A DNA stretch of 64,000 bases from sequence record MN850576.1; one strand, written 5' to 3'. Positions 1 to 64,000 of the stretch are shown one piece after another (positions within the stretch are counted from its first letter, which is position 1; each line of letters starts with the position of its first letter). The position numbers and the translations under genes were made by a program. The stretch comes from Escherichia phage ime. A model generated the notes under the pieces. That model saw only the letters and a list, made by a program, of their open reading frames with translations. It made no database searches and had not been told where the DNA came from.

Positions 1-564
1 CGGATTCTCCTCGGTATTTGCGGATTTTGCAACATCATCCACCTCGGTAGTTTTATCCACCTCAGCAGGTTCCTGTACCGCCTTGATCAGGTTCCCTTCT
101 TTATCGAAGAGATCAGCGGTTACTTGTTCAAAAATCTGTTGTGTTTTTAACAGGCTGTACTGATCTACCACACTAAGCTGCTTGCCTTCTTTTGCAGCCT
201 TATGAATGGTCACGTTATCACAACGCTCTTCCAGCCATGCAATACAAGACTCTGCGTCAGCTTGCGCCCATTCCCAATCAGGATGCTCTTTAGCCCAAGC
301 CTCCTCTTCAATCTCAAAACCAAGCATGTGTGCAAGTGCTTTAGCATCATCATACCACATATCGAAGAAACGACGCAGGTATTCTTCAAAACTAAGCTCC
401 ACAGTAACTTGGCGAAGTGCCTTAACAATATCGTCTGTTAACTGCTCAGGCTTAAGATCACTCTTCATCAAAAGAGATACAGGTCTGTTGTTAGCGCTAT
501 AGCCTTGCGCCTTATGGCACAGGGCAATCCCCTTCTCTTTAATAGTAATCGTTTTTTCAGACAT
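1..564 (-). CDS. hypothetical acidic protein, partial (3' end beyond window); possible scaffold/head-assembly protein
   Basis: Minus-strand ATG at 562-564 overlaps stop of upstream gene (TAATG); frame stays open to window edge; absent from ORF track because truncated; SD-like GAAGAGGG upstream; lies downstream of portal candidate. Confidence 0.4.
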   Translation of the reverse strand, partial: MSEKTITIKEKGIALCHKAQGYSANNRPVSLLMKSDLKPEQLTDDIVKALRQVTVELSFEEYLRRFFDMWYDDAKALAHMLGFEIEEEAWAKEHPDWEWAQADAESCIAWLEERCDNVTIHKAAKEGKQLSVVDQYSLLKTQQIFEQVTADLFDKEGNLIKAVQEPAEVDKTTEVDDVAKSANTEENP

Positions 565-995
565 TATTCATTGCCCTCTTCTACAACACTGATCCCGAAG
601 TTTACGTTGGTAATTTCACCAGTTTCTTCATCAACATTACCTGTTGCCTGAATGCTTAGGCCACCAACAATGCCAGCCTTCTTAGCTTCCCATAATTCAG
701 GATTATTGTATTTAACTTTAGCAACCCAAGAGCCAGCCTTGATGACCTGCTCAGTGCCAATTACTACAACATCAAACTCTTCTTGAATCCACGTCTTTTC
801 AATAGTGAAAGCATCTGTAGAGGTCAAGTGGAAAAGGTTTTCAGAAACTAGGCCTGCAGCGTATGCTGCGTCCCAGTTATCTTTAGCCTTTTTGATGGTG
901 TCTTTACTCATCCACTCACCGTGAGCATCTTTAGTGTCAGGCTCGTAGATGATTTCGTAGGAAATCATTTCTTCCTGTGGCATCTTATTCCCCAT
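564..995 (-). CDS. hypothetical protein (head-module gene downstream of portal); start uncertain
   Basis: ORF 564-1139 overlaps portal 3' end; internal Met starts at 995/983/968 avoid overlap, AGGAAG SD precedes the 968 Met. Confidence 0.35.
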   Translation of the reverse strand: MGNKMPQEEMISYEIIYEPDTKDAHGEWMSKDTIKKAKDNWDAAYAAGLVSENLFHLTSTDAFTIEKTWIQEEFDVVVIGTEQVIKAGSWVAKVKYNNPELWEAKKAGIVGGLSIQATGNVDEETGEITNVNFGISVVEEGNE

Positions 996-1050
996 GTGGA
1001 TTATTTTATCACGCCAAAGGAGGTTTTGCAACCCCCTGTGTTGATAATTT

Positions 1051-2607
1051 TTAATTTTCCATGTTGGATATGGAATTATCTCTGGTTGATGATATCTTAG
1101 AAGTGCCGTTGCCAGTGGATCCTGCAGCCATTCCATCACCAGCTCTACTGATGTCCTGGCCCAAGAGCTTCATCAGCTCTTCCTGATCCATGTCCTCGTC
1201 AAATCTTTCATCAAACCCGCCTACTTCAAGAATCTTATTAATTACTGCAGGAGTTTTTGGCAAGTAACCTACAGCACCGATCCTCTGGACAAACTTGGAG
1301 AAGCTCTCCATATCCACTTCTTCAATCAGACCAGGTTTCAGTTTAGGCATATCATCATCTTCAAGGATGATACCATTCAATGCCAGAAGCTGTGGAATAA
1401 GATCCTTATTGAAGGCTTCAGTGATAATATCTATATCACGCTGAACAAAATGACCATGGATAGACTGTTTTGACTCAGACAGAGAGAAGGATCCAACGTT
1501 ATCGTTACCGAGGTTAATAAAGCCAGCACCGAAACGGTCAAGAATCGCCTTCTTACGGGCATCAATCAAATCTTTAGTGGAATACTGCTTACCCATACCG
1601 TCAACCCCCTTCAGGGTCATGGAGTAAAGCTCTTTACCAGACTTATCTCTATCAGACGGAAGTATAAAGAAACTTTGCTCACCACTATGGGCGTTTGCTG
1701 CGTCAAGCATAAGATCTGCAACCATTCTCCCTTCCATTGAATTCGGGTCAATGCTGGCCTTGTTCAAAATATTGGAAGGAATTTTCAGCTCAAGTACACC
1801 ACCAAGGTCTTTGGAACAGCCAACAACCTCAAGGTTTTCAATCAGAACTTTCTCACGGAAAGATCTGTAGCAACCTATCATCGGTGACACACCTGCAGGG
1901 TTAGATTCTGTTCCTGACAGGGTCATGAGCATAAGCTTTTTAGCAGGGATGAAAATTTCAGGCTCATTAAAGCCTTTTGAAGGCATTGCAGCAAGAGGTC
2001 CAGCCCAGCGTGCATTCTGAGTGTTTAGAAATGCATTAGGTGACTGATAAATACCTGTCAGTGTTCTACTATTCTTGTCAAAAACAAACGGCTCTGATCT
2101 GGACAGGCTGGCCTGAGGTCGGAATGCAATTTTATCAATAAGAAGCATCCCGGCATATTTACCTTCTTTCTCTCTGCGGTATACTTTCTCAAACAGTGAA
2201 AAACCATACTCGTTAAAGGTAGCTGCGCTTCTTGCAATATCTCGAAGAGTTTGTTGGTTTGCCAAATTACGCAAAGAATACTCTATAAGCTCGGCAGCTT
2301 TCTTAGAGTCTTCACTTTTAACATTATAAAGGATCTTAAAATCATTGAATGCTTTCGTGATGAAAACATATTTTGTATCTAAGGCAGTAGCAACTGTGGA
2401 ATCACATTTCATAGTCTCCACTGTGGCAATCAGCTGAGGCCAACGCAATTCCTCAACCATCATAGATTGCGATTCTGCCATAATTTGGGAAAGTGCGCCA
2501 GAACCGATCTCACTCATACGAACATTATGAGTTGGTGCGCCTGCGTTCCCAGATTTATTCACAGTTTTGGCTGTGGCGTTGTGTTTCCTGCGGTTCTTTT
2601 TGGACAC
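1051..2607 (-). CDS. putative portal protein
   Basis: 518-aa ORF immediately downstream and co-directional with large terminase; size and position typical of portal; no motif-level confirmation. Confidence 0.5.
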   Translation of the reverse strand: MSKKNRRKHNATAKTVNKSGNAGAPTHNVRMSEIGSGALSQIMAESQSMMVEELRWPQLIATVETMKCDSTVATALDTKYVFITKAFNDFKILYNVKSEDSKKAAELIEYSLRNLANQQTLRDIARSAATFNEYGFSLFEKVYRREKEGKYAGMLLIDKIAFRPQASLSRSEPFVFDKNSRTLTGIYQSPNAFLNTQNARWAGPLAAMPSKGFNEPEIFIPAKKLMLMTLSGTESNPAGVSPMIGCYRSFREKVLIENLEVVGCSKDLGGVLELKIPSNILNKASIDPNSMEGRMVADLMLDAANAHSGEQSFFILPSDRDKSGKELYSMTLKGVDGMGKQYSTKDLIDARKKAILDRFGAGFINLGNDNVGSFSLSESKQSIHGHFVQRDIDIITEAFNKDLIPQLLALNGIILEDDDMPKLKPGLIEEVDMESFSKFVQRIGAVGYLPKTPAVINKILEVGGFDERFDEDMDQEELMKLLGQDISRAGDGMAAGSTGNGTSKISSTRDNSISNMEN

Positions 2608-2707
2608 AAGCTTTACCCCTCAAAACAGTATAACAAAATAGCCCTCGTCAGAGGGCTAGTATCTCCAATTACTTTATTGTACCACATCTAATTAAGATTG
2701 GCAACAC

Positions 2708-4255
2708 TTAGATAAAACGCTTGAACATAGAAGGTGATGAGATTGATGGAATCACACAAGGAAGTGCTACCTCCTCTTTCTCCAGGAAATTAATCGCAGA
2801 AGCTACACAGTCGGCCCAGTCGTCTTTTCTGTTAAATGTTGATCTTTCCCCGTTGAATTTTTCAAGTTCAGTCAGAAATGCTTCCAGAGTATCAGGATGG
2901 AAACTGGATTTTACAATCCTCACCATTCCTTGTTGGGCAAGATTGGCAAAAGGTGAGAACCTTGTCAGTTTAGACTTGTTGGAAGGCATTGGGTCTTCTT
3001 CAACCCTGAACCCTTCGGCAAGCAAGGATCTGGAGGAGGTTAAGAACTCACTCTTACCTGCCTGCCCTGGGTCCACAGAGAAGACGATTATGCAATCATC
3101 ACCATCGAACTGCGCCTGTTTCCTGATGATCACATCTCGTTCACCAGCCTTTTTACAGAACTTGCCTTCCAGACCTGTGGAATACCTCCCGTCATCCACG
3201 TTCTCAGGACAATAATCACCGGACAGGTAATAAAAGCCGTCGCTATCTTTACTTACCTTAACACTGGCAGTAAAGTCAGGAAATTTATTACCGGAAGTTC
3301 TCTCGGTTCCTGCCTTATCCCATGCCCTGCAAGATACTGACCCAAGAGGTACTCTATCGGCATCACGAAGGAAAGATCTTTGAAAATAGTTTGCACCCTC
3401 AGGCTTTGCAAACCAGTTACCATGGAGAAGCTGAGCTTTTTCCAGCTCTGGTAGACCTTCGAGGAAAGCAAGGTATTCTGGGTTGTCTCTCAAACAGACA
3501 GGATTATCGAATATTGTTGCGCCTATGAACGAGAATGACAACGGTCTTGGCTTGATCTCTACGCCAAGTCCGTTAACCGTGGTGTATTTCTCTATCAACT
3601 CTTCTTTAGAGTCTCCCCAGATAAATTCACCGTCGCGTCGGATAAAATATCTTTTCTTACCGCATTTCTCCGGATCTGGATACCCTTCATCGTCCAACCA
3701 CCATCTAACCAGTTTGGCAAGCATGTGTTCTGAATCGGGGTTACAGCTGATAACCATTCTTGATGGATACTTTGACTGAGATCGCAGACGAGACATCAGA
3801 TAGTCTATCTGCTCCCATTCGAACTGCGTGCCCTCATCGAAGCAAACCATGGTGTACTCAAGCCCCTGATGGTTAAGCTTATCTTGTACATACTCCATAT
3901 GGCAGTATTTTACAACAGCTCCCTTTTTGCTTCTATCCCACTTACCAGTGTTCGGATCAAACCGTGGAAAAATGAACTTATGATCCTTCTCTCTGAACTT
4001 TGGCTTAATGTTTTCAGGCAGATCACTGTAAATAGCTACTGCTTTAGGCCATAGTCCACCCTCACCTTCCAACTGTGGGGTTGTTCTTCGGAACATAACC
4101 ACAGAGCTGTGGGGGTCATCAATAATTTTAAGTGGCATCAACTGCAAGAGGAACGACTTGCCAGACCCTGCGGCACCGCCGATTACCAAAATATCTGCAT
4201 CGTTTTCTAGGATCATCTTCTGCTTTTCAGAACACGGTCCGTAAATCTTAGACAT
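2708..4255 (-). CDS. terL: terminase large subunit
   Basis: 515 aa; N-terminal Walker A ILVIGGAAGSGKSF; size and two-domain architecture typical of phage TerL. Confidence 0.8.
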   Translation of the reverse strand: MSKIYGPCSEKQKMILENDADILVIGGAAGSGKSFLLQLMPLKIIDDPHSSVVMFRRTTPQLEGEGGLWPKAVAIYSDLPENIKPKFREKDHKFIFPRFDPNTGKWDRSKKGAVVKYCHMEYVQDKLNHQGLEYTMVCFDEGTQFEWEQIDYLMSRLRSQSKYPSRMVISCNPDSEHMLAKLVRWWLDDEGYPDPEKCGKKRYFIRRDGEFIWGDSKEELIEKYTTVNGLGVEIKPRPLSFSFIGATIFDNPVCLRDNPEYLAFLEGLPELEKAQLLHGNWFAKPEGANYFQRSFLRDADRVPLGSVSCRAWDKAGTERTSGNKFPDFTASVKVSKDSDGFYYLSGDYCPENVDDGRYSTGLEGKFCKKAGERDVIIRKQAQFDGDDCIIVFSVDPGQAGKSEFLTSSRSLLAEGFRVEEDPMPSNKSKLTRFSPFANLAQQGMVRIVKSSFHPDTLEAFLTELEKFNGERSTFNRKDDWADCVASAINFLEKEEVALPCVIPSISSPSMFKRFI

Positions 4256-4542
4256 TAACCTCTCTCCTTTGGAAACAGTGTTCTAATATAGTCTTGCAAA
4301 ATGATCAATTTAGCTCTATCATTGCTACAAGACAGATTATTATCCCTCATAATGCCAGAATTCACTGCATCTGGCGCACCTTTCTTCAAAGGCATAGCTT
4401 TAGCAGGTGGTTTCATGGCACCTTCCGGGGGTTTAACAATCAACCTTCCTACATCCGGAGGGTCAATCTTGTATTCTCTCTCAACGCTGGTTGCACACCC
4501 ACATAATAACAAGCACACAATAAACAGTGTAGCAACTCTCAT
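4255..4542 (-). CDS. putative o-spanin (outer-membrane lipoprotein, Rz1-like)
   Basis: 95 aa; N-terminal signal with Cys-containing lipobox-like LLLCGCATS; proline-rich mature part; 4-nt overlap with upstream i-spanin candidate. Confidence 0.55.
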   Translation of the reverse strand: MRVATLFIVCLLLCGCATSVEREYKIDPPDVGRLIVKPPEGAMKPPAKAMPLKKGAPDAVNSGIMRDNNLSCSNDRAKLIILQDYIRTLFPKERG

Positions 4543-4937
4543 CTACCCTCCTGATTAATACTCTCATTATAAATATCTATAAGCTGATCAGGGAGTGTTG
4601 ACTTCTTACCCTCAGGTGACTGGAGGTAAATAATCTGCTTTTCTTTACCTGCCTTCTCAGCCATATTTAATTTATCCTGTAGATCAGAAAGGGATTTTTC
4701 AAGGTTTTTAACCTCCTCTGCGTGGCCCATTTTAATTTTGTCGGCCTGCTTTTGTTGCTGATCAAGGATCCGTTCCCACTTTAACTCTGTTGCTGACACA
4801 CCTTCTTGGTAGGCATCATTAAGCTTAGAGTTAAACCAATACACGGCCCCAAGATAAGCTGTACCTATCGCAGCTGCAAAAACTAAACCTTTTATGATCC
4901 CTCTATACCTGCTCAGCCATGTTAAAACTGAAATCAT
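4539..4937 (-). CDS. putative i-spanin (Rz-like)
   Basis: 132 aa; N-terminal TM segment (LVFAAAIGTAYLGAVYWF) then coiled-coil-like charged region; paired with overlapping lipoprotein gene. Confidence 0.55.
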   Translation of the reverse strand: MISVLTWLSRYRGIIKGLVFAAAIGTAYLGAVYWFNSKLNDAYQEGVSATELKWERILDQQQKQADKIKMGHAEEVKNLEKSLSDLQDKLNMAEKAGKEKQIIYLQSPEGKKSTLPDQLIDIYNESINQEGR

Positions 4938-4950
4938 TTTAAGGCTCCAG

Positions 4951-4990
4951 AAACGAAAAAACCCCGCAGCTATACAGCTAACGGGGCGGG
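4951..4990 (-). terminator. rho-independent terminator (minus strand)
   Basis: On minus strand: GC stem CCCCG...CGGGG with inner palindrome, followed by TTTTTTCG; downstream of gene 5043-5312. Confidence 0.5.
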
Positions 4991-5042
4991 TTAAAATTGA
5001 GTAACCTAAATAGATCGAAACTAACTAAAAGGAGACTAATAC

Positions 5043-5312
5043 TTATCGAGGCACTCGGTGGATGATTCTAACAGTAACTGCATTTTCATTCATCAAGTAT
5101 GCATCTACATCTCTGTAAATATAAAACTTCTGCTCACTATCAACAACACAAGCTACCGCCCCTTCAGAGTTGTCTTCAAAAAAGACCACCACTGCATCGC
5201 AGCTGAGTTCATGATATGACTCTCGAAGATTTACAGCCAGAGGATTGAAATCGTCACGAAAATCTACGGTATGGGTTGGATTTACACGCTCTACAATTTT
5301 AAGTGTATACAT
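5043..5312 (-). CDS. hypothetical protein
   Basis: ORF track 5043-5402 trimmed to Met at 5310-5312 because N-terminal extension overlaps tRNA-Pro; SD AAGGA 9 nt upstream. Confidence 0.4.
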   Translation of the reverse strand: MYTLKIVERVNPTHTVDFRDDFNPLAVNLRESYHELSCDAVVVFFEDNSEGAVACVVDSEQKFYIYRDVDAYLMNENAVTVRIIHRVPR

Positions 5313-5358
5313 TTTAAAGGTTCCTTTTGTTTGTATATGTTTAAAGTATAACTGAAAG

Positions 5359-5435
5359 TGGTCTCCACGGAGTGATTCGAACACTCGACCTCCTGATCCC
5401 AAATCAGGCGCTCTACCAAGCTGAGCTACGCGGAG
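5359..5435 (-). tRNA. tRNA-Pro (anticodon TGG)
   Basis: Manual cloverleaf: C1-G72 acceptor (typical of Pro), D-arm TAGCTCAGCTTGGTAGAGC, anticodon stem CCTGA/TCAGG with loop TTTGGGA, T-loop TTCGAAT, encoded CCA. Confidence 0.85.
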
Positions 5436-5446
5436 TATTTATTATT

Positions 5447-5521
5447 TGGTGGCCCTGGGTGGAATTGAACCACCGTCTGGCGATTATGAGTCGCTTGCTT
5501 GAACCTTCCAGCTACAGGGCC
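5447..5521 (-). tRNA. tRNA-Met (anticodon CAT; elongator-type or Ile-CAT not distinguishable)
   Basis: Manual fold: acceptor GGCCCTG/CAGGGCC, anticodon loop CTCATAA, T-arm GGTGG-TTCAATT-CCACC, encoded CCA; G1-C72 pair argues against initiator. Confidence 0.75.
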
Positions 5522-5522
5522 A

Positions 5523-5598
5523 TGGTGCTGATGGCAGGACTTGAACCTGCAACCTATTGATTACAAATCAATTGCACTACCAATTGTGCTACATCAGC
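5523..5598 (-). tRNA. tRNA-Thr (anticodon TGT)
   Basis: Manual fold: acceptor GCTGATG/CATCAGC, D-stem GCAC/GTGC, anticodon stem ATTGA/TCAAT loop TTTGTAA, T-arm GCAGG-TTCAAGT-CCTGC, CCA. Confidence 0.85.
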
Positions 5599-5603
5599 AA
5601 AAA

Positions 5604-5702
5604 GGTGCTAGGTGATGGAATCGAACCACCTATGTATTCAACGACTACCTCGTCTATTTTCAGGATTAAAAATCCTCGCCCTTGCCAAAGGGCTTACCTA
5701 GC
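5604..5702 (-). tRNA. aberrant tRNA-like element (Lys-TTT-like anticodon arm; about 25-nt insertion in variable region); possible pseudo-tRNA
   Basis: Perfect 7-bp acceptor GCTAGGT/ACCTAGC, D-arm GCCC-TTTGGCAA-GGGC, T-arm GGTGG-TTCGATT-CCATC, anticodon arm AGGA-TTTTTAA-TCCT; about 30 nt between anticodon and T arms; CC but no terminal A encoded. Confidence 0.4.
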
Positions 5703-5800
5703 TCAGTATGTTGACCATGTTGCTAGTCGGCGATGACGACTGTAACATTTGATAATCCGGTTCTGCTTCCGGCTTTCGCTTAATTACAAGGTCAACAATA

Positions 5801-5891
5801 TGGCTGAGGGTAATGGAATCGAACCATCATCAAGTCATCCTCAACGGGACGGTTTTCAAGACCGCTTGAGCACCATTGCTCCCTACCCTCA
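5801..5891 (-). tRNA. tRNA-Ser (anticodon TGA), type II with long variable arm
   Basis: Manual fold: acceptor TGAGGGT/ACCCTCA, anticodon stem GCGGT/ACCGT loop CTTGAAA, long variable arm, T-loop TTCGATT, encoded CCA; 91 nt. Confidence 0.8.
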
Positions 5892-6005
5892 TTTATAAAC
5901 AATACTGATAATGACACTGATTTTCGAGCAGTTAGTGACTAGTATAAACGACGATAAATATCAATGCCATTATCTGTATGATTTATGCATTTAAAACTAT
6001 AAATT

Positions 6006-6092
6006 TGGTGGGGAGTGGTGGAGTCGAACCACCCGAGTCGCAATGACAATAGATTTACAGTCTACACCGCTACCCCTACGGGATAACTCCCC
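6006..6092 (-). tRNA. tRNA-Tyr (anticodon GTA), type II
   Basis: Anticodon arm GTAGA-CTGTAAA-TCTAT, variable arm about 15 nt, T-arm GGTGG-TTCGACT-CCACC, acceptor GGGGAGT/ACTCCCC, CCA; resembles bacterial tRNA-Tyr layout. Confidence 0.8.
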
Positions 6093-6096
6093 AATT

Positions 6097-6171
6097 TGGC
6101 ACCCCGTACTGGACTCGAACCAGTGTCAACGGCTTAGAAGGCCGCTGCTTTATCCACTAAGCTAACAGGGC
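6097..6171 (-). tRNA. tRNA-Arg (anticodon TCT)
   Basis: Acceptor GCCCTGT/ACGGGGT (2 G-U pairs), D-stem GCTT/AAGC, anticodon stem GCGGC/GCCGT loop CTTCTAA, T-arm ACTGG-TTCGAGT-CCAGT, CCA. Confidence 0.8.
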
Positions 6172-6267
6172 ACTGGGTGGCTTTCTTTTACACCTTAGCC
6201 GCCAGAAAAGGTGGGAGACCATGTTTACAATATTACACTGTTAAGCAAAGTTTGTCAAGAAAATATT

Positions 6268-6606
6268 TTAGCTATTGCCAACAGGTTGTATTTCTGTGGT
6301 AAATGGCATAAAAGGTGCTGGTTTTTCAGCCTCTTCTACTACCACCTCTTCCTCTTCACCAAACATCTCATCATATTCTTCCTGCATTCGGTCTGCCTTA
6401 TCAAGAACATACTCTGCAATGCTTTGACGAATATTTTGTTTGGTTTTCGGGTCCAACATCAGCTCTCTTAAAACTTTGTGAGCTTCTGGAACCATCGCTA
6501 TAAAAGATTCCTTCATATCAAGGATGTTCTTCTCTAGCTGAATGGCGTTGGACTCCTCTTTCAGAGGTCTGCCTCTACGGCGACGCTTTTTAGTTGTATC
6601 CGCCAT
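6268..6606 (-). CDS. hypothetical protein with AT-hook-like basic motif (KKRRRRGRP) and acidic tail
   Basis: ORF track 6268-6726 trimmed to Met at 6604-6606 preceded by GGAGG SD; RGRP AT-hook-like motif near N-terminus. Confidence 0.45.
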   Translation of the reverse strand: MADTTKKRRRRGRPLKEESNAIQLEKNILDMKESFIAMVPEAHKVLRELMLDPKTKQNIRQSIAEYVLDKADRMQEEYDEMFGEEEEVVVEEAEKPAPFMPFTTEIQPVGNS

Positions 6607-6950
6607 GTTTCCTCCATTATCACGTGATAGGTGGATTTTATCATAGCAAATACTGATTGTCAAGTTCGCCGCAGGGTGGTATTCCCTGCGACTTGTCCAG
6701 CGTCCTGGACCAGCAAGACCCAACAAGTGGGTTACCAGAGCCCATTACCGCACTTTGGCTCGACCTTATTACAGGTTGGCTGGGGTCACATCGTCATGTG
6801 CTGGCTGCCCCTACCATTTTAAGTGTGGTGCACTATCAAGCCCTCTAAGGGGAACTCAGCCTTCTCCGAACCCTGTTTCAAAGCATCCGGAGATAAAGCC
6901 ATCAAATTCATCTTTAAATTGGATATTCATCATGATACACGAAAACAACC

Positions 6951-7193
6951 TCATTGTAAAGCACAAATAAATAAAACATACTTAATTTGTTTGTTATCAG
7001 GCTCAGGGTAGAAGTAGAAGATCTTGCTATCACCGATCTGAACACCACCATCCCAACAGCATAGCCCATAACCCGTATTCATACAAGCTAAGTCGTTGGC
7101 AAAATCTATTGCATCATCCAGTGCACGAAATTCACCTTCATCTTCTAAATAATCCTCATTCATGGAACGAAAAACGAGCTTAACCTTAAACAT
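6951..7193 (-). CDS. hypothetical protein
   Basis: 80-aa ORF in leftward block; no recognisable domain. Confidence 0.35.
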   Translation of the reverse strand: MFKVKLVFRSMNEDYLEDEGEFRALDDAIDFANDLACMNTGYGLCCWDGGVQIGDSKIFYFYPEPDNKQIKYVLFICALQ

Positions 7194-7269
7194 AGCATTA
7201 CCTGTAGACCTCGTAAGTTAAAATTGCATCACATCATATTGCAGATCTTATCAGGTAACACTATTTTTG

Positions 7270-7479
7270 TCAACAGATTCCTGCCTTATCCTTCCTGTCT
7301 GCGTATTCTTTAATCGCAACCTCATCTGCATTAGTGACCAGGTCTTCAAAGTAACTCTCAAGCTCCTCGTCAATGTCAGGAGACCAGCTCTTTTTCCTGT
7401 CAGTGTGAATTGCAGACTTGTTGAACTTATTACAGTTCTTTGCTACCGGGTTGTTCATTAAGCGCTCCTCAGCGTTCAT
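7270..7479 (-). CDS. hypothetical protein
   Basis: 69-aa ORF, co-directional, overlaps next gene start by 11 nt. Confidence 0.35.
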   Translation of the reverse strand: MNAEERLMNNPVAKNCNKFNKSAIHTDRKKSWSPDIDEELESYFEDLVTNADEVAIKEYADRKDKAGIC

Positions 7480-8047
7480 AGTAAATCTTATTTAACATTA
7501 CCTCATCCTTTGCAGAAAGGATATCAAGATATGCATCACCAAATCTTCCTGCAACAACCTCTGCATGATACATCACTTCGTTAACATCGTCAAGAGTGAT
7601 AACCGGATGACCATATCTTTCTGAATATTGTCTCAGGGTGCGATGTAACGAGTCGTCATCATATGCAGACTTTTTAATATCACAAACACGACGAATAGCC
7701 TTGATGTCGAAAAAACCTGTGCGATACCACCCAAGAAAAAGGTTTCGTGCAGTGTCAACATCTACATTGATACCATCAAGAACCTTATCTACAAGATAGC
7801 TGTCATCCTTTGGACCAGCGTCCTTAGTGCGAATGTAGTTGCCATCTTTTCCAGGCGACATCTCCTTCTCATCCCCAACCTGCATGCCATCATTTGGCGG
7901 TGTTAGCCACTTATCCGGATGCTTACGATCACGAGCGTTAGAATGATTACGCTGGAAACCGGGCTTCCACTTGAAAGTTTTCTCCATCTGTTCTTCATTC
8001 TGATAACGTTTTGCAATCTTTTCACGGTCATCTTTGCGTGAACCCAT
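7469..8047 (-). CDS. hypothetical protein
   Basis: 192-aa ORF; GAGGAGG SD immediately upstream of ATG at 8045-8047. Confidence 0.5.
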   Translation of the reverse strand: MGSRKDDREKIAKRYQNEEQMEKTFKWKPGFQRNHSNARDRKHPDKWLTPPNDGMQVGDEKEMSPGKDGNYIRTKDAGPKDDSYLVDKVLDGINVDVDTARNLFLGWYRTGFFDIKAIRRVCDIKKSAYDDDSLHRTLRQYSERYGHPVITLDDVNEVMYHAEVVAGRFGDAYLDILSAKDEVMLNKIYYER

Positions 8048-8132
8048 AGCTGCCTCCTCTTCAAGTTATAGAAAAACTAACTGTATCGCTTTGTAACGAG
8101 CTTTTCTATCAAACTGGTGCGATTGCATTACC

Positions 8133-8141
8133 TGGTATAGT
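8133..8141 (+). promoter_or_regulatory. candidate extended -10 promoter element (TGGTATAGT)
   Basis: TGnTATAGT matches the extended -10 consensus; sits just upstream of the GC-rich ORF-free island. Confidence 0.3.
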
Positions 8142-8149
8142 TTATATAG

Positions 8150-8450
8150 CTGTGGAGCGATTTAGGGGCCTTCTTGTCAGTTTCCACACATAAACTTCAT
8201 CCAAGCTCGCGCGGGAGACTCTCAACCGACTCCTTACGGCGCTGGCAAGCTTTCGTCGGTGGTCCACATCAGTGCTCGGCCTTTGGCCTGCGCTATCGCT
8301 TCGCTCCCACACATGTTAACAGACCTGTATGTATGAACTTCTGTTATTGTGTGCACCAAAGAGGCCCGGCATCTCGCCCCTCGTAGGCGAGTGCCAATGA
8401 AGGGCCGACACTGCCCATAGTAAGTAATAAATTTAAAACATGGTACTTAG
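8150..8450 (+). ncRNA. candidate non-coding RNA (GC-rich ORF-free island between extended -10 and strong terminator)
   Basis: About 250 bp visibly GC-richer than surroundings; only one RBS-less TTG-initiated ORF; bounded by promoter-like element and hairpin plus T-run; no match to any RNA family I can recognise. Confidence 0.25.
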
Positions 8451-8523
8451 GATCTAGTATATTCTACATAAGTTAAGTATATGTACTTGGTACCATAAGT
8501 ACTAGATCTTTTATTTTTTTTTT
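8451..8523 (+). terminator. rho-independent terminator (plus strand), long-loop hairpin plus T-run
   Basis: GATCTAGTA (8451-8459) pairs with TACTAGATC (8500-8508), followed by TTTTATTTTTTTTTT. Confidence 0.5.
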
Positions 8524-8555
8524 ATTATTTAGTTATTTTAGTTATATTCTTTATG

Positions 8556-8636
8556 TGTCCGTATCACGGACAGTTAGTGTCCGTATTACGGGCAGATGTG
8601 TCCGCGTGACGGACAGTAGTGTCCGTATCACGGACA
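8556..8636. repeat. array of four phased 17-bp palindromes TGTCCGYRTNACGGRCA (operator- or iteron-like)
   Basis: Copies at 8556-8572, 8578-8594, 8599-8615, 8620-8636 (21-22 bp period) plus degenerate fifth copy about 8643-8662; half-sites TGTCCGT / ACGGACA. Confidence 0.8.
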
Positions 8637-8711
8637 GTTAATAGTATCCGTTCCATGGCGAACATAAAACATACGAATCCTTATAGTACAGATATTTAAG
8701 TTTTTACTGGT

Positions 8712-9062
8712 CTAACCAGTTGTTGACATCCGAATAACTTCTTCTGGTGGCAAAACTTTGGAAAATGTGCATCTTTTACCTCTCCCTTGTGTGGATGTCT
8801 CAACCACTCCTGCACATTCTAAAGTTTTAACGCACGCTGCTGCTTTTGTTTTCTTTATCCCAACATCTGCTGCAATTTTCCTTGTGCTTGGTGTGAAGCG
8901 TGAATTTCCTCCAAGCTTATACCAGTTATGCAGGTAGCAGTATACGATCTTGTCATACAAGTCAAGAACAACAACCTCCCCAGTTGTGTCATTCAAAACT
9001 TTTGACATAGATAGTATTTCAAGGGGGACTTTAAGATATAGCAGCTTATCCCCATCTTTCAT
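8712..9062 (-). CDS. putative helix-turn-helix DNA-binding protein
   Basis: 116 aa; C-terminal segment STRKIAADVGIKKTKAAACVKTLECAGVV resembles a winged-HTH recognition region; adjacent to palindrome array. Confidence 0.45.
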   Translation of the reverse strand: MKDGDKLLYLKVPLEILSMSKVLNDTTGEVVVLDLYDKIVYCYLHNWYKLGGNSRFTPSTRKIAADVGIKKTKAAACVKTLECAGVVETSTQGRGKRCTFSKVLPPEEVIRMSTTG

Positions 9063-9109
9063 ATCTCCTGATTCTCCTTGTGTGGCAATTTTCTTTAAAA
9101 TAGCAGGGA

Positions 9110-9664
9110 TTACTCCCTGCTGTCAATATCAAAACTCATTGCAATACGGTATGCCTCTTCTAATGGTAAGAGTCTCCCCCACACATCCCAACCGACATCA
9201 AGCTGCCTGCCAAACAACTGTTGTGTGGTTCCGTGAGCATGACCGAACAGTTGGACTGATCCGTGAGGCTTTCTGTTCCACTTTGCAAACTGGTAATGGC
9301 TCATACAGATCAAATTCTTGTTGTGGCGAAGCTCGTAATAATCTACAACCTCATGACCGAACTCTTTCATAATTCTGACAGTCGTCCTTGTGTCATGGTT
9401 GCCACGAACAAGAATAATATGTCCGTTCAACATATTTAGAATATCTGGAAGCAAGTTGTTGATATTCTTATCATTAGTGCACGCAATATCTCCCAAGTGG
9501 AACACAGTGTCTGCAGGTGACACAACAGAGTTCCACTCGGCGATGATTCCCGCATTCATACTGTCAAGATTGTGATCATACTGAGATCTGTGTTTTTGAC
9601 ATGAATCAAACTCCATGACCCGCTGGTGGAGAAAGTGTGTGTCGCTTGTTACAAAGTATTTCAT
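9110..9664 (-). CDS. calcineurin-like metallophosphoesterase
   Basis: Starts MKYFVTSDTHF; motifs GDIACTNDKN and GNHD typical of metallophosphoesterases; ORF track start trimmed to Met at 9662-9664 with GAGGA SD; directly follows kinase stop. Confidence 0.7.
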   Translation of the reverse strand: MKYFVTSDTHFLHQRVMEFDSCQKHRSQYDHNLDSMNAGIIAEWNSVVSPADTVFHLGDIACTNDKNINNLLPDILNMLNGHIILVRGNHDTRTTVRIMKEFGHEVVDYYELRHNKNLICMSHYQFAKWNRKPHGSVQLFGHAHGTTQQLFGRQLDVGWDVWGRLLPLEEAYRIAMSFDIDSRE

Positions 9665-9671
9665 ACATTCC

Positions 9672-10139
9672 TCATTTAAGTTTAATGCAGTTTTTAAGCT
9701 GGCGTTCCATACGATCCACAACCTTGTCTGGAACATCATGAATGCTTTTATTACCGTGGCGGTTTTCAACCACGATCACGGTATAACTATACCCATGACT
9801 GATTGCCATGTCAACATATTCCTGCACATGTTTTTCTTTTGTAAACGTATTACTTACCACGATACGGTCGTATCCCATACGCATCATATCTTCTACGTTA
9901 TCTTTGCACCATTTTGCTGCGAGTGTTACTTTACTTGCATCCCAGTTGTAATTGCCGTCATCGTCATACCAGAACATGTCGTTCTCAAAATGTGGATACA
10001 GACCCTCTAAAGATAGCGCATTTGCCAGTGTTGATTTGCCAGACCCTGGTAGACCACGCACGATATATAGCATTTTAGACATAGTGACCCTCCGTTTTAA
10101 TTTCAACGGTAGTATACCTAACTGTTTTGTTAATTTCAA
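9672..10139 (-). CDS. P-loop kinase, polynucleotide-kinase-like
   Basis: 155 aa; Walker A GLPGSGKSTLA near N-terminus as in T4 Pnk kinase domain; followed by phosphoesterase gene. Confidence 0.55.
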   Translation of the reverse strand: MKLTKQLGILPLKLKRRVTMSKMLYIVRGLPGSGKSTLANALSLEGLYPHFENDMFWYDDDGNYNWDASKVTLAAKWCKDNVEDMMRMGYDRIVVSNTFTKEKHVQEYVDMAISHGYSYTVIVVENRHGNKSIHDVPDKVVDRMERQLKNCIKLK

Positions 10140-10203
10140 GTGTTGACACTAGGTTATTTGTGTGGCAGGATAGACTGACAAAATGACAAATGAGGAACGT
10201 ATA

Positions 10204-11118
10204 ATGAAGTATTTTAATGCAGACGACCTGGTTGACAAAGGTCTTGTAACCAGTAGGTATTACCCAGATCTCGGGTTAAAGATCTATAAATATGCTAGAA
10301 AAGTATTTTACAACAATTTATGGCATTTGTCCCCTCGTTTACTGGAGTGCCGAGGCATTGTTGTAGGTAATGAAGGAAATGTTGTGGCATGGCCCTTCAC
10401 AAAAGTGTTTAACTTGGGAGAAAACTCCACCAACCTGCCTGACAATAAGCTTGTGACTGCGGTAGAGAAAAAGAACGGATTCCTTGGTGTGGTATCATCT
10501 CATAAAGGTGACCTATTGTTCTCAACAACCGGGTCTCTTGATTCTCCATATTGTAACCTTGCAAAGGAAACCATCCAAGAGCAATGTGGTAATTTAGATC
10601 TTATCAAGAAGGTTATGGGCAATGAAAACATGACATTCATGTTTGAAATTTGTCACCCTTCAGATCCGCATATTGTTCAAGAAGACCATGGCGCATATTT
10701 GATAGGTTGCAGATATAATGATTCTGGAATAATGCTACCAGAAGCAGCTTTAGATGGGATTGCCAAATACCTTGGTGCAAAACGTCCTCACACTGTGCGT
10801 GAAATCCCGTTCAGCTATGCAAAAGAATTAGCCGCAGAAACAAGGGGCGAAGGGTATATGATCCGTAAGCCTTACTACCCTTATGACCTGCAGCTGAAGA
10901 TCAAGTCTCCATACTACCTGGCACGGAAGGCCGTAATGAGGGGTAAAGCTTGGAAGATTTGGGATGATGATATCTTTAAACGTGTTGACGAAGAGTTTTA
11001 CGGCATGGTAAACTTCATTCGTAACAATTACACAGAAGATGTGTGGAACTGCCTCCTGGAGCAGGAACGCCGTGAGATACTTGATTACTATTTCCACAAC
11101 GAGAACTATATGCAATGA
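10204..11118 (+). CDS. putative RNA ligase-like nucleotidyltransferase
   Basis: Covalent nucleotidyltransferase motifs: motif I KKNGF (KxNG), motif IV-like EGYMIRK, motif V-like LKIK; start set at Met 10204 with GAGGA SD (ORF track start 10183). Confidence 0.5.
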   Translation: MKYFNADDLVDKGLVTSRYYPDLGLKIYKYARKVFYNNLWHLSPRLLECRGIVVGNEGNVVAWPFTKVFNLGENSTNLPDNKLVTAVEKKNGFLGVVSSHKGDLLFSTTGSLDSPYCNLAKETIQEQCGNLDLIKKVMGNENMTFMFEICHPSDPHIVQEDHGAYLIGCRYNDSGIMLPEAALDGIAKYLGAKRPHTVREIPFSYAKELAAETRGEGYMIRKPYYPYDLQLKIKSPYYLARKAVMRGKAWKIWDDDIFKRVDEEFYGMVNFIRNNYTEDVWNCLLEQERREILDYYFHNENYMQ

Positions 11119-11465
11119 AGAAGTTGATTGTGTGGCTGGATGACTTGAGAGATCCGTCAAATTATGGGCTCCCCGACGCTATTTGGCTAAAGAATTCCTC
11201 CGAGTTTATAGATTTTATTAACGATAGGGGAAAGCTCTACAGACGCGTTTCTGAGTGGCACATGGACAACGACCTTGGAGAGTTGTTCGAAGGGTACGAT
11301 TGCCTATCTATGTTGGAGGAAAAATTTGTATTTGGTAAGCCCCCTGTAGTTGACAACGTGAAGATTTTCGTGCATACTTCTAACCCATCAGCGGCTCGTA
11401 AATTCATGCTTGCAGCTGACTCGTTTAAAAAGTTTGGAATAGAGATTAAACAAAACATCTACTGA
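11115..11465 (+). CDS. hypothetical protein (inside RNA-repair/Sir2 cluster)
   Basis: 116-aa ORF with ATGA overlap to upstream gene; no domain recognised. Confidence 0.45.
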   Translation: MKKLIVWLDDLRDPSNYGLPDAIWLKNSSEFIDFINDRGKLYRRVSEWHMDNDLGELFEGYDCLSMLEEKFVFGKPPVVDNVKIFVHTSNPSAARKFMLAADSFKKFGIEIKQNIY

Positions 11466-11473
11466 GGACACTT

Positions 11474-12235
11474 ATGCGACGACTGATTATTATCTCCGGT
11501 GCTGGTTTGAGCGCTGAATCTGGTATTCCCACTTTCCGATCTGGTAGCACTGCAATGTGGGAGAATTTCAGCATCGATGAGGTGTGCAACATCCACACCT
11601 TTGCCAAGAACTACTACAAGGTGCATGACTTTTACAATGCACGTCGTGTAGCTCTAGGCGGTGTTGAGCCTAACCTTGCACATCTTCGGATCGCTGAGTG
11701 GTATTCCCGCTGGTCTGGTCGTGTGATCAACCTTACCACCAATGTAGATGATTTGCTGGAGCGTGCTGGTGTAAAACATGAAGATATTTTACATGTTCAC
11801 GGGTATTTGCCAGAAATAGTCTATGAGGACGATGAAGGAAGTGACGTCATTAAGGACATTGGATACTCTGAGGTAGATGCAGGAAAGTATACCTGGGTTA
11901 AACCTAATGTGGTGTTCTTCGGAGAAGTAGCTCCGAAGTATACAGACATGTATGACCTGTTGACTTCTCTTACAAGCAATGATATGGTTATCCTTGTAGG
12001 GTGTTCCAACACAGTTATCAATTTTAACTGGGAGCTATTCCCTGCCTGCAATAAGGGCACCAAACTGCTGATCGTTAACAAATACGACTCACAGCATCTA
12101 GAGGAGAATGGCATTTCACGTAGTGATATTTACCAGTACGAGGATCGCGGCATCCCGGTTTGGTTTAACGGGGCGGTTGACGCTTTCTCTGATAAAACAT
12201 TCATTGAGACCGTAGAAAACTTTATGGAACTTTAA
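11474..12235 (+). CDS. Sir2-family (sirtuin-like) NAD-binding protein lacking the zinc-ribbon module
   Basis: N-terminal GAGLSAESGIPTFRSG, TTNVDDLLERAG and HVHG motifs match sirtuin NAD-binding/catalytic signatures; no CxxC pairs anywhere in the protein. Confidence 0.8.
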   Translation: MRRLIIISGAGLSAESGIPTFRSGSTAMWENFSIDEVCNIHTFAKNYYKVHDFYNARRVALGGVEPNLAHLRIAEWYSRWSGRVINLTTNVDDLLERAGVKHEDILHVHGYLPEIVYEDDEGSDVIKDIGYSEVDAGKYTWVKPNVVFFGEVAPKYTDMYDLLTSLTSNDMVILVGCSNTVINFNWELFPACNKGTKLLIVNKYDSQHLEENGISRSDIYQYEDRGIPVWFNGAVDAFSDKTFIETVENFMEL

Positions 12236-12248
12236 AAGGAGACCTTTA

Positions 12249-12962
12249 ATGCTGAATACTAAACTGATCGACAACCTGGAAAAACTGTCTCAGCCTGAAA
12301 ACTACCTTTGGTCTGCCAACTGGGTGGAAAACTGGAACCGTGTGGCAGCTAAAGTGAAAAAATCATACACACCATTCGAATTACAGCTTAGCTTCATTGA
12401 GGAAGAGTTCAATGAGGTTTTGGAAGAGCTGGAGAAAGGTGATGGTGGAGATCACCTGCTAAAAGAGGCCTGCGATCTTCACGTTGTCACAAGTTATGCC
12501 GCTTATCTTGTTAATGATAATCACGAAAAGTGGTCAAACCTGTTTGATAATCCACGAGGTCTTAAGTTCAAGATCGGTGAGTTCTATGATACACTGATCG
12601 CTGCGAAAAACACATCCAAGCAAAGAGCGTCAGCTTACCGCTTAGCGGAGTTGTCAACAGCTTTGCTGTTCCAGCTTCGCGGCGATGTGTGTGGGATGAT
12701 GCGGAAGGTTCTCAAATCTAATGACAGCAAGTTTGCACGGATCAACCATCTACGATATTCTCACGGTGCCAGTGCAGATATGTCTACTGAATTGCTCATA
12801 GAGTTAGAGATTGAAGATCTTGAGCGTCGTTTTGGTGGTCGCTACGAAGGTTTCGTTGCTAAAGAGGAGTTCTACAACGGTAATAAAGTTATTATATTCC
12901 TTGACAGTAAAGGTAAGATTATGAAGCCTTCGAGCTTCAAGGATGTAACAGAGTATATTTAA
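12249..12962 (+). CDS. hypothetical protein, possible MazG-like nucleotide pyrophosphohydrolase domain
   Basis: EEEFNEVLEEL ... KEACD segment resembles MazG EExxE...ExxD metal-binding pattern; weak. Confidence 0.3.
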   Translation: MLNTKLIDNLEKLSQPENYLWSANWVENWNRVAAKVKKSYTPFELQLSFIEEEFNEVLEELEKGDGGDHLLKEACDLHVVTSYAAYLVNDNHEKWSNLFDNPRGLKFKIGEFYDTLIAAKNTSKQRASAYRLAELSTALLFQLRGDVCGMMRKVLKSNDSKFARINHLRYSHGASADMSTELLIELEIEDLERRFGGRYEGFVAKEEFYNGNKVIIFLDSKGKIMKPSSFKDVTEYI

Positions 12963-12968
12963 CAACAT

Positions 12969-12997
12969 AGCCGGGATTACCCGGCTTTACTTATTAT
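12969..12997 (+). terminator. rho-independent terminator
   Basis: Hairpin AGCCGGG-ATTA-CCCGGCT followed by T-rich TTACTTATTAT, immediately after stop at 12960-12962. Confidence 0.5.
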
Positions 12998-13024
12998 GGA
13001 AAGTATGCAGTGAGGTAGTTAGTT

Positions 13025-13333
13025 ATGTACAAGCATTCCAGAGATCTTGAAAAAGATGCTGTGTTTGGCGACCAGATGAAGGAGCTGATCAAACTTATAG
13101 GTAGAATGGAAGATAAGTTTGACACTAAAATCTACATCGATAGCAAGATCTTCAACCACAAAATATGGACAAATGTGTGTGTTGGGCTACATGGTGATAA
13201 AGATATTGTAAATTTGGTTGTAATAAAGTTCATAGTGTGGCAGAATAGGACTATACGTTATTCCGATCCACACTTACTTGTTTATCCTATAAAAGACCTA
13301 CTACAGAAGGAGGACTGCAATGCCGTTATTTAA
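13025..13333 (+). CDS. hypothetical protein
   Basis: 102-aa ORF in rightward block. Confidence 0.4.
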   Translation: MYKHSRDLEKDAVFGDQMKELIKLIGRMEDKFDTKIYIDSKIFNHKIWTNVCVGLHGDKDIVNLVVIKFIVWQNRTIRYSDPHLLVYPIKDLLQKEDCNAVI

Positions 13334-13589
13334 TCTTGCTAAACCTGTAGAAGCACACCAGTTTGATGGAAGCTCTTCATCAGTATCTGATCTGCAACGG
13401 TGGATTGATACAGGTGTGTTTACATCGTCACCTGTTCGGACCAGAGATATTCGTCGCATGTGTGAGCTTGTTGAGCCGTTTGGCAACTTGGTTTTGTACC
13501 AGGGAGATTGGTTAGTTGACTTTATGGGAGACTGGTTGGTAATGAGTAAAGAAGAGATGTTTAAAATTTTTAAGGAAGAGGCCGAGTAA
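13320..13589 (+). CDS. hypothetical protein
   Basis: 89-aa ORF; overlaps neighbours by a few nt (coupled). Confidence 0.4.
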   Translation: MPLFNLAKPVEAHQFDGSSSSVSDLQRWIDTGVFTSSPVRTRDIRRMCELVEPFGNLVLYQGDWLVDFMGDWLVMSKEEMFKIFKEEAE

Positions 13590-14872
13590 TGCATCAAATC
13601 AAAACAACACTGTACGCACTGAACAAAGATGGCAGCTACCAACAGTGGAAAGTATTCACTGATGGCGAAAAGGTTATCGTAGAGTTTGGCAAGCTTGACG
13701 GTAAATTGCAGTACAAAGAGACGGTATGTACACCTAAAAACGTAGGTCGTGCCAACGAGACTACAGCTGAGCAACAGGCCGAGCTTGAGGCTATCAGCAA
13801 GTGGGAAAAACAAGTCCGTCTGGGGTATGTTGAAAACATGGAAGATTGCGAGCAGGGTGTTGATCTTTTACCTATGCTGGTGCATGACTACCTGAAGCGT
13901 GGCAAGGCACTTAAATTACCTTGCTGGATCTTGCGTAAGTTAGATGGCCTTCGTCTGCTTGTTGTTTTCCAAAATGGTGAGCCTAAATTTATTTCCCGTG
14001 GTAATAAGTCCTACCCTATTCAAGGAAAGCTTTTAGAGCAACTTCGTTCTTTCCATTCTACCACTGGGATTAAACAACTTGATGGGGAACTATACATTCA
14101 TGGTCTTCCTTTGCAGAAAATAGTGTCTCTTGCTAAACGGTGGCGCACACAGGAAGAGATTCAGGCCGAGATCGATAAAGACTATGAGGCAGATAAAAAA
14201 CGCCGTCATGCAGCAATTAAGGCAGGCTTATCAACATACAAAAACTTCAACAAGGTAGATATTCCTGTCGATGTTGAGCCTGTTCGTGATGATTTGCGTT
14301 ACGGTGGATACTGTAGCTACGATCTGGAGTATCACATTTTTGATATTCCTAGCGACAAGGTGTGGTGGGATCCAGAAACAGAGTCTGGACGCTGCAAGGA
14401 TCTTATGGATGCAGAGGATACCGTTACCACTCTGATGCTTGATCATATCAAGGTTGTTGACGCAGAGCTTGCGTACACAGTTGATCATTGCGAAGAATCT
14501 GTTGGTATATTCATGTCCGAAGGATATGAAGGTACTATCATGCGTAATTTCTGCGGTAAATATGAGTATGGTCAGCGAACATCTGAAGCATTGAAATGGA
14601 AAAAGTTCAACGACGCAGAGGTGAAAGTTATTGACGTTGAGAAAGATAAGAATGATGAAGGTGTTCTTATCTGTGTTGACAAGGAAGGTGTTGTTGTTAA
14701 AATGAAGATGAAAGGCACGCACGAGGAGCGTAGCTATGACAGGATGCAGGAAATGATCGGCAAGTTTGTCACCTTCAAATACCAAGCAAGGACAGAAGAC
14801 AACAACTACCAATTCCCTGTCGGTATCTGCGTCCGAAATGTTAACCCAGACACTTGGGAGGTGCTTGAATGA
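13589..14872 (+). CDS. ATP-dependent DNA ligase
   Basis: Motif I KLDGLR (KxDGxR), motif III-like LDGELYIHG; 427 aa. Confidence 0.75.
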   Translation: MHQIKTTLYALNKDGSYQQWKVFTDGEKVIVEFGKLDGKLQYKETVCTPKNVGRANETTAEQQAELEAISKWEKQVRLGYVENMEDCEQGVDLLPMLVHDYLKRGKALKLPCWILRKLDGLRLLVVFQNGEPKFISRGNKSYPIQGKLLEQLRSFHSTTGIKQLDGELYIHGLPLQKIVSLAKRWRTQEEIQAEIDKDYEADKKRRHAAIKAGLSTYKNFNKVDIPVDVEPVRDDLRYGGYCSYDLEYHIFDIPSDKVWWDPETESGRCKDLMDAEDTVTTLMLDHIKVVDAELAYTVDHCEESVGIFMSEGYEGTIMRNFCGKYEYGQRTSEALKWKKFNDAEVKVIDVEKDKNDEGVLICVDKEGVVVKMKMKGTHEERSYDRMQEMIGKFVTFKYQARTEDNNYQFPVGICVRNVNPDTWEVLE

Positions 14873-14995
14873 TGTAGGAAGGTTCAGTAGGTAACGGTAG
14901 CCAATTGAATGATGGTTTTCAATCGGCACCTACATAACCACACTGTGTAGTGTTGTTGATCGTGTTAGTTATGAGTAAACTGGAGAGTATGAAAA

Positions 14996-15466
14996 ATGAA
15001 ACTTGATAAAAATGTTCAACGAAAAGCTTTCTTGGACATGATCGCATATTCGGAAGGTACAGATAATGGTAGGCAACCCACTAAGGATCGGGGATACGAT
15101 GTCATAGTTGGTGGCAAGCTGTTTAGCGATTACAGCAAGCATCCAGGTGTGTACGTTAAGCTAAATGCTAAACTTACCTCCTCCGCTGCTGGTCGTTACC
15201 AGGTTTTGGAGAAGTTTGCTAAACACTACATGGAACAGTTAGGATTGCCAGATTTTGGCCCCGCCAGTCAGGACAAGATTGCGTTGCAACTGATCCGTGA
15301 GTGCAAGGCTCTCGCCGACATTGACGAAGGGCGTATCCACGAGGCTATCCATAAATGCCGTTCCCGCTGGGCTTCGTTACCTGGTGCTGGATATGGTCAG
15401 CATGAACAGAAGATCGAGAAGTTGATCGAGGTGTTTAAAAAGGCAGGCGGTGTTGTCCTTGATTGA
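14996..15466 (+). CDS. endolysin, lambda R-like lytic transglycosylase
   Basis: N-terminal KAFLDMIAYSEGTDNGRQPTKDRGYDVIVGG and C-terminal WASLPGAGYGQHEQK closely recall phage lambda R. Confidence 0.85.
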   Translation: MKLDKNVQRKAFLDMIAYSEGTDNGRQPTKDRGYDVIVGGKLFSDYSKHPGVYVKLNAKLTSSAAGRYQVLEKFAKHYMEQLGLPDFGPASQDKIALQLIRECKALADIDEGRIHEAIHKCRSRWASLPGAGYGQHEQKIEKLIEVFKKAGGVVLD

Positions 15467-15529
15467 TCATTGACATAACCACACGGACGTGGTATTGTTA
15501 CCTCATAAAATGTTTAGGAGGGCTTAACC

Positions 15530-15736
15530 ATGAAAGATTTTCTGTTGGCAATTTTGTTCATGGTAGCATGTCTGTCCTGTGGTGTCGTGTTTGCAGGTGA
15601 AACAGCGTATCTTGTCGATGTATATCGGGACAATGGTAAACGTATTTGCCTTTATGAGACAAGTCAAGGTGAGCTCTACGAGCTTGTGAAACAAGGTGAG
15701 GCAGGTTCCTGCCCTCGCACCCATTTCTTTGAATGA
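15530..15736 (+). CDS. small secreted protein or lipoprotein
   Basis: 68 aa; strong SD AGGAGGG; N-terminal hydrophobic signal with Cys residues (MVACLSCG); adjacent to endolysin. Confidence 0.45.
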   Translation: MKDFLLAILFMVACLSCGVVFAGETAYLVDVYRDNGKRICLYETSQGELYELVKQGEAGSCPRTHFFE

Positions 15737-15764
15737 GGGAGAACACGTGGAAGACGGACGTTTA

Positions 15765-16211
15765 ATGAAGTCTGAACGCAGGCTTATTGTGCAACTGATC
15801 CCAGAAACAGCTTGGTATAATAACCTCCGAAACGCTGTGAAGAAGAGTGAGTGGGATAAGATACGTAAGAAGTGCTATAGAGAAGCCAACTACACTTGTG
15901 AGGTGTGCGGCGGTAAAGGCAGCAAACACCCAGTGGAGTGTCATGAACTTTACACTTTCGAAGAGGGAGTGATCCGGCTTGTCGGACTGATAGCACTGTG
16001 CCCGGATTGTCACACATCGGTGCATCCTGGGTTAGCAAATATCCGTGGAAAGTATGCTCAGGCAGTTAATCAGTTGGCTAAGGTGAATAAGATCACCAAG
16101 AGTATGGCAGAGGCGTATTACCGAGACTGCTTTGCAGAGTGGCGTGAGCTTAGTAAAGTTCCAGAATGGAAGACTGACTTTTCGTGGATAGAGGGTTACC
16201 TTGATGGCTAA
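15765..16211 (+). CDS. HNH endonuclease
   Basis: CEVCGGKG ... HELY ... CPDCH: His-Me finger with two Cys pairs; start set at Met 15765 (ORF track 15696 overlaps upstream gene). Confidence 0.7.
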   Translation: MKSERRLIVQLIPETAWYNNLRNAVKKSEWDKIRKKCYREANYTCEVCGGKGSKHPVECHELYTFEEGVIRLVGLIALCPDCHTSVHPGLANIRGKYAQAVNQLAKVNKITKSMAEAYYRDCFAEWRELSKVPEWKTDFSWIEGYLDG

Positions 16212-16494
16212 GAGACCTGTAAAAGAGAAATTCGATAAGACAGCTTTTGTATTCGATACACCTCTGGACGACATCATTAGAGGTATGCAATCATTGTATC
16301 GGAAGGCTGAATCTGAGCAGCTGTCGGAATCAGAACTTTACTGGCTCGGTTGGTGGGAGTTAAACCTGCCTAAAGCTGAAAGTTCTTCTCTGAGAACTGT
16401 TAAAACGTGCGCCCAAGAAAACGCTGCACTTGGAATCTACCACAAAAGGAAAAGATCAACAAAAAGCTCTCCAAGAAAGACTAAAAAGTCTTGA
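16201..16494 (+). CDS. hypothetical protein
   Basis: 97-aa ORF, basic C-terminus. Confidence 0.4.
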   Translation: MMAKRPVKEKFDKTAFVFDTPLDDIIRGMQSLYRKAESEQLSESELYWLGWWELNLPKAESSSLRTVKTCAQENAALGIYHKRKRSTKSSPRKTKKS

Positions 16495-16520
16495 CAAAAG
16501 TGTTATTAATCTGATATTAT
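16491..16520 (+). promoter_or_regulatory. sigma70-like promoter (TTGACA-N18-TATTAT)
   Basis: -35 TTGACA 16491-16496, -10 TATTAT 16515-16520; upstream of gene 16554. Confidence 0.5.
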
Positions 16521-16553
16521 CGGTCAGATATCTATAAACTAGGAGAACTAGAT

Positions 16554-16862
16554 ATGCTTAAAATTTTTATTGTTGAAGATAAAGATATTGTCCAGTTGTA
16601 TGCAAACGAGAATCATAAAGGTATGATTCTGAAGAAGGCAAGCAACCTTCATGAAAACACAATTCAACCTGGCGATGTAATTAAGATCTGTGGTTATATG
16701 ATACCAGACTCCTTGATGAAAATAACCCACCACTGGGGGTCTAATCCGTTCCTTTTTGAAAAGTATTGGGATGTTGAGTCACTTATTGCAGAGAGTGATG
16801 ATGCATTCCATTACAGCATCCAACCATCTTGCAGAATAACTAACAGGAGGGTCTTTGAGTAG
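16554..16862 (+). CDS. hypothetical protein
   Basis: 102-aa ORF following promoter. Confidence 0.45.
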   Translation: MLKIFIVEDKDIVQLYANENHKGMILKKASNLHENTIQPGDVIKICGYMIPDSLMKITHHWGSNPFLFEKYWDVESLIAESDDAFHYSIQPSCRITNRRVFE

Positions 16863-17994
16863 AGAATATCCACTTATTGAGTCCATAGATTGTCTGGCTG
16901 ATCTTCTTGAACCTGACGCTATAGTTTATTATGACTTCGATCAGGTTGCATATCAAGCTGCAGCAAGTTGTGAAAAAAGGACAATTGAGGTAACACACAA
17001 AGCCTCCGGACGTAAGAAGATGTTTAAAACACGAACAGAGTTCTGGGGGCGGCAGAAGAACACAGTTGGTGGTTGGTTAAAAGCTGAGAATACCAACCGT
17101 GAAGCTGCATGTAAAAAGGCTGGCAAGGAGTTTATTCCGTGGACACGAGAAGATTTCGATGTCTTGGATATCCAAACCCCTGATCCTGTAGAGAACTGCT
17201 TGCACACAATTAAGTGTAAAGCGAATGCAGTCCTTAATTATCTCGGTATTCCGGAAGATCGGTGCGTGGGGGTACTTGGAGGCACAGGTAATTTCAGACT
17301 AGATCTTCCCATGCCGGAAAGATATAAAGCCAACCGTAACAATACTCTTCGACCACTGCTGCTTGGAGATGCAAGACAGTATCTCCAAAAGCAGTATAAT
17401 GCTCAAGTGATCAACGGTATCGAGGCTGACGACTGGTTAGCTATCCAGCAATTTGAAGGTTGGAACCACTACCAAAAAACAGGTAAGTTCAACAAGTTTA
17501 TTATCTCTATTGATAAGGACCAAAGAACACTGCCGGGGCTTGTGTTCGATCCCATGCGAAACGATAAGGGAGATTTTGTAAGGGAAACCCCTATGCTGAT
17601 CGATAACGGTATGGGGAACATCTTCATGAAGCCTAATGGAGAGGTTGGTGGTTACGGAATGCTGTTCTTCGGATACCAAATGCTGTGTGGTGACTCTGCC
17701 GACAATATCAAGCCGTATCAAGGACTTATCGGTAAGGGTAAGTTCGGGGATGCCTCAGCATTCTACCTACTGTCTCAGTGCAGCACTCCAAAGGAGATGT
17801 GGGTGGCTATTATTGATCAGTACAAGAAGTGGTTCCCGAAAGGTGTTGTTAAGTATACTGACTTCAATGGTGTTGATCGTAGAATTTCCGTAGGTCAATG
17901 GATGAGTATAATTTTTGACTGTTTGTATATGAAGCGAACATTCAATGATCAAACAAAACTTGTTAACGTTCTTAGAAATGTTGGAGCAATTTGA
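16855..17994 (+). CDS. flap endonuclease / 5'-3' exonuclease (FEN family)
   Basis: INGIEADDWLA and CGDSADNIKPYQGLIGKGKFGDASAFYLL match FEN metal-binding and helix-hairpin-helix signatures; TTG start after GGAGGG. Confidence 0.7.
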   Translation: MSREYPLIESIDCLADLLEPDAIVYYDFDQVAYQAAASCEKRTIEVTHKASGRKKMFKTRTEFWGRQKNTVGGWLKAENTNREAACKKAGKEFIPWTREDFDVLDIQTPDPVENCLHTIKCKANAVLNYLGIPEDRCVGVLGGTGNFRLDLPMPERYKANRNNTLRPLLLGDARQYLQKQYNAQVINGIEADDWLAIQQFEGWNHYQKTGKFNKFIISIDKDQRTLPGLVFDPMRNDKGDFVRETPMLIDNGMGNIFMKPNGEVGGYGMLFFGYQMLCGDSADNIKPYQGLIGKGKFGDASAFYLLSQCSTPKEMWVAIIDQYKKWFPKGVVKYTDFNGVDRRISVGQWMSIIFDCLYMKRTFNDQTKLVNVLRNVGAI

Positions 17995-18326
17995 TGACTA
18001 AAAATTCTGTAGATAGTGCAATTATGGAAGCTGTTTTTGAGGATGATCATACAACAGGGACACTTAAAACAAAAAATACATTCGTTGTTGCCACAGGTAT
18101 GTGGCGGTTGTATGAAGATGACACCATTTCATACATCCTGTACACTGATGATTACGCAGATGACCGTGTATGGTCTGCTGTTTTAAAAGAGGATTGTGAA
18201 CTGATTGAGGGCGAGCGGTTATGCATGTTCACCAGTGTGGAAACAGATGTTAAGCTTTGCTCTCTCGTCTTGTTCAAAGATAAGGCTTATGCTCCTGATG
18301 AAGGAGAGGAGGATGAGGAAGTATGA
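17991..18326 (+). CDS. hypothetical acidic protein
   Basis: 111-aa ORF, ATGA-coupled. Confidence 0.4.
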   Translation: MMTKNSVDSAIMEAVFEDDHTTGTLKTKNTFVVATGMWRLYEDDTISYILYTDDYADDRVWSAVLKEDCELIEGERLCMFTSVETDVKLCSLVLFKDKAYAPDEGEEDEEV

Positions 18327-18952
18327 GAGAGCGTCTATTATCCATAGACCAGTCGTTGACACACACAGCTTGCGTTGTATGGGACGATGGAAAGCCTGTT
18401 CATAAGGTTGTGTTACGAACTCAAAGCTCATCTGCAAAAGAGAAGAAACCAGGGACGGTTTCTTTTGCAACAGCTGCTGAGCGTATTGACTGGATCTGCA
18501 AACAGGTCAGATATTATATCCACACGCACGGAGTTGACACCGTGGTTATGGAAGGACTTTCCTTCGGATCTCGCGGGGATGCCACACGTGAACTGGCTGG
18601 GTTGTTTTACGGTCTCGAAGTTATGCTTTGGGATGCTTTAGCTGATTGTGAAAATGACGGCCTGTTTAAGGTTCACACAGTGACACCAACAACTGCCAAA
18701 AAGTTTGCTCGTAGTCATCTTCCTGAAGAACTTGCTTTTGAGGAGAAGAAAAAGCTTGACAAAAAGACAGGTAAAGAGCATACTGTGAAGAAACCTGTTA
18801 CGATGGATAAAAAGTTGATGGTTAAGGCCTGCGAAGTATCTGAACCAGGGTTCCTAGATGGGATCAATTTGGTACAAGGTAAGGCCGATCTCGCAGATGC
18901 TTATTGGATAGGCAGGGCGCATCTGGAGGGGTTATCGCAAAGCGTAAAATAA
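18323..18952 (+). CDS. putative RuvC-like (RNase H-fold) junction-resolving nuclease
   Basis: N-terminal LSIDQSLTHTACVVWD and VVMEGL segments resemble RuvC/YqgF fold motifs; weak. Confidence 0.35.
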   Translation: MRERLLSIDQSLTHTACVVWDDGKPVHKVVLRTQSSSAKEKKPGTVSFATAAERIDWICKQVRYYIHTHGVDTVVMEGLSFGSRGDATRELAGLFYGLEVMLWDALADCENDGLFKVHTVTPTTAKKFARSHLPEELAFEEKKKLDKKTGKEHTVKKPVTMDKKLMVKACEVSEPGFLDGINLVQGKADLADAYWIGRAHLEGLSQSVK

Positions 18953-19509
18953 GAAAGAAAGCTGTCAAAGCCCCCGTTCATAGCGGGTGGCTAAAAGATT
19001 CTAAGGACATAGCCAACTTTCGAAAAGAATTGTCAGAGGAGCAGGATGGTCTTGATCCGATCTTGTGCGAGCCACTTCGTAAGCCTTGTTTAGATCATGA
19101 TCATCTGACTGGTCGTTGCAGGGGTGTTTTGTCTCAGTGCACTAATACCTTTGAGGGGTATGTGCTTAAATACTGGATGAAATACTGTAACGAGTATACA
19201 GATTGCAGTTTATCAGAGGCGTTGCGCCGGATGGCTGACTATCTGGAGAAAGACTACAGCGACTTCCCGCTCCACAAAAACTACAGAGATGATATGACAA
19301 AGTTCTTGAGGAGATGCTCTAAAGCTACGATTATTGCACGAGCAGAATCAGATCTCAATCTTGTCATTAATCCAGAGTGCACCAAGCATGAGGCTATTGA
19401 GTCCTACATGCAGGAGTTTATAAAGAAAACTGAGGAGAGAGATTTCTATGGGGATGAAAAAGGTATTCAATCCTTGCGACTCAGTCCTGATCAGGATGAA
19501 ATACCGTAA
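18904..19509 (+). CDS. endonuclease VII-like (T4 gp49-type) nuclease; start codon uncertain
   Basis: CLDHDHLTGRCRGVLSQCTNTFEG matches the Endo VII Zn/His-Me core; ORF track start is TTG without SD and overlaps upstream gene. Confidence 0.55.
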   Translation: MDRQGASGGVIAKRKIRKKAVKAPVHSGWLKDSKDIANFRKELSEEQDGLDPILCEPLRKPCLDHDHLTGRCRGVLSQCTNTFEGYVLKYWMKYCNEYTDCSLSEALRRMADYLEKDYSDFPLHKNYRDDMTKFLRRCSKATIIARAESDLNLVINPECTKHEAIESYMQEFIKKTEERDFYGDEKGIQSLRLSPDQDEIP

Positions 19510-19669
19510 CTGGAAAGGTGTTGTTGCAGATCGCTGCGTTACTGAGCCTAATTTATGGTTTGGCTCTACAGAGTATCATAAAGAAGAGCAGTGGTTGATG
19601 CATGCCTTTGATGTAGACAAGGGCGAATATCGTGACTTCGCTTTAAAAGACATTCTTCAGTTTTACTAA
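19448..19669 (+). CDS. hypothetical protein
   Basis: 73-aa ORF; overlaps upstream gene, start uncertain. Confidence 0.3.
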   Translation: MGMKKVFNPCDSVLIRMKYRNWKGVVADRCVTEPNLWFGSTEYHKEEQWLMHAFDVDKGEYRDFALKDILQFY

Positions 19670-19681
19670 GGAATTTTGACG

Positions 19682-20665
19682 ATGATGACAAAGTTAACTC
19701 TTGAGCAAATTTTAACACTAAAGCAGCAGGGATACACTAATAGACAAATTGCTCGTGAATTTTTAGGCCGTGAGTCACGTGAGAGTTGGATCCGACTACA
19801 GCTTAAACGTGCACAAGAGAATATGTCAGAGATTGTAGGAGAAGCAACGGAGCGCTTCCTTGAAGAACACAAAGGAGCTAAAGTTTGGGTGTATGATACA
19901 GAAACATCACCAACAAACGGCTGGTTCTTTGGGCACTATAAGACCAACATTCAAACCTGCGGTATTGAAATTATGCCCTATATGCTAACTTTCGCAGGTA
20001 AGTGGTTAGACAGTCCTAGTGTGGTTGACTGCGCTCTTCCCGATTACAAAATGTGGGATGAGGATATTCACAATGACCTCGAATTGATTCAGGACTTGTG
20101 GTATTATCTGGATAAATGTGATGTCGCAGTAGCCCACAATTCAGGTTTTGACTGTGGGTGGGCAAACCAACGATTTGCATTTCACGGGTTGCCTCCAACA
20201 AGCCCATACAAAGAGGTTGACACCCTTAAAATGATCAAGAAGGCATTCCGTTTGAATGCAAACACTTTGGAGTATGCATGCAAATACTTCCAACTTGCCA
20301 GACAGAAACTGATTGACCACACATTTGAAATGTGGATCAAGTGTGTTCATGGTGATCTTGAGGCGTTTAAACAGATGCGGGAGTACAATGTTGGTGATAT
20401 CCTATCTCTGGAAGGCCTGTATTTGCTGGCACGCCCGTTTGCTAAGCAGCACCCCAACATGTCATTGTACTACCAGGATGAGGAGCCAAAAGTTCGTTGC
20501 CCACGCTGCGGTGGAGAACACCTTCACGAGGAAGAAGCTTTGGCGTATACTCAACTGAGTGCATTTAAAACATATCGCTGCGAAGGTTGTGGATCTGTTG
20601 TTCGTGACCGTAACAACATCCGTACCAGAGAAGAAATGAAAAACACCCTGATTCAGATAATCTAA
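19682..20665 (+). CDS. DEDD-family 3'-5' exonuclease with C-terminal zinc ribbon
   Basis: VWVYDTETS (Exo I), AVAHNSGFD (Exo II), HGDL...YNVGD (Exo III-like); C-terminal CPRCG...CEGCG; ATG 19682 with AAGGA SD. Confidence 0.6.
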   Translation: MMTKLTLEQILTLKQQGYTNRQIAREFLGRESRESWIRLQLKRAQENMSEIVGEATERFLEEHKGAKVWVYDTETSPTNGWFFGHYKTNIQTCGIEIMPYMLTFAGKWLDSPSVVDCALPDYKMWDEDIHNDLELIQDLWYYLDKCDVAVAHNSGFDCGWANQRFAFHGLPPTSPYKEVDTLKMIKKAFRLNANTLEYACKYFQLARQKLIDHTFEMWIKCVHGDLEAFKQMREYNVGDILSLEGLYLLARPFAKQHPNMSLYYQDEEPKVRCPRCGGEHLHEEEALAYTQLSAFKTYRCEGCGSVVRDRNNIRTREEMKNTLIQII

Positions 20666-20674
20666 TCAAGTATA

Positions 20675-20702
20675 GGGAGGCTTGCGCCTCCCTTTTCCTT
20701 TT
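20675..20702 (+). terminator. rho-independent terminator
   Basis: GGGAGGC-TTGC-GCCTCCC hairpin followed by TTTTCCTTTT, right after stop at 20663-20665. Confidence 0.6.
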
Positions 20703-20711
20703 GGAGGCACT

Positions 20712-21530
20712 TTGAGCAAGAAAGAGTCCAACGACAAATATTACACAAACCCTGAGTATGCAGAATATCTTGTTGGTAAAGTAAAAGATAAGTATGGAAA
20801 TTGTGCATACGTTGAGCCTTCTGCTGGAAGGGGTTCTTTTTCAAAACTATTTTCAGAGATACTGTCTTACGATCTAGTACCAGATCCTGAATTTGAAGGA
20901 CCAACACCGTGCATTCAGGCAAACTTCTTGGAGGTGCATCCCAAGGCAGATGTCTTCATAGGTAACCCACCATTTGGCAAGAATTCATCTTTAGCTTGCA
21001 AATTCTTTAACCATTGTGCATCATTGCTAGAGCTTGGAGGGGCTATAGCCTTCATCTTGCCACGGACATTTGAAAAAATATTTTTTGCAAACAAACTGGA
21101 CATGTCGATGCACCTTGTCTACAGTGAAAGGTGCCCTAAGAACTCGTTTCTACTTAATGGCAAACCTTATGACGTGCCGTGTGTTTTCCAAATTTGGGAG
21201 AAAAAGGCGTGCAACAGGGATCCTGTAGAGATTGGGGAGAATAAGTTATTTTCTTTTAGCACTCCAGATGACTACGACTTCTGTGTAAGACGTGTTGGGT
21301 ATAATGCTGGAAAAGTATTGGGGGAGGATGACCCAAAATCTGAAGAATCAACATATTTCATAAAATCTTTAGTTGACGGTGTTGACAGAGTGTTTGCTGA
21401 ATGCTATTCTTCTTTTCAAGAAGAAGCAGGTAAGACTGCCGGAATGAAGAGTATAGGTAAGAAAGAACTACAATACATTTTGGAGACTAGGTATGATCAA
21501 AAGCATAGACTTGACCAAAGAACTTACTGA
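20712..21530 (+). CDS. N6-adenine DNA methyltransferase
   Basis: Motif I-like EPSAGRGSF and motif IV IGNPPFG; ORF-track start 20682 lies inside the terminator hairpin, so in-frame TTG 20712 after GGAGG is proposed. Confidence 0.65.
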   Translation: MSKKESNDKYYTNPEYAEYLVGKVKDKYGNCAYVEPSAGRGSFSKLFSEILSYDLVPDPEFEGPTPCIQANFLEVHPKADVFIGNPPFGKNSSLACKFFNHCASLLELGGAIAFILPRTFEKIFFANKLDMSMHLVYSERCPKNSFLLNGKPYDVPCVFQIWEKKACNRDPVEIGENKLFSFSTPDDYDFCVRRVGYNAGKVLGEDDPKSEESTYFIKSLVDGVDRVFAECYSSFQEEAGKTAGMKSIGKKELQYILETRYDQKHRLDQRTY

Positions 21531-21951
21531 TGCAAAAGCTTTTGGTGAGACAGCGGTACAAAGGGGGCAGGCGATGGGACTGGCACTACCTTTCGTATTA
21601 AAAGAGCACTTTACAGATTTTCAACTTATCAAGGGTGATAAGGGAATGCTTATCCTGGAGCATAAGTTGAGTAAGAAACGCTATAAAGTTGTTTTTAATT
21701 CTAAAGCTCCAACAAAACTGGGATTCAGAACTTACAATCTTAACCCATCCTACACTAAGGGTGTTGGAAGGGTAGAACAACAGCATTTCAGCGCCAGAGC
21801 TTCTTTAGCCCCTTTGATGCTAAATTTCTCAGGGGTGGCTTTAGGATACCTTGATAAGAAAAGAGTTCTTCATGTCCGTTTCACAGACTTTGTAACGCTT
21901 CTAGCCAACAACGAGGTTGATGAAAAGGGACGTGTAAAAACAAACTTCTAA
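21493..21951 (+). CDS. hypothetical protein
   Basis: 152-aa ORF; ATG preceded by GGAGACTAGG. Confidence 0.45.
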   Translation: MIKSIDLTKELTDAKAFGETAVQRGQAMGLALPFVLKEHFTDFQLIKGDKGMLILEHKLSKKRYKVVFNSKAPTKLGFRTYNLNPSYTKGVGRVEQQHFSARASLAPLMLNFSGVALGYLDKKRVLHVRFTDFVTLLANNEVDEKGRVKTNF

Positions 21952-21966
21952 TAACGCATAGTATGA

Positions 21967-22170
21967 TTGGAGAACGCAATGACACTAAAGTTAACAATTC
22001 CAGACAGCTTTTCAGAAGACTTTATCCCAGAAATGATGGGTAAGATGCGATCATTGCTTGATCAGATCGAGGAAGCTGTTTGGGAAGACGATGCTGTAGT
22101 GGCTAACGAGCTGGTAGATAAGTGTAAAAGTATTATTGATGCAGTTGAAGAATACCACGGAGGTTTTTGA
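21967..22170 (+). CDS. hypothetical acidic protein
   Basis: 67-aa ORF, ATGA-coupled to next gene. Confidence 0.4.
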   Translation: MENAMTLKLTIPDSFSEDFIPEMMGKMRSLLDQIEEAVWEDDAVVANELVDKCKSIIDAVEEYHGGF

Positions 22171-22784
22171 TGGATATTATTGTTCTTAACGCCCCACCCA
22201 GCAGTGGTAAGGATCACATTGCAGATCTCTTGTTGGAAGCTATTCCTAACTCACACCACCGTGAGGTTAAGGAGATGCTCTTCAGTGTGGCAATTAAGGC
22301 AGCTGGTGTAACTCCTCAACTCTGGAATGCACTTTATGACCGCCACTACAAAGAAGAGCCTTGCCCTTTCTTAATGATAGACGGCAAGCATGTTTCTCCG
22401 CGAGAATGGATGATCCATTGTAGTGAAAATCTGATTAAACCTATCTTTGGTGAAGATGCTTTCGGTAAAGCCGCAGTCGCATCTTTGAAGAAAGATTTCC
22501 CTAAAGGTAAAGGGGTTGTTGTTTACTCCGATGGTGGATTCAAAGAGGAGCTGGCATGCCTTAGCGAGTACGCGTACAGCACAGGTGGAGATCTGTTGTT
22601 GTTCCGTATTCACCGTGTCGGATATGACTGGGGAAATGATTCCAGAACCTATCTAAGTCTGGAAAAGAACGGAATAAAAGGAATTGAGTTCGATGTTGTA
22701 AACCCTGAAGGTGCACCTTGGGAATGTGCATCGGAGATTGTGTGCAAGTATATTGATGCTAAAGAGGCCCAAGAAGAATGTTAA
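22167..22784 (+). CDS. deoxynucleoside monophosphate kinase-like P-loop kinase
   Basis: N-terminal IIVLNAPPSSGKDHIADLL resembles T4 gp1 dNMP kinase P-loop (GxxxSGKD). Confidence 0.55.
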   Translation: MMDIIVLNAPPSSGKDHIADLLLEAIPNSHHREVKEMLFSVAIKAAGVTPQLWNALYDRHYKEEPCPFLMIDGKHVSPREWMIHCSENLIKPIFGEDAFGKAAVASLKKDFPKGKGVVVYSDGGFKEELACLSEYAYSTGGDLLLFRIHRVGYDWGNDSRTYLSLEKNGIKGIEFDVVNPEGAPWECASEIVCKYIDAKEAQEEC

Positions 22785-23371
22785 TCGGTATTGATGTAGA
22801 TTTGACACTGGTAGATTCAGGAACAGCATGGTGGGAGTGGTTGGAGCGTTTATATGGTCCAGCCAGTAAGACAGTCACTAAACCTTCTAATGGGTTAATG
22901 TATTACGATCTGTCAAAGTATTGGCCTAATCGCCCCAAAGAAAACATCATAGGGCCTTTTGATTTCTGGAGTGACCCGTTCCTCTACGACTTTCTTAAGC
23001 CTGAAGAGGGGGCTATTGAGGTTATGAAAGATTTGGTGGCTCGTGGTCACAAGCTTGCATTTATCTCGGTATGCAAGAAAGGTCACCTTGCATCTAAATC
23101 AAGGTTCTTAAAGCGTTGGACTAGTGATTTTATGGATCTGGACGATCACACCCAGGGTCACGGCTTCTACGCCACGCATTTCAAGGGAAATGTGGCTGTA
23201 GATGTTATAATTGACGACAGGCATGAATACCTGAACCAATTCGCTTCACGCCCTGAAGTTATTAAAATCCTAAAAGATACGCCTTATGAGCAATTTGAGG
23301 AGTTAAAGGTTAGTGTTGACTATACCGCTAATAGCTGGTATAAAATAGGAAAGTTTTTAGAAGGTATTTGA
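22778..23371 (+). CDS. HAD-superfamily hydrolase (possible 5'-nucleotidase)
   Basis: N-terminal IGIDVDLTL = HAD motif I (DxDxT); sits between dNMP kinase and thymidylate synthase genes. Confidence 0.5.
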   Translation: MLIGIDVDLTLVDSGTAWWEWLERLYGPASKTVTKPSNGLMYYDLSKYWPNRPKENIIGPFDFWSDPFLYDFLKPEEGAIEVMKDLVARGHKLAFISVCKKGHLASKSRFLKRWTSDFMDLDDHTQGHGFYATHFKGNVAVDVIIDDRHEYLNQFASRPEVIKILKDTPYEQFEELKVSVDYTANSWYKIGKFLEGI

Positions 23372-23372
23372 A

Positions 23373-23573
23373 ATGGGCAGATGTTCTAAAGGTGGCGATC
23401 CTGTAGTCAGATACGGTGACTGGCTAGAGGTGTATGATCTGGGAGGTAAGCTGGTGTATGCCTCCAGGATCACCCAAGACATGTGCTCCGATATGCTCAA
23501 CAGATACCTTGCATTTAAGGCCAACATAAACCCAGACGAAATTTCCAAAATTAAAACAAGGAGAGCTAAATAA
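23373..23573 (+). CDS. hypothetical protein
   Basis: 66-aa ORF, coupled to thyX-like gene. Confidence 0.4.
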   Translation: MGRCSKGGDPVVRYGDWLEVYDLGGKLVYASRITQDMCSDMLNRYLAFKANINPDEISKIKTRRAK

Positions 23574-24556
23574 TGCTAAAACTGTGCACTGCAAAGATCA
23601 TTGCTGACAGCATTTCCGAGAAAGGTAAGCGCATCACAACTTTTGAGCTAGAGTATCCTCGAATTATTCACTCAGAGCTTATGACGCACCGAGTGTTCAG
23701 CCGAAACGCCATGTCTTCCCGTGCAGTGCCTGTCGGAAAGATGCTGCAACAGATTGTGGAGAATCCGGCAATGCCAGTTCGCTTCGGTGTAAATAAGCGA
23801 GGAATGGAAGATGGTGGGGAACACGATCAAAAGATCCGTGTAGAGTACACTGATATGGAGCTAACTCCGGAAGAGTTTTGGAAAGAAGCTGCAAAAAACG
23901 CCGCTTGGCATGCAGAGAAGTTTGCCCTTGCTGGTTACCATAAGCAAGTATGTAACCGCTTAGTGGAGCCTTTTCAGCGCATGAAAACAGTTGTAACAAG
24001 CACCGAGTGGAATAATTTTTTCCACCTCCGTTGCTGGCACGATGCGGATCCTACGATTCAGATGTTAGCTAATTGTATGTGGGAGGCTCTTGTGAATAGC
24101 ACTCCTGAAATCCTTAAACCGGGTCAATGGCACACTCCATATGTAGAGCACGTTTATTTGGACGGGGAGTTTAACTACGCTGTACGTGACACAGAAGGAA
24201 AGCTCTGCATTCTCGATACTAAAGAAGCTCTGTCTATCAGTGCTAGTTGCTGTGCACAAGTATCTTATCGAAATATTGACAGCACGTTTGAAAAGGCAGA
24301 CAGTGTGGCTAAAAAATTGATTGGTGGGGATCGTATTCATGCAAGCCCTTACGAGCACCAGGCAACACCTATGGATCACGATAACGCAATGGAACGTTTA
24401 AACTACTACCTGTCTTCATGTGAAATCACACAAGACATCAGTACTTGGCAGGAAGGTGTAACCCATCAAGACCGTGATGGTAAATTCTGGTCTGCCAACT
24501 TTTGTGGGTGGGTTCAGCACAGACAACTGCTTAATAACCACTTCGTGAAAGGTTAA
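23573..24556 (+). CDS. thyX: flavin-dependent thymidylate synthase (ThyX-like)
   Basis: HSELMTHRVFSRNAMSSRA fits the ThyX RHR-x7-S signature (T substituting first R); nucleotide-metabolism context. Confidence 0.55.
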   Translation: MLKLCTAKIIADSISEKGKRITTFELEYPRIIHSELMTHRVFSRNAMSSRAVPVGKMLQQIVENPAMPVRFGVNKRGMEDGGEHDQKIRVEYTDMELTPEEFWKEAAKNAAWHAEKFALAGYHKQVCNRLVEPFQRMKTVVTSTEWNNFFHLRCWHDADPTIQMLANCMWEALVNSTPEILKPGQWHTPYVEHVYLDGEFNYAVRDTEGKLCILDTKEALSISASCCAQVSYRNIDSTFEKADSVAKKLIGGDRIHASPYEHQATPMDHDNAMERLNYYLSSCEITQDISTWQEGVTHQDRDGKFWSANFCGWVQHRQLLNNHFVKG

Positions 24557-24585
24557 TCCTATCACAGCGATAGGTAACTTTTGTG

Positions 24586-24614
24586 TTGACTAATAGTATT
24601 AGATAATCTATAAT
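24586..24614 (+). promoter_or_regulatory. sigma70-like promoter (TTGACT-N17-TATAAT)
   Basis: -35 TTGACT 24586-24591, 17-nt spacer, -10 TATAAT 24609-24614. Confidence 0.6.
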
Positions 24615-24642
24615 AATGGCTCACTTTGTTGGTGAGCCAGAA

Positions 24643-25116
24643 ATGGAGACAGATATGAGTAATGTTATGATTCCTAAAAAGACATTTATTTCAGTTACTT
24701 TGGATTTCCTATCTACCGTTCCCGGGTTTAACGTTCGCACACGAAACGGTCTCCGAGCTGCACTCTTTGCCGTAGGGTTTGATTTAAAAAGTATTGATGT
24801 TCTTCGTGGAAAAAACGTTCGATGCAAAAATAAGCCAACACATTATCGAAAGGCAGATGTATTTGCTGGTGTCATGCGTGCAGACTTTAGATACCCGCAA
24901 ATGTATAACGGTGTAGATATTTTAGATGTGGATAAAGCACCTGGTGAGGCAATGCTTGTTCAAGATCTTCCGTATGATATTCCTGTAGAGGATCGTGTTA
25001 ATGTAAGAAAGTATACAAAACAATCTGAAAAGGCTGAAGATATTCATATTGTTGATGAACCTTTCAATTTTGAAGATCTGCATCGCCTGGAAAAATTATT
25101 CGGTATTGAAAGCTAA
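24643..25116 (+). CDS. hypothetical protein
   Basis: ORF track start 24616 lies upstream of predicted transcription start; in-frame Met at 24643 or 24655 proposed. Confidence 0.4.
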   Translation: METDMSNVMIPKKTFISVTLDFLSTVPGFNVRTRNGLRAALFAVGFDLKSIDVLRGKNVRCKNKPTHYRKADVFAGVMRADFRYPQMYNGVDILDVDKAPGEAMLVQDLPYDIPVEDRVNVRKYTKQSEKAEDIHIVDEPFNFEDLHRLEKLFGIES

Positions 25117-25126
25117 GGTGGTGAAG

Positions 25127-25357
25127 ATGAGTCATAACTCCAAGTGGAAGGATCTTGGTTTTGCAAGTCGGTCAGAGTATGTTGGTTGGCTTTGGTTCAA
25201 CGGCCTGACAAACGATATTAAAATGTATGATGATGTTTATTATGACGAGTATACAGGCAAAATTATAAATATCTCTGTAGAAGAGGATACCTTTATCCAG
25301 CAAGATACTGATACCTGCCTTGATAAATACGTTGATGAAGTGGAGGAAGCAAATTGA
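25127..25357 (+). CDS. hypothetical protein
   Basis: Met at 25127 after AAGGTGGTGAAG; 4-nt overlap with nrdA start. Confidence 0.4.
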   Translation: MSHNSKWKDLGFASRSEYVGWLWFNGLTNDIKMYDDVYYDEYTGKIINISVEEDTFIQQDTDTCLDKYVDEVEEAN

Positions 25358-27669
25358 TCACCAAGGTAATTAAAAGCAACGGATGTGAAGTGGCATTCGA
25401 TCCAGAACGTTTAAATAAGGCAGCTATTTTCGGTGACGACGGTAACGGCAATTGGTCACATATTGCACTGGATGCATACAAACGACTGTATGATGGATGT
25501 ACAACCAAAGAAGTTAACCAAGCTATCATAGACTCCTGTGTTAGCCGTAAAGACGAAGCACATTCCCGTATGGCTGGTCGTGTTCTTATTGGTCAGATTT
25601 ATAAAGAGGCTTTTGGAGGGTTTACAAAGATCCCTTCCTTACCATCATTTTACAACGACATGGTTGAGAAAGGGTATTGGGAGGATATGGGATATAGCTT
25701 TACCGAGCTAAACACTTTAGACGCTGTTATTGACCACAGTAAAGATCTCGGTTATGGCTATGCAGTCCTTAAACAGTTTCGCGACAAATACGGGATCAAG
25801 GATACTCTTAAAGACACCTTGTTTGAATCTCCCCAGATGATGTTTATGGGGATAGCAATGGCTGTCATGAAGAATATGCCGAAAGAACGTCGTATCAACG
25901 ATGTTGTAAAATTATACACTTATCTGTCCGACTTAAAGATCAATGCCCCGACACCGTACTTAAACGGGCTGCGCACAGGTAAGACAGGGTATGCATCTTG
26001 TTGTGTAATAAAAGCTGACGATACAGCAAAATCTATTGGTGTGGCACGTGAAGTTGCGTACACAATGACGGTTAACCAAGCAGGTATCGGCTACTATTTA
26101 TCATCAAGATCTGCAGGTGATGGTGTTCGCGGTAACACTATTAAACACATGGGTAAGATTCCATATTATCGAGGTATTGACGCTGGGGTTAAGGAGAACA
26201 GGCAACAATCACGTGGCGGTTCTGCAACAGTATCATTCCTTGCACTAGACCCGCAGATTGATGAGCTAATCCGCTTGAGAAACCCTATGACTGTTGCTTC
26301 AAAAAGAATCAACACCATGGACTACTCCATCGGTATTAATAGGTCGTTTATCAACCGTGTGGCTAAGAATTTAGATTGGATGCTTGTTTCTTATAAGCAC
26401 GCTCCTCAACTGCATGAGGGTATCTTCACCATGTCTATGGAGGAGTTTGATGCAGAGGTTGATCGTATTGCTAAAGATGACAGTATCCCTAAAACATGGA
26501 TCCGAGCCAGAGATCTTGCTGTTGAACTGATCACGCAGCGTACTGAGGTGGGAAGGCTGTATGTATACTGGACAGATGAGATGAATAGACATACACCTTT
26601 TAAAGATGTGATCTATTCAAGTAACCTGTGTGCAGAAATAGCCCTCCCTACAAAAGGCTATTCAGATATGCGTAATATCTTCAAGTACGATGCTGATGAT
26701 GGAGAGGTTGCATTGTGCTTCCTGTCATCTCTTGTAGCTGGAAGGGTTACTCCAGAGGAGTATGAGGATGTTGCATACTACACGGTGCTTATGATTGACA
26801 ATGTTATGGAAATCATGACATATCCGTATGAAAATATGGAAAGCACAGTTAAAAAACGCAGATCCATCGGGGTTGGCCTTACCAATGCTGCACATTTTAT
26901 TGCCAGCCACAAGGTTACTTACGGATCTCCTGAAAGTAAACAGCTTGTTCACGATCTTGCAGAACTTCACAGCTACAGCTTGCATAAGGCAAGTTTACGG
27001 TTGGCAAAAGAGCGTGGTGTCTGCGAGTGGATGCATAAAACAAAATATCCAGAAGGTTGGTTACCAATCGACACCTATAACAAAGAGGTCGATAGCGTGG
27101 TGAAAGATCCTTCTCTTAAACAGGATTGGGAAGGGTTACGTAAAGAAATTATTGAAAATGGTGGGCTACGTAATAGCGTTCTTGAAGCATATATGCCTAA
27201 TGAAAGCTCTTCGCTGGCAACAAACACCACTAACGGGGTTTATCCTGTCCGTGAGCACATTATCTTTAAAAAGTCGCCACAAGGGCAGGTGCTGTTTATC
27301 GTTCCTGACTATGATGAGTTGAAAGAGTATTACACCTCGGCTTGGGACGTTGATACTAACGACATGATCGATATGTATGCTGTGATTCAAAAATTTACAG
27401 GTCAGGCAATCAGCGCGGATTTATACATAGACTACACCAAGTTGAAAGATGGTAAAATTTCAATGAAGGAGCAGCTAGGGTACCTTATCCGTGCCACTAA
27501 ATTCGGGATGAAGACATGGTATTATTTAAACTCCAGGGTTGGTGCTGGTGACTCATTGGCAGAGGAACTTCATGCCAAGAAACAGGCTGAAGATGAAACC
27601 AGAAAGAACTACCCTTTGATTGCAGATAGTTCGGTTGAAGATCCGTATTGCGAAAGTTGTGCACTATAA
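25354..27669 (+). CDS. nrdA: ribonucleoside-diphosphate reductase large subunit (class I)
   Basis: 771 aa; SSNLCAEIALPT catalytic-site motif, C-terminal CESCAL Cys pair as in E. coli NrdA; TTG start after GGAGG. Confidence 0.9.
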   Translation: MITKVIKSNGCEVAFDPERLNKAAIFGDDGNGNWSHIALDAYKRLYDGCTTKEVNQAIIDSCVSRKDEAHSRMAGRVLIGQIYKEAFGGFTKIPSLPSFYNDMVEKGYWEDMGYSFTELNTLDAVIDHSKDLGYGYAVLKQFRDKYGIKDTLKDTLFESPQMMFMGIAMAVMKNMPKERRINDVVKLYTYLSDLKINAPTPYLNGLRTGKTGYASCCVIKADDTAKSIGVAREVAYTMTVNQAGIGYYLSSRSAGDGVRGNTIKHMGKIPYYRGIDAGVKENRQQSRGGSATVSFLALDPQIDELIRLRNPMTVASKRINTMDYSIGINRSFINRVAKNLDWMLVSYKHAPQLHEGIFTMSMEEFDAEVDRIAKDDSIPKTWIRARDLAVELITQRTEVGRLYVYWTDEMNRHTPFKDVIYSSNLCAEIALPTKGYSDMRNIFKYDADDGEVALCFLSSLVAGRVTPEEYEDVAYYTVLMIDNVMEIMTYPYENMESTVKKRRSIGVGLTNAAHFIASHKVTYGSPESKQLVHDLAELHSYSLHKASLRLAKERGVCEWMHKTKYPEGWLPIDTYNKEVDSVVKDPSLKQDWEGLRKEIIENGGLRNSVLEAYMPNESSSLATNTTNGVYPVREHIIFKKSPQGQVLFIVPDYDELKEYYTSAWDVDTNDMIDMYAVIQKFTGQAISADLYIDYTKLKDGKISMKEQLGYLIRATKFGMKTWYYLNSRVGAGDSLAEELHAKKQAEDETRKNYPLIADSSVEDPYCESCAL

Positions 27670-27676
27670 TTTTAAA

Positions 27677-27696
27677 GGGGCTTCGGCCCCATTTTA
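27677..27696 (+). terminator. intra-operon terminator or attenuator between nrdA and nrdB
   Basis: GGGGC-TTCG-GCCCC hairpin followed by ATTTTA. Confidence 0.45.
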
Positions 27697-27708
27697 GAGG
27701 TTAGAATA

Positions 27709-28797
27709 ATGGCTGTATTTAATGCTGAGAACACCGCTCATAAAACTGGTGACTATCCGCTGTTTCTAGGACAGCAAATGGGTATGTATGACTCTATCAA
27801 CAAAAAATATCCACAACTGTTTGAACTATACAAAAAACAAAAAGAGCAAGATTGGGCAGAGGATGAAGTGGATTTGTCGCAATCTATTTCAGATTTTGTA
27901 ACATGCTCCAAGTCAACTTATGACGTGATGGTGCAGACCTTGATGTGGCAATGGGAGGCTGATAGCGTTGCGGCAAGATCGATCATCTGCCTCTTTTCAC
28001 CATTCATCACTAATAGTGAGCTTTTCACTCTATTGATGAAACAGTCAGAGATTGAAGTTCTTCACGCACTAACTTACTCAGAGATTGTTAGACAATGCCT
28101 CCCCAATGCCCGTGAGATTATAGAAGAGATTCAGGAAAACCAAAACGTTCTGAGCAGATCTGGCGTTATTGTCAAATACATGCAAGAGCTTGAGGTTATT
28201 GGTGCAAAATACCGACTGGATCCTTCTAGTGTTGAAGAAGATATTGTGCGGAAATGCATTCTTAGAGCGCTTTTTGCACTTTTAGCCCTGGAAAGTATTG
28301 AGTTTATTGCAAGTTTTGCATGCACTTTCGCAGTAGCTGAACAGGGTATTTTTGTTCAGGTGGCGCAGCTTGTTCAAAAAATCATGCTTGACGAAATGCT
28401 ACACTCGAAAGGTGATTTTGCCATCATTGATATCCTGCTTAATGATCCCACATGGGAGAAAAGCTTCCTTGAGATAAAGGGGGAGTTAAAAGAGATTCTT
28501 GATGAAGTACGAACCAAAGAGTACGGTTGGAGTGACTATATTTTCAGCGAAGGAAGGGCGATTATAGGTCTTAACTCACCGTTGCTTAAAGAATGGGTTG
28601 ACTATAACTGCTCACCGATTTATGATTACTACGACATCGACAAAGACTTTGTGCCGCCAACAAAGGACCCGCTACCGTTTATGCAGGTGTGGATGAAACC
28701 TTCATTGCAACAGACGGCGAACCAAGAAATGTCGAACACTGACTACCGCGTCAACACAACTGTTAACGACGCTGAAGAAGAAATTTGGGAGTTTTAA
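27709..28797 (+). CDS. nrdB: ribonucleoside-diphosphate reductase small subunit (class I)
   Basis: 362 aa directly after nrdA; helical ferritin-like protein with conserved E/H-rich segments typical of R2. Confidence 0.8.
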   Translation: MAVFNAENTAHKTGDYPLFLGQQMGMYDSINKKYPQLFELYKKQKEQDWAEDEVDLSQSISDFVTCSKSTYDVMVQTLMWQWEADSVAARSIICLFSPFITNSELFTLLMKQSEIEVLHALTYSEIVRQCLPNAREIIEEIQENQNVLSRSGVIVKYMQELEVIGAKYRLDPSSVEEDIVRKCILRALFALLALESIEFIASFACTFAVAEQGIFVQVAQLVQKIMLDEMLHSKGDFAIIDILLNDPTWEKSFLEIKGELKEILDEVRTKEYGWSDYIFSEGRAIIGLNSPLLKEWVDYNCSPIYDYYDIDKDFVPPTKDPLPFMQVWMKPSLQQTANQEMSNTDYRVNTTVNDAEEEIWEF

Positions 28798-28800
28798 TAT

Positions 28801-29079
28801 ATGAGCTGCGAAAAATCTTTTTTCATCATCATTTACGGTAAGGATAACTGCCCACATTGTGTCAGAGCAAAAGAATTTGCAATCAGCAAAGGTCTGCCTT
28901 TTGTATATAAGACACTTGGCGAGGGCTACACAAAAGAAGAGCTTATTGAGAAGTGTAGTCCAATCGTCCCCCGAACGTTGCCGCAGATCTTCTTAGAAAG
29001 CGATCTTGACAGTATCCATATAGGCGGTGCCGACGATTTCATCTCTTTTGTTAAGAATGGTTTTGGAGAGAAAAAGTGA
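28801..29079 (+). CDS. nrdH: glutaredoxin-like protein (NrdH-like redoxin)
   Basis: 92 aa with CPHC redox motif near N-terminus; between nrdB and nrdD. Confidence 0.65.
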   Translation: MSCEKSFFIIIYGKDNCPHCVRAKEFAISKGLPFVYKTLGEGYTKEELIEKCSPIVPRTLPQIFLESDLDSIHIGGADDFISFVKNGFGEKK

Positions 29080-31199
29080 AAGTTGTAAAACGGGACGGTA
29101 GAGAAGAGTTCTATAACGGAATTAAGGTGATCAAGGCGGCAGAGTCCGCCTTACTTGAGTCTGGACATACTGAAGAAGAAGCTTACCGGATCGCCTGCGC
29201 GGTTAATGAAGTTGTTGCTAACAATCTACCAACCGACCAGTGCACAATCTCTGTAAAAAATATCCATATCCTTGTTGAAGATGCTCTTATGGATATGGGT
29301 TTAAAATGTGCAGCCAGAGAATACATCCAGTATAGACAGACAAGAGATAATAACAGAGAGGCAGGTGGAAAACTGCTTGCAGATATTAGTGGCTTCTTGG
29401 ATCGAACTTGTGATGAATTTACAAAAGAAAACGCAAATAAGCCTACTAATCATGTACACACTCATCGCGACCTGCTTGCAGGTATTCTTAGCAAACACCT
29501 TGCATCAACACAGATCCTGCCAGACCGTGTCTCCGAAGAGCACAATAAAGGCTTCATCCATGTGCATGATCTTGACTACTTGATCAGTCCGTTAACAAAC
29601 TGTTGTTTGGTAAATTATCCAGATATGTTGGAAAACGGATTCAACATTGGTAACGCCCATGTCAGTAAGCCGAAGTCAATAGGGGTTGCAACAACAATCC
29701 TTAGCCAAATTTCTAGTGCGGTAGCTAGTGCTCAATATGGTGGTCAGACTATGAGCCATATTGATCATTATCTGGCACAGTATGCTGAAGCAACCTATGA
29801 GAAGAACCTTAAATTTTGCCAGGAACATTGGTTGCCAAATGCTGAGAGTGTTGCAATGCAAATGACAGATAAAGACGTATTTGACAGCATGCAGACTTTG
29901 CTCTATCAAATCAATACGTTAACTTCTGTCAACGGGCAAACTCCATTCATCACATTGAGTTTAGGACTGGATACCTCGGTCTTTGGTAGAATGATTACCA
30001 AAAACTACCTGAAAGTCCACAAAATGGGTCTTGGTGAAGAACGTATTACACCTGTGTTCCCTAAAGTGCTGTTCTTCCTAGAAGAGGGTGTCAACATGAA
30101 CCCTGGGGATCCTAACTATGATTTGAAACGATTAGCTCTGGAATGCTGTGCAGAACGTATCTACCCTGACTTCGTATCTGTACCACTAAATAGAAAAGTG
30201 ACAGGCTCGACAGATGGCAAAGTAACGAGCATGGGTTGCCGGAGTTTTCTTAGCAAATACAATGACTTGGAAACAGGCGAGGAGAAATATCTTGGTAGAT
30301 TTAACTTAGGCGTTGTTAGCCTTAACCTGCCAATGATTGCGGCAAAAGCCAAGACGGAAGGTGTTGATTTCTTTGCAGTTCTTGACGAATACTTGGATCT
30401 TGCATACGAGGCTCACCTTGTAAGGGTTAATCGTCTAAAAGGAACAAAGGCAGGGCAGAACCCCATCATGTGGTGTGAAGGCGCTCTTGCTCGCCTGGAT
30501 CCTGAAGAGAGTATTGATAAACTCTTCTATGACGGGTACGCTTCCATCAGTATTGGGTATATCGGTGTGTATGAAACCTGTCAGATTTTGGGTAGAGAGG
30601 GTGACAAGGCTTTAGCTCTTGAAATCCTTCAGCACATGAGAGATGCTTGTGAGCGATACAAGAAGGAAAGTAGACTAGCATTTAGCTTGTACGGCACTCC
30701 TTCTGAGAGTCTATGCTATAAAGCTGCAACCTGTCTGGATCGTGAATATCCGGAAGTGTTGAAGCACGAGCATGAATATCTCACCAACAGTTTCCATCAG
30801 CCAGTATGGATAAATAGCTCTCCTTTTGATAAGTGGGAGTATGAGGAAGGTTTTGCTATGATCTCCTCTGGTGGCAACATCGGATACGTAGAAACACCTA
30901 ACCTGAAAAACAACCTGGATGCTTTAGAGGCTCTTGTTGACTTCGGGTATAAACACATTATGTATTTTGGTATTAACCAACCTGTAGATAAATGTCTCAA
31001 GTGTGGTTTCTCTGGTGAGTTCAGTGCAACAGCTAAAGGCTTTGTATGCCCAGAGTGTGGAAACCATGAAGAGGGAACTATCAGTGTAATTCGACGTGTG
31101 TCTGGATACCTTTCCAGTCCTAACTCCCGTCCTTACAATAAAGGTAAGCAAGCGGAAGTTATCGAGCGAGTTAAGCACTATGGAAGTTGTAGTTGCTGA
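29076..31199 (+). CDS. nrdD: anaerobic ribonucleoside-triphosphate reductase
   Basis: 707 aa; C-terminal zinc ribbon CLKCG...CPECG and glycyl-radical motif RRVSGYL. Confidence 0.9.
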   Translation: MKVVKRDGREEFYNGIKVIKAAESALLESGHTEEEAYRIACAVNEVVANNLPTDQCTISVKNIHILVEDALMDMGLKCAAREYIQYRQTRDNNREAGGKLLADISGFLDRTCDEFTKENANKPTNHVHTHRDLLAGILSKHLASTQILPDRVSEEHNKGFIHVHDLDYLISPLTNCCLVNYPDMLENGFNIGNAHVSKPKSIGVATTILSQISSAVASAQYGGQTMSHIDHYLAQYAEATYEKNLKFCQEHWLPNAESVAMQMTDKDVFDSMQTLLYQINTLTSVNGQTPFITLSLGLDTSVFGRMITKNYLKVHKMGLGEERITPVFPKVLFFLEEGVNMNPGDPNYDLKRLALECCAERIYPDFVSVPLNRKVTGSTDGKVTSMGCRSFLSKYNDLETGEEKYLGRFNLGVVSLNLPMIAAKAKTEGVDFFAVLDEYLDLAYEAHLVRVNRLKGTKAGQNPIMWCEGALARLDPEESIDKLFYDGYASISIGYIGVYETCQILGREGDKALALEILQHMRDACERYKKESRLAFSLYGTPSESLCYKAATCLDREYPEVLKHEHEYLTNSFHQPVWINSSPFDKWEYEEGFAMISSGGNIGYVETPNLKNNLDALEALVDFGYKHIMYFGINQPVDKCLKCGFSGEFSATAKGFVCPECGNHEEGTISVIRRVSGYLSSPNSRPYNKGKQAEVIERVKHYGSCSC

Positions 31200-31262
31200 T
31201 ACTTGACAAAAGCCACAAGGATGTGGCATATTATTGACACACAGTGAGCTAGGAGGTGCAGT

Positions 31263-31379
31263 ATGTCTAAAGGTATTTATAAAATTTGCAAGTGTGGTTG
31301 TCGTTGTAATCTTCGTTGGTGCAAGGCATTGGACGATTTTATTTGGCATTGCCCTGAATGCGATGCGGAGTACTTATAA
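31263..31379 (+). CDS. small Cys-rich (zinc-ribbon-like) peptide, 38 aa
   Basis: ATG 31263 preceded by AGGAGGTG at ideal spacing; MSKGIYKICKCGCRCNLRWCKALDDFIWHCPECDAEYL; below ORF-track length cut-off. Confidence 0.45.
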   Translation: MSKGIYKICKCGCRCNLRWCKALDDFIWHCPECDAEYL

Positions 31380-31530
31380 GCATAAGGGGTCGAAATGCGG
31401 AAATCTATCAAGAAAATCAAGATAAAATTGTTAGCATTGAAGCGTAAGTATAAAAAGTTATACGGCTTCATCAAATGGACTTTTATAGGTTTATCTTGAA
31501 TAGAAGCACACCACAGAAGAGAGGTTCCTT

Positions 31531-31767
31531 ATGATAGGTGTCTGTGTAAAAGATAACAGATGGTTTACATTCGGCAAGGATTACGAAATTATCTTTCATT
31601 CGGACAGAGCCACAACAGTAGAAAGTGATGATGGGTGCTACTGGTTCGTTAGTTACCAGGGTGATGGGTATTATAGATCTACTGATTCCAGAGGGGAAGA
31701 AGCTGTTTTCTTAGATAGAGCTTATTGTGGGCCTGAATATCCCTATCTCAAAGAGGGTAAGGAATGA
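31531..31767 (+). CDS. hypothetical protein
   Basis: 78-aa ORF, ATGA-coupled to nrdG. Confidence 0.4.
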   Translation: MIGVCVKDNRWFTFGKDYEIIFHSDRATTVESDDGCYWFVSYQGDGYYRSTDSRGEEAVFLDRAYCGPEYPYLKEGKE

Positions 31768-32237
31768 ATGTTGTCAATATTATAGAGTGTAGCATGGTTG
31801 ACGGCCCAGGTATCAGGACAACGGTGTTCTGTTCTGGTTGTCCACATCACTGCGTCGGTTGCCAAAACAAAAGTGTTTGGTCCCCCGCTAAAGGGGAACC
31901 GTTAACAAATGACACAATCGAGAGCATACTTAGCTCTATAGAACCAAACCATATTACCGGCGTTACATTATGCGGTGGAGAGCCTTTAGCGCCTTACAAT
32001 ATTGATGGTATGTATTCAATCATTTGCGCTATCCGTGAACGCTTCGGCAACACAAAAACTATCTGGGTGTACACAGGGTATTTGTTTGAAGAAGTCCCCG
32101 ATTACATTAAAGATAGTGTTGATTACATTATGGACGGTAAGTACGAAAAAGATAACCCCACCAAAAAACCCTTTAGAGGCAGTGATAACCAAAGAATGTT
32201 TAAAAAGGTAGCAGATGGTTGGGTTCAGGTTGACTAA
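31764..32237 (+). CDS. nrdG: anaerobic RNR activating protein (radical SAM)
   Basis: CPHHCVGC = CxxxCxxC radical-SAM cluster motif; 157 aa; follows nrdD. Confidence 0.8.
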   Translation: MNVVNIIECSMVDGPGIRTTVFCSGCPHHCVGCQNKSVWSPAKGEPLTNDTIESILSSIEPNHITGVTLCGGEPLAPYNIDGMYSIICAIRERFGNTKTIWVYTGYLFEEVPDYIKDSVDYIMDGKYEKDNPTKKPFRGSDNQRMFKKVADGWVQVD

Positions 32238-32240
32238 TCG

Positions 32241-32270
32241 TTGACAAAGCTTTGTTAAGTCGGTTATAAT
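32241..32270 (+). promoter_or_regulatory. sigma70-like promoter (TTGACA-N18-TATAAT)
   Basis: -35 32241-32246, -10 32265-32270. Confidence 0.6.
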
Positions 32271-32299
32271 TGTCGTAATGAAAGCAGAGGAGGTGCCAA

Positions 32300-32413
32300 A
32301 TGGCTAAAAAAGCCTTGAAGAAGGCGTACAAGAAAGAGATTGCGCTTGAGCTTAAGAAAAAACACAAGCGTGAAAAGAAACATCATGAAGATGAAGAGGG
32401 GGTGCAACAGTGA
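32300..32413 (+). CDS. small highly basic peptide, 37 aa
   Basis: ATG 32300 after GAGGAGGTG; MAKKALKKAYKKEIALELKKKHKREKKHHEDEEGVQQ; below ORF-track cut-off. Confidence 0.4.
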   Translation: MAKKALKKAYKKEIALELKKKHKREKKHHEDEEGVQQ

Positions 32414-32760
32414 CACAAGAACGTATCGATTTGGCTAATAAGTTTGTAGATCTCATTTTGCCACGGTTAGTTACTCAACATGCAGATGCTATTTCCACTA
32501 ATCTTGATGGCTTACGCCTAATGCTGAATCGCACAGATGACCCTCGTATTCGGGCTGATTTAGAAGCCTCTGCCAACAAACTGGAAAAGTTCTTGCAAGT
32601 AGACACGCAAGAAGCCTTGCACAAGATTATGGTGGAAGGTTTCTCTAAAGAATTTACCATTAAAGAGCTTAAGGAGCTGATCCACCAAGAAGAGATGAAT
32701 ATTCGAGTTCAGGCTGTTGCAAGCAGCATGGAAGCGGCTATTGAAAAACTGTTGCAGTAA
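32410..32760 (+). CDS. hypothetical protein
   Basis: 116-aa ORF, GTG start overlapping upstream stop. Confidence 0.4.
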   Translation: MTQERIDLANKFVDLILPRLVTQHADAISTNLDGLRLMLNRTDDPRIRADLEASANKLEKFLQVDTQEALHKIMVEGFSKEFTIKELKELIHQEEMNIRVQAVASSMEAAIEKLLQ

Positions 32761-32798
32761 AAGTACTTGGCACATCTCAATCTGAAAGGAGTCCCAAC

Positions 32799-33587
32799 AT
32801 GGGTCGAGCTAAAGAAACAAAACGCATGCGTGATGAAGCTAGAGAGGCTCGCAAATCTGATCGCCTGCGTAAGGCTGCTGAGAAATTTGCTGACGAAAGA
32901 GAGCACACCGCTCCAGCTCTCCGACCAATGAATAAGAAGCAGCAAAAGTATCTTGATTATCTAGGGTCACGTAAGATTATTATTGTAAACGGTGTGTTTG
33001 GATCCGGTAAGACATTTATGGCATCTGCATATGCAGGTGATCTTCTGCGTAAGAACGAGATTGATAAGATCATTGTTGCACGTCCTTACGTCCAGACAGG
33101 AAAGACTTCAGGATTTAAACCCGGAAATGCAATGCAGAAACTGTGGCCCTATCTTCGAAGCATGATGGACACGATTTGTCGTCGTGTTGGCAAAGGTGCT
33201 TTTGCCGCAATGCTGGGAGACGGTCAGAACAGTCGTATCGAGATTTGTGAAGTTGAAAGCATTCGTGGTCGTAGTTTCGATGAGCGATGCTTTGTCCTGA
33301 TTGACGAGGCACAGCAAACTAACCCTGAAGAAATGTTGTCAATTATCACAAGGATCTCTGATCAAGCCACCCTTGTAATTATGGGTGATAATAGCCAACG
33401 TGACATCCCTGGTAAATCTGGCCTTGCATGGGTGACGGATTTCTTTACTCGTCATCCAGATCCTGAGGTTGGAATGATCAGCTTTGATAGTCCAGACGAT
33501 GTCGTTCGTTCCGGGTTGGGTCGTCAAATCGCACTCAATCTTATTGAGGATCGTGCAAATCATATTTGGACCCCTGTTTCCGAGTAA
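32799..33587 (+). CDS. phoH: PhoH-like ATPase
   Basis: P-loop GVFGSGKTF and overall PhoH-like layout; 262 aa. Confidence 0.8.
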   Translation: MGRAKETKRMRDEAREARKSDRLRKAAEKFADEREHTAPALRPMNKKQQKYLDYLGSRKIIIVNGVFGSGKTFMASAYAGDLLRKNEIDKIIVARPYVQTGKTSGFKPGNAMQKLWPYLRSMMDTICRRVGKGAFAAMLGDGQNSRIEICEVESIRGRSFDERCFVLIDEAQQTNPEEMLSIITRISDQATLVIMGDNSQRDIPGKSGLAWVTDFFTRHPDPEVGMISFDSPDDVVRSGLGRQIALNLIEDRANHIWTPVSE

Positions 33588-33631
33588 TACAGAAGGGTGG
33601 TTATTCCACCCTTAAATATCTAAAACAGTTG

Positions 33632-33660
33632 TTGACAAATAGGCAAGCTTTAGATATTAT
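33632..33660 (+). promoter_or_regulatory. sigma70-like promoter (TTGACA-N17-TATTAT)
   Basis: -35 33632-33637, -10 33655-33660. Confidence 0.6.
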
Positions 33661-33688
33661 TATCGGACAAAACAAAGAGAAGGACAGT

Positions 33689-34000
33689 ATGGCTACAATA
33701 CAAGAGAAACTGAATAAAATATACTGCCTATTTGTCTATAACGGTGAGACAATTTTGGCAAATAAAGGATCCAAGAATGTGTGGACCAAGGACAGCGGTG
33801 GTAATATAATCAACTTAGCGTTGCTACGTGAGCGCCGACACAGATTCTTTATCGAGTCTCGAATTATTGAAAGCAGCACTTGCTACAGAACAGGCGATAA
33901 AGTAATTGTTGACAATGATACGTGGTATGTGGTAGATTGGCAATCATTGAGTTGTGATGCTTCTGACAATCGTAAGTACTCCATAGTGATTGCTAAATAA
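33689..34000 (+). CDS. hypothetical protein
   Basis: ORF track start 33566 precedes the promoter; Met 33689 after AGAAGGACAG proposed. Confidence 0.45.
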   Translation: MATIQEKLNKIYCLFVYNGETILANKGSKNVWTKDSGGNIINLALLRERRHRFFIESRIIESSTCYRTGDKVIVDNDTWYVVDWQSLSCDASDNRKYSIVIAK

Positions 34001-34060
34001 AGGTAAATGTGAATCAGGTTTAAATAAATAGCTTTCAACTTCCAATATTAAGGATTTCTC

Positions 34061-35110
34061 ATGAATTTAACACCTCGCAGCACCATGGTACACGGCATGA
34101 AAGAAAAACAGAACGGTTTCGAACCTATGAGTAATAAAATGTTTGGTATGCCGGGCGGTATCATGGAAACATACAGCTACCCAACACCTGTTGTTGACCA
34201 CGTTCTTTATATCGACGATTTGGAGGACCTGCAGGATCATATGTCTCGTCTGCAGACGATCCGTATGGCTCAGCCGGAAGAAAGCATTCGTGTGATCATC
34301 AATAGCCCTGGTGGTTGCGTGCACATTGCAATGGCCTATCTGCAGGCATTCCGCGAGTCTCAGGCAAGCGTTGTTGCACATGCTGAAGGGATGTGCTGCT
34401 CTGCTGGAACAATCTTATGGCTTGGTTGCAAAGAACGTACTGTGGCTCCGGACACAGAATTTATGTTCCACTACTATCAAGGTGGCACTTATGGTAACGG
34501 TGTTAACATGAATACTCAGGTCAGCTACTGGAAAAAACGTTTTGAACACCTGATCGAAAAATACTACGGTGGGGTGCTGACAGAAGATGAGATAGCATCC
34601 ATCACAGCTGGTGGCGAAGTGTGGTTGGACGGAGAAGAGTTGGCAGCACGCACTGGAGCTATTATTCTGGATGAAGGCAACATACAACGCATCCAGAACG
34701 GACAAAAACCGAAAAAGCTTCTGGCAAAAGGTGATGAAGAAGGCGTGTTAGGTGAAGCAGGTCTTCCGGAGATTCATCAGTGCACATCTTTAGATGAGTT
34801 AGTTCATGCTGTTGAATCTGCAAAAGCGGGTGGTTCGAAAGGTGATGTTCACACTGTGTTCCTGAATCTGCAGATGGAAAGTGGCGAGACCGTCCGAATT
34901 GCCCTGGGTGAGATTACTTCAGAAGATCTGCAGAGATTCTCTGTCGTTGAACTTCAGGATATTCTGTCTCAATTGAAGACTACTCTGAACGGCGGTGAAG
35001 AGGTTAAGGTGAAAGATAAGACTCGCAAGCGTCTTGTGGACAATATTATTAAAACAGCAAAAGAGCTCAATGAAAAAATCCTGGGTGCAGGAATTGTCGA
35101 AGAAGCTTAA
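34061..35110 (+). CDS. ClpP-family serine protease with acidic C-terminal extension (possible prohead protease/scaffold fusion)
   Basis: IRVIINSPGGCVHIAMAYL and GMCCSAGTILWLG match the ClpP INSPGG / GxAASMG active-site region; C-terminal 150 aa acidic. Confidence 0.7.
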   Translation: MNLTPRSTMVHGMKEKQNGFEPMSNKMFGMPGGIMETYSYPTPVVDHVLYIDDLEDLQDHMSRLQTIRMAQPEESIRVIINSPGGCVHIAMAYLQAFRESQASVVAHAEGMCCSAGTILWLGCKERTVAPDTEFMFHYYQGGTYGNGVNMNTQVSYWKKRFEHLIEKYYGGVLTEDEIASITAGGEVWLDGEELAARTGAIILDEGNIQRIQNGQKPKKLLAKGDEEGVLGEAGLPEIHQCTSLDELVHAVESAKAGGSKGDVHTVFLNLQMESGETVRIALGEITSEDLQRFSVVELQDILSQLKTTLNGGEEVKVKDKTRKRLVDNIIKTAKELNEKILGAGIVEEA

Positions 35111-35122
35111 ACATTAATTCTA

Positions 35123-35145
35123 AAGCCCTCTTCGGAGGGCTTTTA
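35123..35145 (+). terminator. rho-independent terminator
   Basis: AGCCCTC-TTCG-GAGGGCT hairpin followed by TTTA, just after stop. Confidence 0.6.
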
Positions 35146-35161
35146 TGATCTGGAGATTTGC

Positions 35162-35695
35162 ATGACTTGTGCTAGAAAACCTGATGAACAACGTAACGCC
35201 TACGATGAGTATGTGACACCGGAGTGGTGTGCAGAAGGGCTGTATGACCTTATTCCGTTCCCAGAAGACTGGACCTACTTAGAGCCTTGCAGGAATAGTG
35301 CCTCAGGTGTGTTCTACTCCCGTATGCCGTTAGGATCTGCATGGGGAGAAATCCAAGAAGGTGTTGACTATCTGAATACAGAATACAACCATGTTGACTG
35401 TATTATCACCAACCCGCCGTACAGCCTGGCTCGTGAGTTTGTGGACAAGGCGTTGAAAGATGCCGACGTAGTTATTATGCTTTTGCGTCTTAATTTTCTG
35501 GAAAGCAAGGCCAGATTTGAATGGTGGCTTGATAATGCACCTACCACTGTGATCACAATATCTAAGCGTCCGTCATTCCAATCTAATGGTAGAACGGATG
35601 GGCAGGCATATGCATATTTTGTATGGGACAAGAAAAACCGTCTAGACTTGCCGCCATTTATGTGGTTGGCACCACCAGAGGCAGACTTGAAATGA
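35162..35695 (+). CDS. N6-adenine DNA methyltransferase (small, NPPY-type)
   Basis: DCIITNPPYS catalytic motif; 177 aa. Confidence 0.6.
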   Translation: MTCARKPDEQRNAYDEYVTPEWCAEGLYDLIPFPEDWTYLEPCRNSASGVFYSRMPLGSAWGEIQEGVDYLNTEYNHVDCIITNPPYSLAREFVDKALKDADVVIMLLRLNFLESKARFEWWLDNAPTTVITISKRPSFQSNGRTDGQAYAYFVWDKKNRLDLPPFMWLAPPEADLK

Positions 35696-35976
35696 AAATG
35701 AGTGCTAAGGACAAGTTGCACCAGTTAGCGCTAAAACGTCCTGTAACGCTTCCTGACGAGCTTAACTCTATTTATGATGCGATTGTTGGGGAGATACAAA
35801 ATAAAGCGTTAGCAGGCTTTCTGGGATGTGGATTTTCGATAAATCTCCCATCACACCTCTCAGACTACTTCCCACACATTGTTGGGGATTTGAGGGCAGG
35901 AGGTCTGCAGGTGGATGTTGTTGGCATCTCTCCGGAGAAAAATAACACAGTTGCCTACTTGACAGTGACCTGGTAG
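35692..35976 (+). CDS. hypothetical protein
   Basis: Met 35692 overlapping upstream stop (ATGA); ORF track start 35623 trimmed. Confidence 0.4.
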   Translation: MKMSAKDKLHQLALKRPVTLPDELNSIYDAIVGEIQNKALAGFLGCGFSINLPSHLSDYFPHIVGDLRAGGLQVDVVGISPEKNNTVAYLTVTW

Positions 35977-36011
35977 TAGTGTATTTTGTTTTCAACAAGA
36001 GGGGGCCATTT

Positions 36012-36251
36012 ATGTACAAGTCATTCTCAATCTACTCAAGACAGGCGAAACACTACACAGAGATCCTGATCACTCAGAAAAAGTCTGTAGAAGGTGAGTG
36101 GGAGTATCACCATAAAATGTTGCGTCCAGATTGGGTTTTTGATAGACTTATTGCTATGATCCCTCTTGGAGAAGTATACCCTCTGACAGGTCATAGGGAT
36201 GCTTGGGATTTAATTGATTACATAGATTCATTTAAGGAGCCTAGATTATGA
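36012..36251 (+). CDS. hypothetical protein
   Basis: Met 36012 after GAGGGGG. Confidence 0.4.
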   Translation: MYKSFSIYSRQAKHYTEILITQKKSVEGEWEYHHKMLRPDWVFDRLIAMIPLGEVYPLTGHRDAWDLIDYIDSFKEPRL

Positions 36252-36646
36252 AGATTGAGATTACTAAAGAAGGTAAGAAAGTGTCCGGCAACTATGCAAC
36301 AGTAATTCGGGATTTAATGTTTGAAGCCACCAAGATCGGTACATCTAAAGTTGGTCAAACTGTTAGTGTGAAAAGTAATATCGCCACAGGAGAGAAGGTA
36401 TTCATTGTGGTCAAAGGGCAGGATCCCGTGGAAGGAACAGTGGGCCGAGGTGGCTACCTGTGCATTTCTGAAGAGCCGCGTATGTTAGTGGCTGACGCTA
36501 CTATGGGTGGGAAACGTGTGTGCGAGGCGGATGAGGTAATGATTATCCAACCTGTTGATCCAGATGACCCAGCAACTTGGGTGGTAGGAAATGAAATCTT
36601 CTCTTTAGAAGAGTTATCCTTCCCAGCACCGCGCTCTGTTCAGTAA
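36248..36646 (+). CDS. hypothetical protein
   Basis: 132-aa ORF, ATGA-coupled. Confidence 0.45.
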   Translation: MKIEITKEGKKVSGNYATVIRDLMFEATKIGTSKVGQTVSVKSNIATGEKVFIVVKGQDPVEGTVGRGGYLCISEEPRMLVADATMGGKRVCEADEVMIIQPVDPDDPATWVVGNEIFSLEELSFPAPRSVQ

Positions 36647-36683
36647 TAATTTATCTTACCAGGGACGGTAGGTAGGAGGTAGC

Positions 36684-36917
36684 ATGAAAGTTAAATTTCT
36701 TACAGATTTAGGGTACCCTTCCTTGGTTGACTGTGTTGGTAAAATTGTGGAAGCAAAACGGCTATCTGCAAACGAGAATGTTGTCCTGGTTAAAGGGAAT
36801 GATTTACTAGCTGCAGGTGCAGAGTCTGGCAGGATCTCTCCTGATTATATGTATTACCTATCTTTAAGTAATCTGCCAGAGCGAGGCGGTAAAGGCCTTG
36901 AAGTTGTGGAGGAGTGA
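36684..36917 (+). CDS. small acidic protein, paralog family A
   Basis: Strong SD AGGAGG; MKVKFL...VLVKGNDLLAAGAES...LEVVEE shares N-terminal, central VKG-DL-AAGA and acidic C-terminal patterns with 40329, 40546, 42418, 42686. Confidence 0.5.
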   Translation: MKVKFLTDLGYPSLVDCVGKIVEAKRLSANENVVLVKGNDLLAAGAESGRISPDYMYYLSLSNLPERGGKGLEVVEE

Positions 36918-36922
36918 CAGGT

Positions 36923-37447
36923 ATGCTTCTGATTAACTGGGAAGACCTCTATGGGGACAAAGACCCTGTTGCGTTTGTTGATCGTAGGTGGAGATATACT
37001 GAAGAACAACTGGCGGCAAAAAATTTAACTGCAAAACGCAGAAAGATCATCCAGTGCAAGTACAAATACGCACAGTTCGCTGCAAAAGTGTCTCCACAAA
37101 TCGAGAGCTTTGTGCTTAAATTGTATGACGAGTACCTCAAATTCAAATTGGATTTTGTGCAGGTGTACCGTGCACAGGTACGACCAGATACCAACATATG
37201 TAGATGGAAGGTTGTTTGTGAAGGTAAAGATTTGCCGCTCAGCTTGACAATTGAGTGGCGTTATGGGTATCATGAGTGTGGTCTGTATGATATTTGGGAT
37301 GTCATTGTAGATCCTGCTAAGCATCTGAACACAGAGGAGCTGGAATATATCAATAAGGTTATTCTCGATATGTTTTTCAGCTACACACATGAAAACTCTG
37401 AGAAAGAACGGGATAATTTTCTTGACACCCTCAGCGACCATTTGTAG
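36923..37447 (+). CDS. hypothetical protein
   Basis: ATG 36923 after GGAGGAG. Confidence 0.45.
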   Translation: MLLINWEDLYGDKDPVAFVDRRWRYTEEQLAAKNLTAKRRKIIQCKYKYAQFAAKVSPQIESFVLKLYDEYLKFKLDFVQVYRAQVRPDTNICRWKVVCEGKDLPLSLTIEWRYGYHECGLYDIWDVIVDPAKHLNTEELEYINKVILDMFFSYTHENSEKERDNFLDTLSDHL

Positions 37448-37477
37448 TGTACAATTTAACCTACAAAGGGAGGACCA

Positions 37478-37705
37478 ATGAGTATAAATGTTGTGCTAAT
37501 AGCTTACCTGGTAATGTCCGTTATAACAGCGGTATTCTTGACAGGTGTATGCATCGTGTCCAGACGAAGGGTGAAGTTTGATGATTTTATCACCATCATC
37601 ACTGCTGCACCTTTTTGGCCTGTTGTTATCTTCATCGTAATAATGTGCCTAGTTGATTACTACAAGAATATCAGGAAGGAGAGTAGGGATGGAGACCGCA
37701 CCTAA
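37478..37705 (+). CDS. small membrane protein (two predicted TM helices)
   Basis: SD AGGGAGGA; hydrophobic segments VVLIAYLVMSVITAVFLTGVCIV and AAPFWPVVIFIVIMCLV. Confidence 0.45.
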   Translation: MSINVVLIAYLVMSVITAVFLTGVCIVSRRRVKFDDFITIITAAPFWPVVIFIVIMCLVDYYKNIRKESRDGDRT

Positions 37706-37841
37706 AACTATCTATACTGTTCTTAAAGAGATTGCGTTCTACGCAGATCTTAGCCAGGCACCTTTATGGGAAAAGAGCATGTATTTAAAATGGTGCGTTA
37801 ATTTAGGGAGACCTTCCAGTGTTTCAAGCCATGTTTATTGA
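37689..37841 (+). CDS. hypothetical small protein
   Basis: Met 37689 after GGAAGGAG; overlaps end of previous gene. Confidence 0.3.
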   Translation: METAPKTIYTVLKEIAFYADLSQAPLWEKSMYLKWCVNLGRPSSVSSHVY

Positions 37842-37924
37842 GATGCTATCTGGGATATTGTTACTGGTAGCCATCTTAGGTGGTGCAGTTCTGATGTATA
37901 ACTATCTTGAAAAAGGAGACAGCA

Positions 37925-38110
37925 ATGGCAAAAAATAAATCTTTAGAGCAGGCTGAAAACCTTCTCCACGAGCTGGTAAAGGAGTGGAAAGTTGAATACT
38001 CAGATTTTAATGCACGAGAGGGTGAAGATTATTGGCCTACGGAGCGCTCAGAGGGCGAATGGTATCAAGATTTCATAGAGTGGTTATATCAGACGTGCGA
38101 TGAGGGGTGA
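37925..38110 (+). CDS. hypothetical small acidic protein
   Basis: Met 37925 after AAAGGAGA. Confidence 0.35.
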   Translation: MAKNKSLEQAENLLHELVKEWKVEYSDFNAREGEDYWPTERSEGEWYQDFIEWLYQTCDEG

Positions 38111-38568
38111 CGATGTTTGTTAAATATGTAAAAACGTGCCTCAACAATCTTGGTAGAGAGCATTGGTACACCTTGCTTGAAAAAGGAGAAATTTTAACAA
38201 AATCTGGAAAGATAACTTTAATACCCTTGGACGATAAAGACCCGTCACTACTTATCATAGATGATTACGTTACAGGTGTGTCGTACGAGGTCTCTGTGGA
38301 GAGGTTAATACGCAGATCTGGAGGTCCTTATGACCGAAGAGAGTATGTTTTCGATTCTATTACAGAGAAGGAAGATCCGTCTCTAATGTTTAGGATGGTA
38401 ATCAGGGATATGAAATCATCTATAAATAGGATCGTAAAGGACATTAAGGAACCTTTTAGAGTAAAAGTTAAGAAGTTTTTCGATTCTAAGATTAACATAC
38501 TCGCCGTTGCACTAGGTGTAGTTCAACTTCTGTTAATTTTGCACTATTTTGGACTACTATTTAAGTAG
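38107..38568 (+). CDS. hypothetical protein with C-terminal TM anchor
   Basis: 153-aa ORF, ATGA-coupled; C-terminal hydrophobic LAVALGVVQLLLILHYFGLLF. Confidence 0.45.
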   Translation: MTMFVKYVKTCLNNLGREHWYTLLEKGEILTKSGKITLIPLDDKDPSLLIIDDYVTGVSYEVSVERLIRRSGGPYDRREYVFDSITEKEDPSLMFRMVIRDMKSSINRIVKDIKEPFRVKVKKFFDSKINILAVALGVVQLLLILHYFGLLFK

Positions 38569-38630
38569 TGGTTGAGATATGGCACAAAGGATGTGCCATA
38601 GTGAAATAAACTAAGAAAGAGGTAGAGAGA

Positions 38631-38978
38631 ATGCCAAAGATTAAAACGTTATTAATGTGGGTAGCTGTTTTAGCTTTTATAGGGTACTGGACTTGGGAAA
38701 CTGAATTAAAAGATATCGGATATACCAGTCTTGAGAGCAAGGCGTGCATTGGTATAACCGATGCATTCAGGCAAAATGCTATGGATCACGAATGTGTCGA
38801 TGCAGACATAGATGATAAACTGTCTAAGGACAAAGACTTCTACCACGGGTATGCTTTGCTTGACAGTGGGGACACTGTAGAGTTCTGGTCGTGGTTTCGT
38901 GAAGATGGAACAATAAAAACAGCAGTAAAAATCTCCAACAAAGAGTTAATGCTGTTGCAGCAGAAGGAGGTTCAATGA
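38631..38978 (+). CDS. hypothetical protein with N-terminal TM/signal segment
   Basis: SD AAGAGG; N-terminal LLMWVAVLAFIGYW. Confidence 0.45.
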   Translation: MPKIKTLLMWVAVLAFIGYWTWETELKDIGYTSLESKACIGITDAFRQNAMDHECVDADIDDKLSKDKDFYHGYALLDSGDTVEFWSWFREDGTIKTAVKISNKELMLLQQKEVQ

Positions 38979-39262
38979 TCTGGATATCCTATGCGGATGG
39001 CACCATGCTGTATACTGCGGGTACCCGATACGAAGTTCAGGAGAACGATAAAAAATTTATCGTAAGAACATTTGACAAGGACGACAACCTTTTGCTAGAA
39101 TTGACTTACAAGGTTGGAGAGGTATCCAATATCCAATTGGATTGTGGTCATAAAGATAACCCACTCAAAAAACCTGGAATAGGCAAGGCTTCAGAAGAAC
39201 GTTTGTCTCGTATTGCAGAAAGCGTTTCTACACAAAAATCTAAGAAGGGGACTAGAAAATGA
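38975..39262 (+). CDS. hypothetical protein
   Basis: 95-aa coupled ORF. Confidence 0.4.
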   Translation: MIWISYADGTMLYTAGTRYEVQENDKKFIVRTFDKDDNLLLELTYKVGEVSNIQLDCGHKDNPLKKPGIGKASEERLSRIAESVSTQKSKKGTRK

Positions 39263-39453
39263 AAAACTTACGTTTTAACACTTATTACTACAACACATTG
39301 AATGATTTGTATTATATTGTTCGAAGTAAAAGTCCTGAAACAGTCCTATTCTGCCGCGAACCTTTCAAAGGGGAGGAAGTAGAGTCTGAGATGAATGTTA
39401 GCCAGATCACCTCTTTGTTGCTCTCAGGTGCAATGGAAGAAGCAATATTCTAA
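39259..39453 (+). CDS. hypothetical protein
   Basis: 64-aa coupled ORF. Confidence 0.4.
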   Translation: MKNLRFNTYYYNTLNDLYYIVRSKSPETVLFCREPFKGEEVESEMNVSQITSLLLSGAMEEAIF

Positions 39454-39470
39454 ACCAGGCGGGGGGTTTT

Positions 39471-39656
39471 ATGAAGCACTATTGCCTGTCTGGTAGAATG
39501 GGTGCAGATTGTGATTGGGTTTTCTTAAAACTTGTCAGCATTCGAGAGTTCATCCCAGAGGAAGAGCAAGAAAGCGAGCTGATGTCATGGATCAACCATT
39601 ACGGTAACACTTTTCGGCATGTTAAGGTAGAAGAGTTGCCAAGCGAGGCTGATTGA
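39471..39656 (+). CDS. hypothetical protein
   Basis: 61-aa ORF. Confidence 0.35.
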   Translation: MKHYCLSGRMGADCDWVFLKLVSIREFIPEEEQESELMSWINHYGNTFRHVKVEELPSEAD

Positions 39657-39658
39657 CT

Positions 39659-39748
39659 ATGATTGCATCAATATTAACGTTTATGGGTGGCGTGGCATTC
39701 GGATTCATTGTTTGCCTGTTTATAGTGATTATGTCTATGCGAGGCTGA
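39659..39748 (+). CDS. hydrophobic micro-peptide, 29 aa
   Basis: ATG 39659 overlapping upstream stop; MIASILTFMGGVAFGFIVCLFIVIMSMRG; below ORF-track cut-off. Confidence 0.3.
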   Translation: MIASILTFMGGVAFGFIVCLFIVIMSMRG

Positions 39749-39751
39749 ATT

Positions 39752-40048
39752 ATGAAACTTTTTGAGTGGTTTAAAAAGTTTAAATATAAAGCTGTAGCCA
39801 TCGTGCCGTGGTCCATTCAGTGGGTTGATGAAGGTGGTCTACCGATACCTGGTGACAAAGATACTGGGTACTGGATTATGATGGAGAACGGGTTTGGAAA
39901 GCGAAAGTATACGTGCACAAACTCTACTCGATCTGCACTTAATAGAGTTCCTGGTTACAAACTTATGGTTGTGTGGAAAATGTCAGGCGTGCCTCCAGCC
40001 AATGCTCAATTTCTTACTGACAATCCGACCACGGTAGAGGGAGATTGA
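39752..40048 (+). CDS. hypothetical protein
   Basis: 98-aa ORF. Confidence 0.4.
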   Translation: MKLFEWFKKFKYKAVAIVPWSIQWVDEGGLPIPGDKDTGYWIMMENGFGKRKYTCTNSTRSALNRVPGYKLMVVWKMSGVPPANAQFLTDNPTTVEGD

Positions 40049-40332
40049 TAATGAAAAAGATTAACAGTAGTGAAGTAGAGTTTAAACTTGTCGGAAAAGG
40101 CACTTACTGGGAAGTTCGTCAAAAGGTATATTTGTTCGGTATTATTCCCTACTGGTCTAAATTCTACTGGGGAGCTAACGAGTGGGGAAGATACGCCACC
40201 AAATCAATGGCACTTATTGGTATAGCAGAGTACATTGCAGCCCGAGATAGGGTTGGAACCACTTATTACTACACTGCTGACGATATTCGTAACAGTGTTT
40301 ACATCCCACAACCGCCTGAGGGAGACCGTTGA
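40045..40332 (+). CDS. hypothetical protein
   Basis: 95-aa coupled ORF. Confidence 0.4.
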   Translation: MIMKKINSSEVEFKLVGKGTYWEVRQKVYLFGIIPYWSKFYWGANEWGRYATKSMALIGIAEYIAARDRVGTTYYYTADDIRNSVYIPQPPEGDR

Positions 40333-40556
40333 TGAAAGTTAAAGTTTTAGATTCAAGCTTCTATATTGGTCAGGAGCCCTTAGTGGGGAAAGTGTTTACC
40401 GCTATCCCTAACGAAGATTATCCTGACCTTTTAAAAATAAAAGGTGCAGATCTTATTTCCGCTGGTGCATCTCAGGACTGCTTTGACAGCCAGTGGACCT
40501 ACAACTTTGCCCTTGGTGAGGATGTAGAGATAGTGGAGGACGAGAATGAAGGTTAA
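40329..40556 (+). CDS. small acidic protein, paralog family A
   Basis: MMKVKVLDSSFYIGQEPLVGKV...LLKIKGADLISAGAS...VEIVEDENEG; first gene of duplicated cassette copy 1. Confidence 0.5.
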   Translation: MMKVKVLDSSFYIGQEPLVGKVFTAIPNEDYPDLLKIKGADLISAGASQDCFDSQWTYNFALGEDVEIVEDENEG

Positions 40557-40800
40557 AATTCTTGATTCTAACGTCTACTTGGGACAATCCTTCCTGAAGG
40601 GAAAGGTCGTTCCTGCGGTATACTTTGAAGGGTTGCCGTGGGATGATCCTGTGCGGCAACATCGCAGTTATGTAGGCCACAACGTGGTGTTTATCTTGGG
40701 ATCAGACCTGATCGCTGCTGGTGCACCGGAATATTATTTCGGGGAAGAATCCTATTATGCCTTTGGGGCAGGGTCAGATGCAGAGATTGTAGAGCTGTGA
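40546..40800 (+). CDS. small acidic protein, paralog family A
   Basis: MKVKILDSNVYLGQSFLKGKV...VVFILGSDLIAAGAPE...AEIVEL; second gene of cassette copy 1. Confidence 0.5.
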   Translation: MKVKILDSNVYLGQSFLKGKVVPAVYFEGLPWDDPVRQHRSYVGHNVVFILGSDLIAAGAPEYYFGEESYYAFGAGSDAEIVEL

Positions 40801-40812
40801 TGGGTAACCGTT

Positions 40813-41211
40813 GTGAAAAATAAACTGTTCAAAGTTACAATGAAAATTCGCGGAGCTTGGAGCGTAAAGCAAGGGCGTATCCCAGAATTTGAGAAAGACT
40901 TCTACGTAGTCTCCACCTCGGAGGAGGCTGCATGCTGGCAGGCTGGCTATGCATATGCAAGAACCTGGTACGAAGGATACCAGACTGGTGGCTATGACGG
41001 AGAAATTATCAGCAAGGGTGTAGAAGAAATTAATGTGTTGACAAGTGAAAAAGTTTTTGTTATAGTGCATCCAGATTCCAGAGTGAAGCATTACTGGAAT
41101 GCCAGAACAAAAACTTGGACACCGTTTGCAGATTCTGCTACACCACTTTTAAACCAGAAAGCTCTTGACTCTGTCCCGAGCTATGGGGTTGTTGAAGAAA
41201 AGCTAAACTGA
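40813..41211 (+). CDS. hypothetical protein, paralog family B
   Basis: VFVIVHPDSRVKHYWNARTKTWTPFADSATPLL aligns with 43018 gene (KFVMRHPHSNIAYYWDVLNNEWTPDLQKATVLTPFL); third gene of cassette copy 1. Confidence 0.5.
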   Translation: MKNKLFKVTMKIRGAWSVKQGRIPEFEKDFYVVSTSEEAACWQAGYAYARTWYEGYQTGGYDGEIISKGVEEINVLTSEKVFVIVHPDSRVKHYWNARTKTWTPFADSATPLLNQKALDSVPSYGVVEEKLN

Positions 41212-41228
41212 AACGGTGAGGTACTAAC

Positions 41229-41519
41229 ATGATTGATTTAGTTCTAGACACTGATAACACCGGAGCGTTTAAAAAGGATGGTGTAACAAGCGTTGACCAA
41301 TCATTCCCTGCCAAGATTGACTCAAAATGGACCTACAAGTTTGATGGAGAGATCTTCGCAAATGATGAGAAGGTTGTAGATGCTGCAGCCATTTTGAACG
41401 CTCTAGGGTACGACCCTGTGAATTCTTTGATCAAGGATCCTGTTGAGTTTGCAGAGTATGTTCGAAAAATGGCAGATCTTGCTGTGGATATTTTAAAAAC
41501 TATCGACAACAATCTGTAA
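41229..41519 (+). CDS. hypothetical protein
   Basis: 96-aa ORF. Confidence 0.4.
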   Translation: MIDLVLDTDNTGAFKKDGVTSVDQSFPAKIDSKWTYKFDGEIFANDEKVVDAAAILNALGYDPVNSLIKDPVEFAEYVRKMADLAVDILKTIDNNL

Positions 41520-41524
41520 AAACT

Positions 41525-41553
41525 GTTGACACAACGCTTCAGATTTAGTATCA
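41525..41553 (+). promoter_or_regulatory. sigma70-like promoter (TTGACA-N17-TATCAT)
   Basis: -35 41525-41530, -10 41548-41553; directly upstream of HPF-like gene. Confidence 0.55.
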
Positions 41554-41601
41554 TTGTTTTCAAAGAGGGTTTGGTTCCCTCTTCTTTAAAAGGAACACGT
41601 T

Positions 41602-41919
41602 ATGCAAATTGAAATCACTGGCAACGTAGAAATCACTGAAGGTATGGTGTCTTTCATTTCCCACAAAATGTCTAAGCTGGAGCGTTTGCATCCCTCTGCC
41701 AACTATGCACGTGTGAGTGTAAAAGTTGAAAATGATCACCAGGAAGTTATGGCGTTCATTTTTGACAATTCTGGAAAAGAAGTTATTGCCAAAGCTAAAG
41801 GCAGTGATGCTTACGAGGCAACTGACCGTATGGTAGATGTTGCAGCACGTCAACTGGCTAAATGCGGTGGAAAGAAAGGTAAGGGGAAAGGCAAAGTAAA
41901 GATTGACTTTGGAGAATGA
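41602..41919 (+). CDS. hpf: ribosome hibernation promoting factor / RaiA (YfiA) family homolog
   Basis: MQIEITGNVEITEGMVSFISHKMSKLERL ... VSVKVEND ... AKAKGSDAYEATDRMVDVAARQLAK parallels E. coli HPF/RaiA along its whole length (from memory); own promoter; Lys/Gly-rich tail. Confidence 0.8.
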   Translation: MQIEITGNVEITEGMVSFISHKMSKLERLHPSANYARVSVKVENDHQEVMAFIFDNSGKEVIAKAKGSDAYEATDRMVDVAARQLAKCGGKKGKGKGKVKIDFGE

Positions 41920-41928
41920 GGTGCTACA

Positions 41929-42030
41929 ATGGGTGTGATCAAGAAATTAGTCCCAAATGTAGAGATTGCATGCTTTGAAATTATGTTTGCAATCGCAGTT
42001 GTAGTTAATGTGTTAGGTTACGGCTATTAA
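41929..42030 (+). CDS. hydrophobic micro-peptide, 33 aa
   Basis: ATG 41929 after GAGGTG; MGVIKKLVPNVEIACFEIMFAIAVVVNVLGYGY; below ORF-track cut-off. Confidence 0.3.
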   Translation: MGVIKKLVPNVEIACFEIMFAIAVVVNVLGYGY

Positions 42031-42056
42031 TATCAAATAATTGAGGAGACCTCTAA

Positions 42057-42326
42057 ATGAAAATTAAATTATTCAAAACTGAGCTGGCAGACAAAAACTG
42101 TGGACTGGTTGAAGGTATGATTGTCGAAGCACAACCAGTTGACTATATGAAGGTGGTTCGTGATGCCCTGGGTGAAGGTTTTGATCTGATGGAGCCAGCT
42201 CTGCGAGAAGATGTTATCGAGATGGCTAAAAAGCACACACCTGAAGGCATGGTGGTGTTTGTTGCACCGGGTAACGGAGAAGAGTTGATTGTAACTCCGG
42301 ATGTGTATGAGATTGTAGAGGAATAA
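42057..42326 (+). CDS. small acidic protein (distantly family A-like)
   Basis: MKIKLFKTELADKNCGLVEGMIVEA...EIVEE; N- and C-terminal patterns as in family A. Confidence 0.4.
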   Translation: MKIKLFKTELADKNCGLVEGMIVEAQPVDYMKVVRDALGEGFDLMEPALREDVIEMAKKHTPEGMVVFVAPGNGEELIVTPDVYEIVEE

Positions 42327-42417
42327 TCCTGCTTGGATTAGCATACTTCCTCGATAAGGAAGGTTTGTAATTATTTGTGGGAAAGGAATCCCAATCTCTT
42401 ACCAGAGGTGATACTAT

Positions 42418-42681
42418 ATGATTGTTTATTTTAAAACTTCAGGTGGATACCCTGATTCTCAAAGCTTGATCGGAAAAACGTGCACAGCATACTCACCTCT
42501 TGATGAGGAGGTAGGCGATATTCTACGAAATATGTATCGGATTGATCCTCAAGAAGCTTTTGATCAAAACCTTGTATTTGTCAAGGGCTCAGACATGAAG
42601 TCTTTGGGAGCATTCCCTGAAGCAGATGATGATGCCGTTTATTCGTTCATGACCCCTTTTGAAGCTATGGTTGTTGGGTGA
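42418..42681 (+). CDS. small acidic protein, paralog family A
   Basis: ...YPDSQSLIGKTCTA...LVFVKGSDMKSLGAFPE; first gene of cassette copy 2. Confidence 0.45.
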   Translation: MIVYFKTSGGYPDSQSLIGKTCTAYSPLDEEVGDILRNMYRIDPQEAFDQNLVFVKGSDMKSLGAFPEADDDAVYSFMTPFEAMVVG

Positions 42682-42685
42682 TAAT

Positions 42686-43018
42686 ATGAAAGTACGCTTT
42701 ATTGGTGAAACAATTCCTGTGCATCTCCGGTCGCCTGAGGATTCTGCAGATCTTGCATCTCAAAAGGCGAGAGGTTATGATAAGAAAGTAACCTCAACTG
42801 ATGTAGTGCTTGAGGCTACTAGTCTACCTGACCCTGCTGCATTCTTTAATCATTATGGGTACTATTTCAGCAATCTGATGAATATCGGTGAGCTTGTGTT
42901 TATTAGTGGTGGAGAGATTGTTAGCAAGCTTGGCGGCGATCCGGATGTCTTTCATGAAACCTGTCCTTTTGCATTTGTGGTAGGTTCAGATGTGGAAGTT
43001 ATTGAGGAGGTGCGGTAA
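42686..43018 (+). CDS. small acidic protein, paralog family A
   Basis: MKVRFIGE...LVFISGGEIVSKLGGDPD...VEVIEEVR; start set at Met 42686; second gene of cassette copy 2. Confidence 0.45.
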   Translation: MKVRFIGETIPVHLRSPEDSADLASQKARGYDKKVTSTDVVLEATSLPDPAAFFNHYGYYFSNLMNIGELVFISGGEIVSKLGGDPDVFHETCPFAFVVGSDVEVIEEVR

Positions 43019-43413
43019 TGGTAAGCCTATACCGTGTTGAGTATAGCTCAGATACTGTATACAACGTAAGAAGCAAAGATCGCAGCGACAGAGTGCAAGA
43101 AATGTATGTTCTTGCCGACAGTCCGTTATCTGCAGCGTTCAAGGCAGGGGCTCTTGCATCTCGTTGGAAATTTGAAGGCGGATCTTTCTATGAAGAAACC
43201 CTTGAAGATTCTGTTGTTATTTCTTCTGTAGAGGTTTCAGATGACTACGAAGGGAAAAAGTTCGTAATGCGGCACCCACACAGCAACATTGCGTACTACT
43301 GGGATGTTCTGAACAACGAGTGGACCCCAGATCTTCAGAAGGCTACTGTGCTAACACCGTTTTTGGCAGATAAGTTCCCACCAGAAGGTAATTTATCCGC
43401 ACTGTTTCAGTAA
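43018..43413 (+). CDS. hypothetical protein, paralog family B
   Basis: Paralog of 40813-41211 (shared HP-S---YW------WTP and A-KAG-A--W-EG segments); third gene of cassette copy 2. Confidence 0.5.
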   Translation: MVSLYRVEYSSDTVYNVRSKDRSDRVQEMYVLADSPLSAAFKAGALASRWKFEGGSFYEETLEDSVVISSVEVSDDYEGKKFVMRHPHSNIAYYWDVLNNEWTPDLQKATVLTPFLADKFPPEGNLSALFQ

Positions 43414-43489
43414 TTTTCTTGCACACAGGTGTTGACAACGCCAACCCTGTGTGAAATAATACCTTCATCTTAACAAGACAGGAGACCGA

Positions 43490-43750
43490 TTGATGAAGAT
43501 TAAATTGAAAAACCTTGAAACGGCAGAGATTCAGGACGGTGTTGATTTCCGTTCTAAAGATGGTGACATCTTAGAGGTAAATATTCCAACCTACGAGCTG
43601 ATTAAAGGTTTTGGCAACGTTCCGGAAGAGGATATTACAGAAATTCTTATGATGTTGATTCTTGACGGAACTGTGTTTGTAGGTGAAGGTGAGAACGCTA
43701 TTGCAATCCCAGGCCATTTTTATGAAGTAGTTGACGAAGAGGTGCTGTAA
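43490..43750 (+). CDS. small acidic protein
   Basis: MMKIKLKNLE...EVVDEEVL; preceded by TTGACA-type promoter at about 43432. Confidence 0.4.
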   Translation: MMKIKLKNLETAEIQDGVDFRSKDGDILEVNIPTYELIKGFGNVPEEDITEILMMLILDGTVFVGEGENAIAIPGHFYEVVDEEVL

Positions 43751-44101
43751 ATGAAAGTAGAAATTACCGGTTTTGATGTGAATGTGGTTCCGGAAGATAT
43801 TTTAGCTAAACTTCCAGAAGGTTTTGGTAACGGCGTTGTGGTGGATGCTGTTCCTCCTACCAAAGACATTCTGCTGCAGTATGGTGTAGCAGAGGAAGAT
43901 GTCGATAAAGTTCTTACAATGATGGCAATCGATCGTGTTGTCGTTGTTAAAGGTCTCGATAATTTTGAGAGTGATCCCCTGATTATTCGTGGAGATGACT
44001 ACAAAATCATCGATAATGAAGGCCAAGAGTTCTATGAACCTTGTGCAGAAGATATTCTTAACTTATTACTGGAAGCAGGCACCGAAGAGGAGGACGAATA
44101 A
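43751..44101 (+). CDS. small acidic protein (family A-like)
   Basis: MKVEITG...VVVVKGLDNFESDP...; 116 aa. Confidence 0.4.
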   Translation: MKVEITGFDVNVVPEDILAKLPEGFGNGVVVDAVPPTKDILLQYGVAEEDVDKVLTMMAIDRVVVVKGLDNFESDPLIIRGDDYKIIDNEGQEFYEPCAEDILNLLLEAGTEEEDE

Positions 44102-44430
44102 TGAAGATTGACCCGTTACTGAAGGCTCGTGCAGAAAAAGCGTACACTATTAAGCTGACTAATCTGGTTCCTACTTGTCATCCGGATGTAGGTTGGCCCG
44201 AAGGTCTGGTAGAGGGAACTGTAACAGCTGCATACCTTCCTAACATCAAGTACCTTATGGAGATCTTAGAGATGGATGAGGAAACTGCAGAACAGTTCCA
44301 GTTAGATATGAAACAGAGTGGGACTCTGGTTATTCACGGGTGGTATAATACTAAAGATGCAGAAGACCCTCTGGTAACTTCTAATCTGGCATATGAAATC
44401 TTAGGGCCTTTGAACCTGGAGGAAGACTAA
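44101..44430 (+). CDS. hypothetical acidic protein
   Basis: 109-aa coupled ORF. Confidence 0.4.
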   Translation: MKIDPLLKARAEKAYTIKLTNLVPTCHPDVGWPEGLVEGTVTAAYLPNIKYLMEILEMDEETAEQFQLDMKQSGTLVIHGWYNTKDAEDPLVTSNLAYEILGPLNLEED

Positions 44431-44717
44431 TGAAAGATCTGGTTAAGATTAAGATTAAAGATACCAATGGAGAACTCAGCCATTTTGGAATTAATGATGG
44501 TGACGAGCTGATCGCACACCTGCCTACTAAGGAGGTTGTAAGCAAAGCAGTTGCCGGAGAAGAAGCTGCAATGCAGGCTGCAGGTGTGGATGAAAACTAT
44601 GTAGCTATGTGCATGTGCCGAGATCAGGTTGTTCTGTATAAAGCGTATCGACCAAACGGAGCCACGGAGTGGCTTGTATTCCGACCCGAAGGATATGAAA
44701 TCTTAGAGGCACTATGA
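44430..44717 (+). CDS. hypothetical protein
   Basis: 95-aa coupled ORF. Confidence 0.4.
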   Translation: MKDLVKIKIKDTNGELSHFGINDGDELIAHLPTKEVVSKAVAGEEAAMQAAGVDENYVAMCMCRDQVVLYKAYRPNGATEWLVFRPEGYEILEAL

Positions 44718-44806
44718 TAAATCTTGCCAAGGTTGCAACGGCACTGTTAATTATTTGCTGGTCTGTAACCTTAACACTGTGTCTTGTATTTCAGTGAGGT
44801 GCTTGT

Positions 44807-45070
44807 ATGAACATCCTGATGTGGGTTATAGCAGTGGCGTTTGTTGCATGTTTTTGCTGCTGGGTTGCGGTGAGGATTTCTGTAGCTACCCTTCGGAAGT
44901 TGGGGTTCTCAGAATGGGATATTAATATCCTTTCTTTTCGCAATGAAACAATCTCAGCCGCCCTGCTTTGTAAGAAATTCAAGTGGGAACCTTGTGAGGT
45001 CATGAGCTATCTAAGAACAGGCGATATCCCTGAAAGATTTAAAAAAGTTCTTGACGGCAAGGATAAATGA
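44807..45070 (+). CDS. membrane protein (N-terminal TM helix)
   Basis: N-terminal ILMWVIAVAFVACFCCWVAV. Confidence 0.4.
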   Translation: MNILMWVIAVAFVACFCCWVAVRISVATLRKLGFSEWDINILSFRNETISAALLCKKFKWEPCEVMSYLRTGDIPERFKKVLDGKDK

Positions 45071-45225
45071 CAGTATAGTGACTAACAAGAGGTGAGGAGT
45101 GACTGATTTTACTGAAGCTTTAATGATGGCCTTGTCTGTTTTAGCGCTATCGGTGTGTTTTGGGGCGTTATTCACATCTCTGGTTAAAGTTTTACATACA
45201 GTATTATTACCCAAGGAGCGCAGTA

Positions 45226-45477
45226 ATGACGAAGATTGACTTGAATGCTGGCGACCATGTTGTTGTCAAATGCATCGGAGATTATCTTGGATTCACAATC
45301 GGTAATACTTACGAGGCGGTAGTGGCGAAGGTTTATCATGATAAAGTCCTCAGTCTTGTATTTGACTGCGATGATGATGGAGATGACCGATACGTCTGTG
45401 AGGTGCTGGCACGAGACGACAGTGAAGACCAGAAATTCTTGGTTATTGAACTGAACGGTATTTTTGTAGAACGTTAA
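45226..45477 (+). CDS. hypothetical protein
   Basis: Met 45226 after AAGGAG; ORF-track start 45160 trimmed. Confidence 0.4.
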   Translation: MTKIDLNAGDHVVVKCIGDYLGFTIGNTYEAVVAKVYHDKVLSLVFDCDDDGDDRYVCEVLARDDSEDQKFLVIELNGIFVER

Positions 45478-45505
45478 TTTAAAACAACATAAGGGGACTC
45501 TTACT

Positions 45506-45811
45506 ATGGCTAAATCTAAAGTTGAACTGTTCACCTCTCTTCCTTCTGACACTGCAGAGCGTGATCGCCTTCGCAAGACAATCGAAGAACTGGTGGAACT
45601 CCAACTTCAGATTAAAGATCTGAAAGATGCCATTAAGGATATCATTCTCGTTGAGAAGCAGGATCACCTGTATTCTCCTAAATTCATCAAATCTCTGGTG
45701 GCTACCGAGTTCGATATTCGCTATGAGGCTGAAAAACGTCGAGCTAAAATCGAAGAAGAGGTTGAGCACATGTCCGAGGCAGACATTCTGTTCAAACGCT
45801 CTGTAGAATAA
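45506..45811 (+). CDS. hypothetical coiled-coil protein
   Basis: ATG after AAGGGGA; heptad-like charged sequence. Confidence 0.45.
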   Translation: MAKSKVELFTSLPSDTAERDRLRKTIEELVELQLQIKDLKDAIKDIILVEKQDHLYSPKFIKSLVATEFDIRYEAEKRRAKIEEEVEHMSEADILFKRSVE

Positions 45812-45819
45812 TGACAAAA

Positions 45820-45843
45820 AGAGGGGCCCAAGCCCCTCTTTTT
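45820..45843 (+). terminator. rho-independent terminator
   Basis: AGAGGGGC-CCAA-GCCCCTCT hairpin followed by TTTTT. Confidence 0.65.
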
Positions 45844-45866
45844 ACTATCTATGAAGGAGATTTGAG

Positions 45867-46199
45867 ATGGGTATACCGATCACTGTAAAAGAATTGAATG
45901 AACGTGATGCAGGTGGTCTATGGCCTGCACGAAAAATACGCTGCATCCGTATGAAAGAGAACCTTGAGCATCTTGAGCAACAGAAACGGATTGAGGTTGG
46001 TGATATTTTCGAAGTATTTTATTCTGATCGCCGTAACTGGGAAACCATTCAACCTTCCGGTTTTGTTCTTGCTAAGCTTGACACTGGAGAAGTGATTGTT
46101 CCTGGGTTGGATATTGTCTTCGAAATTATCCAGGAGTGGGATCCGGACAAGATTAGATACGAAGAGCTATTCGGTGAAGGTATTATCAAACCTGTGTGA
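45867..46199 (+). CDS. hypothetical protein
   Basis: 110-aa ORF after AAGGAG. Confidence 0.45.
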   Translation: MGIPITVKELNERDAGGLWPARKIRCIRMKENLEHLEQQKRIEVGDIFEVFYSDRRNWETIQPSGFVLAKLDTGEVIVPGLDIVFEIIQEWDPDKIRYEELFGEGIIKPV

Positions 46200-46207
46200 G
46201 GTGGATT

Positions 46208-46507
46208 ATGTCTACAAAGGCGGCTAAATACTCCTACATGCCATCAACCTCTGCAGAGGTAGACTTTAGTTTCGATGTGTTTCCACTGTTTGAGGTGGTT
46301 CTGGCATACCCAACAATACTATCTACTCCTGAATCACTTGTGCCTGTTAAGTTGCAGAACGCTATGCATTCCATGCACTACAACAACAAATGTAGGCACA
46401 GATGGTGTCAGGACGAGGAAAAAGATTTGGATAGTTTGAGAGATTTTGACAGTCACCTTTTGACACCTTTCAGCTACTCCAACCTTGATAAGCCCTCGTG
46501 GGTATAG
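46208..46507 (+). CDS. hypothetical protein
   Basis: Met 46208 after GAGGTGG. Confidence 0.4.
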   Translation: MSTKAAKYSYMPSTSAEVDFSFDVFPLFEVVLAYPTILSTPESLVPVKLQNAMHSMHYNNKCRHRWCQDEEKDLDSLRDFDSHLLTPFSYSNLDKPSWV

Positions 46508-46531
46508 CAAAATATCAAATTTAAGACACCT

Positions 46532-46558
46532 AGGACGCTCTGTGGCGTCCTTTTCTTT
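46532..46558 (+). terminator. rho-independent terminator
   Basis: AGGACGC-TCTGTG-GCGTCC(T) hairpin followed by TTTTCTTT. Confidence 0.6.
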
Positions 46559-46720
46559 ATCTGGTGCACGATTGCATACCTTGGGCAGTTAATCTCATTA
46601 CAGAGCGTTTAAGAGCTCCCTACAAACAACTCCATATTTCGAGCGTAGCGAGAACGCACGTCCGTTTTGACCCAAATCACCATACGCTCGGATTTTAACC
46701 AAACCCTCGCGGCGTTTCTG

Positions 46721-46749
46721 TTGACACATTACCGATCCAGTGATAGTAT
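46721..46749 (+). promoter_or_regulatory. sigma70-like promoter (TTGACA-N17-TAGTAT)
   Basis: -35 46721-46726, -10 46744-46749. Confidence 0.5.
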
Positions 46750-46781
46750 CCACACATAGTTTGTAGAATATGGAGTACACA

Positions 46782-46871
46782 ATGAGAACATTGTCCGAAG
46801 TTTTAGTGGTGATCCTGATGATCATTACGTCCATAGCGGCTGTTGCCGGAATACTCACGGGTGGAACATGA
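46782..46871 (+). CDS. hydrophobic micro-peptide, 29 aa
   Basis: ATG 46782 after GGAG; MRTLSEVLVVILMIITSIAAVAGILTGGT; ATGA-coupled to next ORF. Confidence 0.35.
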   Translation: MRTLSEVLVVILMIITSIAAVAGILTGGT

Positions 46872-47080
46872 TAAACACACATGCATCTGAAGAGACATCC
46901 AAAGGAGTGACTATATGTCCCTTGGCTGAGCCAGTGAAAGAGGAAAACTTAGATTCTGAAGATTCTCCATCTTCGCTCCAGGTAGATCCTGAGGCTGATG
47001 ACCTAACGTGGGAAGACATCGTAGATATCTGGTTCTCTATTATGCCTGAGCACGAAGAGTTCAGGGGTGGTAGACTATGA
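46868..47080 (+). CDS. hypothetical acidic protein
   Basis: 70-aa ORF. Confidence 0.4.
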   Translation: MINTHASEETSKGVTICPLAEPVKEENLDSEDSPSSLQVDPEADDLTWEDIVDIWFSIMPEHEEFRGGRL

Positions 47081-47201
47081 AGCACCGAGCCCACACAGGT
47101 TCCTCATGCTAAAGCATGGCCTGAAGAGGCAAACGTGCATAATTCCTGTGCATCGGAACGTATAAAACCCTGTTCACACTCTCATTTCCAGAGGAGATTT
47201 C

Positions 47202-47417
47202 ATGAAGATAGAAATATTTGGTGGAGCTGACAACACTCGTGGCCTGATTTACCTTGAATTCGATGAATCATACCTGCCAGAGGTGTTAAATATGGACTCT
47301 GTTGCTGATGCTTTGGGAGTAAGTCCTAAAGATCTCTACTCTGGTGCTGAGATTGATGGTTGGGAGGAGACCATGAACATTGATTTCAGTGAAGTAGGTG
47401 ATGAACCACTGGACTGA
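47202..47417 (+). CDS. small acidic protein (family A-like N-terminus MKIEIFGG)
   Basis: 71-aa ORF after GGAGA. Confidence 0.4.
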   Translation: MKIEIFGGADNTRGLIYLEFDESYLPEVLNMDSVADALGVSPKDLYSGAEIDGWEETMNIDFSEVGDEPLD

Positions 47418-47546
47418 CACACAATTAGCTGCCAGGCTAAAGTGCTGGAAGCGCACCTATAACACATCTTTCAACTAAATTTCCTACCACCACAATCACT
47501 TACCTCCCACACATGACTGTTTGCTTGTTTAGTGAGCAGTCATGCC

Positions 47547-47574
47547 TTGACATTCTTGCCTATCCTGATAAAAT
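47547..47574 (+). promoter_or_regulatory. sigma70-like promoter (TTGACA-N16-TAAAAT) facing an ORF-free region
   Basis: -35 47547-47552, -10 47569-47574; no ORF of 60 aa or more downstream on plus strand for over 2 kb. Confidence 0.45.
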
Positions 47575-47579
47575 TAAGT

Positions 47580-47860
47580 TCTTCTCTTTTCTTTTACCGA
47601 GTAATTCGGGTTTTCTGTTCTCTTCGGTTTGAAGGGGTATGGAGATACACCTGAGTGAACAGGGTGAACAACCGAACCATTGGCTATGGCATTAGCATGG
47701 CGAAGCGGACGGGTGACGAAAGAGGGGCCGGAGGACACCAGTCACTGCCATATGGTATATGGGTGATAACCTGAAGAGTCTGAATAAGTGTTTAAGTACC
47801 AGTCAGAGGAAAAGGTGAATGGTAGCCGAAGGGGGAGGGGGGTTTCTTGTATCTTTAATT
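47580..47860 (+). ncRNA. candidate non-coding transcript (unclassified)
   Basis: Promoter-proximal ORF-free stretch with locally elevated GC and G-rich tract (GAAGGGGGAGGGGGG) followed by TTTCTTGTATCTTT. Confidence 0.2.
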
Positions 47861-48912
47861 TGTATATTATGTATACACTTGTAAACCAATCTCATCTGAA
47901 TCTGTTTACCACACAAAGCGGATAGAGACAAATATCACCTATTAAACTTGAATTATTTATAGAAAATACCACAACACCACTTAAGTCTTTGATTTTACAC
48001 ACAAATCCTACAGATATTCAACCTCCATATTTAACATACTTGTAACATATTCCATACTCTACCTGTCTGATCAATCTACCCAACCACATCCTTCATATTT
48101 TCCCTGTCTGTACCACCCCTGCCCCGCCGGGAGTCCCGTCATATCTGGCTTTCCAGTAAATAGCACACCCACAAATATCATTGCCTGAAGAGGGTTTCAT
48201 CCCATAATACATGCCTTACCTGAAGAGCGCTTCATACACCACGTAAATTTTTTAATTGACCTGCAATTTTCCCGTCATGACCCCCCCCCTGCCCCGCCGG
48301 AGAGGTTGGCTTTTCCCACACAGACCTGAAGAGTCAGCCAGAAATATCTGAACAGGTCCAGTTCTGCCTTGTCATGAGCCGTAGCGACTGGAGTGCTGCC
48401 AGGCGGACGGAATGGGAATACTTCTCATTCTTATAATAATTCTCAAATATCGAGGCAGTGAGGCAAATTAATAGGTGAGGCCGTTCACACAGTGGCACAA
48501 CATTTGCAATCTATTTTGTGAGGGTGAATGAGAATACCTATCATTGTGAGAACCTTTATCATTACGGGCAATTTAACATAATACCCATTATGCGCACCAC
48601 TGGCGATACATACAGGGATTGATACCATGAGTTACAGTTTACGCATATAACAATCATATTTCTTACTATTTGTGTGGGATATAGTTAGCAACCAATAGAT
48701 TAGATATTGACCTACAGACTTCCAACCGTCTAGACGTCTAAACGCCCACACACCAAGGGTTATACATACATTACTGAATGTAAACAGGGCCGCAAAAATG
48801 CTACCATACCAGTTTGTAAATTTTTCATGCAGCACTTGACAAAGAGGAGAAAAACTTGTCTGACATAATGTGACCTAACTGACACAACATGACACTTTTA
48901 CACACCTATTAG

Positions 48913-48984
48913 TTTACACACTGGATTGTTTACATTCCTGATTGTTCACATGCTAACCATTTACATGATTGACTGTTTACACAC
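48913..48984. repeat. iteron-like direct repeats (five TTTACA/TTCACA copies, loosely DnaA-box-like)
   Basis: GTTTACACA 48913-48921, TGTTTACAT 48927-48935, TTGTTCACA 48942-48950, ATTTACAT 48959-48966, TGTTTACACA 48975-48984; further copies near 49395-49455. Confidence 0.55.
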
Positions 48985-48993
48985 CGATAATCA

Positions 48994-49251
48994 GCCATGC
49001 CATTCGTTTGCATGACAATAATTATACATGACAATAATCGCACTGATTATAATTAGCATGACATAATATAAAAGCAGGGCAACTATTAGCAGATCTATAG
49101 TTGCCTTGCTTGTTATGTCATGATTAACTAAATACAAGGCAACTATGATCTGATTAATAGTTTGCAGACAAACTATCACGGGGGTGATGGTTACTGCTTT
49201 TATATTATGTCGCGACTCCGTCGCGCCATGCCATTCGTTTGCATAGTTGCC
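48994..49251. repeat. composite repeat: 20-bp direct repeat, 18-20 bp inverted repeat, four GGCAACTAT/ATAGTTGCC copies
   Basis: GCCATGCCATTCGTTTGCAT at 48994-49013 and 49225-49244; ATGACATAATATAAAAGCAG 49058-49077 vs its reverse complement 49194-49211; GGCAACTAT at 49078, 49138 and ATAGTTGCC at 49097, 49243. Confidence 0.7.
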
Positions 49252-49861
49252 TTATTGTTACAGATAAAATAATTGTATTGTTAATTATTTCTTATCTTTC
49301 TATTAGTCATCTAATGATTTCAGTTAATATAGTAACGTACAGTAAACATTAGACGACTAAAGATTTCTCTGCTTATGGTAACCTAACGTGACAATTCCAG
49401 ACTGTTTACGAAAAATGTTGACACCTGGGCCGATTTATGTTATGCAGTTTACACGAATAATTATTTTATGCAGGTATTGACTATTCCGTTATTCTATGGT
49501 TGGAATAAATGCTTAGCAGGCTATAGAATGGCGAGCGTACGTAAATTCTGAGATCTGGCGGCTATAGTTATACTCGATTTTTCACGTAGAAAACGCTTTT
49601 GTAGCTATGTAAGTGTATGACTTATAAAGATTTTTAGTTGTTGACAAGATATTGGAGATGTGCATCAGATTAAATTTTGTGCAATAGCTACATTACGTGC
49701 ACTTTTGGAAGAAAAAACGTGTAAAAATGGCCCTGCTACCACACAATGAAAGATTATGCAATAGTTATTTTATATGTATATTTGTACAGTGTGTGGGATT
49801 AATGGCTAGTCAATTATTCCACTTGCCAGGTAGGGCCGTTTATGGTAGGAGAAGAGCAGAC

Positions 49862-49886
49862 AAAAAGAAAGGGGCCTTTAAGCCCC
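49862..49886 (-). terminator. rho-independent terminator (minus strand)
   Basis: On minus strand GGGGC...GCCCC hairpin followed by TTTCTTTTTG; downstream of gene 49907-50326. Confidence 0.55.
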
Positions 49887-49906
49887 TTGATAATTCAGTT
49901 AAGAAA

Positions 49907-50326
49907 TTATAATGATTCGTATATTTCAAAAATCCGATTTGCCAGGTCGTTACGGTAGCGGAATTTTTCATCACGCTTGATCATTAAATCCTTATAGCCG
50001 TACTCTTTAAGCACTTCATTAACTTTATGGCGGCATACCTGCATATTATCTTGAGCGTCACCAATAAACTTGTTGCTGTGGTGCATTGCTTTAATTTCTT
50101 CTTCCAGGACCAGGGCAACTACCCGGACCGGATCAAGCTGGTAGGCGGTAACATCCATGCGGCATTGTAGACGGCTTTTAACGTCTGCCACCGGATATAC
50201 TGCAACCTCTTCCCCGTCAACATTAACAATAACTAGTTTACCATCGATTTCGAATCCTTTCGCCGCCGGACCGTGACAAAAAGCGTTATCAAAGCTATAT
50301 GCCGGATTATCAGATTTAATGTTCAT
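49907..50326 (-). CDS. hypothetical protein
   Basis: 139-aa ORF; minus-strand promoter TTGACA-N17-TATATT and SD AAGAGG upstream. Confidence 0.5.
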   Translation of the reverse strand: MNIKSDNPAYSFDNAFCHGPAAKGFEIDGKLVIVNVDGEEVAVYPVADVKSRLQCRMDVTAYQLDPVRVVALVLEEEIKAMHHSNKFIGDAQDNMQVCRHKVNEVLKEYGYKDLMIKRDEKFRYRNDLANRIFEIYESL

Positions 50327-50469
50327 GGTGTTTTTACCTCTTAGTTAATTTTCTTACAACTTCCCTTCAAAAAGAATATAGCAAAACTGCCGATCCCTGT
50401 CAACCAAGGATAGCATAATTTTTATGTGATCAAGGGGCTTTATTGCCCCTGACCATGTAACTTGTTGTA

Positions 50470-50733
50470 TTATTTGTTGCTCATCCAGTTTTCCCAAGCT
50501 GCCTGATAATCTGCCTCACTACGGCGGATCTCTTCTTGTTCTTCACGCCGGATCTCTTCTTCCAGGTACCCCAGTATATCGGCTTTTTTGGTCTGGCGTA
50601 ACATCCAATCATCTTTTTTACGAGTAAAGATCTTATAAGCTTTCTCGCAAACCTCTTTTTTGCTACCTTTCTGGACTTCAAGAATTCTGTAGGCCATGTA
50701 CTGAACTAATTTAAGCTGATCCAGACGTTTCAT
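50470..50733 (-). CDS. hypothetical protein
   Basis: 87-aa ORF in leftward block. Confidence 0.4.
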   Translation of the reverse strand: MKRLDQLKLVQYMAYRILEVQKGSKKEVCEKAYKIFTRKKDDWMLRQTKKADILGYLEEEIRREEQEEIRRSEADYQAAWENWMSNK

Positions 50734-50810
50734 GATGTTTCCTCTTTATGTGGTTCGTTTTGATTAGTTGATAATACAGCAGTTCGCAGATCAGTCTTTA
50801 GCAATTCATG

Positions 50811-51029
50811 CTATTTACTCACAACGGTGTCGAAAACAAATTTTTCTTTATTGTCTAAACTCACGTATCCGATTCGACCACGCAAGCCGCAAGTAGTGCC
50901 GTACTCGTAACCATTAAGGCCTTTAACCTTCCAATCCGTACCCATTAAAACCGCATTATATTCCTGACCAACTACAAAAGCGCCCCCAGTCGATTCAATG
51001 CAAACAACTTTAATTTTACGGGTTGTCAT
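50811..51029 (-). CDS. hypothetical protein
   Basis: 72-aa ORF. Confidence 0.4.
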   Translation of the reverse strand: MTTRKIKVVCIESTGGAFVVGQEYNAVLMGTDWKVKGLNGYEYGTTCGLRGRIGYVSLDNKEKFVFDTVVSK

Positions 51030-51089
51030 TTTCTTTCTCTCTTTGTGTGGTTCTGATTAGTGGACCTTTTGGCCCGTGTCATTATCTTA

Positions 51090-51362
51090 TTACTTGCGGC
51101 GGCAGAATTCAAGCGTTTTTAATTGATAATCTTCCTCAGCCTGGAGTACTACCGCCTCGATCATTTCGTTGGCATTGTTAAAGCCATAACCTTTAGCGAA
51201 CTCATCCGCGCCACCTTCGTGATCATGTTCTGCGTTCATCGCTTCCACAAAATGGAATTCCAAATTGTTGAGGTAGGGGCTTGATGTGCCGTCTTCTTTT
51301 TCGATGAGATCCCAAATAGCATTAAAACGTGATTCGACTTCTTGATTAATCCAGCTTGACAT
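51090..51362 (-). CDS. hypothetical acidic protein
   Basis: 90-aa ORF; SD GGAGAGAGG; GC hairpin in leader. Confidence 0.45.
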   Translation of the reverse strand: MSSWINQEVESRFNAIWDLIEKEDGTSSPYLNNLEFHFVEAMNAEHDHEGGADEFAKGYGFNNANEMIEAVVLQAEEDYQLKTLEFCRRK

Positions 51363-51573
51363 AGTGTTTTCCTCTCTCCTGGTTATTGTGTGGGCACTTT
51401 TGCCCCTTCAAGATAAATGTTACCCCACCCCATGGCAGATGTCAACGGTTTTTATAGTTCTTATATGACAGGCAGGCCCGGTGATTGTCTCCACCCGTCG
51501 CCAGGTGCCTGCCGTGAAACAAGTATAACAAAAAACAGGACCATTGCAAGCCCTGTTTTGTAGTTTATAAGGA

Positions 51574-51765
51574 TTATATTTTTTCGCCTATGTAGTCCGG
51601 TCGGTTTTTCTCTGTCATGCGCTTGAGCAATTCTTGCATGTTGCTTATGGCTTGCAGTGTATCCCCTTCCAGACTTGAATCAACATAATCAGGATCGTCT
51701 ATAACCTTTCTATGATTATGATAACGCAGTACCGCCAATACCTTTCTAACTTGTTCGATATTCAT
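51574..51765 (-). CDS. hypothetical protein
   Basis: 63-aa ORF. Confidence 0.35.
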   Translation of the reverse strand: MNIEQVRKVLAVLRYHNHRKVIDDPDYVDSSLEGDTLQAISNMQELLKRMTEKNRPDYIGEKI

Positions 51766-51914
51766 TTTTATCGCTCTTTAAAACAAGGTGCCAACCGTTC
51801 CCAATAGATCACTGACTACCAGGACAATACTGATCAGCACATACCTAACCATAAGGGGAAAGAGCGCCAGCGATCCAGCCACAATCCCCAAGGTGATGAT
51901 TATCTTTCTCATGG

Positions 51915-52199
51915 TTAACGGTTTACGTAAGCTTTACCGTTTACGGTGATGGGCAGGTCTTCCAGGTCTGGATCTTCCTTAAGGTCGCGAGCAAGCTCAC
52001 CGCACCGGATACCCTCGAATCCGTAGTACTCTGTTGTGCCGTCATTAAAAGTTTTAGCGGCAAGGCATAAGCGATAAGTAACCCCGATTTGATTGACGGC
52101 ATGGATATCCGTTAGATTAACCTCTTTTGCCAGCTCTTTAGCCATTACAGGCGCATTAAGTCCAACAACCAGGGCAACTACTGCGATCATCTTTTTCAT
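51915..52199 (-). CDS. secreted/periplasmic protein (signal peptide)
   Basis: N-terminal MKKMIAVVALVVGLNAPVMA signal-like sequence. Confidence 0.45.
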   Translation of the reverse strand: MKKMIAVVALVVGLNAPVMAKELAKEVNLTDIHAVNQIGVTYRLCLAAKTFNDGTTEYYGFEGIRCGELARDLKEDPDLEDLPITVNGKAYVNR

Positions 52200-52290
52200 T
52201 GTGTCTAGCCTCTTTCTGCTACGTTTAAGGCGGCGGTAACCGCCTGTTTATGATTTATTGGTTAATTTTCAGGTATCGCTATAAATTAAA

Positions 52291-52515
52291 CTATGCTGTA
52301 CGCTCAACTATAACAACGGTTTGAGGGATCTCACCTTCTACCACTATCAAGGCCTTTTTCTGCGTGATGGATATCTTTACCCGTTGCAGCGTGGCGGTGA
52401 AGTCTTTCATTTCGTCACGTGGTGTTTTAGTGCAATGCCAGATCTCAGGCTTACCTATTTGCAAGCCGCGTAAAAATTCTGTTTTACCTGTCTTATTCGT
52501 GATCATTTGATTCAC
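52291..52515 (-). CDS. hypothetical protein
   Basis: 74-aa ORF. Confidence 0.35.
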   Translation of the reverse strand: MNQMITNKTGKTEFLRGLQIGKPEIWHCTKTPRDEMKDFTATLQRVKISITQKKALIVVEGEIPQTVVIVERTA

Positions 52516-52516
52516 C

Positions 52517-52621
52517 TTAACCGATACCGTGGGAAGATAGGATCATGTTAGCCATAGTTGCAACCACTCCAACCGATAATGCCAGGCCAACTACTACAAC
52601 CGTGAAAATTTTCTCTAACAT
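52517..52621 (-). CDS. hydrophobic micro-peptide, 34 aa
   Basis: ORF track 52517-52720 trimmed to Met at 52619-52621 preceded by GAGGGTAG; leader TTAATGAGGGTA shared with next small ORF. Confidence 0.3.
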   Translation of the reverse strand: MLEKIFTVVVVGLALSVGVVATMANMILSSHGIG

Positions 52622-52704
52622 GATTCTACCCTCATTAATGGGCGTTGCCTTATTGCCCCGCCCTACGAAATACAGTCTATCAAGTAATAAACTATTGTCA
52701 AGAT

Positions 52705-52842
52705 TTATTTTACTTCCCAAACGGAAAATTCACTACCTGGCGGAATCATCTTTTTAATCTTGTTTGCTGCTGCTACCAGATCCACGGCTTGTACTGTAAT
52801 AATATAACCAATTGTCGAGGCTGTTGCGTTGAAAGTTTTCAT
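52705..52842 (-). CDS. small protein, 45 aa
   Basis: Met at 52840-52842 preceded by GAGGGTAA and palindrome GGCGGGAA-N3-TTCCCGCG; below ORF-track cut-off. Confidence 0.3.
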   Translation of the reverse strand: MKTFNATASTIGYIITVQAVDLVAAANKIKKMIPPGSEFSVWEVK

Positions 52843-52860
52843 TAAATTACCCTCATTAAT

Positions 52861-52878
52861 GGCGGGAAGTATTCCCGC
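52861..52878 (-). promoter_or_regulatory. leader palindrome GGCGGGAA-N3-TTCCCGC (copy 1 of 3)
   Basis: Inverted repeat about 20 nt upstream of a minus-strand start codon; see copies at 56939 and 58828. Confidence 0.45.
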
Positions 52879-52926
52879 GCTATGTAGTACACTTTACCAG
52901 ATTGTTGACTGTTGTCAAACTATTTT

Positions 52927-53100
52927 AACGATAATCATCATATGCTTTATTGACCTGGCGAATATAACATTCAAAAGCTAAATCAATAGATTTATATTCA
53001 CGGATATATTCACCATAGGAAACCACATACATTTCTATAGCTTCCTCATATGCGAGGAGAATAGAATCTAAGCCTACGATCTCAGTCTTTGCAATAATAG
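52927..53100 (-). CDS. small protein, 57 aa
   Basis: Minus-strand ORF MAIIAKTEIVGLDS... with SD AAGAGGA; GC hairpin in leader; below ORF-track cut-off. Confidence 0.3.
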
Positions 53101-53179
53101 CCATGATTTTTATCCTCTTTGTGGTTGGTGGGGCTTGTTGCCCCCTTTGATTTATATTCTACAGTCTTATAAGGTCATG

Positions 53180-53389
53180 TCAACTATTTTCAAAAAATTT
53201 TTCTGCTGTAATATTTTTCCCGGTAGGGTTCGCTACTTTCAAAATTTTATCATGCACTGGACGCCCAAAAGAATAATCGCCGTCAGGCTGTACTATTACA
53301 GCCGCATAGGGTACGCCTTTTTCGTTTTTGCTGACAAAATAGATCACGTTGCCATTAATAGCCTCGGCGCGTTTAATTTGTTCCATCAT
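53180..53389 (-). CDS. hypothetical protein
   Basis: 69-aa ORF; SD AGAGAGG. Confidence 0.4.
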   Translation of the reverse strand: MMEQIKRAEAINGNVIYFVSKNEKGVPYAAVIVQPDGDYSFGRPVHDKILKVANPTGKNITAEKFFENS

Positions 53390-53445
53390 GATGATTTGCC
53401 TCTCTTTATTTTCATAATTGGGGGGCCTTTTCGGCCCCGCCAGGT

Positions 53446-53730
53446 TTATTTATTGATAGCGTGCAGCGGGAAAGGTACGCCAGGTTGATAGATAACTTTT
53501 ACAACCTCATCAGAGCAAAAGAAATTACAAAATTCACCCTGGTAAGCCTCATCCTCTTTTAATTCTTCATCAACATACTGGAAAAAGTAGTCAATGCTTG
53601 GATAATCCTGACCGGGATTATATTCAACCATGGTTAATAACAATTCTTGATCATTCCGTATGATATGCATACCAGCTTTTAAGTATTTGGCTTCCATTTC
53701 TACTACATCGCCAACGGTAACAATAGCCAT
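53446..53730 (-). CDS. hypothetical acidic protein
   Basis: 94-aa ORF. Confidence 0.4.
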   Translation of the reverse strand: MAIVTVGDVVEMEAKYLKAGMHIIRNDQELLLTMVEYNPGQDYPSIDYFFQYVDEELKEDEAYQGEFCNFFCSDEVVKVIYQPGVPFPLHAINK

Positions 53731-53870
53731 GGTTTTAACTCCTATCTATCCGGTTAATGATTGGAGGCCTCACCGCCCCCCCCCGACACCCTTTATTATC
53801 CATATTGTAGGACTTGATGCAAGTACTTCTTTAAAAATTTTTTAAGCGCCTTGGGGGCCGCTGTAACGCC

Positions 53871-53902
53871 AAAATAATAAAGGCTATGCAACCGCATAGC
53901 CT
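53871..53902 (-). terminator. rho-independent terminator (minus strand)
   Basis: On minus strand AAGGCTATGC-GGTT-GCATAGCCTT followed by TATTATTTT. Confidence 0.5.
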
Positions 53903-53939
53903 TTATGTGATTATATCGCTGCAGGCCCTGCCAGGGGCC

Positions 53940-54290
53940 TTATTTTGCATTCTTTCCTATATTGCCGCTACGGTACCAGCGTTTACGGTGAAAATGGTAA
54001 TAATCACCATCGGCATTAAACATCAGATGATTTTCAATAACCAGCTTACGAAGGTGGGCCGGATCTTGTTCCATTCTTGCCAGATTCTGGCGGCTGTTAC
54101 GTAAGCGGATAAATTCTATATTCAGGCCGTTGATTGCAGCATGGATGTCAAAGTAACCACCTTTGAGACGTTCACGCATGGCGTTAAGCTCAACACAATA
54201 TACAGATTTCTCACAAATCAAGGTATTAGCCAGGGCGCGGACCTGGGCAAGGGGGTTAAGCTCATTAAGGTAATATAGTTTTACTTTCAT
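53940..54290 (-). CDS. hypothetical protein
   Basis: 116-aa ORF. Confidence 0.4.
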   Translation of the reverse strand: MKVKLYYLNELNPLAQVRALANTLICEKSVYCVELNAMRERLKGGYFDIHAAINGLNIEFIRLRNSRQNLARMEQDPAHLRKLVIENHLMFNADGDYYHFHRKRWYRSGNIGKNAK

Positions 54291-54307
54291 AAAATCACCT
54301 GCTGAAA

Positions 54308-54628
54308 TTAGTTTGAGAAAACATCGTTCACAATAGCGATCACAATGCCGCCCACCTTGTCACGGTCAACAATGCACAAATCACCATAAATCATGTGGTA
54401 GTCTGGATGATCTTTGACGGAATAGTCGATAAGTGTTTTCTTGTCATCCAGCTTACTAACTTCCATTCTCATAACGATATGAGAATCATCAAAGGCATTA
54501 TTCCGAAAAGTCATAACCTGACCGCCAGGGCACCCGGTGATTTCCACCTCCACGCCGTCTACGATCTGACCATCAAAGAAATAAAGATTATTAGCCTGGA
54601 TAAACATGATCATTACTCCTTTTTGCAC
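54308..54628 (-). CDS. hypothetical protein
   Basis: 106-aa ORF. Confidence 0.4.
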   Translation of the reverse strand: MQKGVMIMFIQANNLYFFDGQIVDGVEVEITGCPGGQVMTFRNNAFDDSHIVMRMEVSKLDDKKTLIDYSVKDHPDYHMIYGDLCIVDRDKVGGIVIAIVNDVFSN

Positions 54629-54651
54629 TGATTATTTTAACAGGGTTTAAA

Positions 54652-54696
54652 TTTACTTTATTGATGGCCCTGGAGTCAAGGCCATCTAAAAATAAA
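54652..54696. repeat. 45-bp exact repeat containing a hairpin (copy 1)
   Basis: TTTACTTTATTGATGGCCCTGGAGTCAAGGCCATCTAAAAATAAA; identical to 58367-58411; lies 2 nt beyond a minus-strand stop codon. Confidence 0.8.
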
Positions 54697-54698
54697 TT

Positions 54699-54899
54699 TT
54701 ACAGGCCTACAATCTCTTTAATTCGTTTTACTGCTGCCTCAGCGCCTTGAGGGTAAAAATTATGGTAACCAATCACGCGAGTGATACTAATCGCCGTTTG
54801 ATGATCTTCATAATCACCTTTAAAGATTTCTTGACCGTCAATCAGCACGGCAATTTTTTCTTCTTTTTTGAAGTTAATAACGCGGATATTGTTGCTCAT
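54699..54899 (-). CDS. hypothetical protein
   Basis: 66-aa ORF. Confidence 0.35.
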   Translation of the reverse strand: MSNNIRVINFKKEEKIAVLIDGQEIFKGDYEDHQTAISITRVIGYHNFYPQGAEAAVKRIKEIVGL

Positions 54900-55379
54900 T
54901 TTGTTTCTCCTTTTGGAACTTTGTCTATGCGGTGGGGAGTGTCTCCCCGTTGATTGTTATTATCCATATTCTGGATCGGATTGCAACACTCAGGGAGAAA
55001 AAAATTTGAAAAGTTAGGCCCCCATGATCGGGGGCCGTTCTTAGTTACTTACAGCGATAAAGTACATCCCTACGCCTAGCAATATTTCAAGGGCGATAAT
55101 CTCAAGCCATACCATAACGCGGCGCACCTTATCGGTGCATGGCTTATCCTTGGTTGTCATCGTCTCCCCCTTTCCTTCTGGTAGTAGTGACGCGATCTAC
55201 AATGGCCCCCAGGAGTCCTATCACGACACACACCACAAGAAAAATTATCTCCGCTGTTGTTCGATCCATTGTTATAAAATTCCTCAAGATCAGGCCTGAA
55301 AATAAAGCGTTCGTTATTGAATCCGTCACGCCAGGCGGCTGGCTTCAAATCTCCACTAAAGGGATTAATTAACGTGGCA

Positions 55380-55784
55380 TTATTTAAACGGTTGGCCCAC
55401 ATATTTTCTATTCCTCTCAAATAGGCGATCCGCCTCAGTTAAACAAATCTCATGGGCGTGATCTCTGGTTTTAGCTTCATCGAAAACCTGTTGTGCAAGG
55501 CTGCAACGTAGGGAGACTGGAAGATCACTATAATAGGCGTTGACAAACGTTTGAGCGTCGTACAGGTCTGAAAATACTTTACCCTTTCTATTATTCCCCT
55601 TGTCAACAATTGCAAGGATAACCAATACAATAGTTGCAACCACCCCCAGGAAAATAGATATAATAAACCATAAAAAGGCGGATCTTCCCATCTTGCCAGC
55701 GATCCAGGCGTTAAACAAGGCAACCAATACAGCCAAAATAATAAATTCCATTCTATGTACCTCTTTTACAGTTCTGATTAACAA
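55380..55784 (-). CDS. membrane protein (two TM helices)
   Basis: FIILAVLVALFNAWIAG and FLWFIISIFLGVVATIVLVILAIV hydrophobic segments. Confidence 0.4.
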   Translation of the reverse strand: MLIRTVKEVHRMEFIILAVLVALFNAWIAGKMGRSAFLWFIISIFLGVVATIVLVILAIVDKGNNRKGKVFSDLYDAQTFVNAYYSDLPVSLRCSLAQQVFDEAKTRDHAHEICLTEADRLFERNRKYVGQPFK

Positions 55785-55815
55785 TAAGGCGGCAAATATG
55801 CCGCCTGCTACCTGA

Positions 55816-56196
55816 TTAAAAATTATCGCCGTAAATCTTTCCGCTTTCTACCCATACCACCACGCGAGGCATACTATCCCACACGTCTTGTTTTAGATTG
55901 AGCGCGTGCAATTCTTCGGTGGTGCTCATACCGGGCACGGGCTGATTGTATACTGCAAAACGACCGCCTGCATAATCATAGGCCAGGGTTAAATCACACT
56001 GGATCATCTTTTTGATCATGGCATTAAGCATGGCGTTAGCCGCATATTGATCACGTTTTAAAGGCAACTCTTTGATTAGTTTGCGATAGTTTTCGATATG
56101 GTCGCACACTGTTTCACGAGGAAGATCTTTCATATCTTCACGGAATGTAACCAGGTTAAACATAACGGTGTCAATAGCCTTGGTAGTGTTTTTCAT
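55816..56196 (-). CDS. hypothetical protein
   Basis: 126-aa ORF; minus-strand promoter TTGCAA-N16-TATATT, GC leader hairpin and SD AGAGGA upstream. Confidence 0.45.
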   Translation of the reverse strand: MKNTTKAIDTVMFNLVTFREDMKDLPRETVCDHIENYRKLIKELPLKRDQYAANAMLNAMIKKMIQCDLTLAYDYAGGRFAVYNQPVPGMSTTEELHALNLKQDVWDSMPRVVVWVESGKIYGDNF

Positions 56197-56286
56197 GATG
56201 TTATCCTCTTTGTTTTGTGTTGGGGCAAACGTCTTGCCCCCTTGAGTTTTAATATAGCAGGTTTTTAGGTTATTGCAACACTTTAT

Positions 56287-56910
56287 TTATGAAAAAGTCA
56301 TCTCACCATATTCATCGACATCAAACCGCCAATCATTGGCCTCGATAAGGCCGATCAGGTTTTCTGCGGTGAACTGTTCTAGATAGGCCTCCTCCAGGTC
56401 TACGTAAACCTTGCGGGATAGCTCCCGTACCGTCTCGGTGATCAGTTCTTCCAGGTCTTCCACTTTGTTTTCTTGTTTGGCGGTCAGATCTAGCCAAGTG
56501 GTATCAATGTACCCGCTTACAGTGTTTTCATGGCTGTAATGGCTGTACTTGTCGCGTTCAACACTGGCTGATAACTCGCCATCGTGCATTGTGCCGAACA
56601 AGTGACGAATTGATCGGAACTTGGTCAGGGCCTTTACTTTACGCAAAAATTTTTCTAAATCCACGTTTTCAGCACTGATTGACGCGCCGTCACCCTGGCA
56701 CCAAAAGCCTGACCAATGTACTTCGGTATCTTCAAGGCCATACTCTGGAAAAACATATTCTTTATAGTATTCAATTACACTTTCTGCAAAAAAGTTATCC
56801 CCGCTGTGTTCTTCTCTTTCGCGGACCATTTCAACGGCTTTTTCTTTTTGTTCGTCGGTCAGCACGTCGAAAGATAAATTGTAACCTGCGGTAATGTTAA
56901 CGGTGGTCAT
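56287..56910 (-). CDS. hypothetical strongly acidic protein
   Basis: 207-aa ORF rich in Glu/Asp; conserved-looking HWSGFWCQGDGAS motif of unknown family; own promoter TTGACA-N16-TATACT. Confidence 0.45.
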   Translation of the reverse strand: MTTVNITAGYNLSFDVLTDEQKEKAVEMVREREEHSGDNFFAESVIEYYKEYVFPEYGLEDTEVHWSGFWCQGDGASISAENVDLEKFLRKVKALTKFRSIRHLFGTMHDGELSASVERDKYSHYSHENTVSGYIDTTWLDLTAKQENKVEDLEELITETVRELSRKVYVDLEEAYLEQFTAENLIGLIEANDWRFDVDEYGEMTFS

Positions 56911-56938
56911 GATATTTTCTCCTATTTTCTTTGTTAGT

Positions 56939-56957
56939 GGCGGGAAGTTTTCCCGCC
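56939..56957 (-). promoter_or_regulatory. leader palindrome GGCGGGAA-GTT-TTCCCGCC (copy 2 of 3)
   Basis: Perfect 8-bp arms; between predicted promoter and SD of gene 56287-56910. Confidence 0.5.
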
Positions 56958-56984
56958 TGTGTGTTTAAGTATACTTATTGAGGC

Positions 56985-57245
56985 TTACTTGTCAACACTA
57001 TTTTTTAAATTATTGTGGCGCAAAATGTTTAAAATCTCCTCAACGTCATCAACACGGCGGCAATTTTTAAACGCTACCAATTGCCCCATGATTTTAATCA
57101 CTGGGCGGCCTTGCCAGTGCCCCTGAAGAAAGCGCGCCCTGACTTTATCGGTGGAACTATCACGCCACCAAATAGCCTTGTTGTTGCAGTAGTAAAAATT
57201 ATTCAGGATAACATCAACTTTATCAAAATTTTTTAATTTACGCAT
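56985..57245 (-). CDS. hypothetical protein
   Basis: 86-aa ORF. Confidence 0.4.
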   Translation of the reverse strand: MRKLKNFDKVDVILNNFYYCNNKAIWWRDSSTDKVRARFLQGHWQGRPVIKIMGQLVAFKNCRRVDDVEEILNILRHNNLKNSVDK

Positions 57246-57427
57246 GGCGTTTACTCCTTTCTCTCTTTGATGTGGTTAGTATAGCTAACCTGTTGACGAT
57301 GTCAATGATATTTTTAACGCCATGAAACGGCCCTGGGCGATGTTTTCAGGTTAAGGGGGGCGATTGCATAGGTGGGGGCCTTTTTGGCGCTTACAGGGCC
57401 AACCAGGGGCGCTATTCGTAGGATAGA

Positions 57428-57455
57428 AATAAAAAGCCCCGCACAATGGCGGGGC
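57428..57455 (-). terminator. rho-independent terminator (minus strand)
   Basis: On minus strand GCCCCGC-CATTGT-GCGGGGC followed by TTTTTATTT. Confidence 0.55.
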
Positions 57456-57463
57456 GTTGGTTG

Positions 57464-57685
57464 TTATTTGTCTTTATGGCGGTATCGTTCTGCCTGTCGT
57501 TCACGTTCCAAAAGTAGGCCGGGCAATTTACGATCATAATGATTACGCCAGATCTTCCCAAACCTTTTTGGCTTATTCAGTTTATTGTTACGCTGGCGGC
57601 GTTCTGGCAGCTCTTCGGAATCATGAGGGCGCTTTACAATTTTCTCGAAATTAATTTTCATATATTCCCCCCTTGCTAACTTCAA
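57464..57685 (-). CDS. hypothetical basic protein
   Basis: 73-aa ORF. Confidence 0.35.
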   Translation of the reverse strand: MKLARGEYMKINFEKIVKRPHDSEELPERRQRNNKLNKPKRFGKIWRNHYDRKLPGLLLERERQAERYRHKDK

Positions 57686-58004
57686 TATTGGCCTGAATAG
57701 CCCGGATACGGCGCTTTATAACTTCCTGATCTGTGTGGTCGTATCCCCAAAAGTCTACAATTTTTGCGCCCCCCGCCTTCAGGCGGTATAGTGTTTCCTG
57801 CATTTTGTAAGCCGGGATCGGTCGCGGTGTTACTTGGTCACCTTCTTTATTTTTATACTTTATAATATAATCTTCGTTATCGTTGAATGCCCAAAATGGA
57901 TATTCTGCAAGGGCGGTACTTCCTCTTTCCTTTTTATCCTGGATCTTATTTACAATTAAAGCCGTAGCAATAGCGCCAATAATAAAACTTGCCCCGCTGA
58001 TCAT
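57651..58004 (-). CDS. membrane-anchored protein
   Basis: N-terminal ISGASFIIGAIATALIV hydrophobic segment. Confidence 0.4.
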   Translation of the reverse strand: MISGASFIIGAIATALIVNKIQDKKERGSTALAEYPFWAFNDNEDYIIKYKNKEGDQVTPRPIPAYKMQETLYRLKAGGAKIVDFWGYDHTDQEVIKRRIRAIQANIEVSKGGIYEN

Positions 58005-58077
58005 GTACTTTCTCCTTTCATGGTGTTAATAAATTATCTTTATAGATGGCCCTGCAACCAGGACCACCGAAAAATAA

Positions 58078-58323
58078 CTATTTCACAATGCCTACAAAAC
58101 AGATCCCGCCTTCACCTATATAAGCAATATCGGTCACTTTATAACTTGTCAAGATCTGCTTATTTAGTTCATTAATAAAATCGGTCATTGCGTTGGTGTA
58201 GTTGTCTTCCGTGTCTAAGGCATAATCCCAGGTGTACACCTTTTTACGTCCGAAGCCTTTTACCATGATACGGGCGCTTTTGGTGTTGGTAGGGGCATAA
58301 TATTTGGTGATTAGTGCTGCCAT
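58078..58323 (-). CDS. hypothetical protein
   Basis: 81-aa ORF. Confidence 0.4.
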   Translation of the reverse strand: MAALITKYYAPTNTKSARIMVKGFGRKKVYTWDYALDTEDNYTNAMTDFINELNKQILTSYKVTDIAYIGEGGICFVGIVK

Positions 58324-58366
58324 GGTTTTAACTCCTATGCATTAGTTCAGTGTTAACAGTATAAAG

Positions 58367-58411
58367 TTTACTTTATTGATGGCCCTGGAGTCAAGGCCAT
58401 CTAAAAATAAA
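58367..58411. repeat. 45-bp exact repeat containing a hairpin (copy 2)
   Basis: Identical to 54652-54696; lies 1 nt beyond stop codon of gene 58413-58808. Confidence 0.8.
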
Positions 58412-58412
58412 C

Positions 58413-58808
58413 TCAATAAGTTTTTAGTACTTTCCCGTCCAATCTGTCAAGCTGGATCTCGATAGCTGCAGAAAACCTATTGTAAACCACATCGCCCAGG
58501 GAGTCCAGCCAATCTATGACGTTATATACCTGCTCTTTATTCTTGCAAGTCCGGATCCGTTTCATTACGTAAGACGGATCAATATTAGCGCTCTCGTTGT
58601 TGTGGTCCTGCGCCTGGCCTGCTGCGCTAGTTATAGATTTTACAACCACCTGAAAGGGCTTTAAGGTGCCTTTTGCGTTCATCTCACGCGCTTTTGCGGC
58701 GCGGTTGTTATATGTTACACAACGGCGGCAAATGTTGACCAAATGCATATCAATAATTTTTTCATCGTTTGCCAGTTCGTTCATGATGCGGCGTACGTTC
58801 TTATTCAT
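58413..58808 (-). CDS. hypothetical protein
   Basis: 131-aa ORF; SD AAGGA; leader palindrome upstream. Confidence 0.45.
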   Translation of the reverse strand: MNKNVRRIMNELANDEKIIDMHLVNICRRCVTYNNRAAKAREMNAKGTLKPFQVVVKSITSAAGQAQDHNNESANIDPSYVMKRIRTCKNKEQVYNVIDWLDSLGDVVYNRFSAAIEIQLDRLDGKVLKTY

Positions 58809-58827
58809 GATCTTTTTCCTTTGTGCT

Positions 58828-58846
58828 GGCGGGAAACATTCCCGCC
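58828..58846 (-). promoter_or_regulatory. leader palindrome GGCGGGAA-ACA-TTCCCGCC (copy 3 of 3)
   Basis: Perfect 8-bp arms 20 nt upstream of start codon at 58806-58808. Confidence 0.5.
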
Positions 58847-58890
58847 TTTTGTGTCTAGTTTACTTAAATTTTGCAGCGTGTCAATGATTT

Positions 58891-59289
58891 TTATTCGTGG
58901 GCGCATGTTACAATGTGTTTTTTATAGCCCAGGTGGTCAGCAAGTGCCGACAAAAACTCTTCTTCGTAGATCCAGCCGTCGGCAGTGATCCCCATAGCAT
59001 TTAATGCGCTCTCAAGTGCTGCGTTAGCTTTATCGTAACCGTGACCGCTCGCCTTGCCGCCAGTATAACCGTACTTATTGTTCTTGTTGTCGTGAATCCA
59101 AAACACGCAGTAGTGAGTGTTCCCGCTGGCGGCGGCATAATACCGGATCTCAGCTACTTCGTGCAAATTATTGTCATCGTCCAGGCCCACCAGATTATAA
59201 GCCTTGTAAAATCCACGATCACGGCGGCAGTTCTTGACATCAGAAAAAGAAAAGTCCGCATTATCAAAATTAAAGGTGGTGGTTTTCAT
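58891..59289 (-). CDS. hypothetical protein
   Basis: 132-aa ORF. Confidence 0.4.
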   Translation of the reverse strand: MKTTTFNFDNADFSFSDVKNCRRDRGFYKAYNLVGLDDDNNLHEVAEIRYYAAASGNTHYCVFWIHDNKNNKYGYTGGKASGHGYDKANAALESALNAMGITADGWIYEEEFLSALADHLGYKKHIVTCAHE

Positions 59290-59353
59290 GATTTTATCCT
59301 CTTAGTGTCTTTTGTGCTTTTAGTGTATTTGGTGTCGGACTATATGTCAATAC

Positions 59354-59629
59354 TTATTTTTTATTAAACCAGTGGTTGATCTGTCCTTTTGTCAGGGCGC
59401 AACGATTAAGCTGTTGCCGGGTATAGCTCTGACCGCGACGGAATTTATAAAGGCCTTGCCCGTTGTTGATGGTTACGTCCACCTGGCAAACCATTTGATC
59501 GGTGACCACCTGGCGAGTGTTGCGACGTACTTTGATCCCGTATGCGTTCATAAATTTATCCTCTTTACTGGTTAGTGCGGTGTTGTTCACCTTGTAGGGT
59601 AATAATACCATGATTAACCTTGTTGTCAA
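59354..59629 (-). CDS. hypothetical protein
   Basis: 91-aa ORF. Confidence 0.4.
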   Translation of the reverse strand: MTTRLIMVLLPYKVNNTALTSKEDKFMNAYGIKVRRNTRQVVTDQMVCQVDVTINNGQGLYKFRRGQSYTRQQLNRCALTKGQINHWFNKK

Positions 59630-60304
59630 CGATTATTTTAAATTATTTTTATGATAGAATCCACCTGCCGCCCCCGCCAGGTTAACCACCATTTTTTCGT
59701 ACTCTTCTTTATGTTCCCGCGCTTCTGTATCATTAATCACTACATTTCCCAGGTGAGTAGCATTACCTTTCATTTTTGTACCTCCTCTTCAATTGTTTAC
59801 CCTACAGCATGGGCCTACCAGGTTTGCAAGATTTCACCCTCTCCCACCTGGTCAGTTAGGTCCTGCCAGGCTGGCCCCGCCAGGTTGCAACGGTTAGCGC
59901 ATCAGGTTAGAAAAATTTTTTGAAAAGGTGTTGACAGCGGCCCCGCCAGGGGGCACAATATACCTATCGAAAGGACGGCAGGCACCGGTGACGGTGGAGA
60001 CAACCACCGGGGATGGGCGCTGCATAAAATGAGAACGGTTATCATTATCATTTAAAAATTTATGCAAAAAATCCTTGCCTTCTTTGTCCTGTGTGATACT
60101 ATAATAACAAGCCGGGGCAACAGGGGCCGGGAGACAATCACCGGGCCTGCCCGTTATTCTGCAAACGAGAATGATTATCATTCAAAATTCTAAATGAGAA
60201 CTCCTCGCATTTAATAAATTTAATTAGCATGCTAATTACCCTCCGTAACAATTTCCTATAAAACAGTATCCCATAAAATATTCCCATATAGAAATTTTAA
60301 AAAT

Positions 60305-60486
60305 CCATTTCTGAAAACGAAAAATCGATTTCGTCCCCAAAAATTTCAGGTCGAGAGCTGGAACGATTTCCAGAAAATCCGATTCAGAAAACGAAAAACA
60401 GATCGAGTACTTGGAAATTTATCGAGAAAAATTTTCAGAAAATTCAATCTTTGAAACGAAAAACAGATCGAGTACTTGGAAAGCTG
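60305..60486. repeat. tandem direct repeats, about 66-bp period, 2.5 copies
   Basis: AAACGAAAAACAGATCGAGTACTTGGAAA at 60388-60417 and 60454-60483 nearly identical; degenerate copy at 60314-60345; TTCAGAAAA sub-motif recurs. Confidence 0.75.
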
Positions 60487-60787
60487 TACCGCAACTTCAA
60501 GATAGTGGCTGGATTATTGCCATAAAAGGCCAAGGGCGAGTGGGAAAGTTCTGGTAGAAGGATGTGAGCATGTGTGGGAAAATCTATAATGGTGGCCTGG
60601 AATATGGTGCAAACGATAGGATGAGTTATTCAGCTTGTCGCGCCTACTCTGAAAAATCCATTTTAGTTTTCGATCCATTTTCTGATTTTCTAAGAATTTT
60701 AAAATATCCAGCCCGGTGAAATATCAAAAGGAGGAAATCCATTTTAGAAATCCCCCTTATACTTGATATGCCAGGAATTTTCAAGTA

Positions 60788-61117
60788 TCAGTTGTCTTTG
60801 TTTTTAGGTTTGTACATGCGCAGAGGTATGGTCTTTGTAACATTCCATTTCCTCAACCCTTCCCAGCTCCAGTTGTGGGCGTGGTATCCGGTTATGCATG
60901 CACTACTGGAGTGATCGTAAGCATAAGAGAACGCTAAGCGCACCAGGTGGGGCCAGTCCTTCCATGGTTGTGGACCGTAAGCTTTTCTCCAACACCGACA
61001 CAAACTAAATGTCTCAAGGATAGGAAGGATAACAAACCCATACACTGTCACCAAAATAGTCAGTGCAATGATTGTCAGGAACACATACCCTGCAGTTGAA
61101 ATGATGATCTCTGTCAT
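60788..61117 (-). CDS. membrane protein
   Basis: N-terminal IIISTAGYVFLTIIALTILVTVYGFVILPI hydrophobic segment. Confidence 0.4.
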   Translation of the reverse strand: MTEIIISTAGYVFLTIIALTILVTVYGFVILPILETFSLCRCWRKAYGPQPWKDWPHLVRLAFSYAYDHSSSACITGYHAHNWSWEGLRKWNVTKTIPLRMYKPKNKDN

Positions 61118-61317
61118 TTGTCGTCCCCTTTCTTACGGATATAGATGTGAGAACCTGCCTGTATATAAATTTCTCGACCATCTTCTGCGAAGATGTGGAA
61201 TACACGGTCACCTTCGTACTCAATACGAGATATCTTCATAATGGTCTTTCCACCTGGGATACGGATCTCGTCCCCCACAGCGATGTTCCATGCAGATTTA
61301 AGCTTAAACATCTGCAC
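61114..61317 (-). CDS. hypothetical protein
   Basis: 67-aa coupled ORF. Confidence 0.4.
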   Translation of the reverse strand: MQMFKLKSAWNIAVGDEIRIPGGKTIMKISRIEYEGDRVFHIFAEDGREIYIQAGSHIYIRKKGDDK

Positions 61318-61549
61318 CCTCCTTTGGGAACTTGAACTCTGGCATAGCCATATACGCTACAACAGGGTTGTGATCAAAGTAGAACTGACCGTTAATTATC
61401 CCGGTTTTACTCACATAGTTACCAGATCCTGCAAGAACAACCTCGCAAGCTCCGAAATCTACATTGCCATCCTCATCAGCCATGGCTACGATATACTTTC
61501 CTAGAGGCATGTTTTTAACGCCGTCTACAAATGTCCACCCTTTGTTCAT
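61304..61549 (-). CDS. hypothetical protein
   Basis: 81-aa ORF. Confidence 0.4.
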   Translation of the reverse strand: MNKGWTFVDGVKNMPLGKYIVAMADEDGNVDFGACEVVLAGSGNYVSKTGIINGQFYFDHNPVVAYMAMPEFKFPKEGADV

Positions 61550-61569
61550 ACTTTATCTCCTGCACTTTT

Positions 61570-61902
61570 TTAAGGTAACCAGTAAACAATCTCGCCTTTC
61601 AGCTTCATGTCGTTTCCAACATAAATTTCCCAGCCATCCATCTTAGCAACTGTAGGCCCAAAGTCATCCGCACCCCTTACCTCTTTCCAGGCTCCGTAGT
61701 CAGGTTGCCAGATATAGAATCCACCTTCTTTGTCCCATGCTCCGTACACTACGTTTAACAGGTTTCCCATTGCAACAATGGTGGGCCGTGGGAATAATAC
61801 ATCTACAGATGCGCCACAATTTCGGGTATCTTTTAAGTTGCAATCCCAAAAGATGTCTGCCAGTGTGGCGGCGATAGCTTTACGTCTTTCCAATGTTACC
61901 AT
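61570..61902 (-). CDS. hypothetical protein
   Basis: 110-aa ORF. Confidence 0.4.
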   Translation of the reverse strand: MVTLERRKAIAATLADIFWDCNLKDTRNCGASVDVLFPRPTIVAMGNLLNVVYGAWDKEGGFYIWQPDYGAWKEVRGADDFGPTVAKMDGWEIYVGNDMKLKGEIVYWLP

Positions 61903-61912
61903 GGCACGATAC

Positions 61913-62104
61913 TCACTTGTTGTTAATAAGTTCTAAAACTTTCTGTCTTACTTTGTCAAGGTCTGTTGATTCAAAAACTGTGCGATATCCCCAACTTTGC
62001 CCATAGGAGTGACTGCAATCCCCGTAGCACCATTGCTCAATTTGATAGTATTCAAGGAACGGGTGCTGTCTAACTATGATACCATCCCGGTTAAAAATTA
62101 CCAT
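61913..62104 (-). CDS. hypothetical protein
   Basis: 63-aa ORF. Confidence 0.35.
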   Translation of the reverse strand: MVIFNRDGIIVRQHPFLEYYQIEQWCYGDCSHSYGQSWGYRTVFESTDLDKVRQKVLELINNK

Positions 62105-62167
62105 AATACATCGCTCTCTGTTAGTTTATGCGTATATTATACACTGCAGTTTTCAGATGTCAACCTC

Positions 62168-62419
62168 TTACAGATTGCTCCAGTACAATCGGCATTTACA
62201 TTTTTGGCAATGAGGTTCTTTTATGTAATAACCGTCAGTCTTTGGAACACTTTTTGGTGCAGTTTTAATATTGTACCTGGTAAAACATCGGAAGCAGGTT
62301 ACCTCTCCGATCTGTTGATCGTTAATCCACTCGCCAGAGTGAAGCTCTTTCTTGTTTCTCATAATTCTCTTCAAAATCCTCTGCAATCTTATACCAAAAT
62401 CTCCAGCCAGAAAGCACAC
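62168..62419 (-). CDS. zinc-ribbon protein
   Basis: CFRCF ... CQKCKC Cys pairs. Confidence 0.4.
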   Translation of the reverse strand: MCFLAGDFGIRLQRILKRIMRNKKELHSGEWINDQQIGEVTCFRCFTRYNIKTAPKSVPKTDGYYIKEPHCQKCKCRLYWSNL

Positions 62420-62613
62420 GGGAACACTTTGAGGATTGAATCTTTACTTGGCTCGGAAGTTCTTTTTCCGTATGGTAGGTAGAAATACCCTCCTGCAGAT
62501 TCGAATATAGCTCCTTCGGTTGTATCTACCACAGCAAGAATTAAGATTTTAGTCTCCACAGTGCTCCCCTCTCTTAGTTGTTGTGGTGACTATACCATCT
62601 CAAAAACCAGCTG

Positions 62614-63111
62614 TCAACACTTTTTGTACTCCACCACGATAATATCCATATCAAAAGTGGCAAGGTTAATAACGTCCTCTACGTGCTCCCACTTCAAACC
62701 GCCTATGCCGCACCCGATCTTAGGGATGTAGAATGGTAAAGTCGATCCACTGAATACCTCATTGACTAGCTCAAAGCCTTTCAGGATTGAGAAATATTCA
62801 GCATTAGGTCCTGGGTAGAACTGAGTATACAGATTGATTCCGTAGACAATACCTCTCGGAGATAAGTGCTCCCATCGGGAGAACGCACCCAGTTTACTTA
62901 GGCAACCATGTCTGGTCTCTTTGTCAGCTGCCAATGCTTGAGGGAACTCACGGGTAATCTGTTTTGCTATCCCCTTGCCCATTGTGTGGAAGCAGTTACA
63001 ACCGTGGATCAGGTGACCAGCACCACTCTTAAAAAGGGAGATTAAATCTCCCTCTACAGTATCAATAATCACGGTATGCCAGCTCCTCTTCCACAATTTC
63101 AAAAAACTCAT
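62614..63111 (-). CDS. macro-domain protein (ADP-ribose binding/processing)
   Basis: GHLIHGCNCFHTMGKGIAKQI matches macro-domain NAAN-x6-GGG-[IV]A motif (C for A); C-terminal GCGIGG glycine-rich loop; start set at Met 63109-63111. Confidence 0.55.
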   Translation of the reverse strand: MSFLKLWKRSWHTVIIDTVEGDLISLFKSGAGHLIHGCNCFHTMGKGIAKQITREFPQALAADKETRHGCLSKLGAFSRWEHLSPRGIVYGINLYTQFYPGPNAEYFSILKGFELVNEVFSGSTLPFYIPKIGCGIGGLKWEHVEDVINLATFDMDIIVVEYKKC

Positions 63112-63487
63112 CCCAACCTTGTGGCATATTTGAGTTGCCGAAGTGGCTTTCATAGTAAAGGTTCTCACCACTTGGGAGATAGAAATCTGTTACCTCGTAG
63201 AGTCCACAATCGTCGCACTCACCTTCTTCGAACTTGGCCTCAACCTTAATACCTAGGAAGGTGAAAAGTTTATGGATATCTTCAGTTTCGAACTCCCAGC
63301 AGATATTGTTTTCCGCATCGGTGTAGAACTGGATCAGCAGACCATTATCCAGTTTACCAAAATATTCTGTGAAGTAACTACCTTCCCAGAAATCTTTATG
63401 ACAAATAATATCCATGCGCTTGCCCATGATAAAGGTGTGGGCGTTTTGGGCATCGTCACGAATCAGTTTTGGCATTTCATAGATCAT
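63062..63487 (-). CDS. hypothetical acidic protein
   Basis: 141-aa ORF. Confidence 0.4.
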   Translation of the reverse strand: MIYEMPKLIRDDAQNAHTFIMGKRMDIICHKDFWEGSYFTEYFGKLDNGLLIQFYTDAENNICWEFETEDIHKLFTFLGIKVEAKFEEGECDDCGLYEVTDFYLPSGENLYYESHFGNSNMPQGWDEFFEIVEEELAYRDY

Positions 63488-63555
63488 CTTAGTTCTCCGG
63501 GTTCAACAGGTGGTGGTGCTACAGGAAGATCATAAAACATAGCTATCACAGTCTC

Positions 63556-63753
63556 TTACACAGGAATTGCTTCAAACAGGCCGTTATCTATACCGTCCTT
63601 CAGATAGAGATTATATTCTATGTCGGTATCTGTATAAAGGGCAGCATCCAGCATTCTATCTGTGAGTCCATCCATTGGGTGGAGAAACCACCACCCACGC
63701 CAGTCAAAGTAACAGCCTGGTGCATCTTCTCTTACACGGATTCGATAAATCAT
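63556..63753 (-). CDS. hypothetical protein
   Basis: 65-aa ORF. Confidence 0.35.
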   Translation of the reverse strand: MIYRIRVREDAPGCYFDWRGWWFLHPMDGLTDRMLDAALYTDTDIEYNLYLKDGIDNGLFEAIPV

Positions 63754-64000
63754 GGGCAGTGGCCTCCTGTTAGTTATACATCCCAGTTTTCTTCGTTCAT
63801 CACGTCCTCCCGTTCTATGAAGTTATAATTGCACACCTTTCCACCTGTGTCAACAGAAAACTTCAACAAATTCTTCCACAGTTTTAATGTCGTGTGAAAA
63901 AGGTTTACGGCTATAACGGGCAATAGCACTATCAACCACCGCCCGGTACTCCAAATCTTCAGAATATTTCATGAAGCATTGCAGCGTCTCTGGGCAGATA

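Follow-up and report, generated by a model that had tools for sequence, protein, structure and literature searches.

Metal-independent ribonucleases (anticodon nucleases, HEPN toxins, colicins, Cas13) leave 2',3'-cyclic phosphate and 5'-OH ends on the RNAs they cut. Phage T4 resists the PrrC anticodon nuclease by repairing tRNA-Lys with Pnkp and Rnl1; its phosphatase is of the HAD (DxDxT) type and makes up one polypeptide with the kinase, and Rnl1 seals 3'-OH/2'-OH ends. The bacterial systems Pnkp-Hen1, from Clostridium thermocellum, and Pnkp1-Rnl-Hen1, from Capnocytophaga gingivalis, associate a kinase and a ligase with a 3'-end healer of the metallophosphoesterase type; in the C. thermocellum protein (CthPnkp), the three form one kinase-phosphoesterase-ligase polypeptide. 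Fungal and plant tRNA splicing relies on Trl1, also a single polypeptide, with a 2H-type cyclic phosphodiesterase and a ligase domain that requires a 2'-phosphate, and on Tpt1, which has an ADP-ribosyltransferase fold and is not a sirtuin. Among phages, a type 2 sirtuin-centred RNA-repair neighbourhood has been predicted by Iyer, Burroughs, Anantharaman and Aravind (2022), with Escherichia phage V5 and Proteus phage Mydo as prototypes (PMC9503650, section 3.7.3). It is defined by the co-location, in a medium-sized phage, of a sirtuin, a T4-like ligase, cREC, a nucleotide kinase and a MazG-like protein, to which a calcineurin-like phosphoesterase may be added (PMC9503650).

The window analysed here, a stretch of 64,000 nt from record MN850576.1, comes from an rV5-like E. 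coli myovirus (Vequintavirus), to which published genomes are 99.8% identical. All six genes of the type 2 neighbourhood are found within 9110-12962; the locus has the same gene content and is an instance of this neighbourhood. About 120 phages in GenBank carry the module, with genes labelled polynucleotide kinase, phosphoesterase and RNA ligase. The idea is thus already known, the neighbourhood having been published as a prediction, in phage V5, and the genes being annotated to match, so that the view of the locus as a non-canonical candidate island, taken in the initial annotation, has to be given up. We found no literature on experiments with this locus in rV5-like phages. The kinase, phosphoesterase and ligase genes which that annotation named are present, with all the motifs it quoted, among the following features:

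5359-6171, minus strand: seven tRNA genes (Pro, Met/Ile2-CAU, Thr, an odd Lys-UUU, Ser, Tyr and Arg), from ARAGORN, Rfam and the annotation of relatives
9664..9110, minus strand: phosphoesterase, 184 aa, with MKYFVTSDTHF, GDIACTNDKN and GNHD
10082..9672, minus strand: kinase, 136 aa, with the P-loop RGLPGSGKSTLA
10111..10139, minus strand: sigma-70-like promoter candidate for the kinase-phosphoesterase pair, TTGAAA-17-TATACT (consensus match only, 10/12)
10183..11118, plus strand: ligase, 311 aa, with KKNGF, EGYMIRK and LKIK
11115..11465, plus strand: cREC (cyclic-phosphate-processing receiver-like) protein, Pfam PF20274 cREC_REC at 8.3e-15 (cut-off 27), PHROG 1479
11474..12235, plus strand: Sir2-family protein without the CxxC Zn module, Pfam SIR2 at 5.5e-27, PHROG 2162 at 3e-109
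12249..12962, plus strand: MazG-like nucleotide pyrophosphohydrolase candidate, PHROG 671 at 5.7e-22
12969..12986, both strands: G+C-rich, terminator-like hairpin, found by scan, closing the ligase-cREC-Sir2-MazG unit
13589-14872: ATP-dependent DNA ligase gene, 2.5 kb downstream

The kinase and phosphoesterase genes are tightly spaced and form a single transcription unit. The kinase stop codon (TGA, 9674-9672) is 7 nt away from the phosphoesterase ATG (9664), and a GAGGA overlaps this stop; the short gap and the GAGGA make the translational coupling initially claimed, or at least a close coupling, plausible, without proving it. In the record of phage Gotham, a promoter is predicted at the place equivalent to that of our promoter candidate. 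The ligase gene runs in the opposite direction, as initially described, across a 100-nt spacer (10083-10182), and ATG 10204 may be its alternative, maybe its true, start. It is the first gene of a divergent second unit, in which it is translationally coupled to cREC, whose start overlaps the ligase stop (ATGA), and co-transcribed with cREC, Sir2 and the MazG-like gene; a terminator is annotated in phage Gotham at the place equivalent to the closing hairpin. The module had been drawn too small with three genes, as the ligase is followed by these three others up to the terminator-like hairpin. For this second unit, a consensus scan found no sigma-70-like promoter in the 100-nt spacer. By eye, a TTGACA is seen in the spacer, and a good -10 element at the proper distance is absent.

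The seven tRNA genes, reported as lying beside the module, are real, but their cluster is 2.9 kb away from it and not adjacent. One tRNA of 97-99 nt (5604-5702) was considered as possibly interrupted, in its anticodon loop, by an intron requiring heal-and-seal splicing, and this was rejected: the anticodon loop is a normal, 7-nt one with UUU, and the approximately 27 extra nt are located in the variable region.

PDB searches with the single kinase or ligase sequence gave no usable match, and the placement of both proteins in the PDB relies on family profiles. The kinase matches Pfam AAA_33 (1e-10), PHROG 2071 (3e-58) and PHROG 505, 'polynucleotide kinase' (5e-10). With modest E-values (6e-6 to 8e-4), its family profile retrieves 9d8a, 9drz, PSTK (3adb), Pnkp1 (4xrp), T4 Pnk (1ly1/1ltq) and CthPnk (4gp7), the full-length matches being all RNA- or tRNA-end kinases; the P-loop is the only matching part of adenylate and shikimate kinases. 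The two top matches, 9d8a and 9drz, are fungal ('Rhizopus azygosporus Kinase' and a Lichtheimia corymbifera kinase). The AF2 model (pLDDT 85) is closest in fold to the T4 Pnk kinase domain, 1ly1 being the top Foldseek match (TMq 0.74); T4 Pnk, tRNA-bound PSTK and CthPnk are its best folds (TMq 0.73-0.74 each), and mammalian PNKP is also found among the fold matches. The kinase domains of the bacterial systems, CthPnk and Pnkp1, are among the best sequence and fold matches of the phage protein. Its P-loop (G-x4-G-K-[ST], here G10-x4-G15-K16-S17-T18) and its candidate catalytic Asp, D35, which is aligned with an Asp of the Pnkp1 (4xrp) 'NRDD', are invariant, and the family-invariant residues are G10, G15, K16, T18, D35, N78, T79, E106, N107, R108 and H109. 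Profile and fold both group the kinase with polynucleotide/tRNA kinases rather than with dNMP, adenylate or other nucleotide kinases, and an activity on 5'-OH ends is predicted. A separate dNMP kinase gene is present elsewhere in the genome of a close relative.

The phosphoesterase matches Pfam Metallophos_2 and Metallophos, each over the cut-off, and PHROG 547 (1.5e-51). Its closest solved relative is Aquifex aeolicus aq_1665 (PDB 1xm7), matched at 1.8e-10 by the single sequence and at 3.9e-28, over nearly the full length, by the family profile; this protein of a cellular organism is without known function or partners and is uninformative on the substrate. The profile also retrieves GpdQ, YfcE, MJ0936, the MPE nuclease, Rv0805 and ApaH, the nearest characterised relatives being the phosphodiesterases GpdQ, YfcE, MJ0936 and Rv0805; chains of CthPnkp or of lambda phosphatase are absent from its matches up to an E-value of 0.1. 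In 39 sequences, the binuclear-metal motifs (DxH, GD, GNH[DE], H, GHxH) are complete and invariant, as D8, H10, G58-D59, G88-N89-H90-D91, H123 and G141-H142-x-H144, and the metal ligands (D8, H10, D59, N89, H90, H123, H142 and H144) are all invariant in the family. Judged from these comparisons, the phosphoesterase belongs to the aq_1665 clade, beside phosphodiesterases, and neither to the lambda-phosphatase/CthPnkp clade nor to the Ser/Thr or other protein phosphatases. The CthPnkp phosphoesterase is itself described in PMC2190708 as a member of the lambda-phosphatase clade, and no Hen1 or other methyltransferase domain is found in the nine proteins scanned around the locus, from 7469 to 14872. 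With its phosphoesterase outside this clade, no Hen1 in the checked neighbours and its activities carried by three genes instead of one polypeptide, the module shares an enzymatic logic with bacterial Pnkp, and the initial label 'Pnkp-like' fails as a statement of membership.

The ligase matches the whole Pfam RNA_lig_T4_1 profile (PF09511; 1.1e-14, 55.3 bits for a cut-off of 28.3) and PHROG 562 (2.8e-66), and T4 Rnl1 is the sole PDB sequence match of its family profile (5e-13), in an alignment spanning ECRG, PxxKxFN, motif I (K-x-[DN]-G), FE, EGY and KIK. Nucleotidyltransferase motifs I, III, IV and V are present as K96-K-N98-G99, E155, E223-G224 and K239-I-K241, aligned with T4 Rnl1 KEDG, FE, EGY and KIK. 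The Rnl1-specific upstream elements (the ECRG arginine and P-x-x-K-x-F-N) are also aligned with those of T4 Rnl1, as R57-G58, P71, K74, F76 and N77, and invariant; over 37 relatives, the invariant residues are R57, K74, F76, K96-x-N98-G99, E155, E223-G224 and K239-x-K241. The best folds for the AF2 model (pLDDT 91.6) are Rnl3, the fungal Trl1 ligase domain and T4 Rnl1, all RNA ligases, with Trl1 fitting about equally well as T4 Rnl1, and DNA ligases obtain much poorer scores in the searches. The ligase groups with RNA ligases, its catalytic domain is Rnl1-type, and ATP-dependent RNA sealing is predicted. The protein is nevertheless shorter than T4 Rnl1 (311 aa vs 375 aa for chain 2c5u_A) and without a match to its C-terminal domain: the profile alignment stops right after motif V, at position 237, and only about 65 residues, mainly helical, follow this motif in the model. 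In work of the Shuman laboratory, the tRNA specificity of T4 Rnl1 is reportedly due to its C-terminal helical domain. As this domain is not matched, and as the score against the NCBIfam T4 RnlA equivalog (38.7 bits) is far under the cut-off of 242, tRNA specificity of the phage ligase is unproven.

Downstream of the ligase, the cREC residues D9, D10, R12, D51, D53, H87 and N90 are kept in 17 relatives, and Pfam describes cREC_REC as a cyclic-phosphate processing receiver domain. The Sir2 protein has the GAGLS, TNVDD and HVHG motifs, and CxxC pairs are absent from its sequence. The MazG-like candidate, which has no match in Pfam or NCBIfam, is labelled 'nucleotide pyrophosphohydrolase' in phage 241Ecol014PP and assigned to the MazG superfamily in PMC9503650. 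When compared with T4, the locus shares the logic of a 5'-kinase, a 3'-end healing activity and an Rnl1-type ligase on separate polypeptides, but its healing activity would be carried by a separate metallophosphoesterase and not by a HAD domain fused to the kinase, and its genes are clustered with cREC, Sir2 and MazG-like genes, which T4 does not have.

The association of these genes is not restricted to the rV5-like phages. In a sample of 84 distant phage loci, with kinases 42-51% identical, a phosphoesterase of the same family is found in 64 loci, in 27 of which it is located 20 nt or less from the kinase, in either order and always on the same strand. RNA ligases occur in 55/84 loci (Rnl1-like in 31, PF09414-type in 30), and kinase, phosphoesterase and ligase occur together in 46. 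When kinases are clustered at 70% identity, 16 of the 24 clusters have the phosphoesterase, 19 a ligase and 15 all three, in about 30 different gene orders among the phage loci. In 80 bacterial control loci, by comparison, the phosphoesterase and an RNA ligase are each found four times (Fisher test, phage vs bacterial loci: p 1.5e-22 for the phosphoesterase, 3e-17 for the ligase). These results show that the clustering of kinase, phosphoesterase and ligase is far above chance. They also identify the kinase-phosphoesterase pair as the more widespread core, often Sir2-free, and partnered by either of two RNA ligase families. At least 572 viral stretches code for a kinase relative, and the pair is common in uncultured phages. 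None of the 84 phage loci has a fused ORF matching two of the families; the kinase and the ligase match, respectively, the N-terminus and the C-terminus of the 737-position PHROG 8238 'RNA ligase' profile, which, as the only hint of fusion, points to fused relatives in other phages. Lone genes of the kinase family, without these partners, occur in chromosomes of Bacteroidota, Vibrio and Leptospira, and the family is therefore not solely an RNA-repair part; no conserved partner of the kinase emerges from five chromosomal loci, whose neighbours are unrelated and without pattern.

All these results make it probable that the locus serves the rV5-like coliphage in the heal-and-seal repair of RNA, most likely of tRNA. 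After a host or competitor ribonuclease has cut RNA into 2',3'-cyclic phosphate and 5'-OH ends, the mini Pnk-type kinase would add a phosphate to the 5'-OH, the aq_1665-clade metallophosphoesterase and/or cREC would open or remove the 2',3'-cyclic or 3'-phosphate, and the Rnl1-type ligase, adenylylated on K96, would then seal the break. The functional part of the initial interpretation is thus retained, with a probable counter-defence role, while its classification, extent and novelty are not. As a separate observation, the phosphoesterase and cREC appear redundant.

An NAD-dependent, 'yeast-type' pathway, a variant drawn from Iyer et al. (2022), overlaps with this repair reading and differs from it in chemistry only; we regard it as possible, though rather doubtful. 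A 2'-phosphate would be left after opening of the cyclic phosphate by either cREC or the phosphoesterase, sealing would fall to the kinase and ligase, Sir2 would act like Tpt1/KptA and strip the junction 2'-phosphate with NAD+, and the phosphoesterase and MazG-like protein would clear the by-product, ADP-ribose cyclic-phosphate, the phosphoesterase being then no RNA 3'-end healer. If Sir2 were Tpt1-like, the parallel with Trl1/Tpt1 would extend to the kinase, for which fungal proteins are the top profile matches, the cyclic phosphodiesterase, the ligase and the NAD-dependent step. We know of no sirtuin for which 2'-phosphotransferase activity has been shown. The ligase-cREC-Sir2-MazG-like order, intact here up to the hairpin and recurring in relatives of roughly 147 kb (L006, L025 and L046), is consistent with such a pathway, as is a ligase fold about as near to the Trl1 ligase domain as to T4 Rnl1, but the closest sequence is that of T4 Rnl1. 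Moreover, Sir2 accompanies the kinase in only 4/84 phage loci and cREC in 20/84, against 64 for the phosphoesterase and 55 for the ligase; as these two are the common partners, the core functions without Sir2. The pathway has been published, in section 3.7.3 of PMC9503650, where the 2'-phosphate role of Sir2 is offered as a proposal.

It is quite unlikely that the kinase and phosphoesterase assist the nearby ATP-dependent DNA ligase (13589-14872), by cleaning 5'-OH/3'-phosphate DNA ends or as a nuclease, in replication, recombination or restriction-damage repair. T4 Pnkp and mammalian PNKP do work on DNA too, the latter being among the kinase fold matches, and the weaker neighbours of the phosphoesterase include the DNA nuclease 'Nuclease MPE' (6nvo) and the DNA-ligase-associated NCBIfam model PdeM; the PdeM match, however, reaches 20.5 bits for a cut-off of 150. 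Furthermore, a DNA ligase of the nearby type is present in 8/84 phage kinase loci, as against 55 for RNA ligases, and the divergent partner of the kinase is here an RNA ligase, itself coupled to a protein with a cyclic-phosphate domain.

Very unlikely, too, is a role of the phosphoesterase, cREC, Sir2 and MazG-like proteins in degrading immune signals (CBASS, Thoeris, type III CRISPR) that are cyclic nucleotides or derive from ADP-ribose, instead of repairing RNA. Small diesters and cyclic nucleotides are indeed the substrates of GpdQ, Rv0805 and YfcE, the nearest characterised phosphoesterases, and cREC and other phosphodiesterases have been discussed as possible processors of ADP-ribose derivatives or cyclic nucleotides (PMC7824862, PMC9503650), but signal destruction would leave the kinase and ligase without a role, and the co-occurrence of the phosphoesterase with the kinase and with two RNA ligase families without an explanation. 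Finally, the region holds numerous homing endonuclease genes and small ORFs without an assigned function, but the idea that unrelated accessory genes have come together by chance in a variable part of the genome, close to the tRNA genes, is hardly credible and already contradicted by the phage and bacterial control counts, the linkage being kept over the 24 kinase clusters and their many gene orders, and the stretch itself in 117/121 related phage records.

Within the preferred reading of an RNA-repair locus, one tentative extension is that the kinase and the aq_1665-clade phosphoesterase form a distinct two-gene RNA end-healing cassette, an alternative to the HAD-type Pnkp of T4, freely combined with Rnl1-type or PF09414-type ligases by hundreds of environmental phages. 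In rV5-like phages, this cassette might feed an NAD-dependent branch, in which cREC and the Zn-less sirtuin would remove the 2'-phosphate, as a phage analogue of eukaryotic Trl1/Tpt1 built from unrelated folds. The broader value of the locus is enzymological, and lies in the predicted activities of the phosphoesterase, cREC and the sirtuin clade. If it functions as predicted, the rV5-like phages, which are used for E. coli O157 biocontrol and in phage collections, would own a complete tRNA repair kit near their own tRNA genes, and this would help to explain their tolerance of hosts with tRNA-cutting defences.

The kinase, phosphoesterase and RNA ligase-like genes of the initial annotation are borne out in every detail, positions and strands included, but the three-gene extent proposed for the module is too small. 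As genes for a cREC protein, a Sir2-family protein and a MazG-like protein run on from the ligase to a hairpin, the unit is made of six genes in two divergent operons:

9664..9110, - strand: phosphoesterase, 184 aa
10082..9672, - strand: kinase, 136 aa, RGLPGSGKSTLA
10139-10111, - strand: promoter-like site TTGAAA-17-TATACT, 5' of the kinase
10183..11118, + strand: ligase ORF, across a 100-nt divergent spacer from the kinase
start ATGA 11115-11118, + strand: cREC protein, 116 aa, Pfam cREC_REC
11474-12235, + strand: Sir2-family gene (5.5e-27)
12249-12962, + strand: MazG-like gene (PHROG 671)
12969-12986: G+C-rich hairpin closing the ligase unit; terminator in the phage Gotham annotation

Between the kinase TGA stop (9674-9672) and the phosphoesterase ATG (9664) lie 7 nt, with a GAGGA overlapping the stop codon ahead of this ATG, and the ligase stop overlaps the cREC start within the ATGA. 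The true start of the ligase may be ATG 10204, since the homologue consensus begins there, a GAGGA lies 7 nt upstream and the model predicts disorder for residues 1-7. The sign of the GC skew flips at the kinase/ligase spacer (10001-10200) and again at about 47000-48000, in agreement with the switches of transcription direction. Three phage contigs of 148, 94 and 147 kb (L006, L025 and L046) encode the relatives of these genes on a single strand, as phosphoesterase, Rnl1, cREC, kinase, Sir2, DNA ligase and MazG-like, so that the divergent arrangement of rV5-like phages seems to reflect a local inversion of kinase and phosphoesterase.

Escherichia phages phita32 and rV5_ev146 are 99.8% identical to the 4.5 kb around the module, and 121 phage records are at least 90% identical to this stretch, 117 of them covering at least 80% of it. 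These relatives belong to the Vequintavirinae, genus Vequintavirus (rV5-like myoviruses, about 137 kb). Related records already label the kinase 'polynucleotide kinase' or 'AAA family ATPase', the phosphoesterase 'phosphoesterase' or 'metallophosphatase' and the ligase 'RNA ligase', and the gene after the ligase is named 'cyclic-phosphate processing domain-containing protein' in phage 241Ecol014PP. The neighbourhood itself was described, with phage V5 as prototype, by Iyer et al. (2022), whose prediction is that it serves the clean-up and ligation of 2',3'-cyclic-phosphate RNA ends (PMC9503650), and their 2021 jumbo-phage paper defines cREC and mentions calcineurin-like phosphatases in phage RNA repair (PMC7824862). 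The module is therefore not novel; our literature search found no experiments on the rV5-like kinase/phosphoesterase/ligase locus. What the present analysis adds is quantitative, namely partner counts across phage loci.

The kinase matches Pfam AAA_33 (1e-10), PHROG family 2071 (3e-58) and, more weakly, PHROG 505 'polynucleotide kinase'. Its family, made up of free-standing proteins of roughly 130 aa, is very large, with 7,989 or more matching database clusters; R9, G10, G15, K16, T18, D35, N78, T79, E106-N107-R108-H109 and H115 are invariant. When a profile built from 37 members is run against solved structures, the best matches are the fungal kinases 9d8a and 9drz, O-phosphoseryl-tRNA kinase, Pnkp1, T4 polynucleotide kinase and C. 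thermocellum Pnk, several of them full-length, with modest E-values (6e-6 to 8e-4); adenylate, shikimate and gluconate kinases are matched at the P-loop alone. The folds nearest to the AlphaFold model (pLDDT 85) are T4 Pnk (1ly1), tRNA-bound PSTK and CthPnk (TMq 0.73-0.74 each), and a close relative phage has a separate dNMP kinase gene elsewhere in its genome. These results place the kinase with polynucleotide/tRNA kinases, and not among dNMP/adenylate kinases.

The phosphoesterase scores above the cut-offs of two Pfam metallophosphoesterase models, and its metal-binding set (D8, H10, D59, N89, H90, H123, H142, H144) is complete and invariant in 39 family members. Among solved structures, Aquifex aq_1665 comes nearest (1.8e-10 for the single sequence, 3.9e-28 for the profile), distantly followed by GpdQ, YfcE, MJ0936, the DNA nuclease 'MPE', Rv0805 and ApaH. 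As this search of solved structures returns no protein Ser/Thr phosphatase, the protein is not placed in that group; as it returns no lambda-phosphatase or CthPnkp chain either, the description 'Pnkp-like' fits the logic of the module but not the family. Most phosphoesterase relatives end in a conserved C-terminal D-H-H motif (alignment A2), which the rV5-type protein (9110-9664, - strand) lacks, its terminus being ...DIDSRE.

The ligase matches Pfam RNA_lig_T4_1 over the whole profile length (1.1e-14) and PHROG 562, the T4 gp63 family (2.8e-66). With a profile of 37 relatives, T4 Rnl1 is the sole match among all solved structures (5e-13), and the alignment pairs ECRG, PxxKxFN, motif I (K96-K-N-G versus K-E-D-G in T4 Rnl1), FE, EGY and KIK. 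Rnl3, the fungal Trl1 ligase domain and T4 Rnl1 match the fold of the model (pLDDT 91.6) at about 1e-11, ahead of DNA ligases (2e-5 or worse), so that an RNA ligase type is predicted. By the sequence of its catalytic domain the protein is thus assigned to the Rnl1-type family, but in the specificity domain it is no T4 Rnl1 orthologue: the match ends after motif V, with about 65 helical residues beyond, and the score falls far below the NCBIfam T4 RnlA equivalog cut-off.

The cREC protein matches Pfam cREC_REC ('cyclic-phosphate processing receiver domain', 8.3e-15), with the acidic pocket D9, D10, D51 and D53 conserved, as well as R12, H87 and N90. The Sir2-family protein retains GAGLS, TNVDD and HVHG, the motifs for NAD binding and catalysis; unlike canonical deacetylase sirtuins, it has no CxxC...CxxC zinc-binding module in its sequence.

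Seven tRNA genes lie at 5359-6171, 2.9 kb from the module, with a helix-turn-helix gene and several small ORFs in between. The gene for the small helix-turn-helix protein (8712-9062, - strand; HTH_36 match, DUF6945 just under cut-off) lies 47 nt past the end of the phosphoesterase gene, has a promoter-like site of its own (9126-9097) and is annotated as a transcriptional regulator or a replication initiation protein, depending on the record. In the tRNA at 5604-5702 (- strand, 97-99 nt), the anticodon loop is normal and reads UUU (Lys), and the variable region holds an additional stem-loop of about 27 nt, unusual for tRNA-Lys; ARAGORN gives this tRNA a 4-base anticodon, its Rfam tRNA score is just 35.5 bits, and it is tRNA-Lys in the annotation of phage WalterGehring and unannotated in 241Ecol014PP. 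Anticodon nucleases classically attack tRNA-Lys(UUU), so this structurally deviant copy near a repair locus may serve as a substitute that resists them. An Rfam 'Plastid-ycf2' match (5449-5521, + strand; 41.3 bits, below the gathering score of 65.7) is a tRNA-complementarity artefact, antisense to a CAU tRNA annotated as tRNA-Ile (ATA) in WalterGehring and tRNA-Met in other records.

Linkage was assessed in 80 viral-contig and 4 metagenome loci (kinase 42-51% identical to ours), whose ORFs were searched with family HMMs for kinase, phosphoesterase and Rnl1-type ligase, and with jackhmmer from single seeds for the others; many contigs are short, so that partner counts are lower bounds. Of the 84 loci, 64 encode a phosphoesterase of the same family, always on the kinase's strand and, in 27 of them, within 20 nt of the kinase (18 with the kinase leading, 9 with the phosphoesterase leading). 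RNA ligases occur in 55 (Rnl1-like 31, PF09414-type 30, both 6), the three genes together in 46, cREC in 20, DNA ligase in 8 and Sir2 in 4. Among 27 full-flank loci, 22 have a ligase and 17 a phosphoesterase; with kinases clustered at 70% identity, 16 of 24 clusters have the phosphoesterase, 19 a ligase and 15 all three genes, in about 30 gene orders. PHROG 8238 ('RNA ligase', 737 positions) is matched by the kinase at 2-109 and the ligase at 440-686, which hints that relatives of both are fused in some phages. Five freshwater phage contigs (L003-L005, L064, L068) combine the kinase-phosphoesterase pair with a PF09414/PHA02142-type RNA ligase, a 'Swiss-army-knife' HAD phosphatase (PF18143) and a Nudix gene, and would thus carry two different candidate 3'-end phosphatases.

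A main caveat for RNA repair is the presence of lone genes of the kinase family in bacterial chromosomes (Bacteroidota, Vibrio, Leptospira, Halomonadaceae; 37-49% identity), among unrelated neighbours and almost never with the phosphoesterase and ligase partners. In 80 bacterial control loci, phosphoesterase and RNA ligase are each found in 4 (Fisher tests against the phage loci: p 1.5e-22 for the phosphoesterase, 3e-17 for the ligase), and some or all of these partner-carrying loci may be phage DNA.

As far as computation can tell, the predicted RNA-repair function is right. Metal-independent ribonucleases generate 2',3'-cyclic-phosphate and 5'-OH ends; judging from the locus anatomy and the established T4 and bacterial pathways, the kinase would put back the 5'-phosphate, the phosphoesterase and/or cREC would open and remove the 3'-end phosphate, and the ligase would seal the break via a lysyl-AMP intermediate at K96. 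Family relationships and the nearby phage tRNA genes make tRNA a candidate substrate. In a published alternative (PMC9503650), the 3' end is processed via a 2'-phosphate, which the sirtuin would take off using NAD+, and the ligase model is indeed about equally similar to the Trl1 ligase domain and to T4 Rnl1; as the kinase-phosphoesterase-ligase core occurs mostly without Sir2, this route is ranked below simple healing and sealing. The widespread core is the kinase-phosphoesterase pair, not the sirtuin, and it combines with two RNA ligase families.

Follow-up and report, generated by a model that had tools for sequence, protein, structure and literature searches.

Escherichia phage ime, a lytic phage, encodes a protein of the Sir2 family within a group of RNA-repair genes, which raises the question of what an NAD+-dependent sirtuin could do in such a setting. 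The window, i.e. the whole stretch of DNA analysed (64,000 nucleotides), comes from an rV5-like phage of the genus Vequintavirus and shares 100% identity with phage nomo; a tRNA cluster is also present in the ime genome. The sirtuin RNA-repair arrangement is already known from Iyer et al. 2022 (Viruses 14:1977; PMC9503650, section 3.7.3), who described a 'type 2' phage sirtuin neighbourhood with Escherichia phage V5 and Proteus phage Mydo as prototypes and predicted, by comparative genomics only, that the sirtuin takes off RNA 2'-phosphates in the manner of KptA/Tpt1. The ime locus has the composition of this type 2 neighbourhood, with its six genes encoded within 9110-12962 and no macro domain (Table 1).

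Table 1. Features of the sirtuin locus in the ime window, with the matches that identify them
Feature	Coordinates	Strand	Evidence and remarks
Calcineurin-like metallophosphoesterase	9110..9664	-	Pfam Metallophos_2 28.4 bits and Metallophos 27 bits, each exceeding its cut-off; phrog_547 phosphoesterase 1.6e-52; annotated nomo_166
P-loop polynucleotide-kinase-like protein	9672..10082	-	Pfam AAA_33 41.8 bits; phrog_505 polynucleotide kinase 7.6e-10
T4 Rnl1-like RNA ligase	10183..11118	+	Pfam RNA_lig_T4_1 55.3 bits (cut-off 28.3); phrog_562 2.8e-66; first gene of the operon
cREC domain protein, 116 aa	11115..11465	+	Pfam PF20274 55.7 bits (cut-off 27)
Zn-less class-III-like sirtuin, 253 aa	11474..12235	+	Pfam SIR2 95.3 bits
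All-alpha NTP pyrophosphohydrolase (MazG / HisE / dimeric dUTPase superfamily), 237 aa	12249..12962	+	Last gene of the operon
GC-rich palindromic hairpin	12969..12986	.	7-bp stem with 6 GC pairs; directly 3' of the MazG-like stop codon
ATP-dependent DNA ligase	13589..14872	+	Pfam DNA_ligase_A_M and DNA_ligase_OB_2; phrog_114 2.8e-83

The module comprises an operon on the + strand, encoding the Rnl1-like ligase, cREC, Sir2 and the MazG-superfamily pyrophosphatase, together with the kinase-like gene and the metallophosphoesterase gene, both divergent from it. In the operon, the stop codon of the RNA ligase and the start of cREC overlap by 4 nt, and the two following gaps measure 8 and 13 nt; the deposited annotation starts the ligase at 10204, versus 10183 for the open reading frame. 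The metallophosphoesterase is a candidate enzyme for RNA 3'-end healing and the kinase-like protein, whose orthologue in phage Bas54 is annotated as a polynucleotide kinase, a candidate 5'-OH kinase. The hairpin that follows the MazG-like gene likely marks the end of the transcription unit; it is found on both strands, has a weak T-run and is a consensus match only. Domain identities and operon spacing bear out the preliminary description, according to which the sirtuin and a possible MazG-like ORF run in the same direction within a single unit beside RNA-repair genes.

The 116-aa ORF had been called unclassifiable in that description, and is instead a cREC protein: it combines a PF20274 score above the cut-off with receiver-like acidic residues, and the motifs WLDDLRDP, DNDLGE and HTSNPSA are conserved in every aligned copy. 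cREC is predicted to be a metal-independent cyclic phosphodiesterase (cyclic-phosphate-processing); the name and the activity prediction come from PMC7824862, and catalytic activity of the family is likewise predicted in PMC9503650. With this ORF identified as a cREC, the sirtuin becomes part of the RNA-repair module itself instead of a neighbour. The 237-aa ORF has the all-alpha NTP pyrophosphatase fold, nearest to dimeric dUTPases, with EExxE...ExxD metal-binding acidic motifs and a small additional C-terminal beta module; it stays below the Pfam gathering threshold (PRA-PH, 13.7 bits vs 21.3), no sequence match was found in the PDB, and Foldseek returned no match below E 1e-3.

The presence of a 253-aa Sir2-family protein with sirtuin motifs, three cysteines and no CxxC pair was confirmed. 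Residues 9-181 of this single-domain protein cover positions 1-178 of the 180 of Pfam SIR2 (PF02146; cut-off 24), and the motifs GAGxSxxSGIPxFR, TxNxD and HG are located at residues 9, 88 and 107. A similarity search yielded 856 sirtuin-family proteins at E <= 1e-5, phage T5 among them; longer members carry domain fusions (tandem SIR2, WG repeats, LRR), which are uninformative on the substrate. Thirteen residues are invariant (S16, G17, F21, R22, C38, Y54, R57, R58, N90, D92, H109, G110 and E151), of which S16, G17, F21, R22, N90, D92, H109 and G110 show no variation across 56 family members, and the catalytic N-D-H is kept in 145 of the 150 closest representatives. The invariance of N90, D92 and H109 leads one to expect a group transfer that consumes NAD+. 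The Y-x-x-R pair (Y54/R57), invariant in the core clade and present in 108 of the 150 representatives, aligns with Y92/R95 of CobB, a register fixed by the Y92A mutant chain 6RXS; this anion-recognition motif would fit an anionic substrate. The protein is predicted to be a catalytically intact CobB/SIRT5-type (class III) sirtuin.

Similarity to solved structures points in the same direction. The AF2 model (pLDDT 90.3) had CobB, Af1, Af2, SIRT5, Sir2Tm and SIRT2 as its top 50 Foldseek matches, with no defence SIR2 or SirTM structure among these 50, and the best match of the sequence profile in the PDB was CobB (1S5P, E 3e-29, about 27% identity). Both the top PDB sequence matches and the top 50 fold matches are lysine-deacylase sirtuins throughout. 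No homology to Tpt1/KptA (ART superfamily) was found, SIR2 being the sole Pfam match and sirtuins the only fold matches.

In related phages the sirtuin gene is found in several contexts. Sir2 stays with the repair module when its genes are rearranged: rV5-type phages have the order RNL-cREC-SIR2-MAZG, and Mydo-type phages have RNL-cREC-KIN-SIR2-DNAlig, with the kinase directly upstream and the DNA ligase directly downstream of Sir2. In about 14 related loci a metallophosphoesterase accompanies the ligase and the kinase; cREC was found in no more than 8 of the roughly 14 type A loci, which share common ancestry and are not independent observations. Sir2 adjoins a DNA ligase in seven loci. The T5.102 Sir2 (58% identical) shares an operon with T5.105, a Pfam HAD_SAK_2 protein (73 bits), in 28 loci. 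HAD_SAK_2 is the 'RNA-repair Swiss-army-knife' phosphatase, and the T5-like siphoviruses represent an independent repair link. Among distant relatives the co-localisation is scattered and independent, with an RNA ligase near Sir2 in two loci, a kinase in four and HAD_SAK in four. Furthermore, one related phage has a cREC, MPE, RNL, KIN, DNA ligase and MazG-like block without Sir2, whereas in 11 loci of ~150-kb phages no repair gene could be recognised within 8 kb of Sir2, and NAMPT adjoins Sir2 in six loci. In distant jumbo-phage relatives the immediate neighbours of Sir2 identified by Pfam are heterogeneous and form no consistent context, and BLAST clustering of the neighbours in 58 distant loci gave lineage-specific clusters only. 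The repair block without Sir2, Sir2 without repair genes and the frequent NAMPT adjacency are new here.

The reading tentatively preferred is that the sirtuin is the NAD+-dependent step of RNA repair, encoded as an accessory gene of an end-healing and sealing module. The operon structure, the six domain identities, the published neighbourhood and the recurrent co-localisation, including the HAD_SAK_2 link of T5-like phages, support it. So do the invariant N90, D92 and H109, the Y-x-x-R motif, the dispensability of the module in phage Bas54 (see below), and the lack both of an adjacent macro domain and of any KptA/Tpt1, macro or ART gene among the names in the deposited annotation. The steps of the mechanism, inferred here, follow Iyer et al. 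(PMC9503650). In brief, a host anticodon nuclease or another metal-independent RNase would cut tRNA or mRNA, leaving 2',3'-cyclic phosphate and 5'-OH ends; the cyclic phosphate would be opened by cREC and/or the metallophosphoesterase, the 5'-OH phosphorylated by the kinase and the break sealed by the RNA ligase. The sirtuin could then strip the residual 2'-phosphate with NAD+, as KptA/Tpt1 does: nicotinamide would be expelled when a phosphate oxygen attacks C1'' of NAD+, the 2''-OH of ADP-ribose, activated through His109, would resolve the adduct into ADP-ribose 1'',2''-cyclic phosphate, and this product could be linearised by cREC or the phosphoesterase. This proposed two-step chemistry would mirror the sirtuin deacylation cycle, with phosphate in place of the acyl carbonyl. 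More specifically, the phage sirtuin might replace KptA/Tpt1 without being homologous to it, as a true RNA 2'-phosphotransferase for which cREC makes the substrate or clears the ADP-ribose cyclic-phosphate product; this is possible but rather doubtful.

Several observations weigh against RNA repair. The literature search found no sirtuin shown to use a phosphate nucleophile, and no experiments on sirtuins of phages, on Tpt1-like sirtuins or on cREC; the NARP3 paper (PMC13464706), which mentions 'phage Sir2', is about the NadR/PnuC pair and is irrelevant. The kinase, the metallophosphoesterase and the Rnl1-like ligase would by themselves form a complete T4-type pathway that leaves no 2'-phosphate. 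E. coli itself encodes KptA. The retained CobB tunnel residues, the Sir2-less block, the Sir2 genes apart from repair genes, the shared ancestry of the type A loci, the partial occurrence of cREC in them and the heterogeneous jumbo-phage neighbours also speak against it, as does the acidity of the clade (median pI 5.07, net charge about -13). As the conserved basic residues of the clade are nearly all common to CobB and the clade is acidic, no added RNA-binding surface is visible, which argues weakly against an RNA substrate; the charge proxy is not decisive because the phage DNA ligase is likewise acidic. Transposon data for phage Bas54 (99% identical) classify all module genes as non-essential except cREC, which is 'Intermediate', and the conditional-essentiality sheets S6 and S7 contain identical numbers in the relevant rows and count as at most one comparison. 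Disruption of the module is therefore tolerated on laboratory E. coli K-12, which counts for the repair reading, since a counter-defence or repair function needed only under certain conditions would be expected to behave in this way.

Many of the same observations would suit an ordinary class III protein-lysine deacylase (deacetylase/desuccinylase, CobB/SIRT5-like) acting on host or phage proteins, which we regard as possible though somewhat unlikely. Its place in the operon would then follow from a common time of expression or from a target protein in the repair pathway; speculatively, the enzyme could keep the neighbouring RNA and DNA ligases unacylated at their catalytic lysines, much as CobB reactivates acetyl-CoA synthetase. 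This explanation is favoured by the fact that the solved proteins nearest in sequence and in predicted fold are all lysine deacylases, CobB first among them, by the full catalytic set with the Y-x-x-R desuccinylase signature, and by the acyl-lysine tunnel residues of CobB, which are hydrophobic and conservatively kept (I131 -> V91, V187 -> V146, FGE motif). Moreover, the family also includes canonical Zn-bearing members, the surface is acidic like that of the CobB core, Bas54 does not need the gene, many phages carry Sir2 without repair neighbours, and Sir2 directly adjoins an ATP-dependent DNA ligase in several lineages; the NAMPT adjacency fits a stoichiometric NAD+ consumer that releases nicotinamide. 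However, NCBIfam CobB/deacylase equivalog scores are far under their cut-offs (at best NF001753, 122.4 bits vs 243; NF040867 prot_deacyl_CobB, 102.7 vs 320), and a repeated, partly independent co-localisation with RNA-end-processing enzymes would be unexpected for a general deacylase. The host, too, already supplies CobB.

Loss of the zinc site had suggested to the preliminary description a NADase or protein ADP-ribosyltransferase of the defence type, directed at host proteins or at NAD+-based immunity, such as Thoeris, DSR or SIR2-HerA. Indeed, all four Zn cysteines of the Cys4 ribbon are absent and no Cys occurs from H109 to P144; several defence-associated SIR2 and SirTM proteins are likewise without a Cys4 zinc site, and some sirtuins do ADP-ribosylate proteins. 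The Sir2 fold, the intact NAD pocket, the NAMPT neighbour in some relatives and the dispensability of the gene, a trait of many anti-defence genes, would also agree with such an activity. However, the three-stranded sheet that normally holds the zinc (110-118, 124-128, 142-146) is still predicted with a pLDDT of about 95, and within the set of 150 closest representatives the 54 members without zinc ligands and the 88 with them (Cys4) are interspersed and carry the same catalytic signature. Because the two kinds intermix in this way, zinc loss marks no separate class; it is a variable trait within one viral sirtuin family, and for genome scans the lesson is that missing zinc cysteines alone do not predict a defence-type NADase. 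The defence-type assignment was rejected, since no PADLOC family, the defence SIR2 models included, matched the sirtuin at E <= 0.01 and the top 50 fold matches lacked defence SIR2 and SirTM structures. Furthermore, a sensor domain is not fused to the protein, no macro domain is encoded in the flanking genes, and neither a macro gene nor NAD+-reconstitution genes are named in the annotation deposited for the identical genome; a phage-encoded NADase would also drain NAD+ needed by the phage itself. Such an activity is thus very unlikely. Equally improbable is a sirtuin that acts on RNA other than at a 2'-phosphate, removing amide-linked acyl groups (N-acetyl-aminoacyl-tRNA from GNAT toxins, N4-acetylcytidine) or ADP-ribosylating RNA termini: it would reconcile the retained amide-deacylase active site with the RNA-repair context, but otherwise serves as a speculative link between the two leading explanations, and neither GNAT antitoxin-like nor ac4C-related genes were seen in association with the sirtuin.

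The sirtuin gene is widespread whichever reading holds. If the published prediction is right, phosphate-directed ADP-ribosyl transfer on RNA would be a reaction class new to the sirtuin fold, the logic of eukaryotic Trl1/Tpt1 tRNA repair would have arisen anew in phages, built from a receiver-like domain and a sirtuin, and the module would bear on the survival of T5-like, rV5-like and related therapeutic coliphages under tRNA- or mRNA-cleaving defences. A true 2'-phosphotransferase would be the first sirtuin shown with phosphate, not acyl-amide, as the nucleophile on NAD+, and, together with cREC, would equip enterobacterial phages with 2'-phosphate tRNA repair in the plant/fungal style, built from unrelated folds. 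An ordinary deacylase would join the small number of phage enzymes known to rewrite lysine acylation in the host.

Compared with known systems, the ime locus has in common with type 2 of PMC9503650 the sirtuin, the T4-like RNA ligase, cREC, the nucleotide kinase, the MazG-superfamily pyrophosphatase and the calcineurin-like phosphoesterase; ime belongs to the same genus as the V5 prototype and shows no substantive difference from type 2, and that study does not discuss the zinc-ligand loss, the retained Y-x-x-R, Sir2-less blocks or essentiality data. With CobB of E. coli and human SIRT5, class III sirtuins with lysine deacetylase, desuccinylase and demalonylase activity, the ime sirtuin shares the Rossmann fold and small domain, the GAGxS, TxNxD and HG motifs and, column for column, Y-x-x-R; it differs from CobB in an invariant Cys38 at the position of A76, in the loss of the Zn cysteines with the sheet kept, and in being encoded in the RNA-repair operon of a lytic phage. 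Defence SIR2 NADases (ThsA, DSR1/2, SIR2-HerA, SIR2-APAZ) and SirTM likewise belong to the Sir2 superfamily and use NAD+, whereas the ime protein has no fused or adjacent SLOG, HerA, TIR, pAgo or macro partner, keeps the class III motifs and the ribbon-shaped sheet, and is phage-encoded, not host-encoded. The likeness to KptA/Tpt1 is an inferred functional analogy, namely the proposed use of NAD+ to remove the 2'-phosphate of an RNA by way of an ADP-ribosylated intermediate at a post-ligation position, while Tpt1 is an ART-superfamily protein with an unrelated fold and no sequence or structural similarity to the sirtuin. Finally, the locus resembles the Pnkp-Rnl1 tRNA repair of T4, which counters the PrrC anticodon nuclease, in combining an Rnl1-family ligase, a 5'-kinase and a 3'-end phosphoesterase in a virulent coliphage. 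Unlike T4, ime encodes the kinase and the phosphatase as two proteins, has a metallophosphoesterase instead of a HAD enzyme as the phosphatase, and has a ligase distant from T4 RnlA (TIGR02308, 38.7 bits vs 242); to the T4-type set, the ime module adds cREC, Sir2 and the MazG-like gene.

The window phage is a Vequintavirus, an rV5-like myovirus of E. coli, whose bases 9000-15000 share 100% identity with phages nomo (MN850578) and phita32 and 99.0% identity with MaxBurger/Bas54 (MZ501093). The three ORFs singled out in the preliminary description, encoding a 116-aa protein, a sirtuin (Sir2) and a MazG-like protein, are real and were correctly delimited. The RNA-ligase and 116-aa ORFs share 4 nt, gaps of 8 and 13 nt separate the 116-aa, sirtuin and MazG-like ORFs, and a GC-rich hairpin lies 3' of the last stop codon, so that 10183-12962 reads as a single operon. 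The 116-aa ORF, at first called unclassifiable, encodes a cREC_REC domain (PF20274, 55.7 bits; cut-off 27) with the conserved family motifs WLDDLRDP, DNDLGE and HTSNPSA; cREC is a receiver-like domain with a predicted role in cyclic-phosphate processing on RNA ends or ADP-ribose (PMC7824862, PMC9503650). The MazG-like protein belongs to a small family (16 homologues) with invariant EEExxExxE...ExxD acidic motifs; it scored under the threshold of Pfam PRA-PH, and a PDB sequence search and Foldseek gave no informative match.

Features of the locus and of related phages (window positions for the window phage), with transposon hits in the Bas54 homologues (bioRxiv 10.1101/2025.11.20.689424)
Feature	Genome or locus	Coordinates	Bas54 gene	TA sites hit	Class	Remark
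tRNA gene cluster, seven genes	window	5359-6171
tRNA-like gene	window	5604-5702 (-)				97-99 nt
Metallophosphoesterase	window	9110-9664	bas54_0211	26/27	non-essential	neighbour gene
P-loop polynucleotide-kinase-like protein	window	9672-10082	bas54_0210	33/36	non-essential	divergent transcription
Rnl1-like RNA ligase	window	10183-11118	bas54_0209	56/60	non-essential	upstream ORF of operon
cREC, 116 aa	window	11115-11465	bas54_0208	16/21	Intermediate
Sirtuin, 253 aa	window	11474-12235 (+)	bas54_0207	48/51	non-essential
MazG-like protein, 237 aa	window	12249-12962	bas54_0206	35/40	non-essential
Hairpin	window	12969-12986
Small ORFs of 102 and 89 aa	window	13025-13333, 13320-13589				phrog_7684, phrog_14585; function-unknown families
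ATP-dependent DNA ligase	window	13589-14872	bas54_0203	69/73	non-essential	downstream of operon
T5.104	T5 (L061)	6974-7156				also L003-L022, L047, L049
T5.106, T5.107	T5 (L061)	7652-8080, 8090-8482				DUF7415
NAMPT-like nicotinamide phosphoribosyltransferase, with PRPP synthetase in L065 and L066	L065; L066; L059	2376-5107; 1642-4539; 6057-7493				also L074, L094, L098, L107, L133
Conserved Sir2 block, phages of ~150 kb	L033	4712-9114				also L035, L037, L041, L055
dATP/dGTP diphosphohydrolase (PF18909)	L092	6912-7364				distant jumbo-phage relative
Nucleoside 2-deoxyribosyltransferase-like (PF15891)	L073	6707-7192				distant jumbo-phage relative

The nomo record gives the name 'putative phosphoesterase' to the kinase and 'putative Sir2-like protein' to the MazG-like ORF; by the domain searches both names are wrong, and they were apparently carried over from adjacent genes. 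The 102- and 89-aa ORFs between the MazG-like and DNA ligase genes accompany the module in most of the type A loci described below. The tRNA-like gene within the tRNA cluster was reported by ARAGORN as 'tRNA-???' with a 4-base anticodon (atcc), is deposited as tRNA-OTHER and clears the threshold of the Rfam tRNA model only modestly (35.5 bits, threshold 29); an intron, a frameshift-suppressor-like nature or degeneration of the tRNA could explain this.

The sirtuin matches Pfam SIR2 (95.3 bits, cut-off 24) and PHROG 2162 (3e-109), and the three sirtuin motifs noticed at first lie at residues 9, 88 and 107. With a profile of 56 family members, the closest solved relative is E. coli CobB (1S5P/6RXJ, E 3e-29), with archaeal Af1/Af2 sirtuins and SIRT5 next in rank; the protein falls far under the cut-off of the NCBIfam CobB models (122 versus 243). 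Residues S16, G17, F21, R22, N90, D92, H109, G110, K143, P144 and E151 are invariant in the family profile, as are Y54 and R57. The alignment register to CobB, fixed by the engineered PDB chains A76G, Y92A, I131C/L and V187Y, equates CobB Y92/R95 with Y54/R57, A76 with the invariant C38, I131 with V91 and V187 with V146. Y-x-x-R is the class III signature, which binds succinyl- or malonyl-lysine at the distal carboxylate. Together with the conserved catalytic residues, Y54 and R57 mark the phage protein, as judged from sequence, as a catalytically intact class-III-like sirtuin.

Its only cysteines are indeed C38, C177 and C192, and CxxC pairs are absent. The segment H109-P144 contains no cysteine, and its usual three-stranded sheet is still predicted (pLDDT ~95) in the AF2 model (overall pLDDT 90.3, pTM 0.88); L112, E114, G130, Y131 and W141, conserved in the family, presumably stand in for the metal site. 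When 1.84 billion representatives were searched exhaustively with the profile, 166 proteins fell below E 1e-30, and zinc ligands were counted in the best 150 of these, all of which outscore CobB. The ligands are absent in 54/150, at least four cysteines occur as CxxC...CxxC in 88/150, and 7/150 have three. The 25 closest representatives are mostly zinc-less, and lower ranks mix both kinds, which have in common C38 (125/150), Y...R (108/150) and N-D-H (145/150). Since zinc-less and zinc-bearing members are thus mixed and have a common catalytic signature, zinc loss is a variable structural trait inside one viral sirtuin family and no switch to defence-type enzymes. The main premise for reading the protein as a defence-type NADase or ADP-ribosyltransferase acting on NAD-based immunity therefore falls; the PADLOC defence models gave no match to the sirtuin, and the 50 best Foldseek PDB matches of its model are all lysine-deacylase sirtuins (CobB, Af1, SIRT5, Sir2Tm, SIRT2). 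Of the preliminary description, a Sir2 protein without zinc cysteines in an operon beside RNA-repair genes is confirmed; the proposed defence-type function is unsupported and improbable.

Gene contexts were sorted by iterated HMM screens in 59 IMG/VR loci of close relatives. In type A (~14 loci, 140-153 kb myoviruses), the order is metallophosphoesterase, RNA ligase, cREC (in 8), kinase, Sir2, DNA ligase and, further on, the MazG-like gene; this order differs from that of the window, yet Sir2 stays in the module. In type B (~30 T5-like siphoviruses including T5), Sir2 lies in the series NrdD-T5.100/101-SIR2-T5.104-T5.105-T5.106/107; the Sir2 of T5 (T5.102) is 58% identical to the window sirtuin, and T5.105 is a 'Swiss-army-knife RNA-repair' phosphatase (Pfam HAD_SAK_2, 73 bits). 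In type C (~11 loci, phages of ~150 kb), the neighbours are solely DUF7275/7277 proteins and unknowns. The gene order of one further relative (L060) is Sir2, unknown gene, ATP-dependent DNA ligase and MazG, and a 145-kb phage found through distant cREC homologues (L066) carries cREC, metallophosphoesterase, RNA ligase, kinase, DNA ligase and MazG-like genes, with Sir2 absent. Zinc-bearing relatives are viral too, many on jumbo-phage-sized contigs; their Sir2 is occasionally near an RNA ligase (L075, L079), a kinase (L078, L120, L131/132), HAD_SAK (L101, L133-135) or NAMPT (six loci), among otherwise heterogeneous immediate neighbours. The link between Sir2 and RNA-end processing is thus frequent and of more than one origin, neither universal nor obligatory, and Sir2 behaves as an accessory gene, gained and lost.

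In T5-like phages and in L047/L049, the T5.104 family (60-aa ORF) comes directly after Sir2 or is separated from it by a single small ORF, and the tandem DUF7415 proteins T5.106 and T5.107 end the T5 Sir2 operon; all of these uncharacterised proteins are tightly linked to the sirtuin. In phages of ~150 kb, where Sir2 has a different conserved setting, a DUF7277/DUF7275 protein and a 200-240 aa protein marked by the motif 'AYQVDRDDxEGSVVVF' are encoded 5' of Sir2; L033, L035 and L037 also have a 168-195 aa ORF upstream and an 85-90 aa ORF ('YVYYF...GEG') downstream, and Pfam gave no assignment for these block proteins. A NAMPT-like gene adjoins the cREC/repair block or Sir2 itself in several unrelated phages, directly 5' of Sir2 in L059 and, with a PRPP synthetase gene, in L065 and just upstream of the repair block in L066. 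This adjacency suggests that recycling of nicotinamide is coupled to an enzyme that consumes NAD+; no NAD+ salvage genes are annotated in the window phage. The PF18909 and PF15891 genes immediately downstream of Sir2 in two distant relatives are further ties of the family to nucleotide-processing enzymes.

The HIDEN-SEQ preprint provides a transposon tolerance map of Bas54 on E. coli K-12 in LB, at a locus 99% identical to the window, and found no significant change for any of the seven genes on a clinical E. coli strain (sirtuin: log2FC 0.13, adjusted p 1.0) (bioRxiv 10.1101/2025.11.20.689424). Given these tolerated insertions and the lack of change, the module is dispensable in the laboratory, which agrees with a conditional function in repair or counter-defence and rules out a housekeeping function. 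In Extended Data Table 8, S6 (K-12 vs CFE303) and S7 (K-12 vs CFE311) give the same numbers in rows bas54_0187-0227; one of the two deposited sheets may duplicate the other.

For this phage genus, the feature has already been predicted computationally. Iyer et al. 2022 (PMC9503650) took phage V5 as the prototype of this gene neighbourhood and proposed for its sirtuin a KptA/Tpt1-like removal of 2'-phosphates from RNA. They also described a T5/SP15 sirtuin type with a HAD phosphatase and, in jumbo phages, a type that has 2H, Nudix-cREC and PIN, and two of their three contexts were recovered independently here; literature searches found neither the sirtuin nor cREC tested by experiment. Their reading, in which the sirtuin would perform an NAD+-dependent RNA-repair step on a presumed substrate, is the best supported, if tentative. 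What the data establish is the operon with its domain identities, an intact NAD+/His catalytic apparatus with the anion pocket, and a context that recurs. Several points argue against it: the acyl-lysine tunnel residues are kept; no additional basic residues are conserved, and the net charge is ~-13; the kinase, metallophosphoesterase and Rnl1-like ligase by themselves form a complete T4-type pathway, after which no 2'-phosphate is left; and the repair block occurs without Sir2 and Sir2 without the block. An ordinary class III lysine deacylase, whose target may belong to the pathway, is the main rival; this reading agrees with the kept tunnel and is a serious if rather unlikely candidate. A bridge between the two readings, in which the sirtuin would deacylate acylated RNA, is speculative and very doubtful. 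The biochemistry is cheap to test, and confirmation of the prediction would be a notable result, hence a moderate interest. As for the RNA-repair reading, an oxygen nucleophile first attacks C1'' in the sirtuin cycle and nicotinamide is lost, after which the 2''-OH attacks the group that was transferred; Tpt1 goes through these steps with a phosphate, and by this analogy a phosphate-directed sirtuin chemistry would be plausible.

Follow-up and report, generated by a model that had tools for sequence, protein, structure and literature searches.

Five small plus-strand genes of Escherichia phage ime, starting at positions 36684, 40332, 40546, 42418 and 42686 of the 64,000-nucleotide stretch analysed (the window; record MN850576.1), are true paralogs, which we refer to as family A. 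The window is that of an rV5-like Vequintavirus with 99% identity to Escherichia phage nomine. Family A lies in a block of small, closely packed plus-strand genes, where two family A clusters flank a homolog of HPF (41602–41919). The rV5 genome paper makes no mention of paralogs or of the family A ORFs.

36684–36917, plus strand: A1, 77 aa, rV5 ORF127; matches phrog_5009 at E 2.3e-35; leave-one-out E 6.9e-9, rank 1
40332–40556, plus strand: A2, 74 aa, rV5 ORF140; has the shortest domain and was used for the model
40546–40800, plus strand: A3, 84 aa, rV5 ORF141; longer insert between predicted strands 2 and 3; BLASTP to A2 at E 6e-15
42418–42681, plus strand: A4, 87 aa, rV5 ORF147; insert of 25–27 aa between predicted strands 2 and 3; leave-one-out E 1.7e-6
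42686–43018, plus strand: A5, 110 aa, rV5 ORF148; most divergent copy; leave-one-out E 1.4e-4, rank 1

The start of A2 is taken as the ATG at 40332; the longest ORF begins at a TTG at 40329.

That these five ORFs form one family had been proposed from the letters alone (hereafter the sequence-only reading), and leave-one-out HMMs, jackhmmer, BLASTP and shuffling all agree with it. In the local set the five are pairwise linked by BLASTP (E 6e-15 to 8e-3), and jackhmmer over 470 six-frame ORFs of the whole window returned exactly these five. With leave-one-out HMMs each core ORF ranked first among 1113 six-frame ORFs of the genome (E 1.3e-15 to 1.4e-4), while the best non-member stayed at E ≥ 0.85; an HMM made without A5 found A5 at E 4e-7.

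Likeness of this kind could also come from composition or translation signals without common descent, since 16 of the 39 genes of the block have MK starts and 20 of the 39 have acidic C-termini. Such signals do explain the resemblance of two further ORFs, 47202 and 36248, to the family, as well as part of the resemblance between family A and a second family, G (below). For the core five, however, this explanation is already refuted by leave-one-out HMMs and shuffles, and its probability is practically nil. None of 1000 composition-preserving shuffles matched the real leave-one-out score of a core ORF (18.5–53.6 bits, against shuffle maxima of 5.7–9.4 bits), so the five clear the compositional background against which the sequence-only reading had wished its claim to be judged. 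Moreover, no ORF of the 1113 besides the core five fell below E 0.85, and independent relatives from other phages match the same full-length family A profile.

The shared motifs that had been described are real and correspond to predicted strand 1, to strand 3 with a short helix, and to strand 5. The acidity is true as well (pI 4.05–5.07), but it is not distinctive, as the median pI of all small genes of the block is 4.84. With a net charge of –2 to –10, a GRAVY near 0 and no hydrophobic leader, the prediction for family A is of soluble, acidic proteins.

Separate families and shared gene termini

The sequence-only reading had extended the family to four more ORFs, and this extension failed. 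With the family A HMM, those at 42057, 43490 and 43751 score between –0.6 and 4.0 bits, which is the level of shuffled sequences, and the one at 47202 fits neither A nor G. When shuffling was done with the termini kept fixed (n = 1000), 23–651 of the shuffles reached the real family A score of these four ORFs; 42057, at 2.7 bits, did no better than such shuffles. In leave-one-out family A searches the extra ORFs and family G remained at E ≥ 1.7. By profile comparison, 42057, 43493, 43751, 44101 and 44430 make up a separate five-member family, G. Another pair of genes, family B, is interspersed with family A.

42057–42326, plus strand: belongs to family G, 89 aa; ranked first by the leave-one-out G HMM (E 1.2e-4)
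43493–44717, plus strand: four family G genes in tandem (43493–43750, 43751–44101, 44101–44430, 44430–44717)
40813–41211, plus strand: family B copy 1 (B1), 132 aa; directly downstream of A3, separate from family A
43018–43413, plus strand: family B copy 2 (B2), 131 aa; start and A5 stop overlap (TAATG)

Genes of the G array find one another at leave-one-out E 2e-7 to 4e-5, and hhalign gives a probability of 86% both for 43493 with 43751 and for 43751 with 44101. The AF2 model of 43493 (pLDDT 80.9) has the order strand-strand-helix-helix-strand-strand-strand. One protein, P0117, joins a DUF7399 N-terminus to the C-terminus of 44101; it looks like a recombinant or an assembly chimera and offered no clue to function. 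Membership of 47202 and 36248 in either A or G was ruled out by HMM, hhalign and termini-fixed shuffles.

B1 and B2 match each other by BLASTP at E 2e-8, and both belong to phrog_7379; neither the divergent relative L020 nor the temperate loci that carry family A have a family B gene. Duplication of one A-A-B segment fits the data poorly: hhalign between paralogs gives 98% for A2–A3 and 91% for A3–A5, against 20% for A2–A4 and 13% for A4–A5, and the weakness of the latter two links means that a single duplicated unit does not fit cleanly. It is further disfavoured by the lack of family B wherever family A occurs outside Vequintavirus.

The termini that the extra ORFs share with family A are for the most part translation signals, namely MK starts and C-terminal Glu codons that bear a Shine-Dalgarno (SD) sequence. 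Such codons (GAGG) double as the SD of the next gene, and acidic C-termini are enriched where the SD of the next gene lies inside the coding sequence (10 of 13 genes, against 10 of 26 otherwise). The SD sequences and translational coupling noticed earlier were for the most part confirmed. AGGAGG or GGAGG precedes 36684 and 40546, the A3 SD (GGAGG) sitting within the C-terminal codons of A2; 40332 and 40546 overlap by 11 nt, a gap of 4 nt separates 42418 from 42686, and the stop codon of 42686 overlaps the start of the gene after it.

At the level of sequence, A and G as one family are ruled out by hhalign, HMM cross-searches and termini-fixed shuffles. They could still be distant homologs with a common barrel, which in G would have two helices inserted between strands 2 and 3, and the extended list would then be correct at the level of fold. 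The order of predicted elements is similar in the two models, the long insert of A4 falls at the same place, an MK[VI]K start of strand 1 and a YEIVEE-like last strand are common to both, and the genes are interleaved within one block. We nevertheless regard such a superfamily as doubtful. The hhalign comparison of A with G reached at most 3.4% with ortholog-pair profiles, over the N-terminus only, and 1.9% with raw alignments; G members stayed at E ≥ 1.7 with A HMMs, and their scores against A did not rise above termini-fixed shuffles. Family A orthologs are missing from the Foldseek/BFVD hits of the G model and the targets common to both are weak; the shared termini can be explained by translation.

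Predicted fold, conservation and distribution

AlphaFold predicts a five-stranded SH3-like beta-barrel for A2 (pLDDT 89.7), in the order strand-strand-strand-helix-strand-strand. Over a phage-specific domain of about 70 residues, strand 1 is MKVKxL and strand 2 GKVxxA; a variable insert follows, then strand 3 with the short helix (VxIKGxDLIxAGA, or more loosely VxIxGxDLIxAGA), strand 4 (YxF) and strand 5 (ExEIVEE). The predicted model has the five antiparallel strands, superposable on SH3, KOW and PsaE, that define the class of SH3-like small beta-barrels, and the BFVD model of an A4 ortholog (A0A5B9MW73) superposes on that of A2 with a TM of 0.81. Paralogs differ mostly in how long the strand 2–3 insert is (8 to about 50 residues) and in what it contains; A5 has additional segments following strand 1 and preceding strand 3.

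A divergent 128-kb contig, L020, carries orthologs of all five paralogs at 73, 66, 42, 57 and 55% identity, and the five copies predate the split from that relative. Compared with phage FV3, the copies have dN/dS of 0.06–0.16 (0.16 for A1), similar to neighbouring genes, and each paralog is under purifying selection; the region is covered in 115 of 120 related genomes. The family had been called diversified, yet its copies show no present diversification. About 4 kb, including 40332, 40546 and 40813, is absent from phage EduardKellenberger (Bas59); this viable natural deletion makes at least two copies accessory and shows that A2 and A3, at least, are not needed for growth on E. coli K-12. A natural genetic handle is thus at hand in the BASEL collection, with Bas59 lacking two copies and siblings such as Bas52 carrying all five.

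Relatives of family A are rare: of 1.84 billion cluster representatives, 37 match at E ≤ 1e-3. They are small 'hypothetical' proteins of enterobacterial phages and prophages, usually single-copy. In one temperate-phage setting a single homolog lies in accessory DNA bounded by RecT and MT-A70 methylase/xis/int; other temperate-phage homologs are placed between Q and the genes for lysis. Some relatives contain the domain in tandem (three in P0050, two each in P0064 and P0054), and paralog chimeras occur in nature: P0014 and P0024 combine an A2 N-half with an A3 C-half, and P0028 is another. The 4388-aa protein P0037 was rejected as a homolog, its score being a sum of weak matches to the repeated VxFxSGxDIILAG of a giant YDG/MBG-domain protein.

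Possible functions

Two near-consensus sigma-70-type promoter-like sites punctuate the block, which is consistent with transcription by unmodified host polymerase; from this promoter consensus the block would be early. The family A genes follow promoters of this type as translationally coupled strings.

41526–41554, plus strand: TTGACA-17-TATCAT in an intergenic gap; P144 in the rV5 record; 11 of 12 matches
43432–43460, plus strand: ahead of the G array, TTGACA-17-AATAAT plus the TG of an extended –10; P150 in the rV5 record; 11 of 12 matches

In the literature searched we found neither a time-course transcriptome of a Vequintavirus nor a functional screen covering family A genes.

The explanation we favour, with confidence somewhat short of even, is that the five ancient paralogs, predicted SH3-like barrels, are early accessory protein-binding modules whose specificity is set by the insert. 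The proteins would be synthesized early by host polymerase, each paralog may bind a different host or phage partner, and the strand 2–3 insert would set the specificity much as the variable loops of SH3-type barrels do. The adjacent coupled pairs A2/A3 and A4/A5 may act as hetero-oligomers, which we propose because other phages fuse the same domain two or three times. A bolder version, which we consider improbable, makes family A the founding, expanded example of a widespread but so far overlooked phage domain (SH3-like barrel with a GxDLIxAGA helix, at least six PHROGs, absent from Pfam) that would serve lytic and temperate enterobacterial phages alike as a modular inhibitor scaffold: the paralogs would form hetero-oligomers A2:A3 and A4:A5, perhaps with B partners, and each paralog would neutralise a different host factor via its variable strand 2–3 insert.

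The early, accessory context fits the idea of host takeover or anti-defence put forward in the sequence-only reading. An anti-defence arsenal, in which the five paralogs inhibit or decoy different host immune proteins after arms-race expansion, would suit small, acidic, multi-copy accessory genes in an early-like block; temperate homologs in an early-left accessory region, beside a methyltransferase and a NinX-family gene, and the natural inter-paralog chimeras point the same way. We still judge it unlikely, as the copies have the same dN/dS as neighbouring genes, keep a stable number across the genomes that cover the region, and are older than the split from a relative of 42–73% identity. In addition, the BASEL study found Vequintavirinae to be exceptionally susceptible to restriction-modification systems (PMC8594841), which argues against an effective anti-restriction arsenal and not against other roles. 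A translation or RNA factor, that is, a KOW- or ribosomal-protein-like barrel that would act, together with the phage HPF gene of the block, on ribosomes or RNA, is suggested by the position of that gene between the two A clusters and by a putative L21e-like phage protein in the BFVD list (E 0.13); the negative net charge is unfavourable for RNA binding and Pfam KOW gives no match at E ≤ 1, so that we hold this role to be very improbable. If the paralogs are target-specific binders, as the favoured protein-binding explanation has it, the five would constitute a compact natural series on how one scaffold is re-aimed.

Phage genomes abound in small 'hypothetical' early genes. Sorting these into genuine families and giving each a fold is the first step to function, and here family A is defined by consensus motifs, a fold predicted with confidence and a distribution that is known. 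A caution follows for similar work: MK[VI]K N-termini and acidic C-termini in coupled phage operons are partly translation signals and unfit to infer homology.

Comparison with known systems

Solved structures match family A by fold only as generic SH3, KOW and PsaE domains, and solved phage host-takeover or anti-defence proteins have no sequence or fold similarity in family A. At E ≤ 1, neither the five paralogs nor the distant relatives matched a Pfam family; canonical SH3/KOW Pfam profiles gave no significant match to the five, and NCBIfam and PDB sequence searches with the paralogs and distant relatives gave none.

Small proteins of lytic enterobacterial phages in BFVD resemble family A in size and predicted fold (TM 0.7–0.85, Foldseek E 7e-5 to 4e-2), among them A0A0K1LND4 of Citrobacter phage Merlin, A0A3B8E0L0 of Cronobacter phage CS01 and Q76ZG7 of phage RB49. 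They are unnamed and only 14–25% identical to family A, and either homology or a shared fold alone could account for the likeness. By comparison, P0031 of E. coli, phages mEp044 and MagusPhagus and IMG/VR loci L006–L016 contain clear sequence homologs. These temperate-phage and prophage proteins are 42–49% identical to A1 over the full length (HMM E 1e-7 to 1e-26), but are usually single-copy (L006 has three) and have no B or G neighbours.

In PHROGs the five paralogs are split over three families, all of 'unknown function', with no fold and no link between them. Full-length matches to phrog_5009 are strong for A1 (2.3e-35), A2 (1.3e-36) and A3 (3.6e-32), so membership holds for three of the five; A4 matches it weakly (1.2e-4) and A5 not at E ≤ 0.01, these being type sequences of phrog_13920 and phrog_13661, respectively. 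The distant relatives P0048 and P0065 match phrog_5009, 13367, 7345 and 8603. What is shown here beyond that classification is that A4 and A5 join A1–A3 in one family, together with its predicted fold.

Two families in the small-gene block

Five ORFs of the plus-strand small-gene block encode small acidic proteins of one family (family A); their counterparts in phage rV5 are given in brackets.

Core family A ORFs
A1, 36684-36917, + (ORF127)
A2, 40332-40556, + (ORF140)
A3, 40546-40800, + (ORF141)
A4, 42418-42681, + (ORF147)
A5, 42686-43018, + (ORF148)

Pairwise BLASTP matches connect all five (A2-A3 6e-15, A1-A2 2.5e-6, A2-A5 3.7e-5, A1-A3 9e-5, A3-A5 6e-4, A1-A4 1e-3), and jackhmmer searches of the 470 six-frame ORFs of the window, seeded with A1, A2 or A3, converge on these five alone. 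With leave-one-out profiles built from each gene and its diverged ortholog, every left-out member ranked first when all 1113 six-frame ORFs of the genome were searched (E 1.3e-15 to 1.4e-4), while the best non-member had an E of at least 0.85; a scan of the whole genome found no sixth copy. Left-out proteins scored 18.5–53.6 bits, compared to maxima of 5.7–9.4 for 1000 composition-preserving shuffles of each. The ranks and scores therefore place the similarity well above a composition-driven background, and the five-member family described in the sequence-only reading is correct and statistically solid.

That reading had also listed ORFs 42057, 43490 (here 43493), 43751 and 47202 as sharing the family's termini, and this extension did not hold. 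The first three gave no match to family A profiles at E <= 1 (leave-one-out E >= 1.7), and hhalign comparison of family A with the family to which they belong (family G) returned 1.9% for the raw alignments and no more than 3.4% for profiles built from ortholog pairs, with the N-terminus alone aligned. When the first four and last five residues of the extended ORFs were kept and the remainder randomised, the real family A score was equalled in 23 to 651 of 1000 shuffles; thus, nothing beyond the termini is detectably common. ORF 47202 belongs to neither family, and 36248, also considered as a member, was rejected from both. The extended list is a second family mixed with translation-signal mimicry.

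Family G, five members by paralogy
42057-42326, +, isolated gene
43493-44717, +, tandem array of four coupled genes (including 44101 and 44430, which had not been listed)

Each G member ranks first in leave-one-out searches (E 2e-7 to 1e-4), and hhalign gives 86% for both 43493-43751 and 43751-44101. With net charges of –6 to –21, G proteins are strongly acidic, and they occur solely in Vequintavirus-like contigs. In the rV5 record (DQ832317) the ortholog of the G gene 44430-44717 is represented by two overlapping ORFs (153 and 154; 101025-101295), which suggests a frameshift or sequencing error in that record.

Relatives, age and constraint

Escherichia phage nomine matches the 36–48 kb stretch at 99.1% identity, and about 100 further Vequintavirus (rV5-like) genomes do so at 97–99%; in these records the family A and G ORFs at issue are all annotated as ‘hypothetical protein’. 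In the rV5 genome paper there is no mention of paralogs or of ORF127, 140, 141, 147 or 148 (PMC3606486). Sequence searches of Pfam, NCBIfam and PDB returned no family A match, and PHROGs divides the five among three families of unknown function: phrog_5009 (A1–A3), phrog_13920 (A4) and phrog_13661 (A5). All five thus have catalogue entries already, in a phage genus that is well sequenced.

An exhaustive search with HMMER, covering 1.84 billion cluster representatives, yielded only 37 hits at E <= 1e-3, of 63–136 residues and, where the source gives a name, all called ‘hypothetical protein’ (E. coli, Morganella), with the consensus MKVKLLNDGGYxGM..VGKVVEA...I.G.ELI.AGA...F....Y.F..G.E.EIVEE. 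A few (P0054, P0064, P0050) repeat the domain tandemly two or three times; a 4388-residue candidate was rejected as an artefact of summed short motifs. The lambda-like phages mEp044 and MagusPhagus carry a single homolog in the small-gene run from the Q antiterminator to the lysis genes. On IMG/VR prophage-like contigs the homolog lies between PD-(D/E)XK exonuclease and RecT on one side and NinX, MT-A70 methylase, excisionase and integrase on the other, in one copy except for a single contig with three (L006). The five-copy state is therefore a Vequintavirus feature.

All five orthologs (73, 66, 42, 57 and 55% identity for A1–A5) are present in a syntenic, divergent vequinta-like contig of 128 kb (L020), so the duplications are old. 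Against phage FV3, dN/dS for A1–A5 is 0.16, 0.12, 0.10, 0.10 and 0.06 (dS 0.13–0.33), inside the range of neighbouring genes (0.01–0.16). Naturally occurring single-domain chimeras among the relatives, two with the N-half from A2 and the C-half from A3 (P0014, P0024) and one with a prophage-type N-half and a C-half from A2 (P0028), point to recombination among the copies, whether tandem or dispersed.

The region was found in 115 of 120 related genomes. Bas59 (EduardKellenberger), a BASEL phage that forms plaques on K-12, has naturally lost about 4 kb (equivalent to ~37400-41130 of the window); the gap opens at the end of the ‘glycosidase’ gene and closes just short of the gene at 41229, which precedes that for the ribosome hibernation factor (HPF) homolog. 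Approximately 16 small genes are gone, namely A2, A3, B1 (a gene of the family B pair) and about 13 more. A2 and A3 are thus dispensable, and Bas59 is a ready-made comparison strain.

Predicted fold, shared termini and expression

AlphaFold2 modelled A2 with confidence from an alignment of 17 family sequences (mean pLDDT 89.7, pTM 0.77). The model has strands at residues 2–5, 21–23, 33–37, 56–61 and 65–69 and a short helix at 38–43; family A is predicted to be a soluble acidic small-barrel domain. The motifs noticed from sequence coincide with elements of this model: strand 1 corresponds to the MKVK-hydrophobic start, strand 3 with the helix to the VKG-x-DL-x-AAGA block, and strand 5 to EIVEE. 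A Foldseek search of predicted viral structures matched unnamed small phage proteins only; one of these is the Shigella phage CM1 ortholog of A4 (TM 0.81). Paralogs differ mainly in the strand 2–3 segment (~8 residues in A1/A2, ~22 in A3, ~27 in A4); in A5 the additions are longer again, and one of them follows strand 1. The AF2 model of G (pLDDT 80.9; strand-strand-helix-helix-strand-strand-strand) has an element order compatible with the same barrel carrying a helical insert, but family A orthologs are absent from its Foldseek matches, and we consider a fold-level relationship between A and G doubtful.

Similar termini are widespread in the block: 16 of 39 genes start with MK, 10 with MK[VI][KERD], and 20 have at least two Asp/Glu among the last six residues. 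Acidic C-termini occur in 10 of 13 genes containing the Shine-Dalgarno sequence of the next gene, compared to 10 of 26 others (35600-47420, +). A1 ends in GTG GAG GAG TGA (VEE-stop), which supplies GGAGG to the gene that follows; that of A3 lies in VEDENEG, the tail of A2, and tails ending in EEVR, DEEVL, EEEDE and LEED before the stop do likewise. GAGG or GGAGG read as Glu codons yields look-alike ‘EE’ tails in unrelated proteins, so Glu-rich C-termini are partly due to translational coupling. The ExEIVEE strand of family A is, however, conserved in unrelated phages too, as part of the fold.

Sigma-70-type sites
41526, +, 11/12 matches, intergenic gap (P144 in the rV5 record)
43432, +, 11/12 matches, intergenic gap (P150 in the rV5 record)
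33632, 39072 and 47547, +, other near-consensus sites

Promoter-like sites number 51, against 33.5 +/- 7.3 in shuffles, and 33 host-type promoters have been described in rV5 (PMC3606486). The pattern fits transcription by unmodified host polymerase. A literature search found no time-course expression data.

Surroundings and possible role

Family B (phrog_7379, ~131 aa, function unknown) has two copies, each directly 3′ of an A gene; B1 is absent from L020, and the family from temperate phages bearing A. The HPF homolog lies between the two A clusters and has its own sigma-70-type promoter upstream.

Neighbouring features
40813-41211, +, B1, after A3
43018-43413, +, B2, after A5
41602-41919, +, phage HPF homolog (Pfam Ribosomal_S30AE, E 1.8e-12)
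34061-35695, +, ClpP-like protease (349 aa) and N6-adenine methyltransferase-like gene, immediately 5′ of the block; PhoH-like ATPase further upstream in related genomes
5359-6171, –, seven tRNA genes (Pro, Met, Thr, Ser, Tyr, Arg)
5604-5702, –, tRNA-like gene of this cluster (99 nt), four-base anticodon per ARAGORN, just 35.5 bits with Rfam
47420-49900, ORF-poor (~2.5 kb), switch of GC skew and gene orientation

The last of these could be a replication origin or regulatory region; within it, direct and inverted repeats that contain GCAACTAT are nested at ~49060-49260, and a 20-nt sequence recurs unchanged at 48994 and 49225. A ‘non-coding’ box without ORFs is also marked on the rV5 map (PMC3606486) and may correspond to this region.

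The five family A copies are old, individually constrained, partly dispensable and coupled in expression. We propose that A1–A5 may be accessory binders, each of a distinct host or phage partner, with the strand 2–3 insert as putative specificity element; adjacent copies might form hetero-oligomers, since the domain is fused in tandem elsewhere. The host-takeover or anti-defence arsenal suggested earlier from sequence is plausible. Anti-defence in particular is possible, although Vequintavirinae are reported to show exceptional sensitivity to restriction-modification (PMC8594841). The KOW-like fold and the nearby HPF gene would point to action on ribosomes or RNA, which the negative charge of the proteins disfavours. 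Family A is a better-defined case of a familiar feature, the small accessory-gene families of phage early regions.
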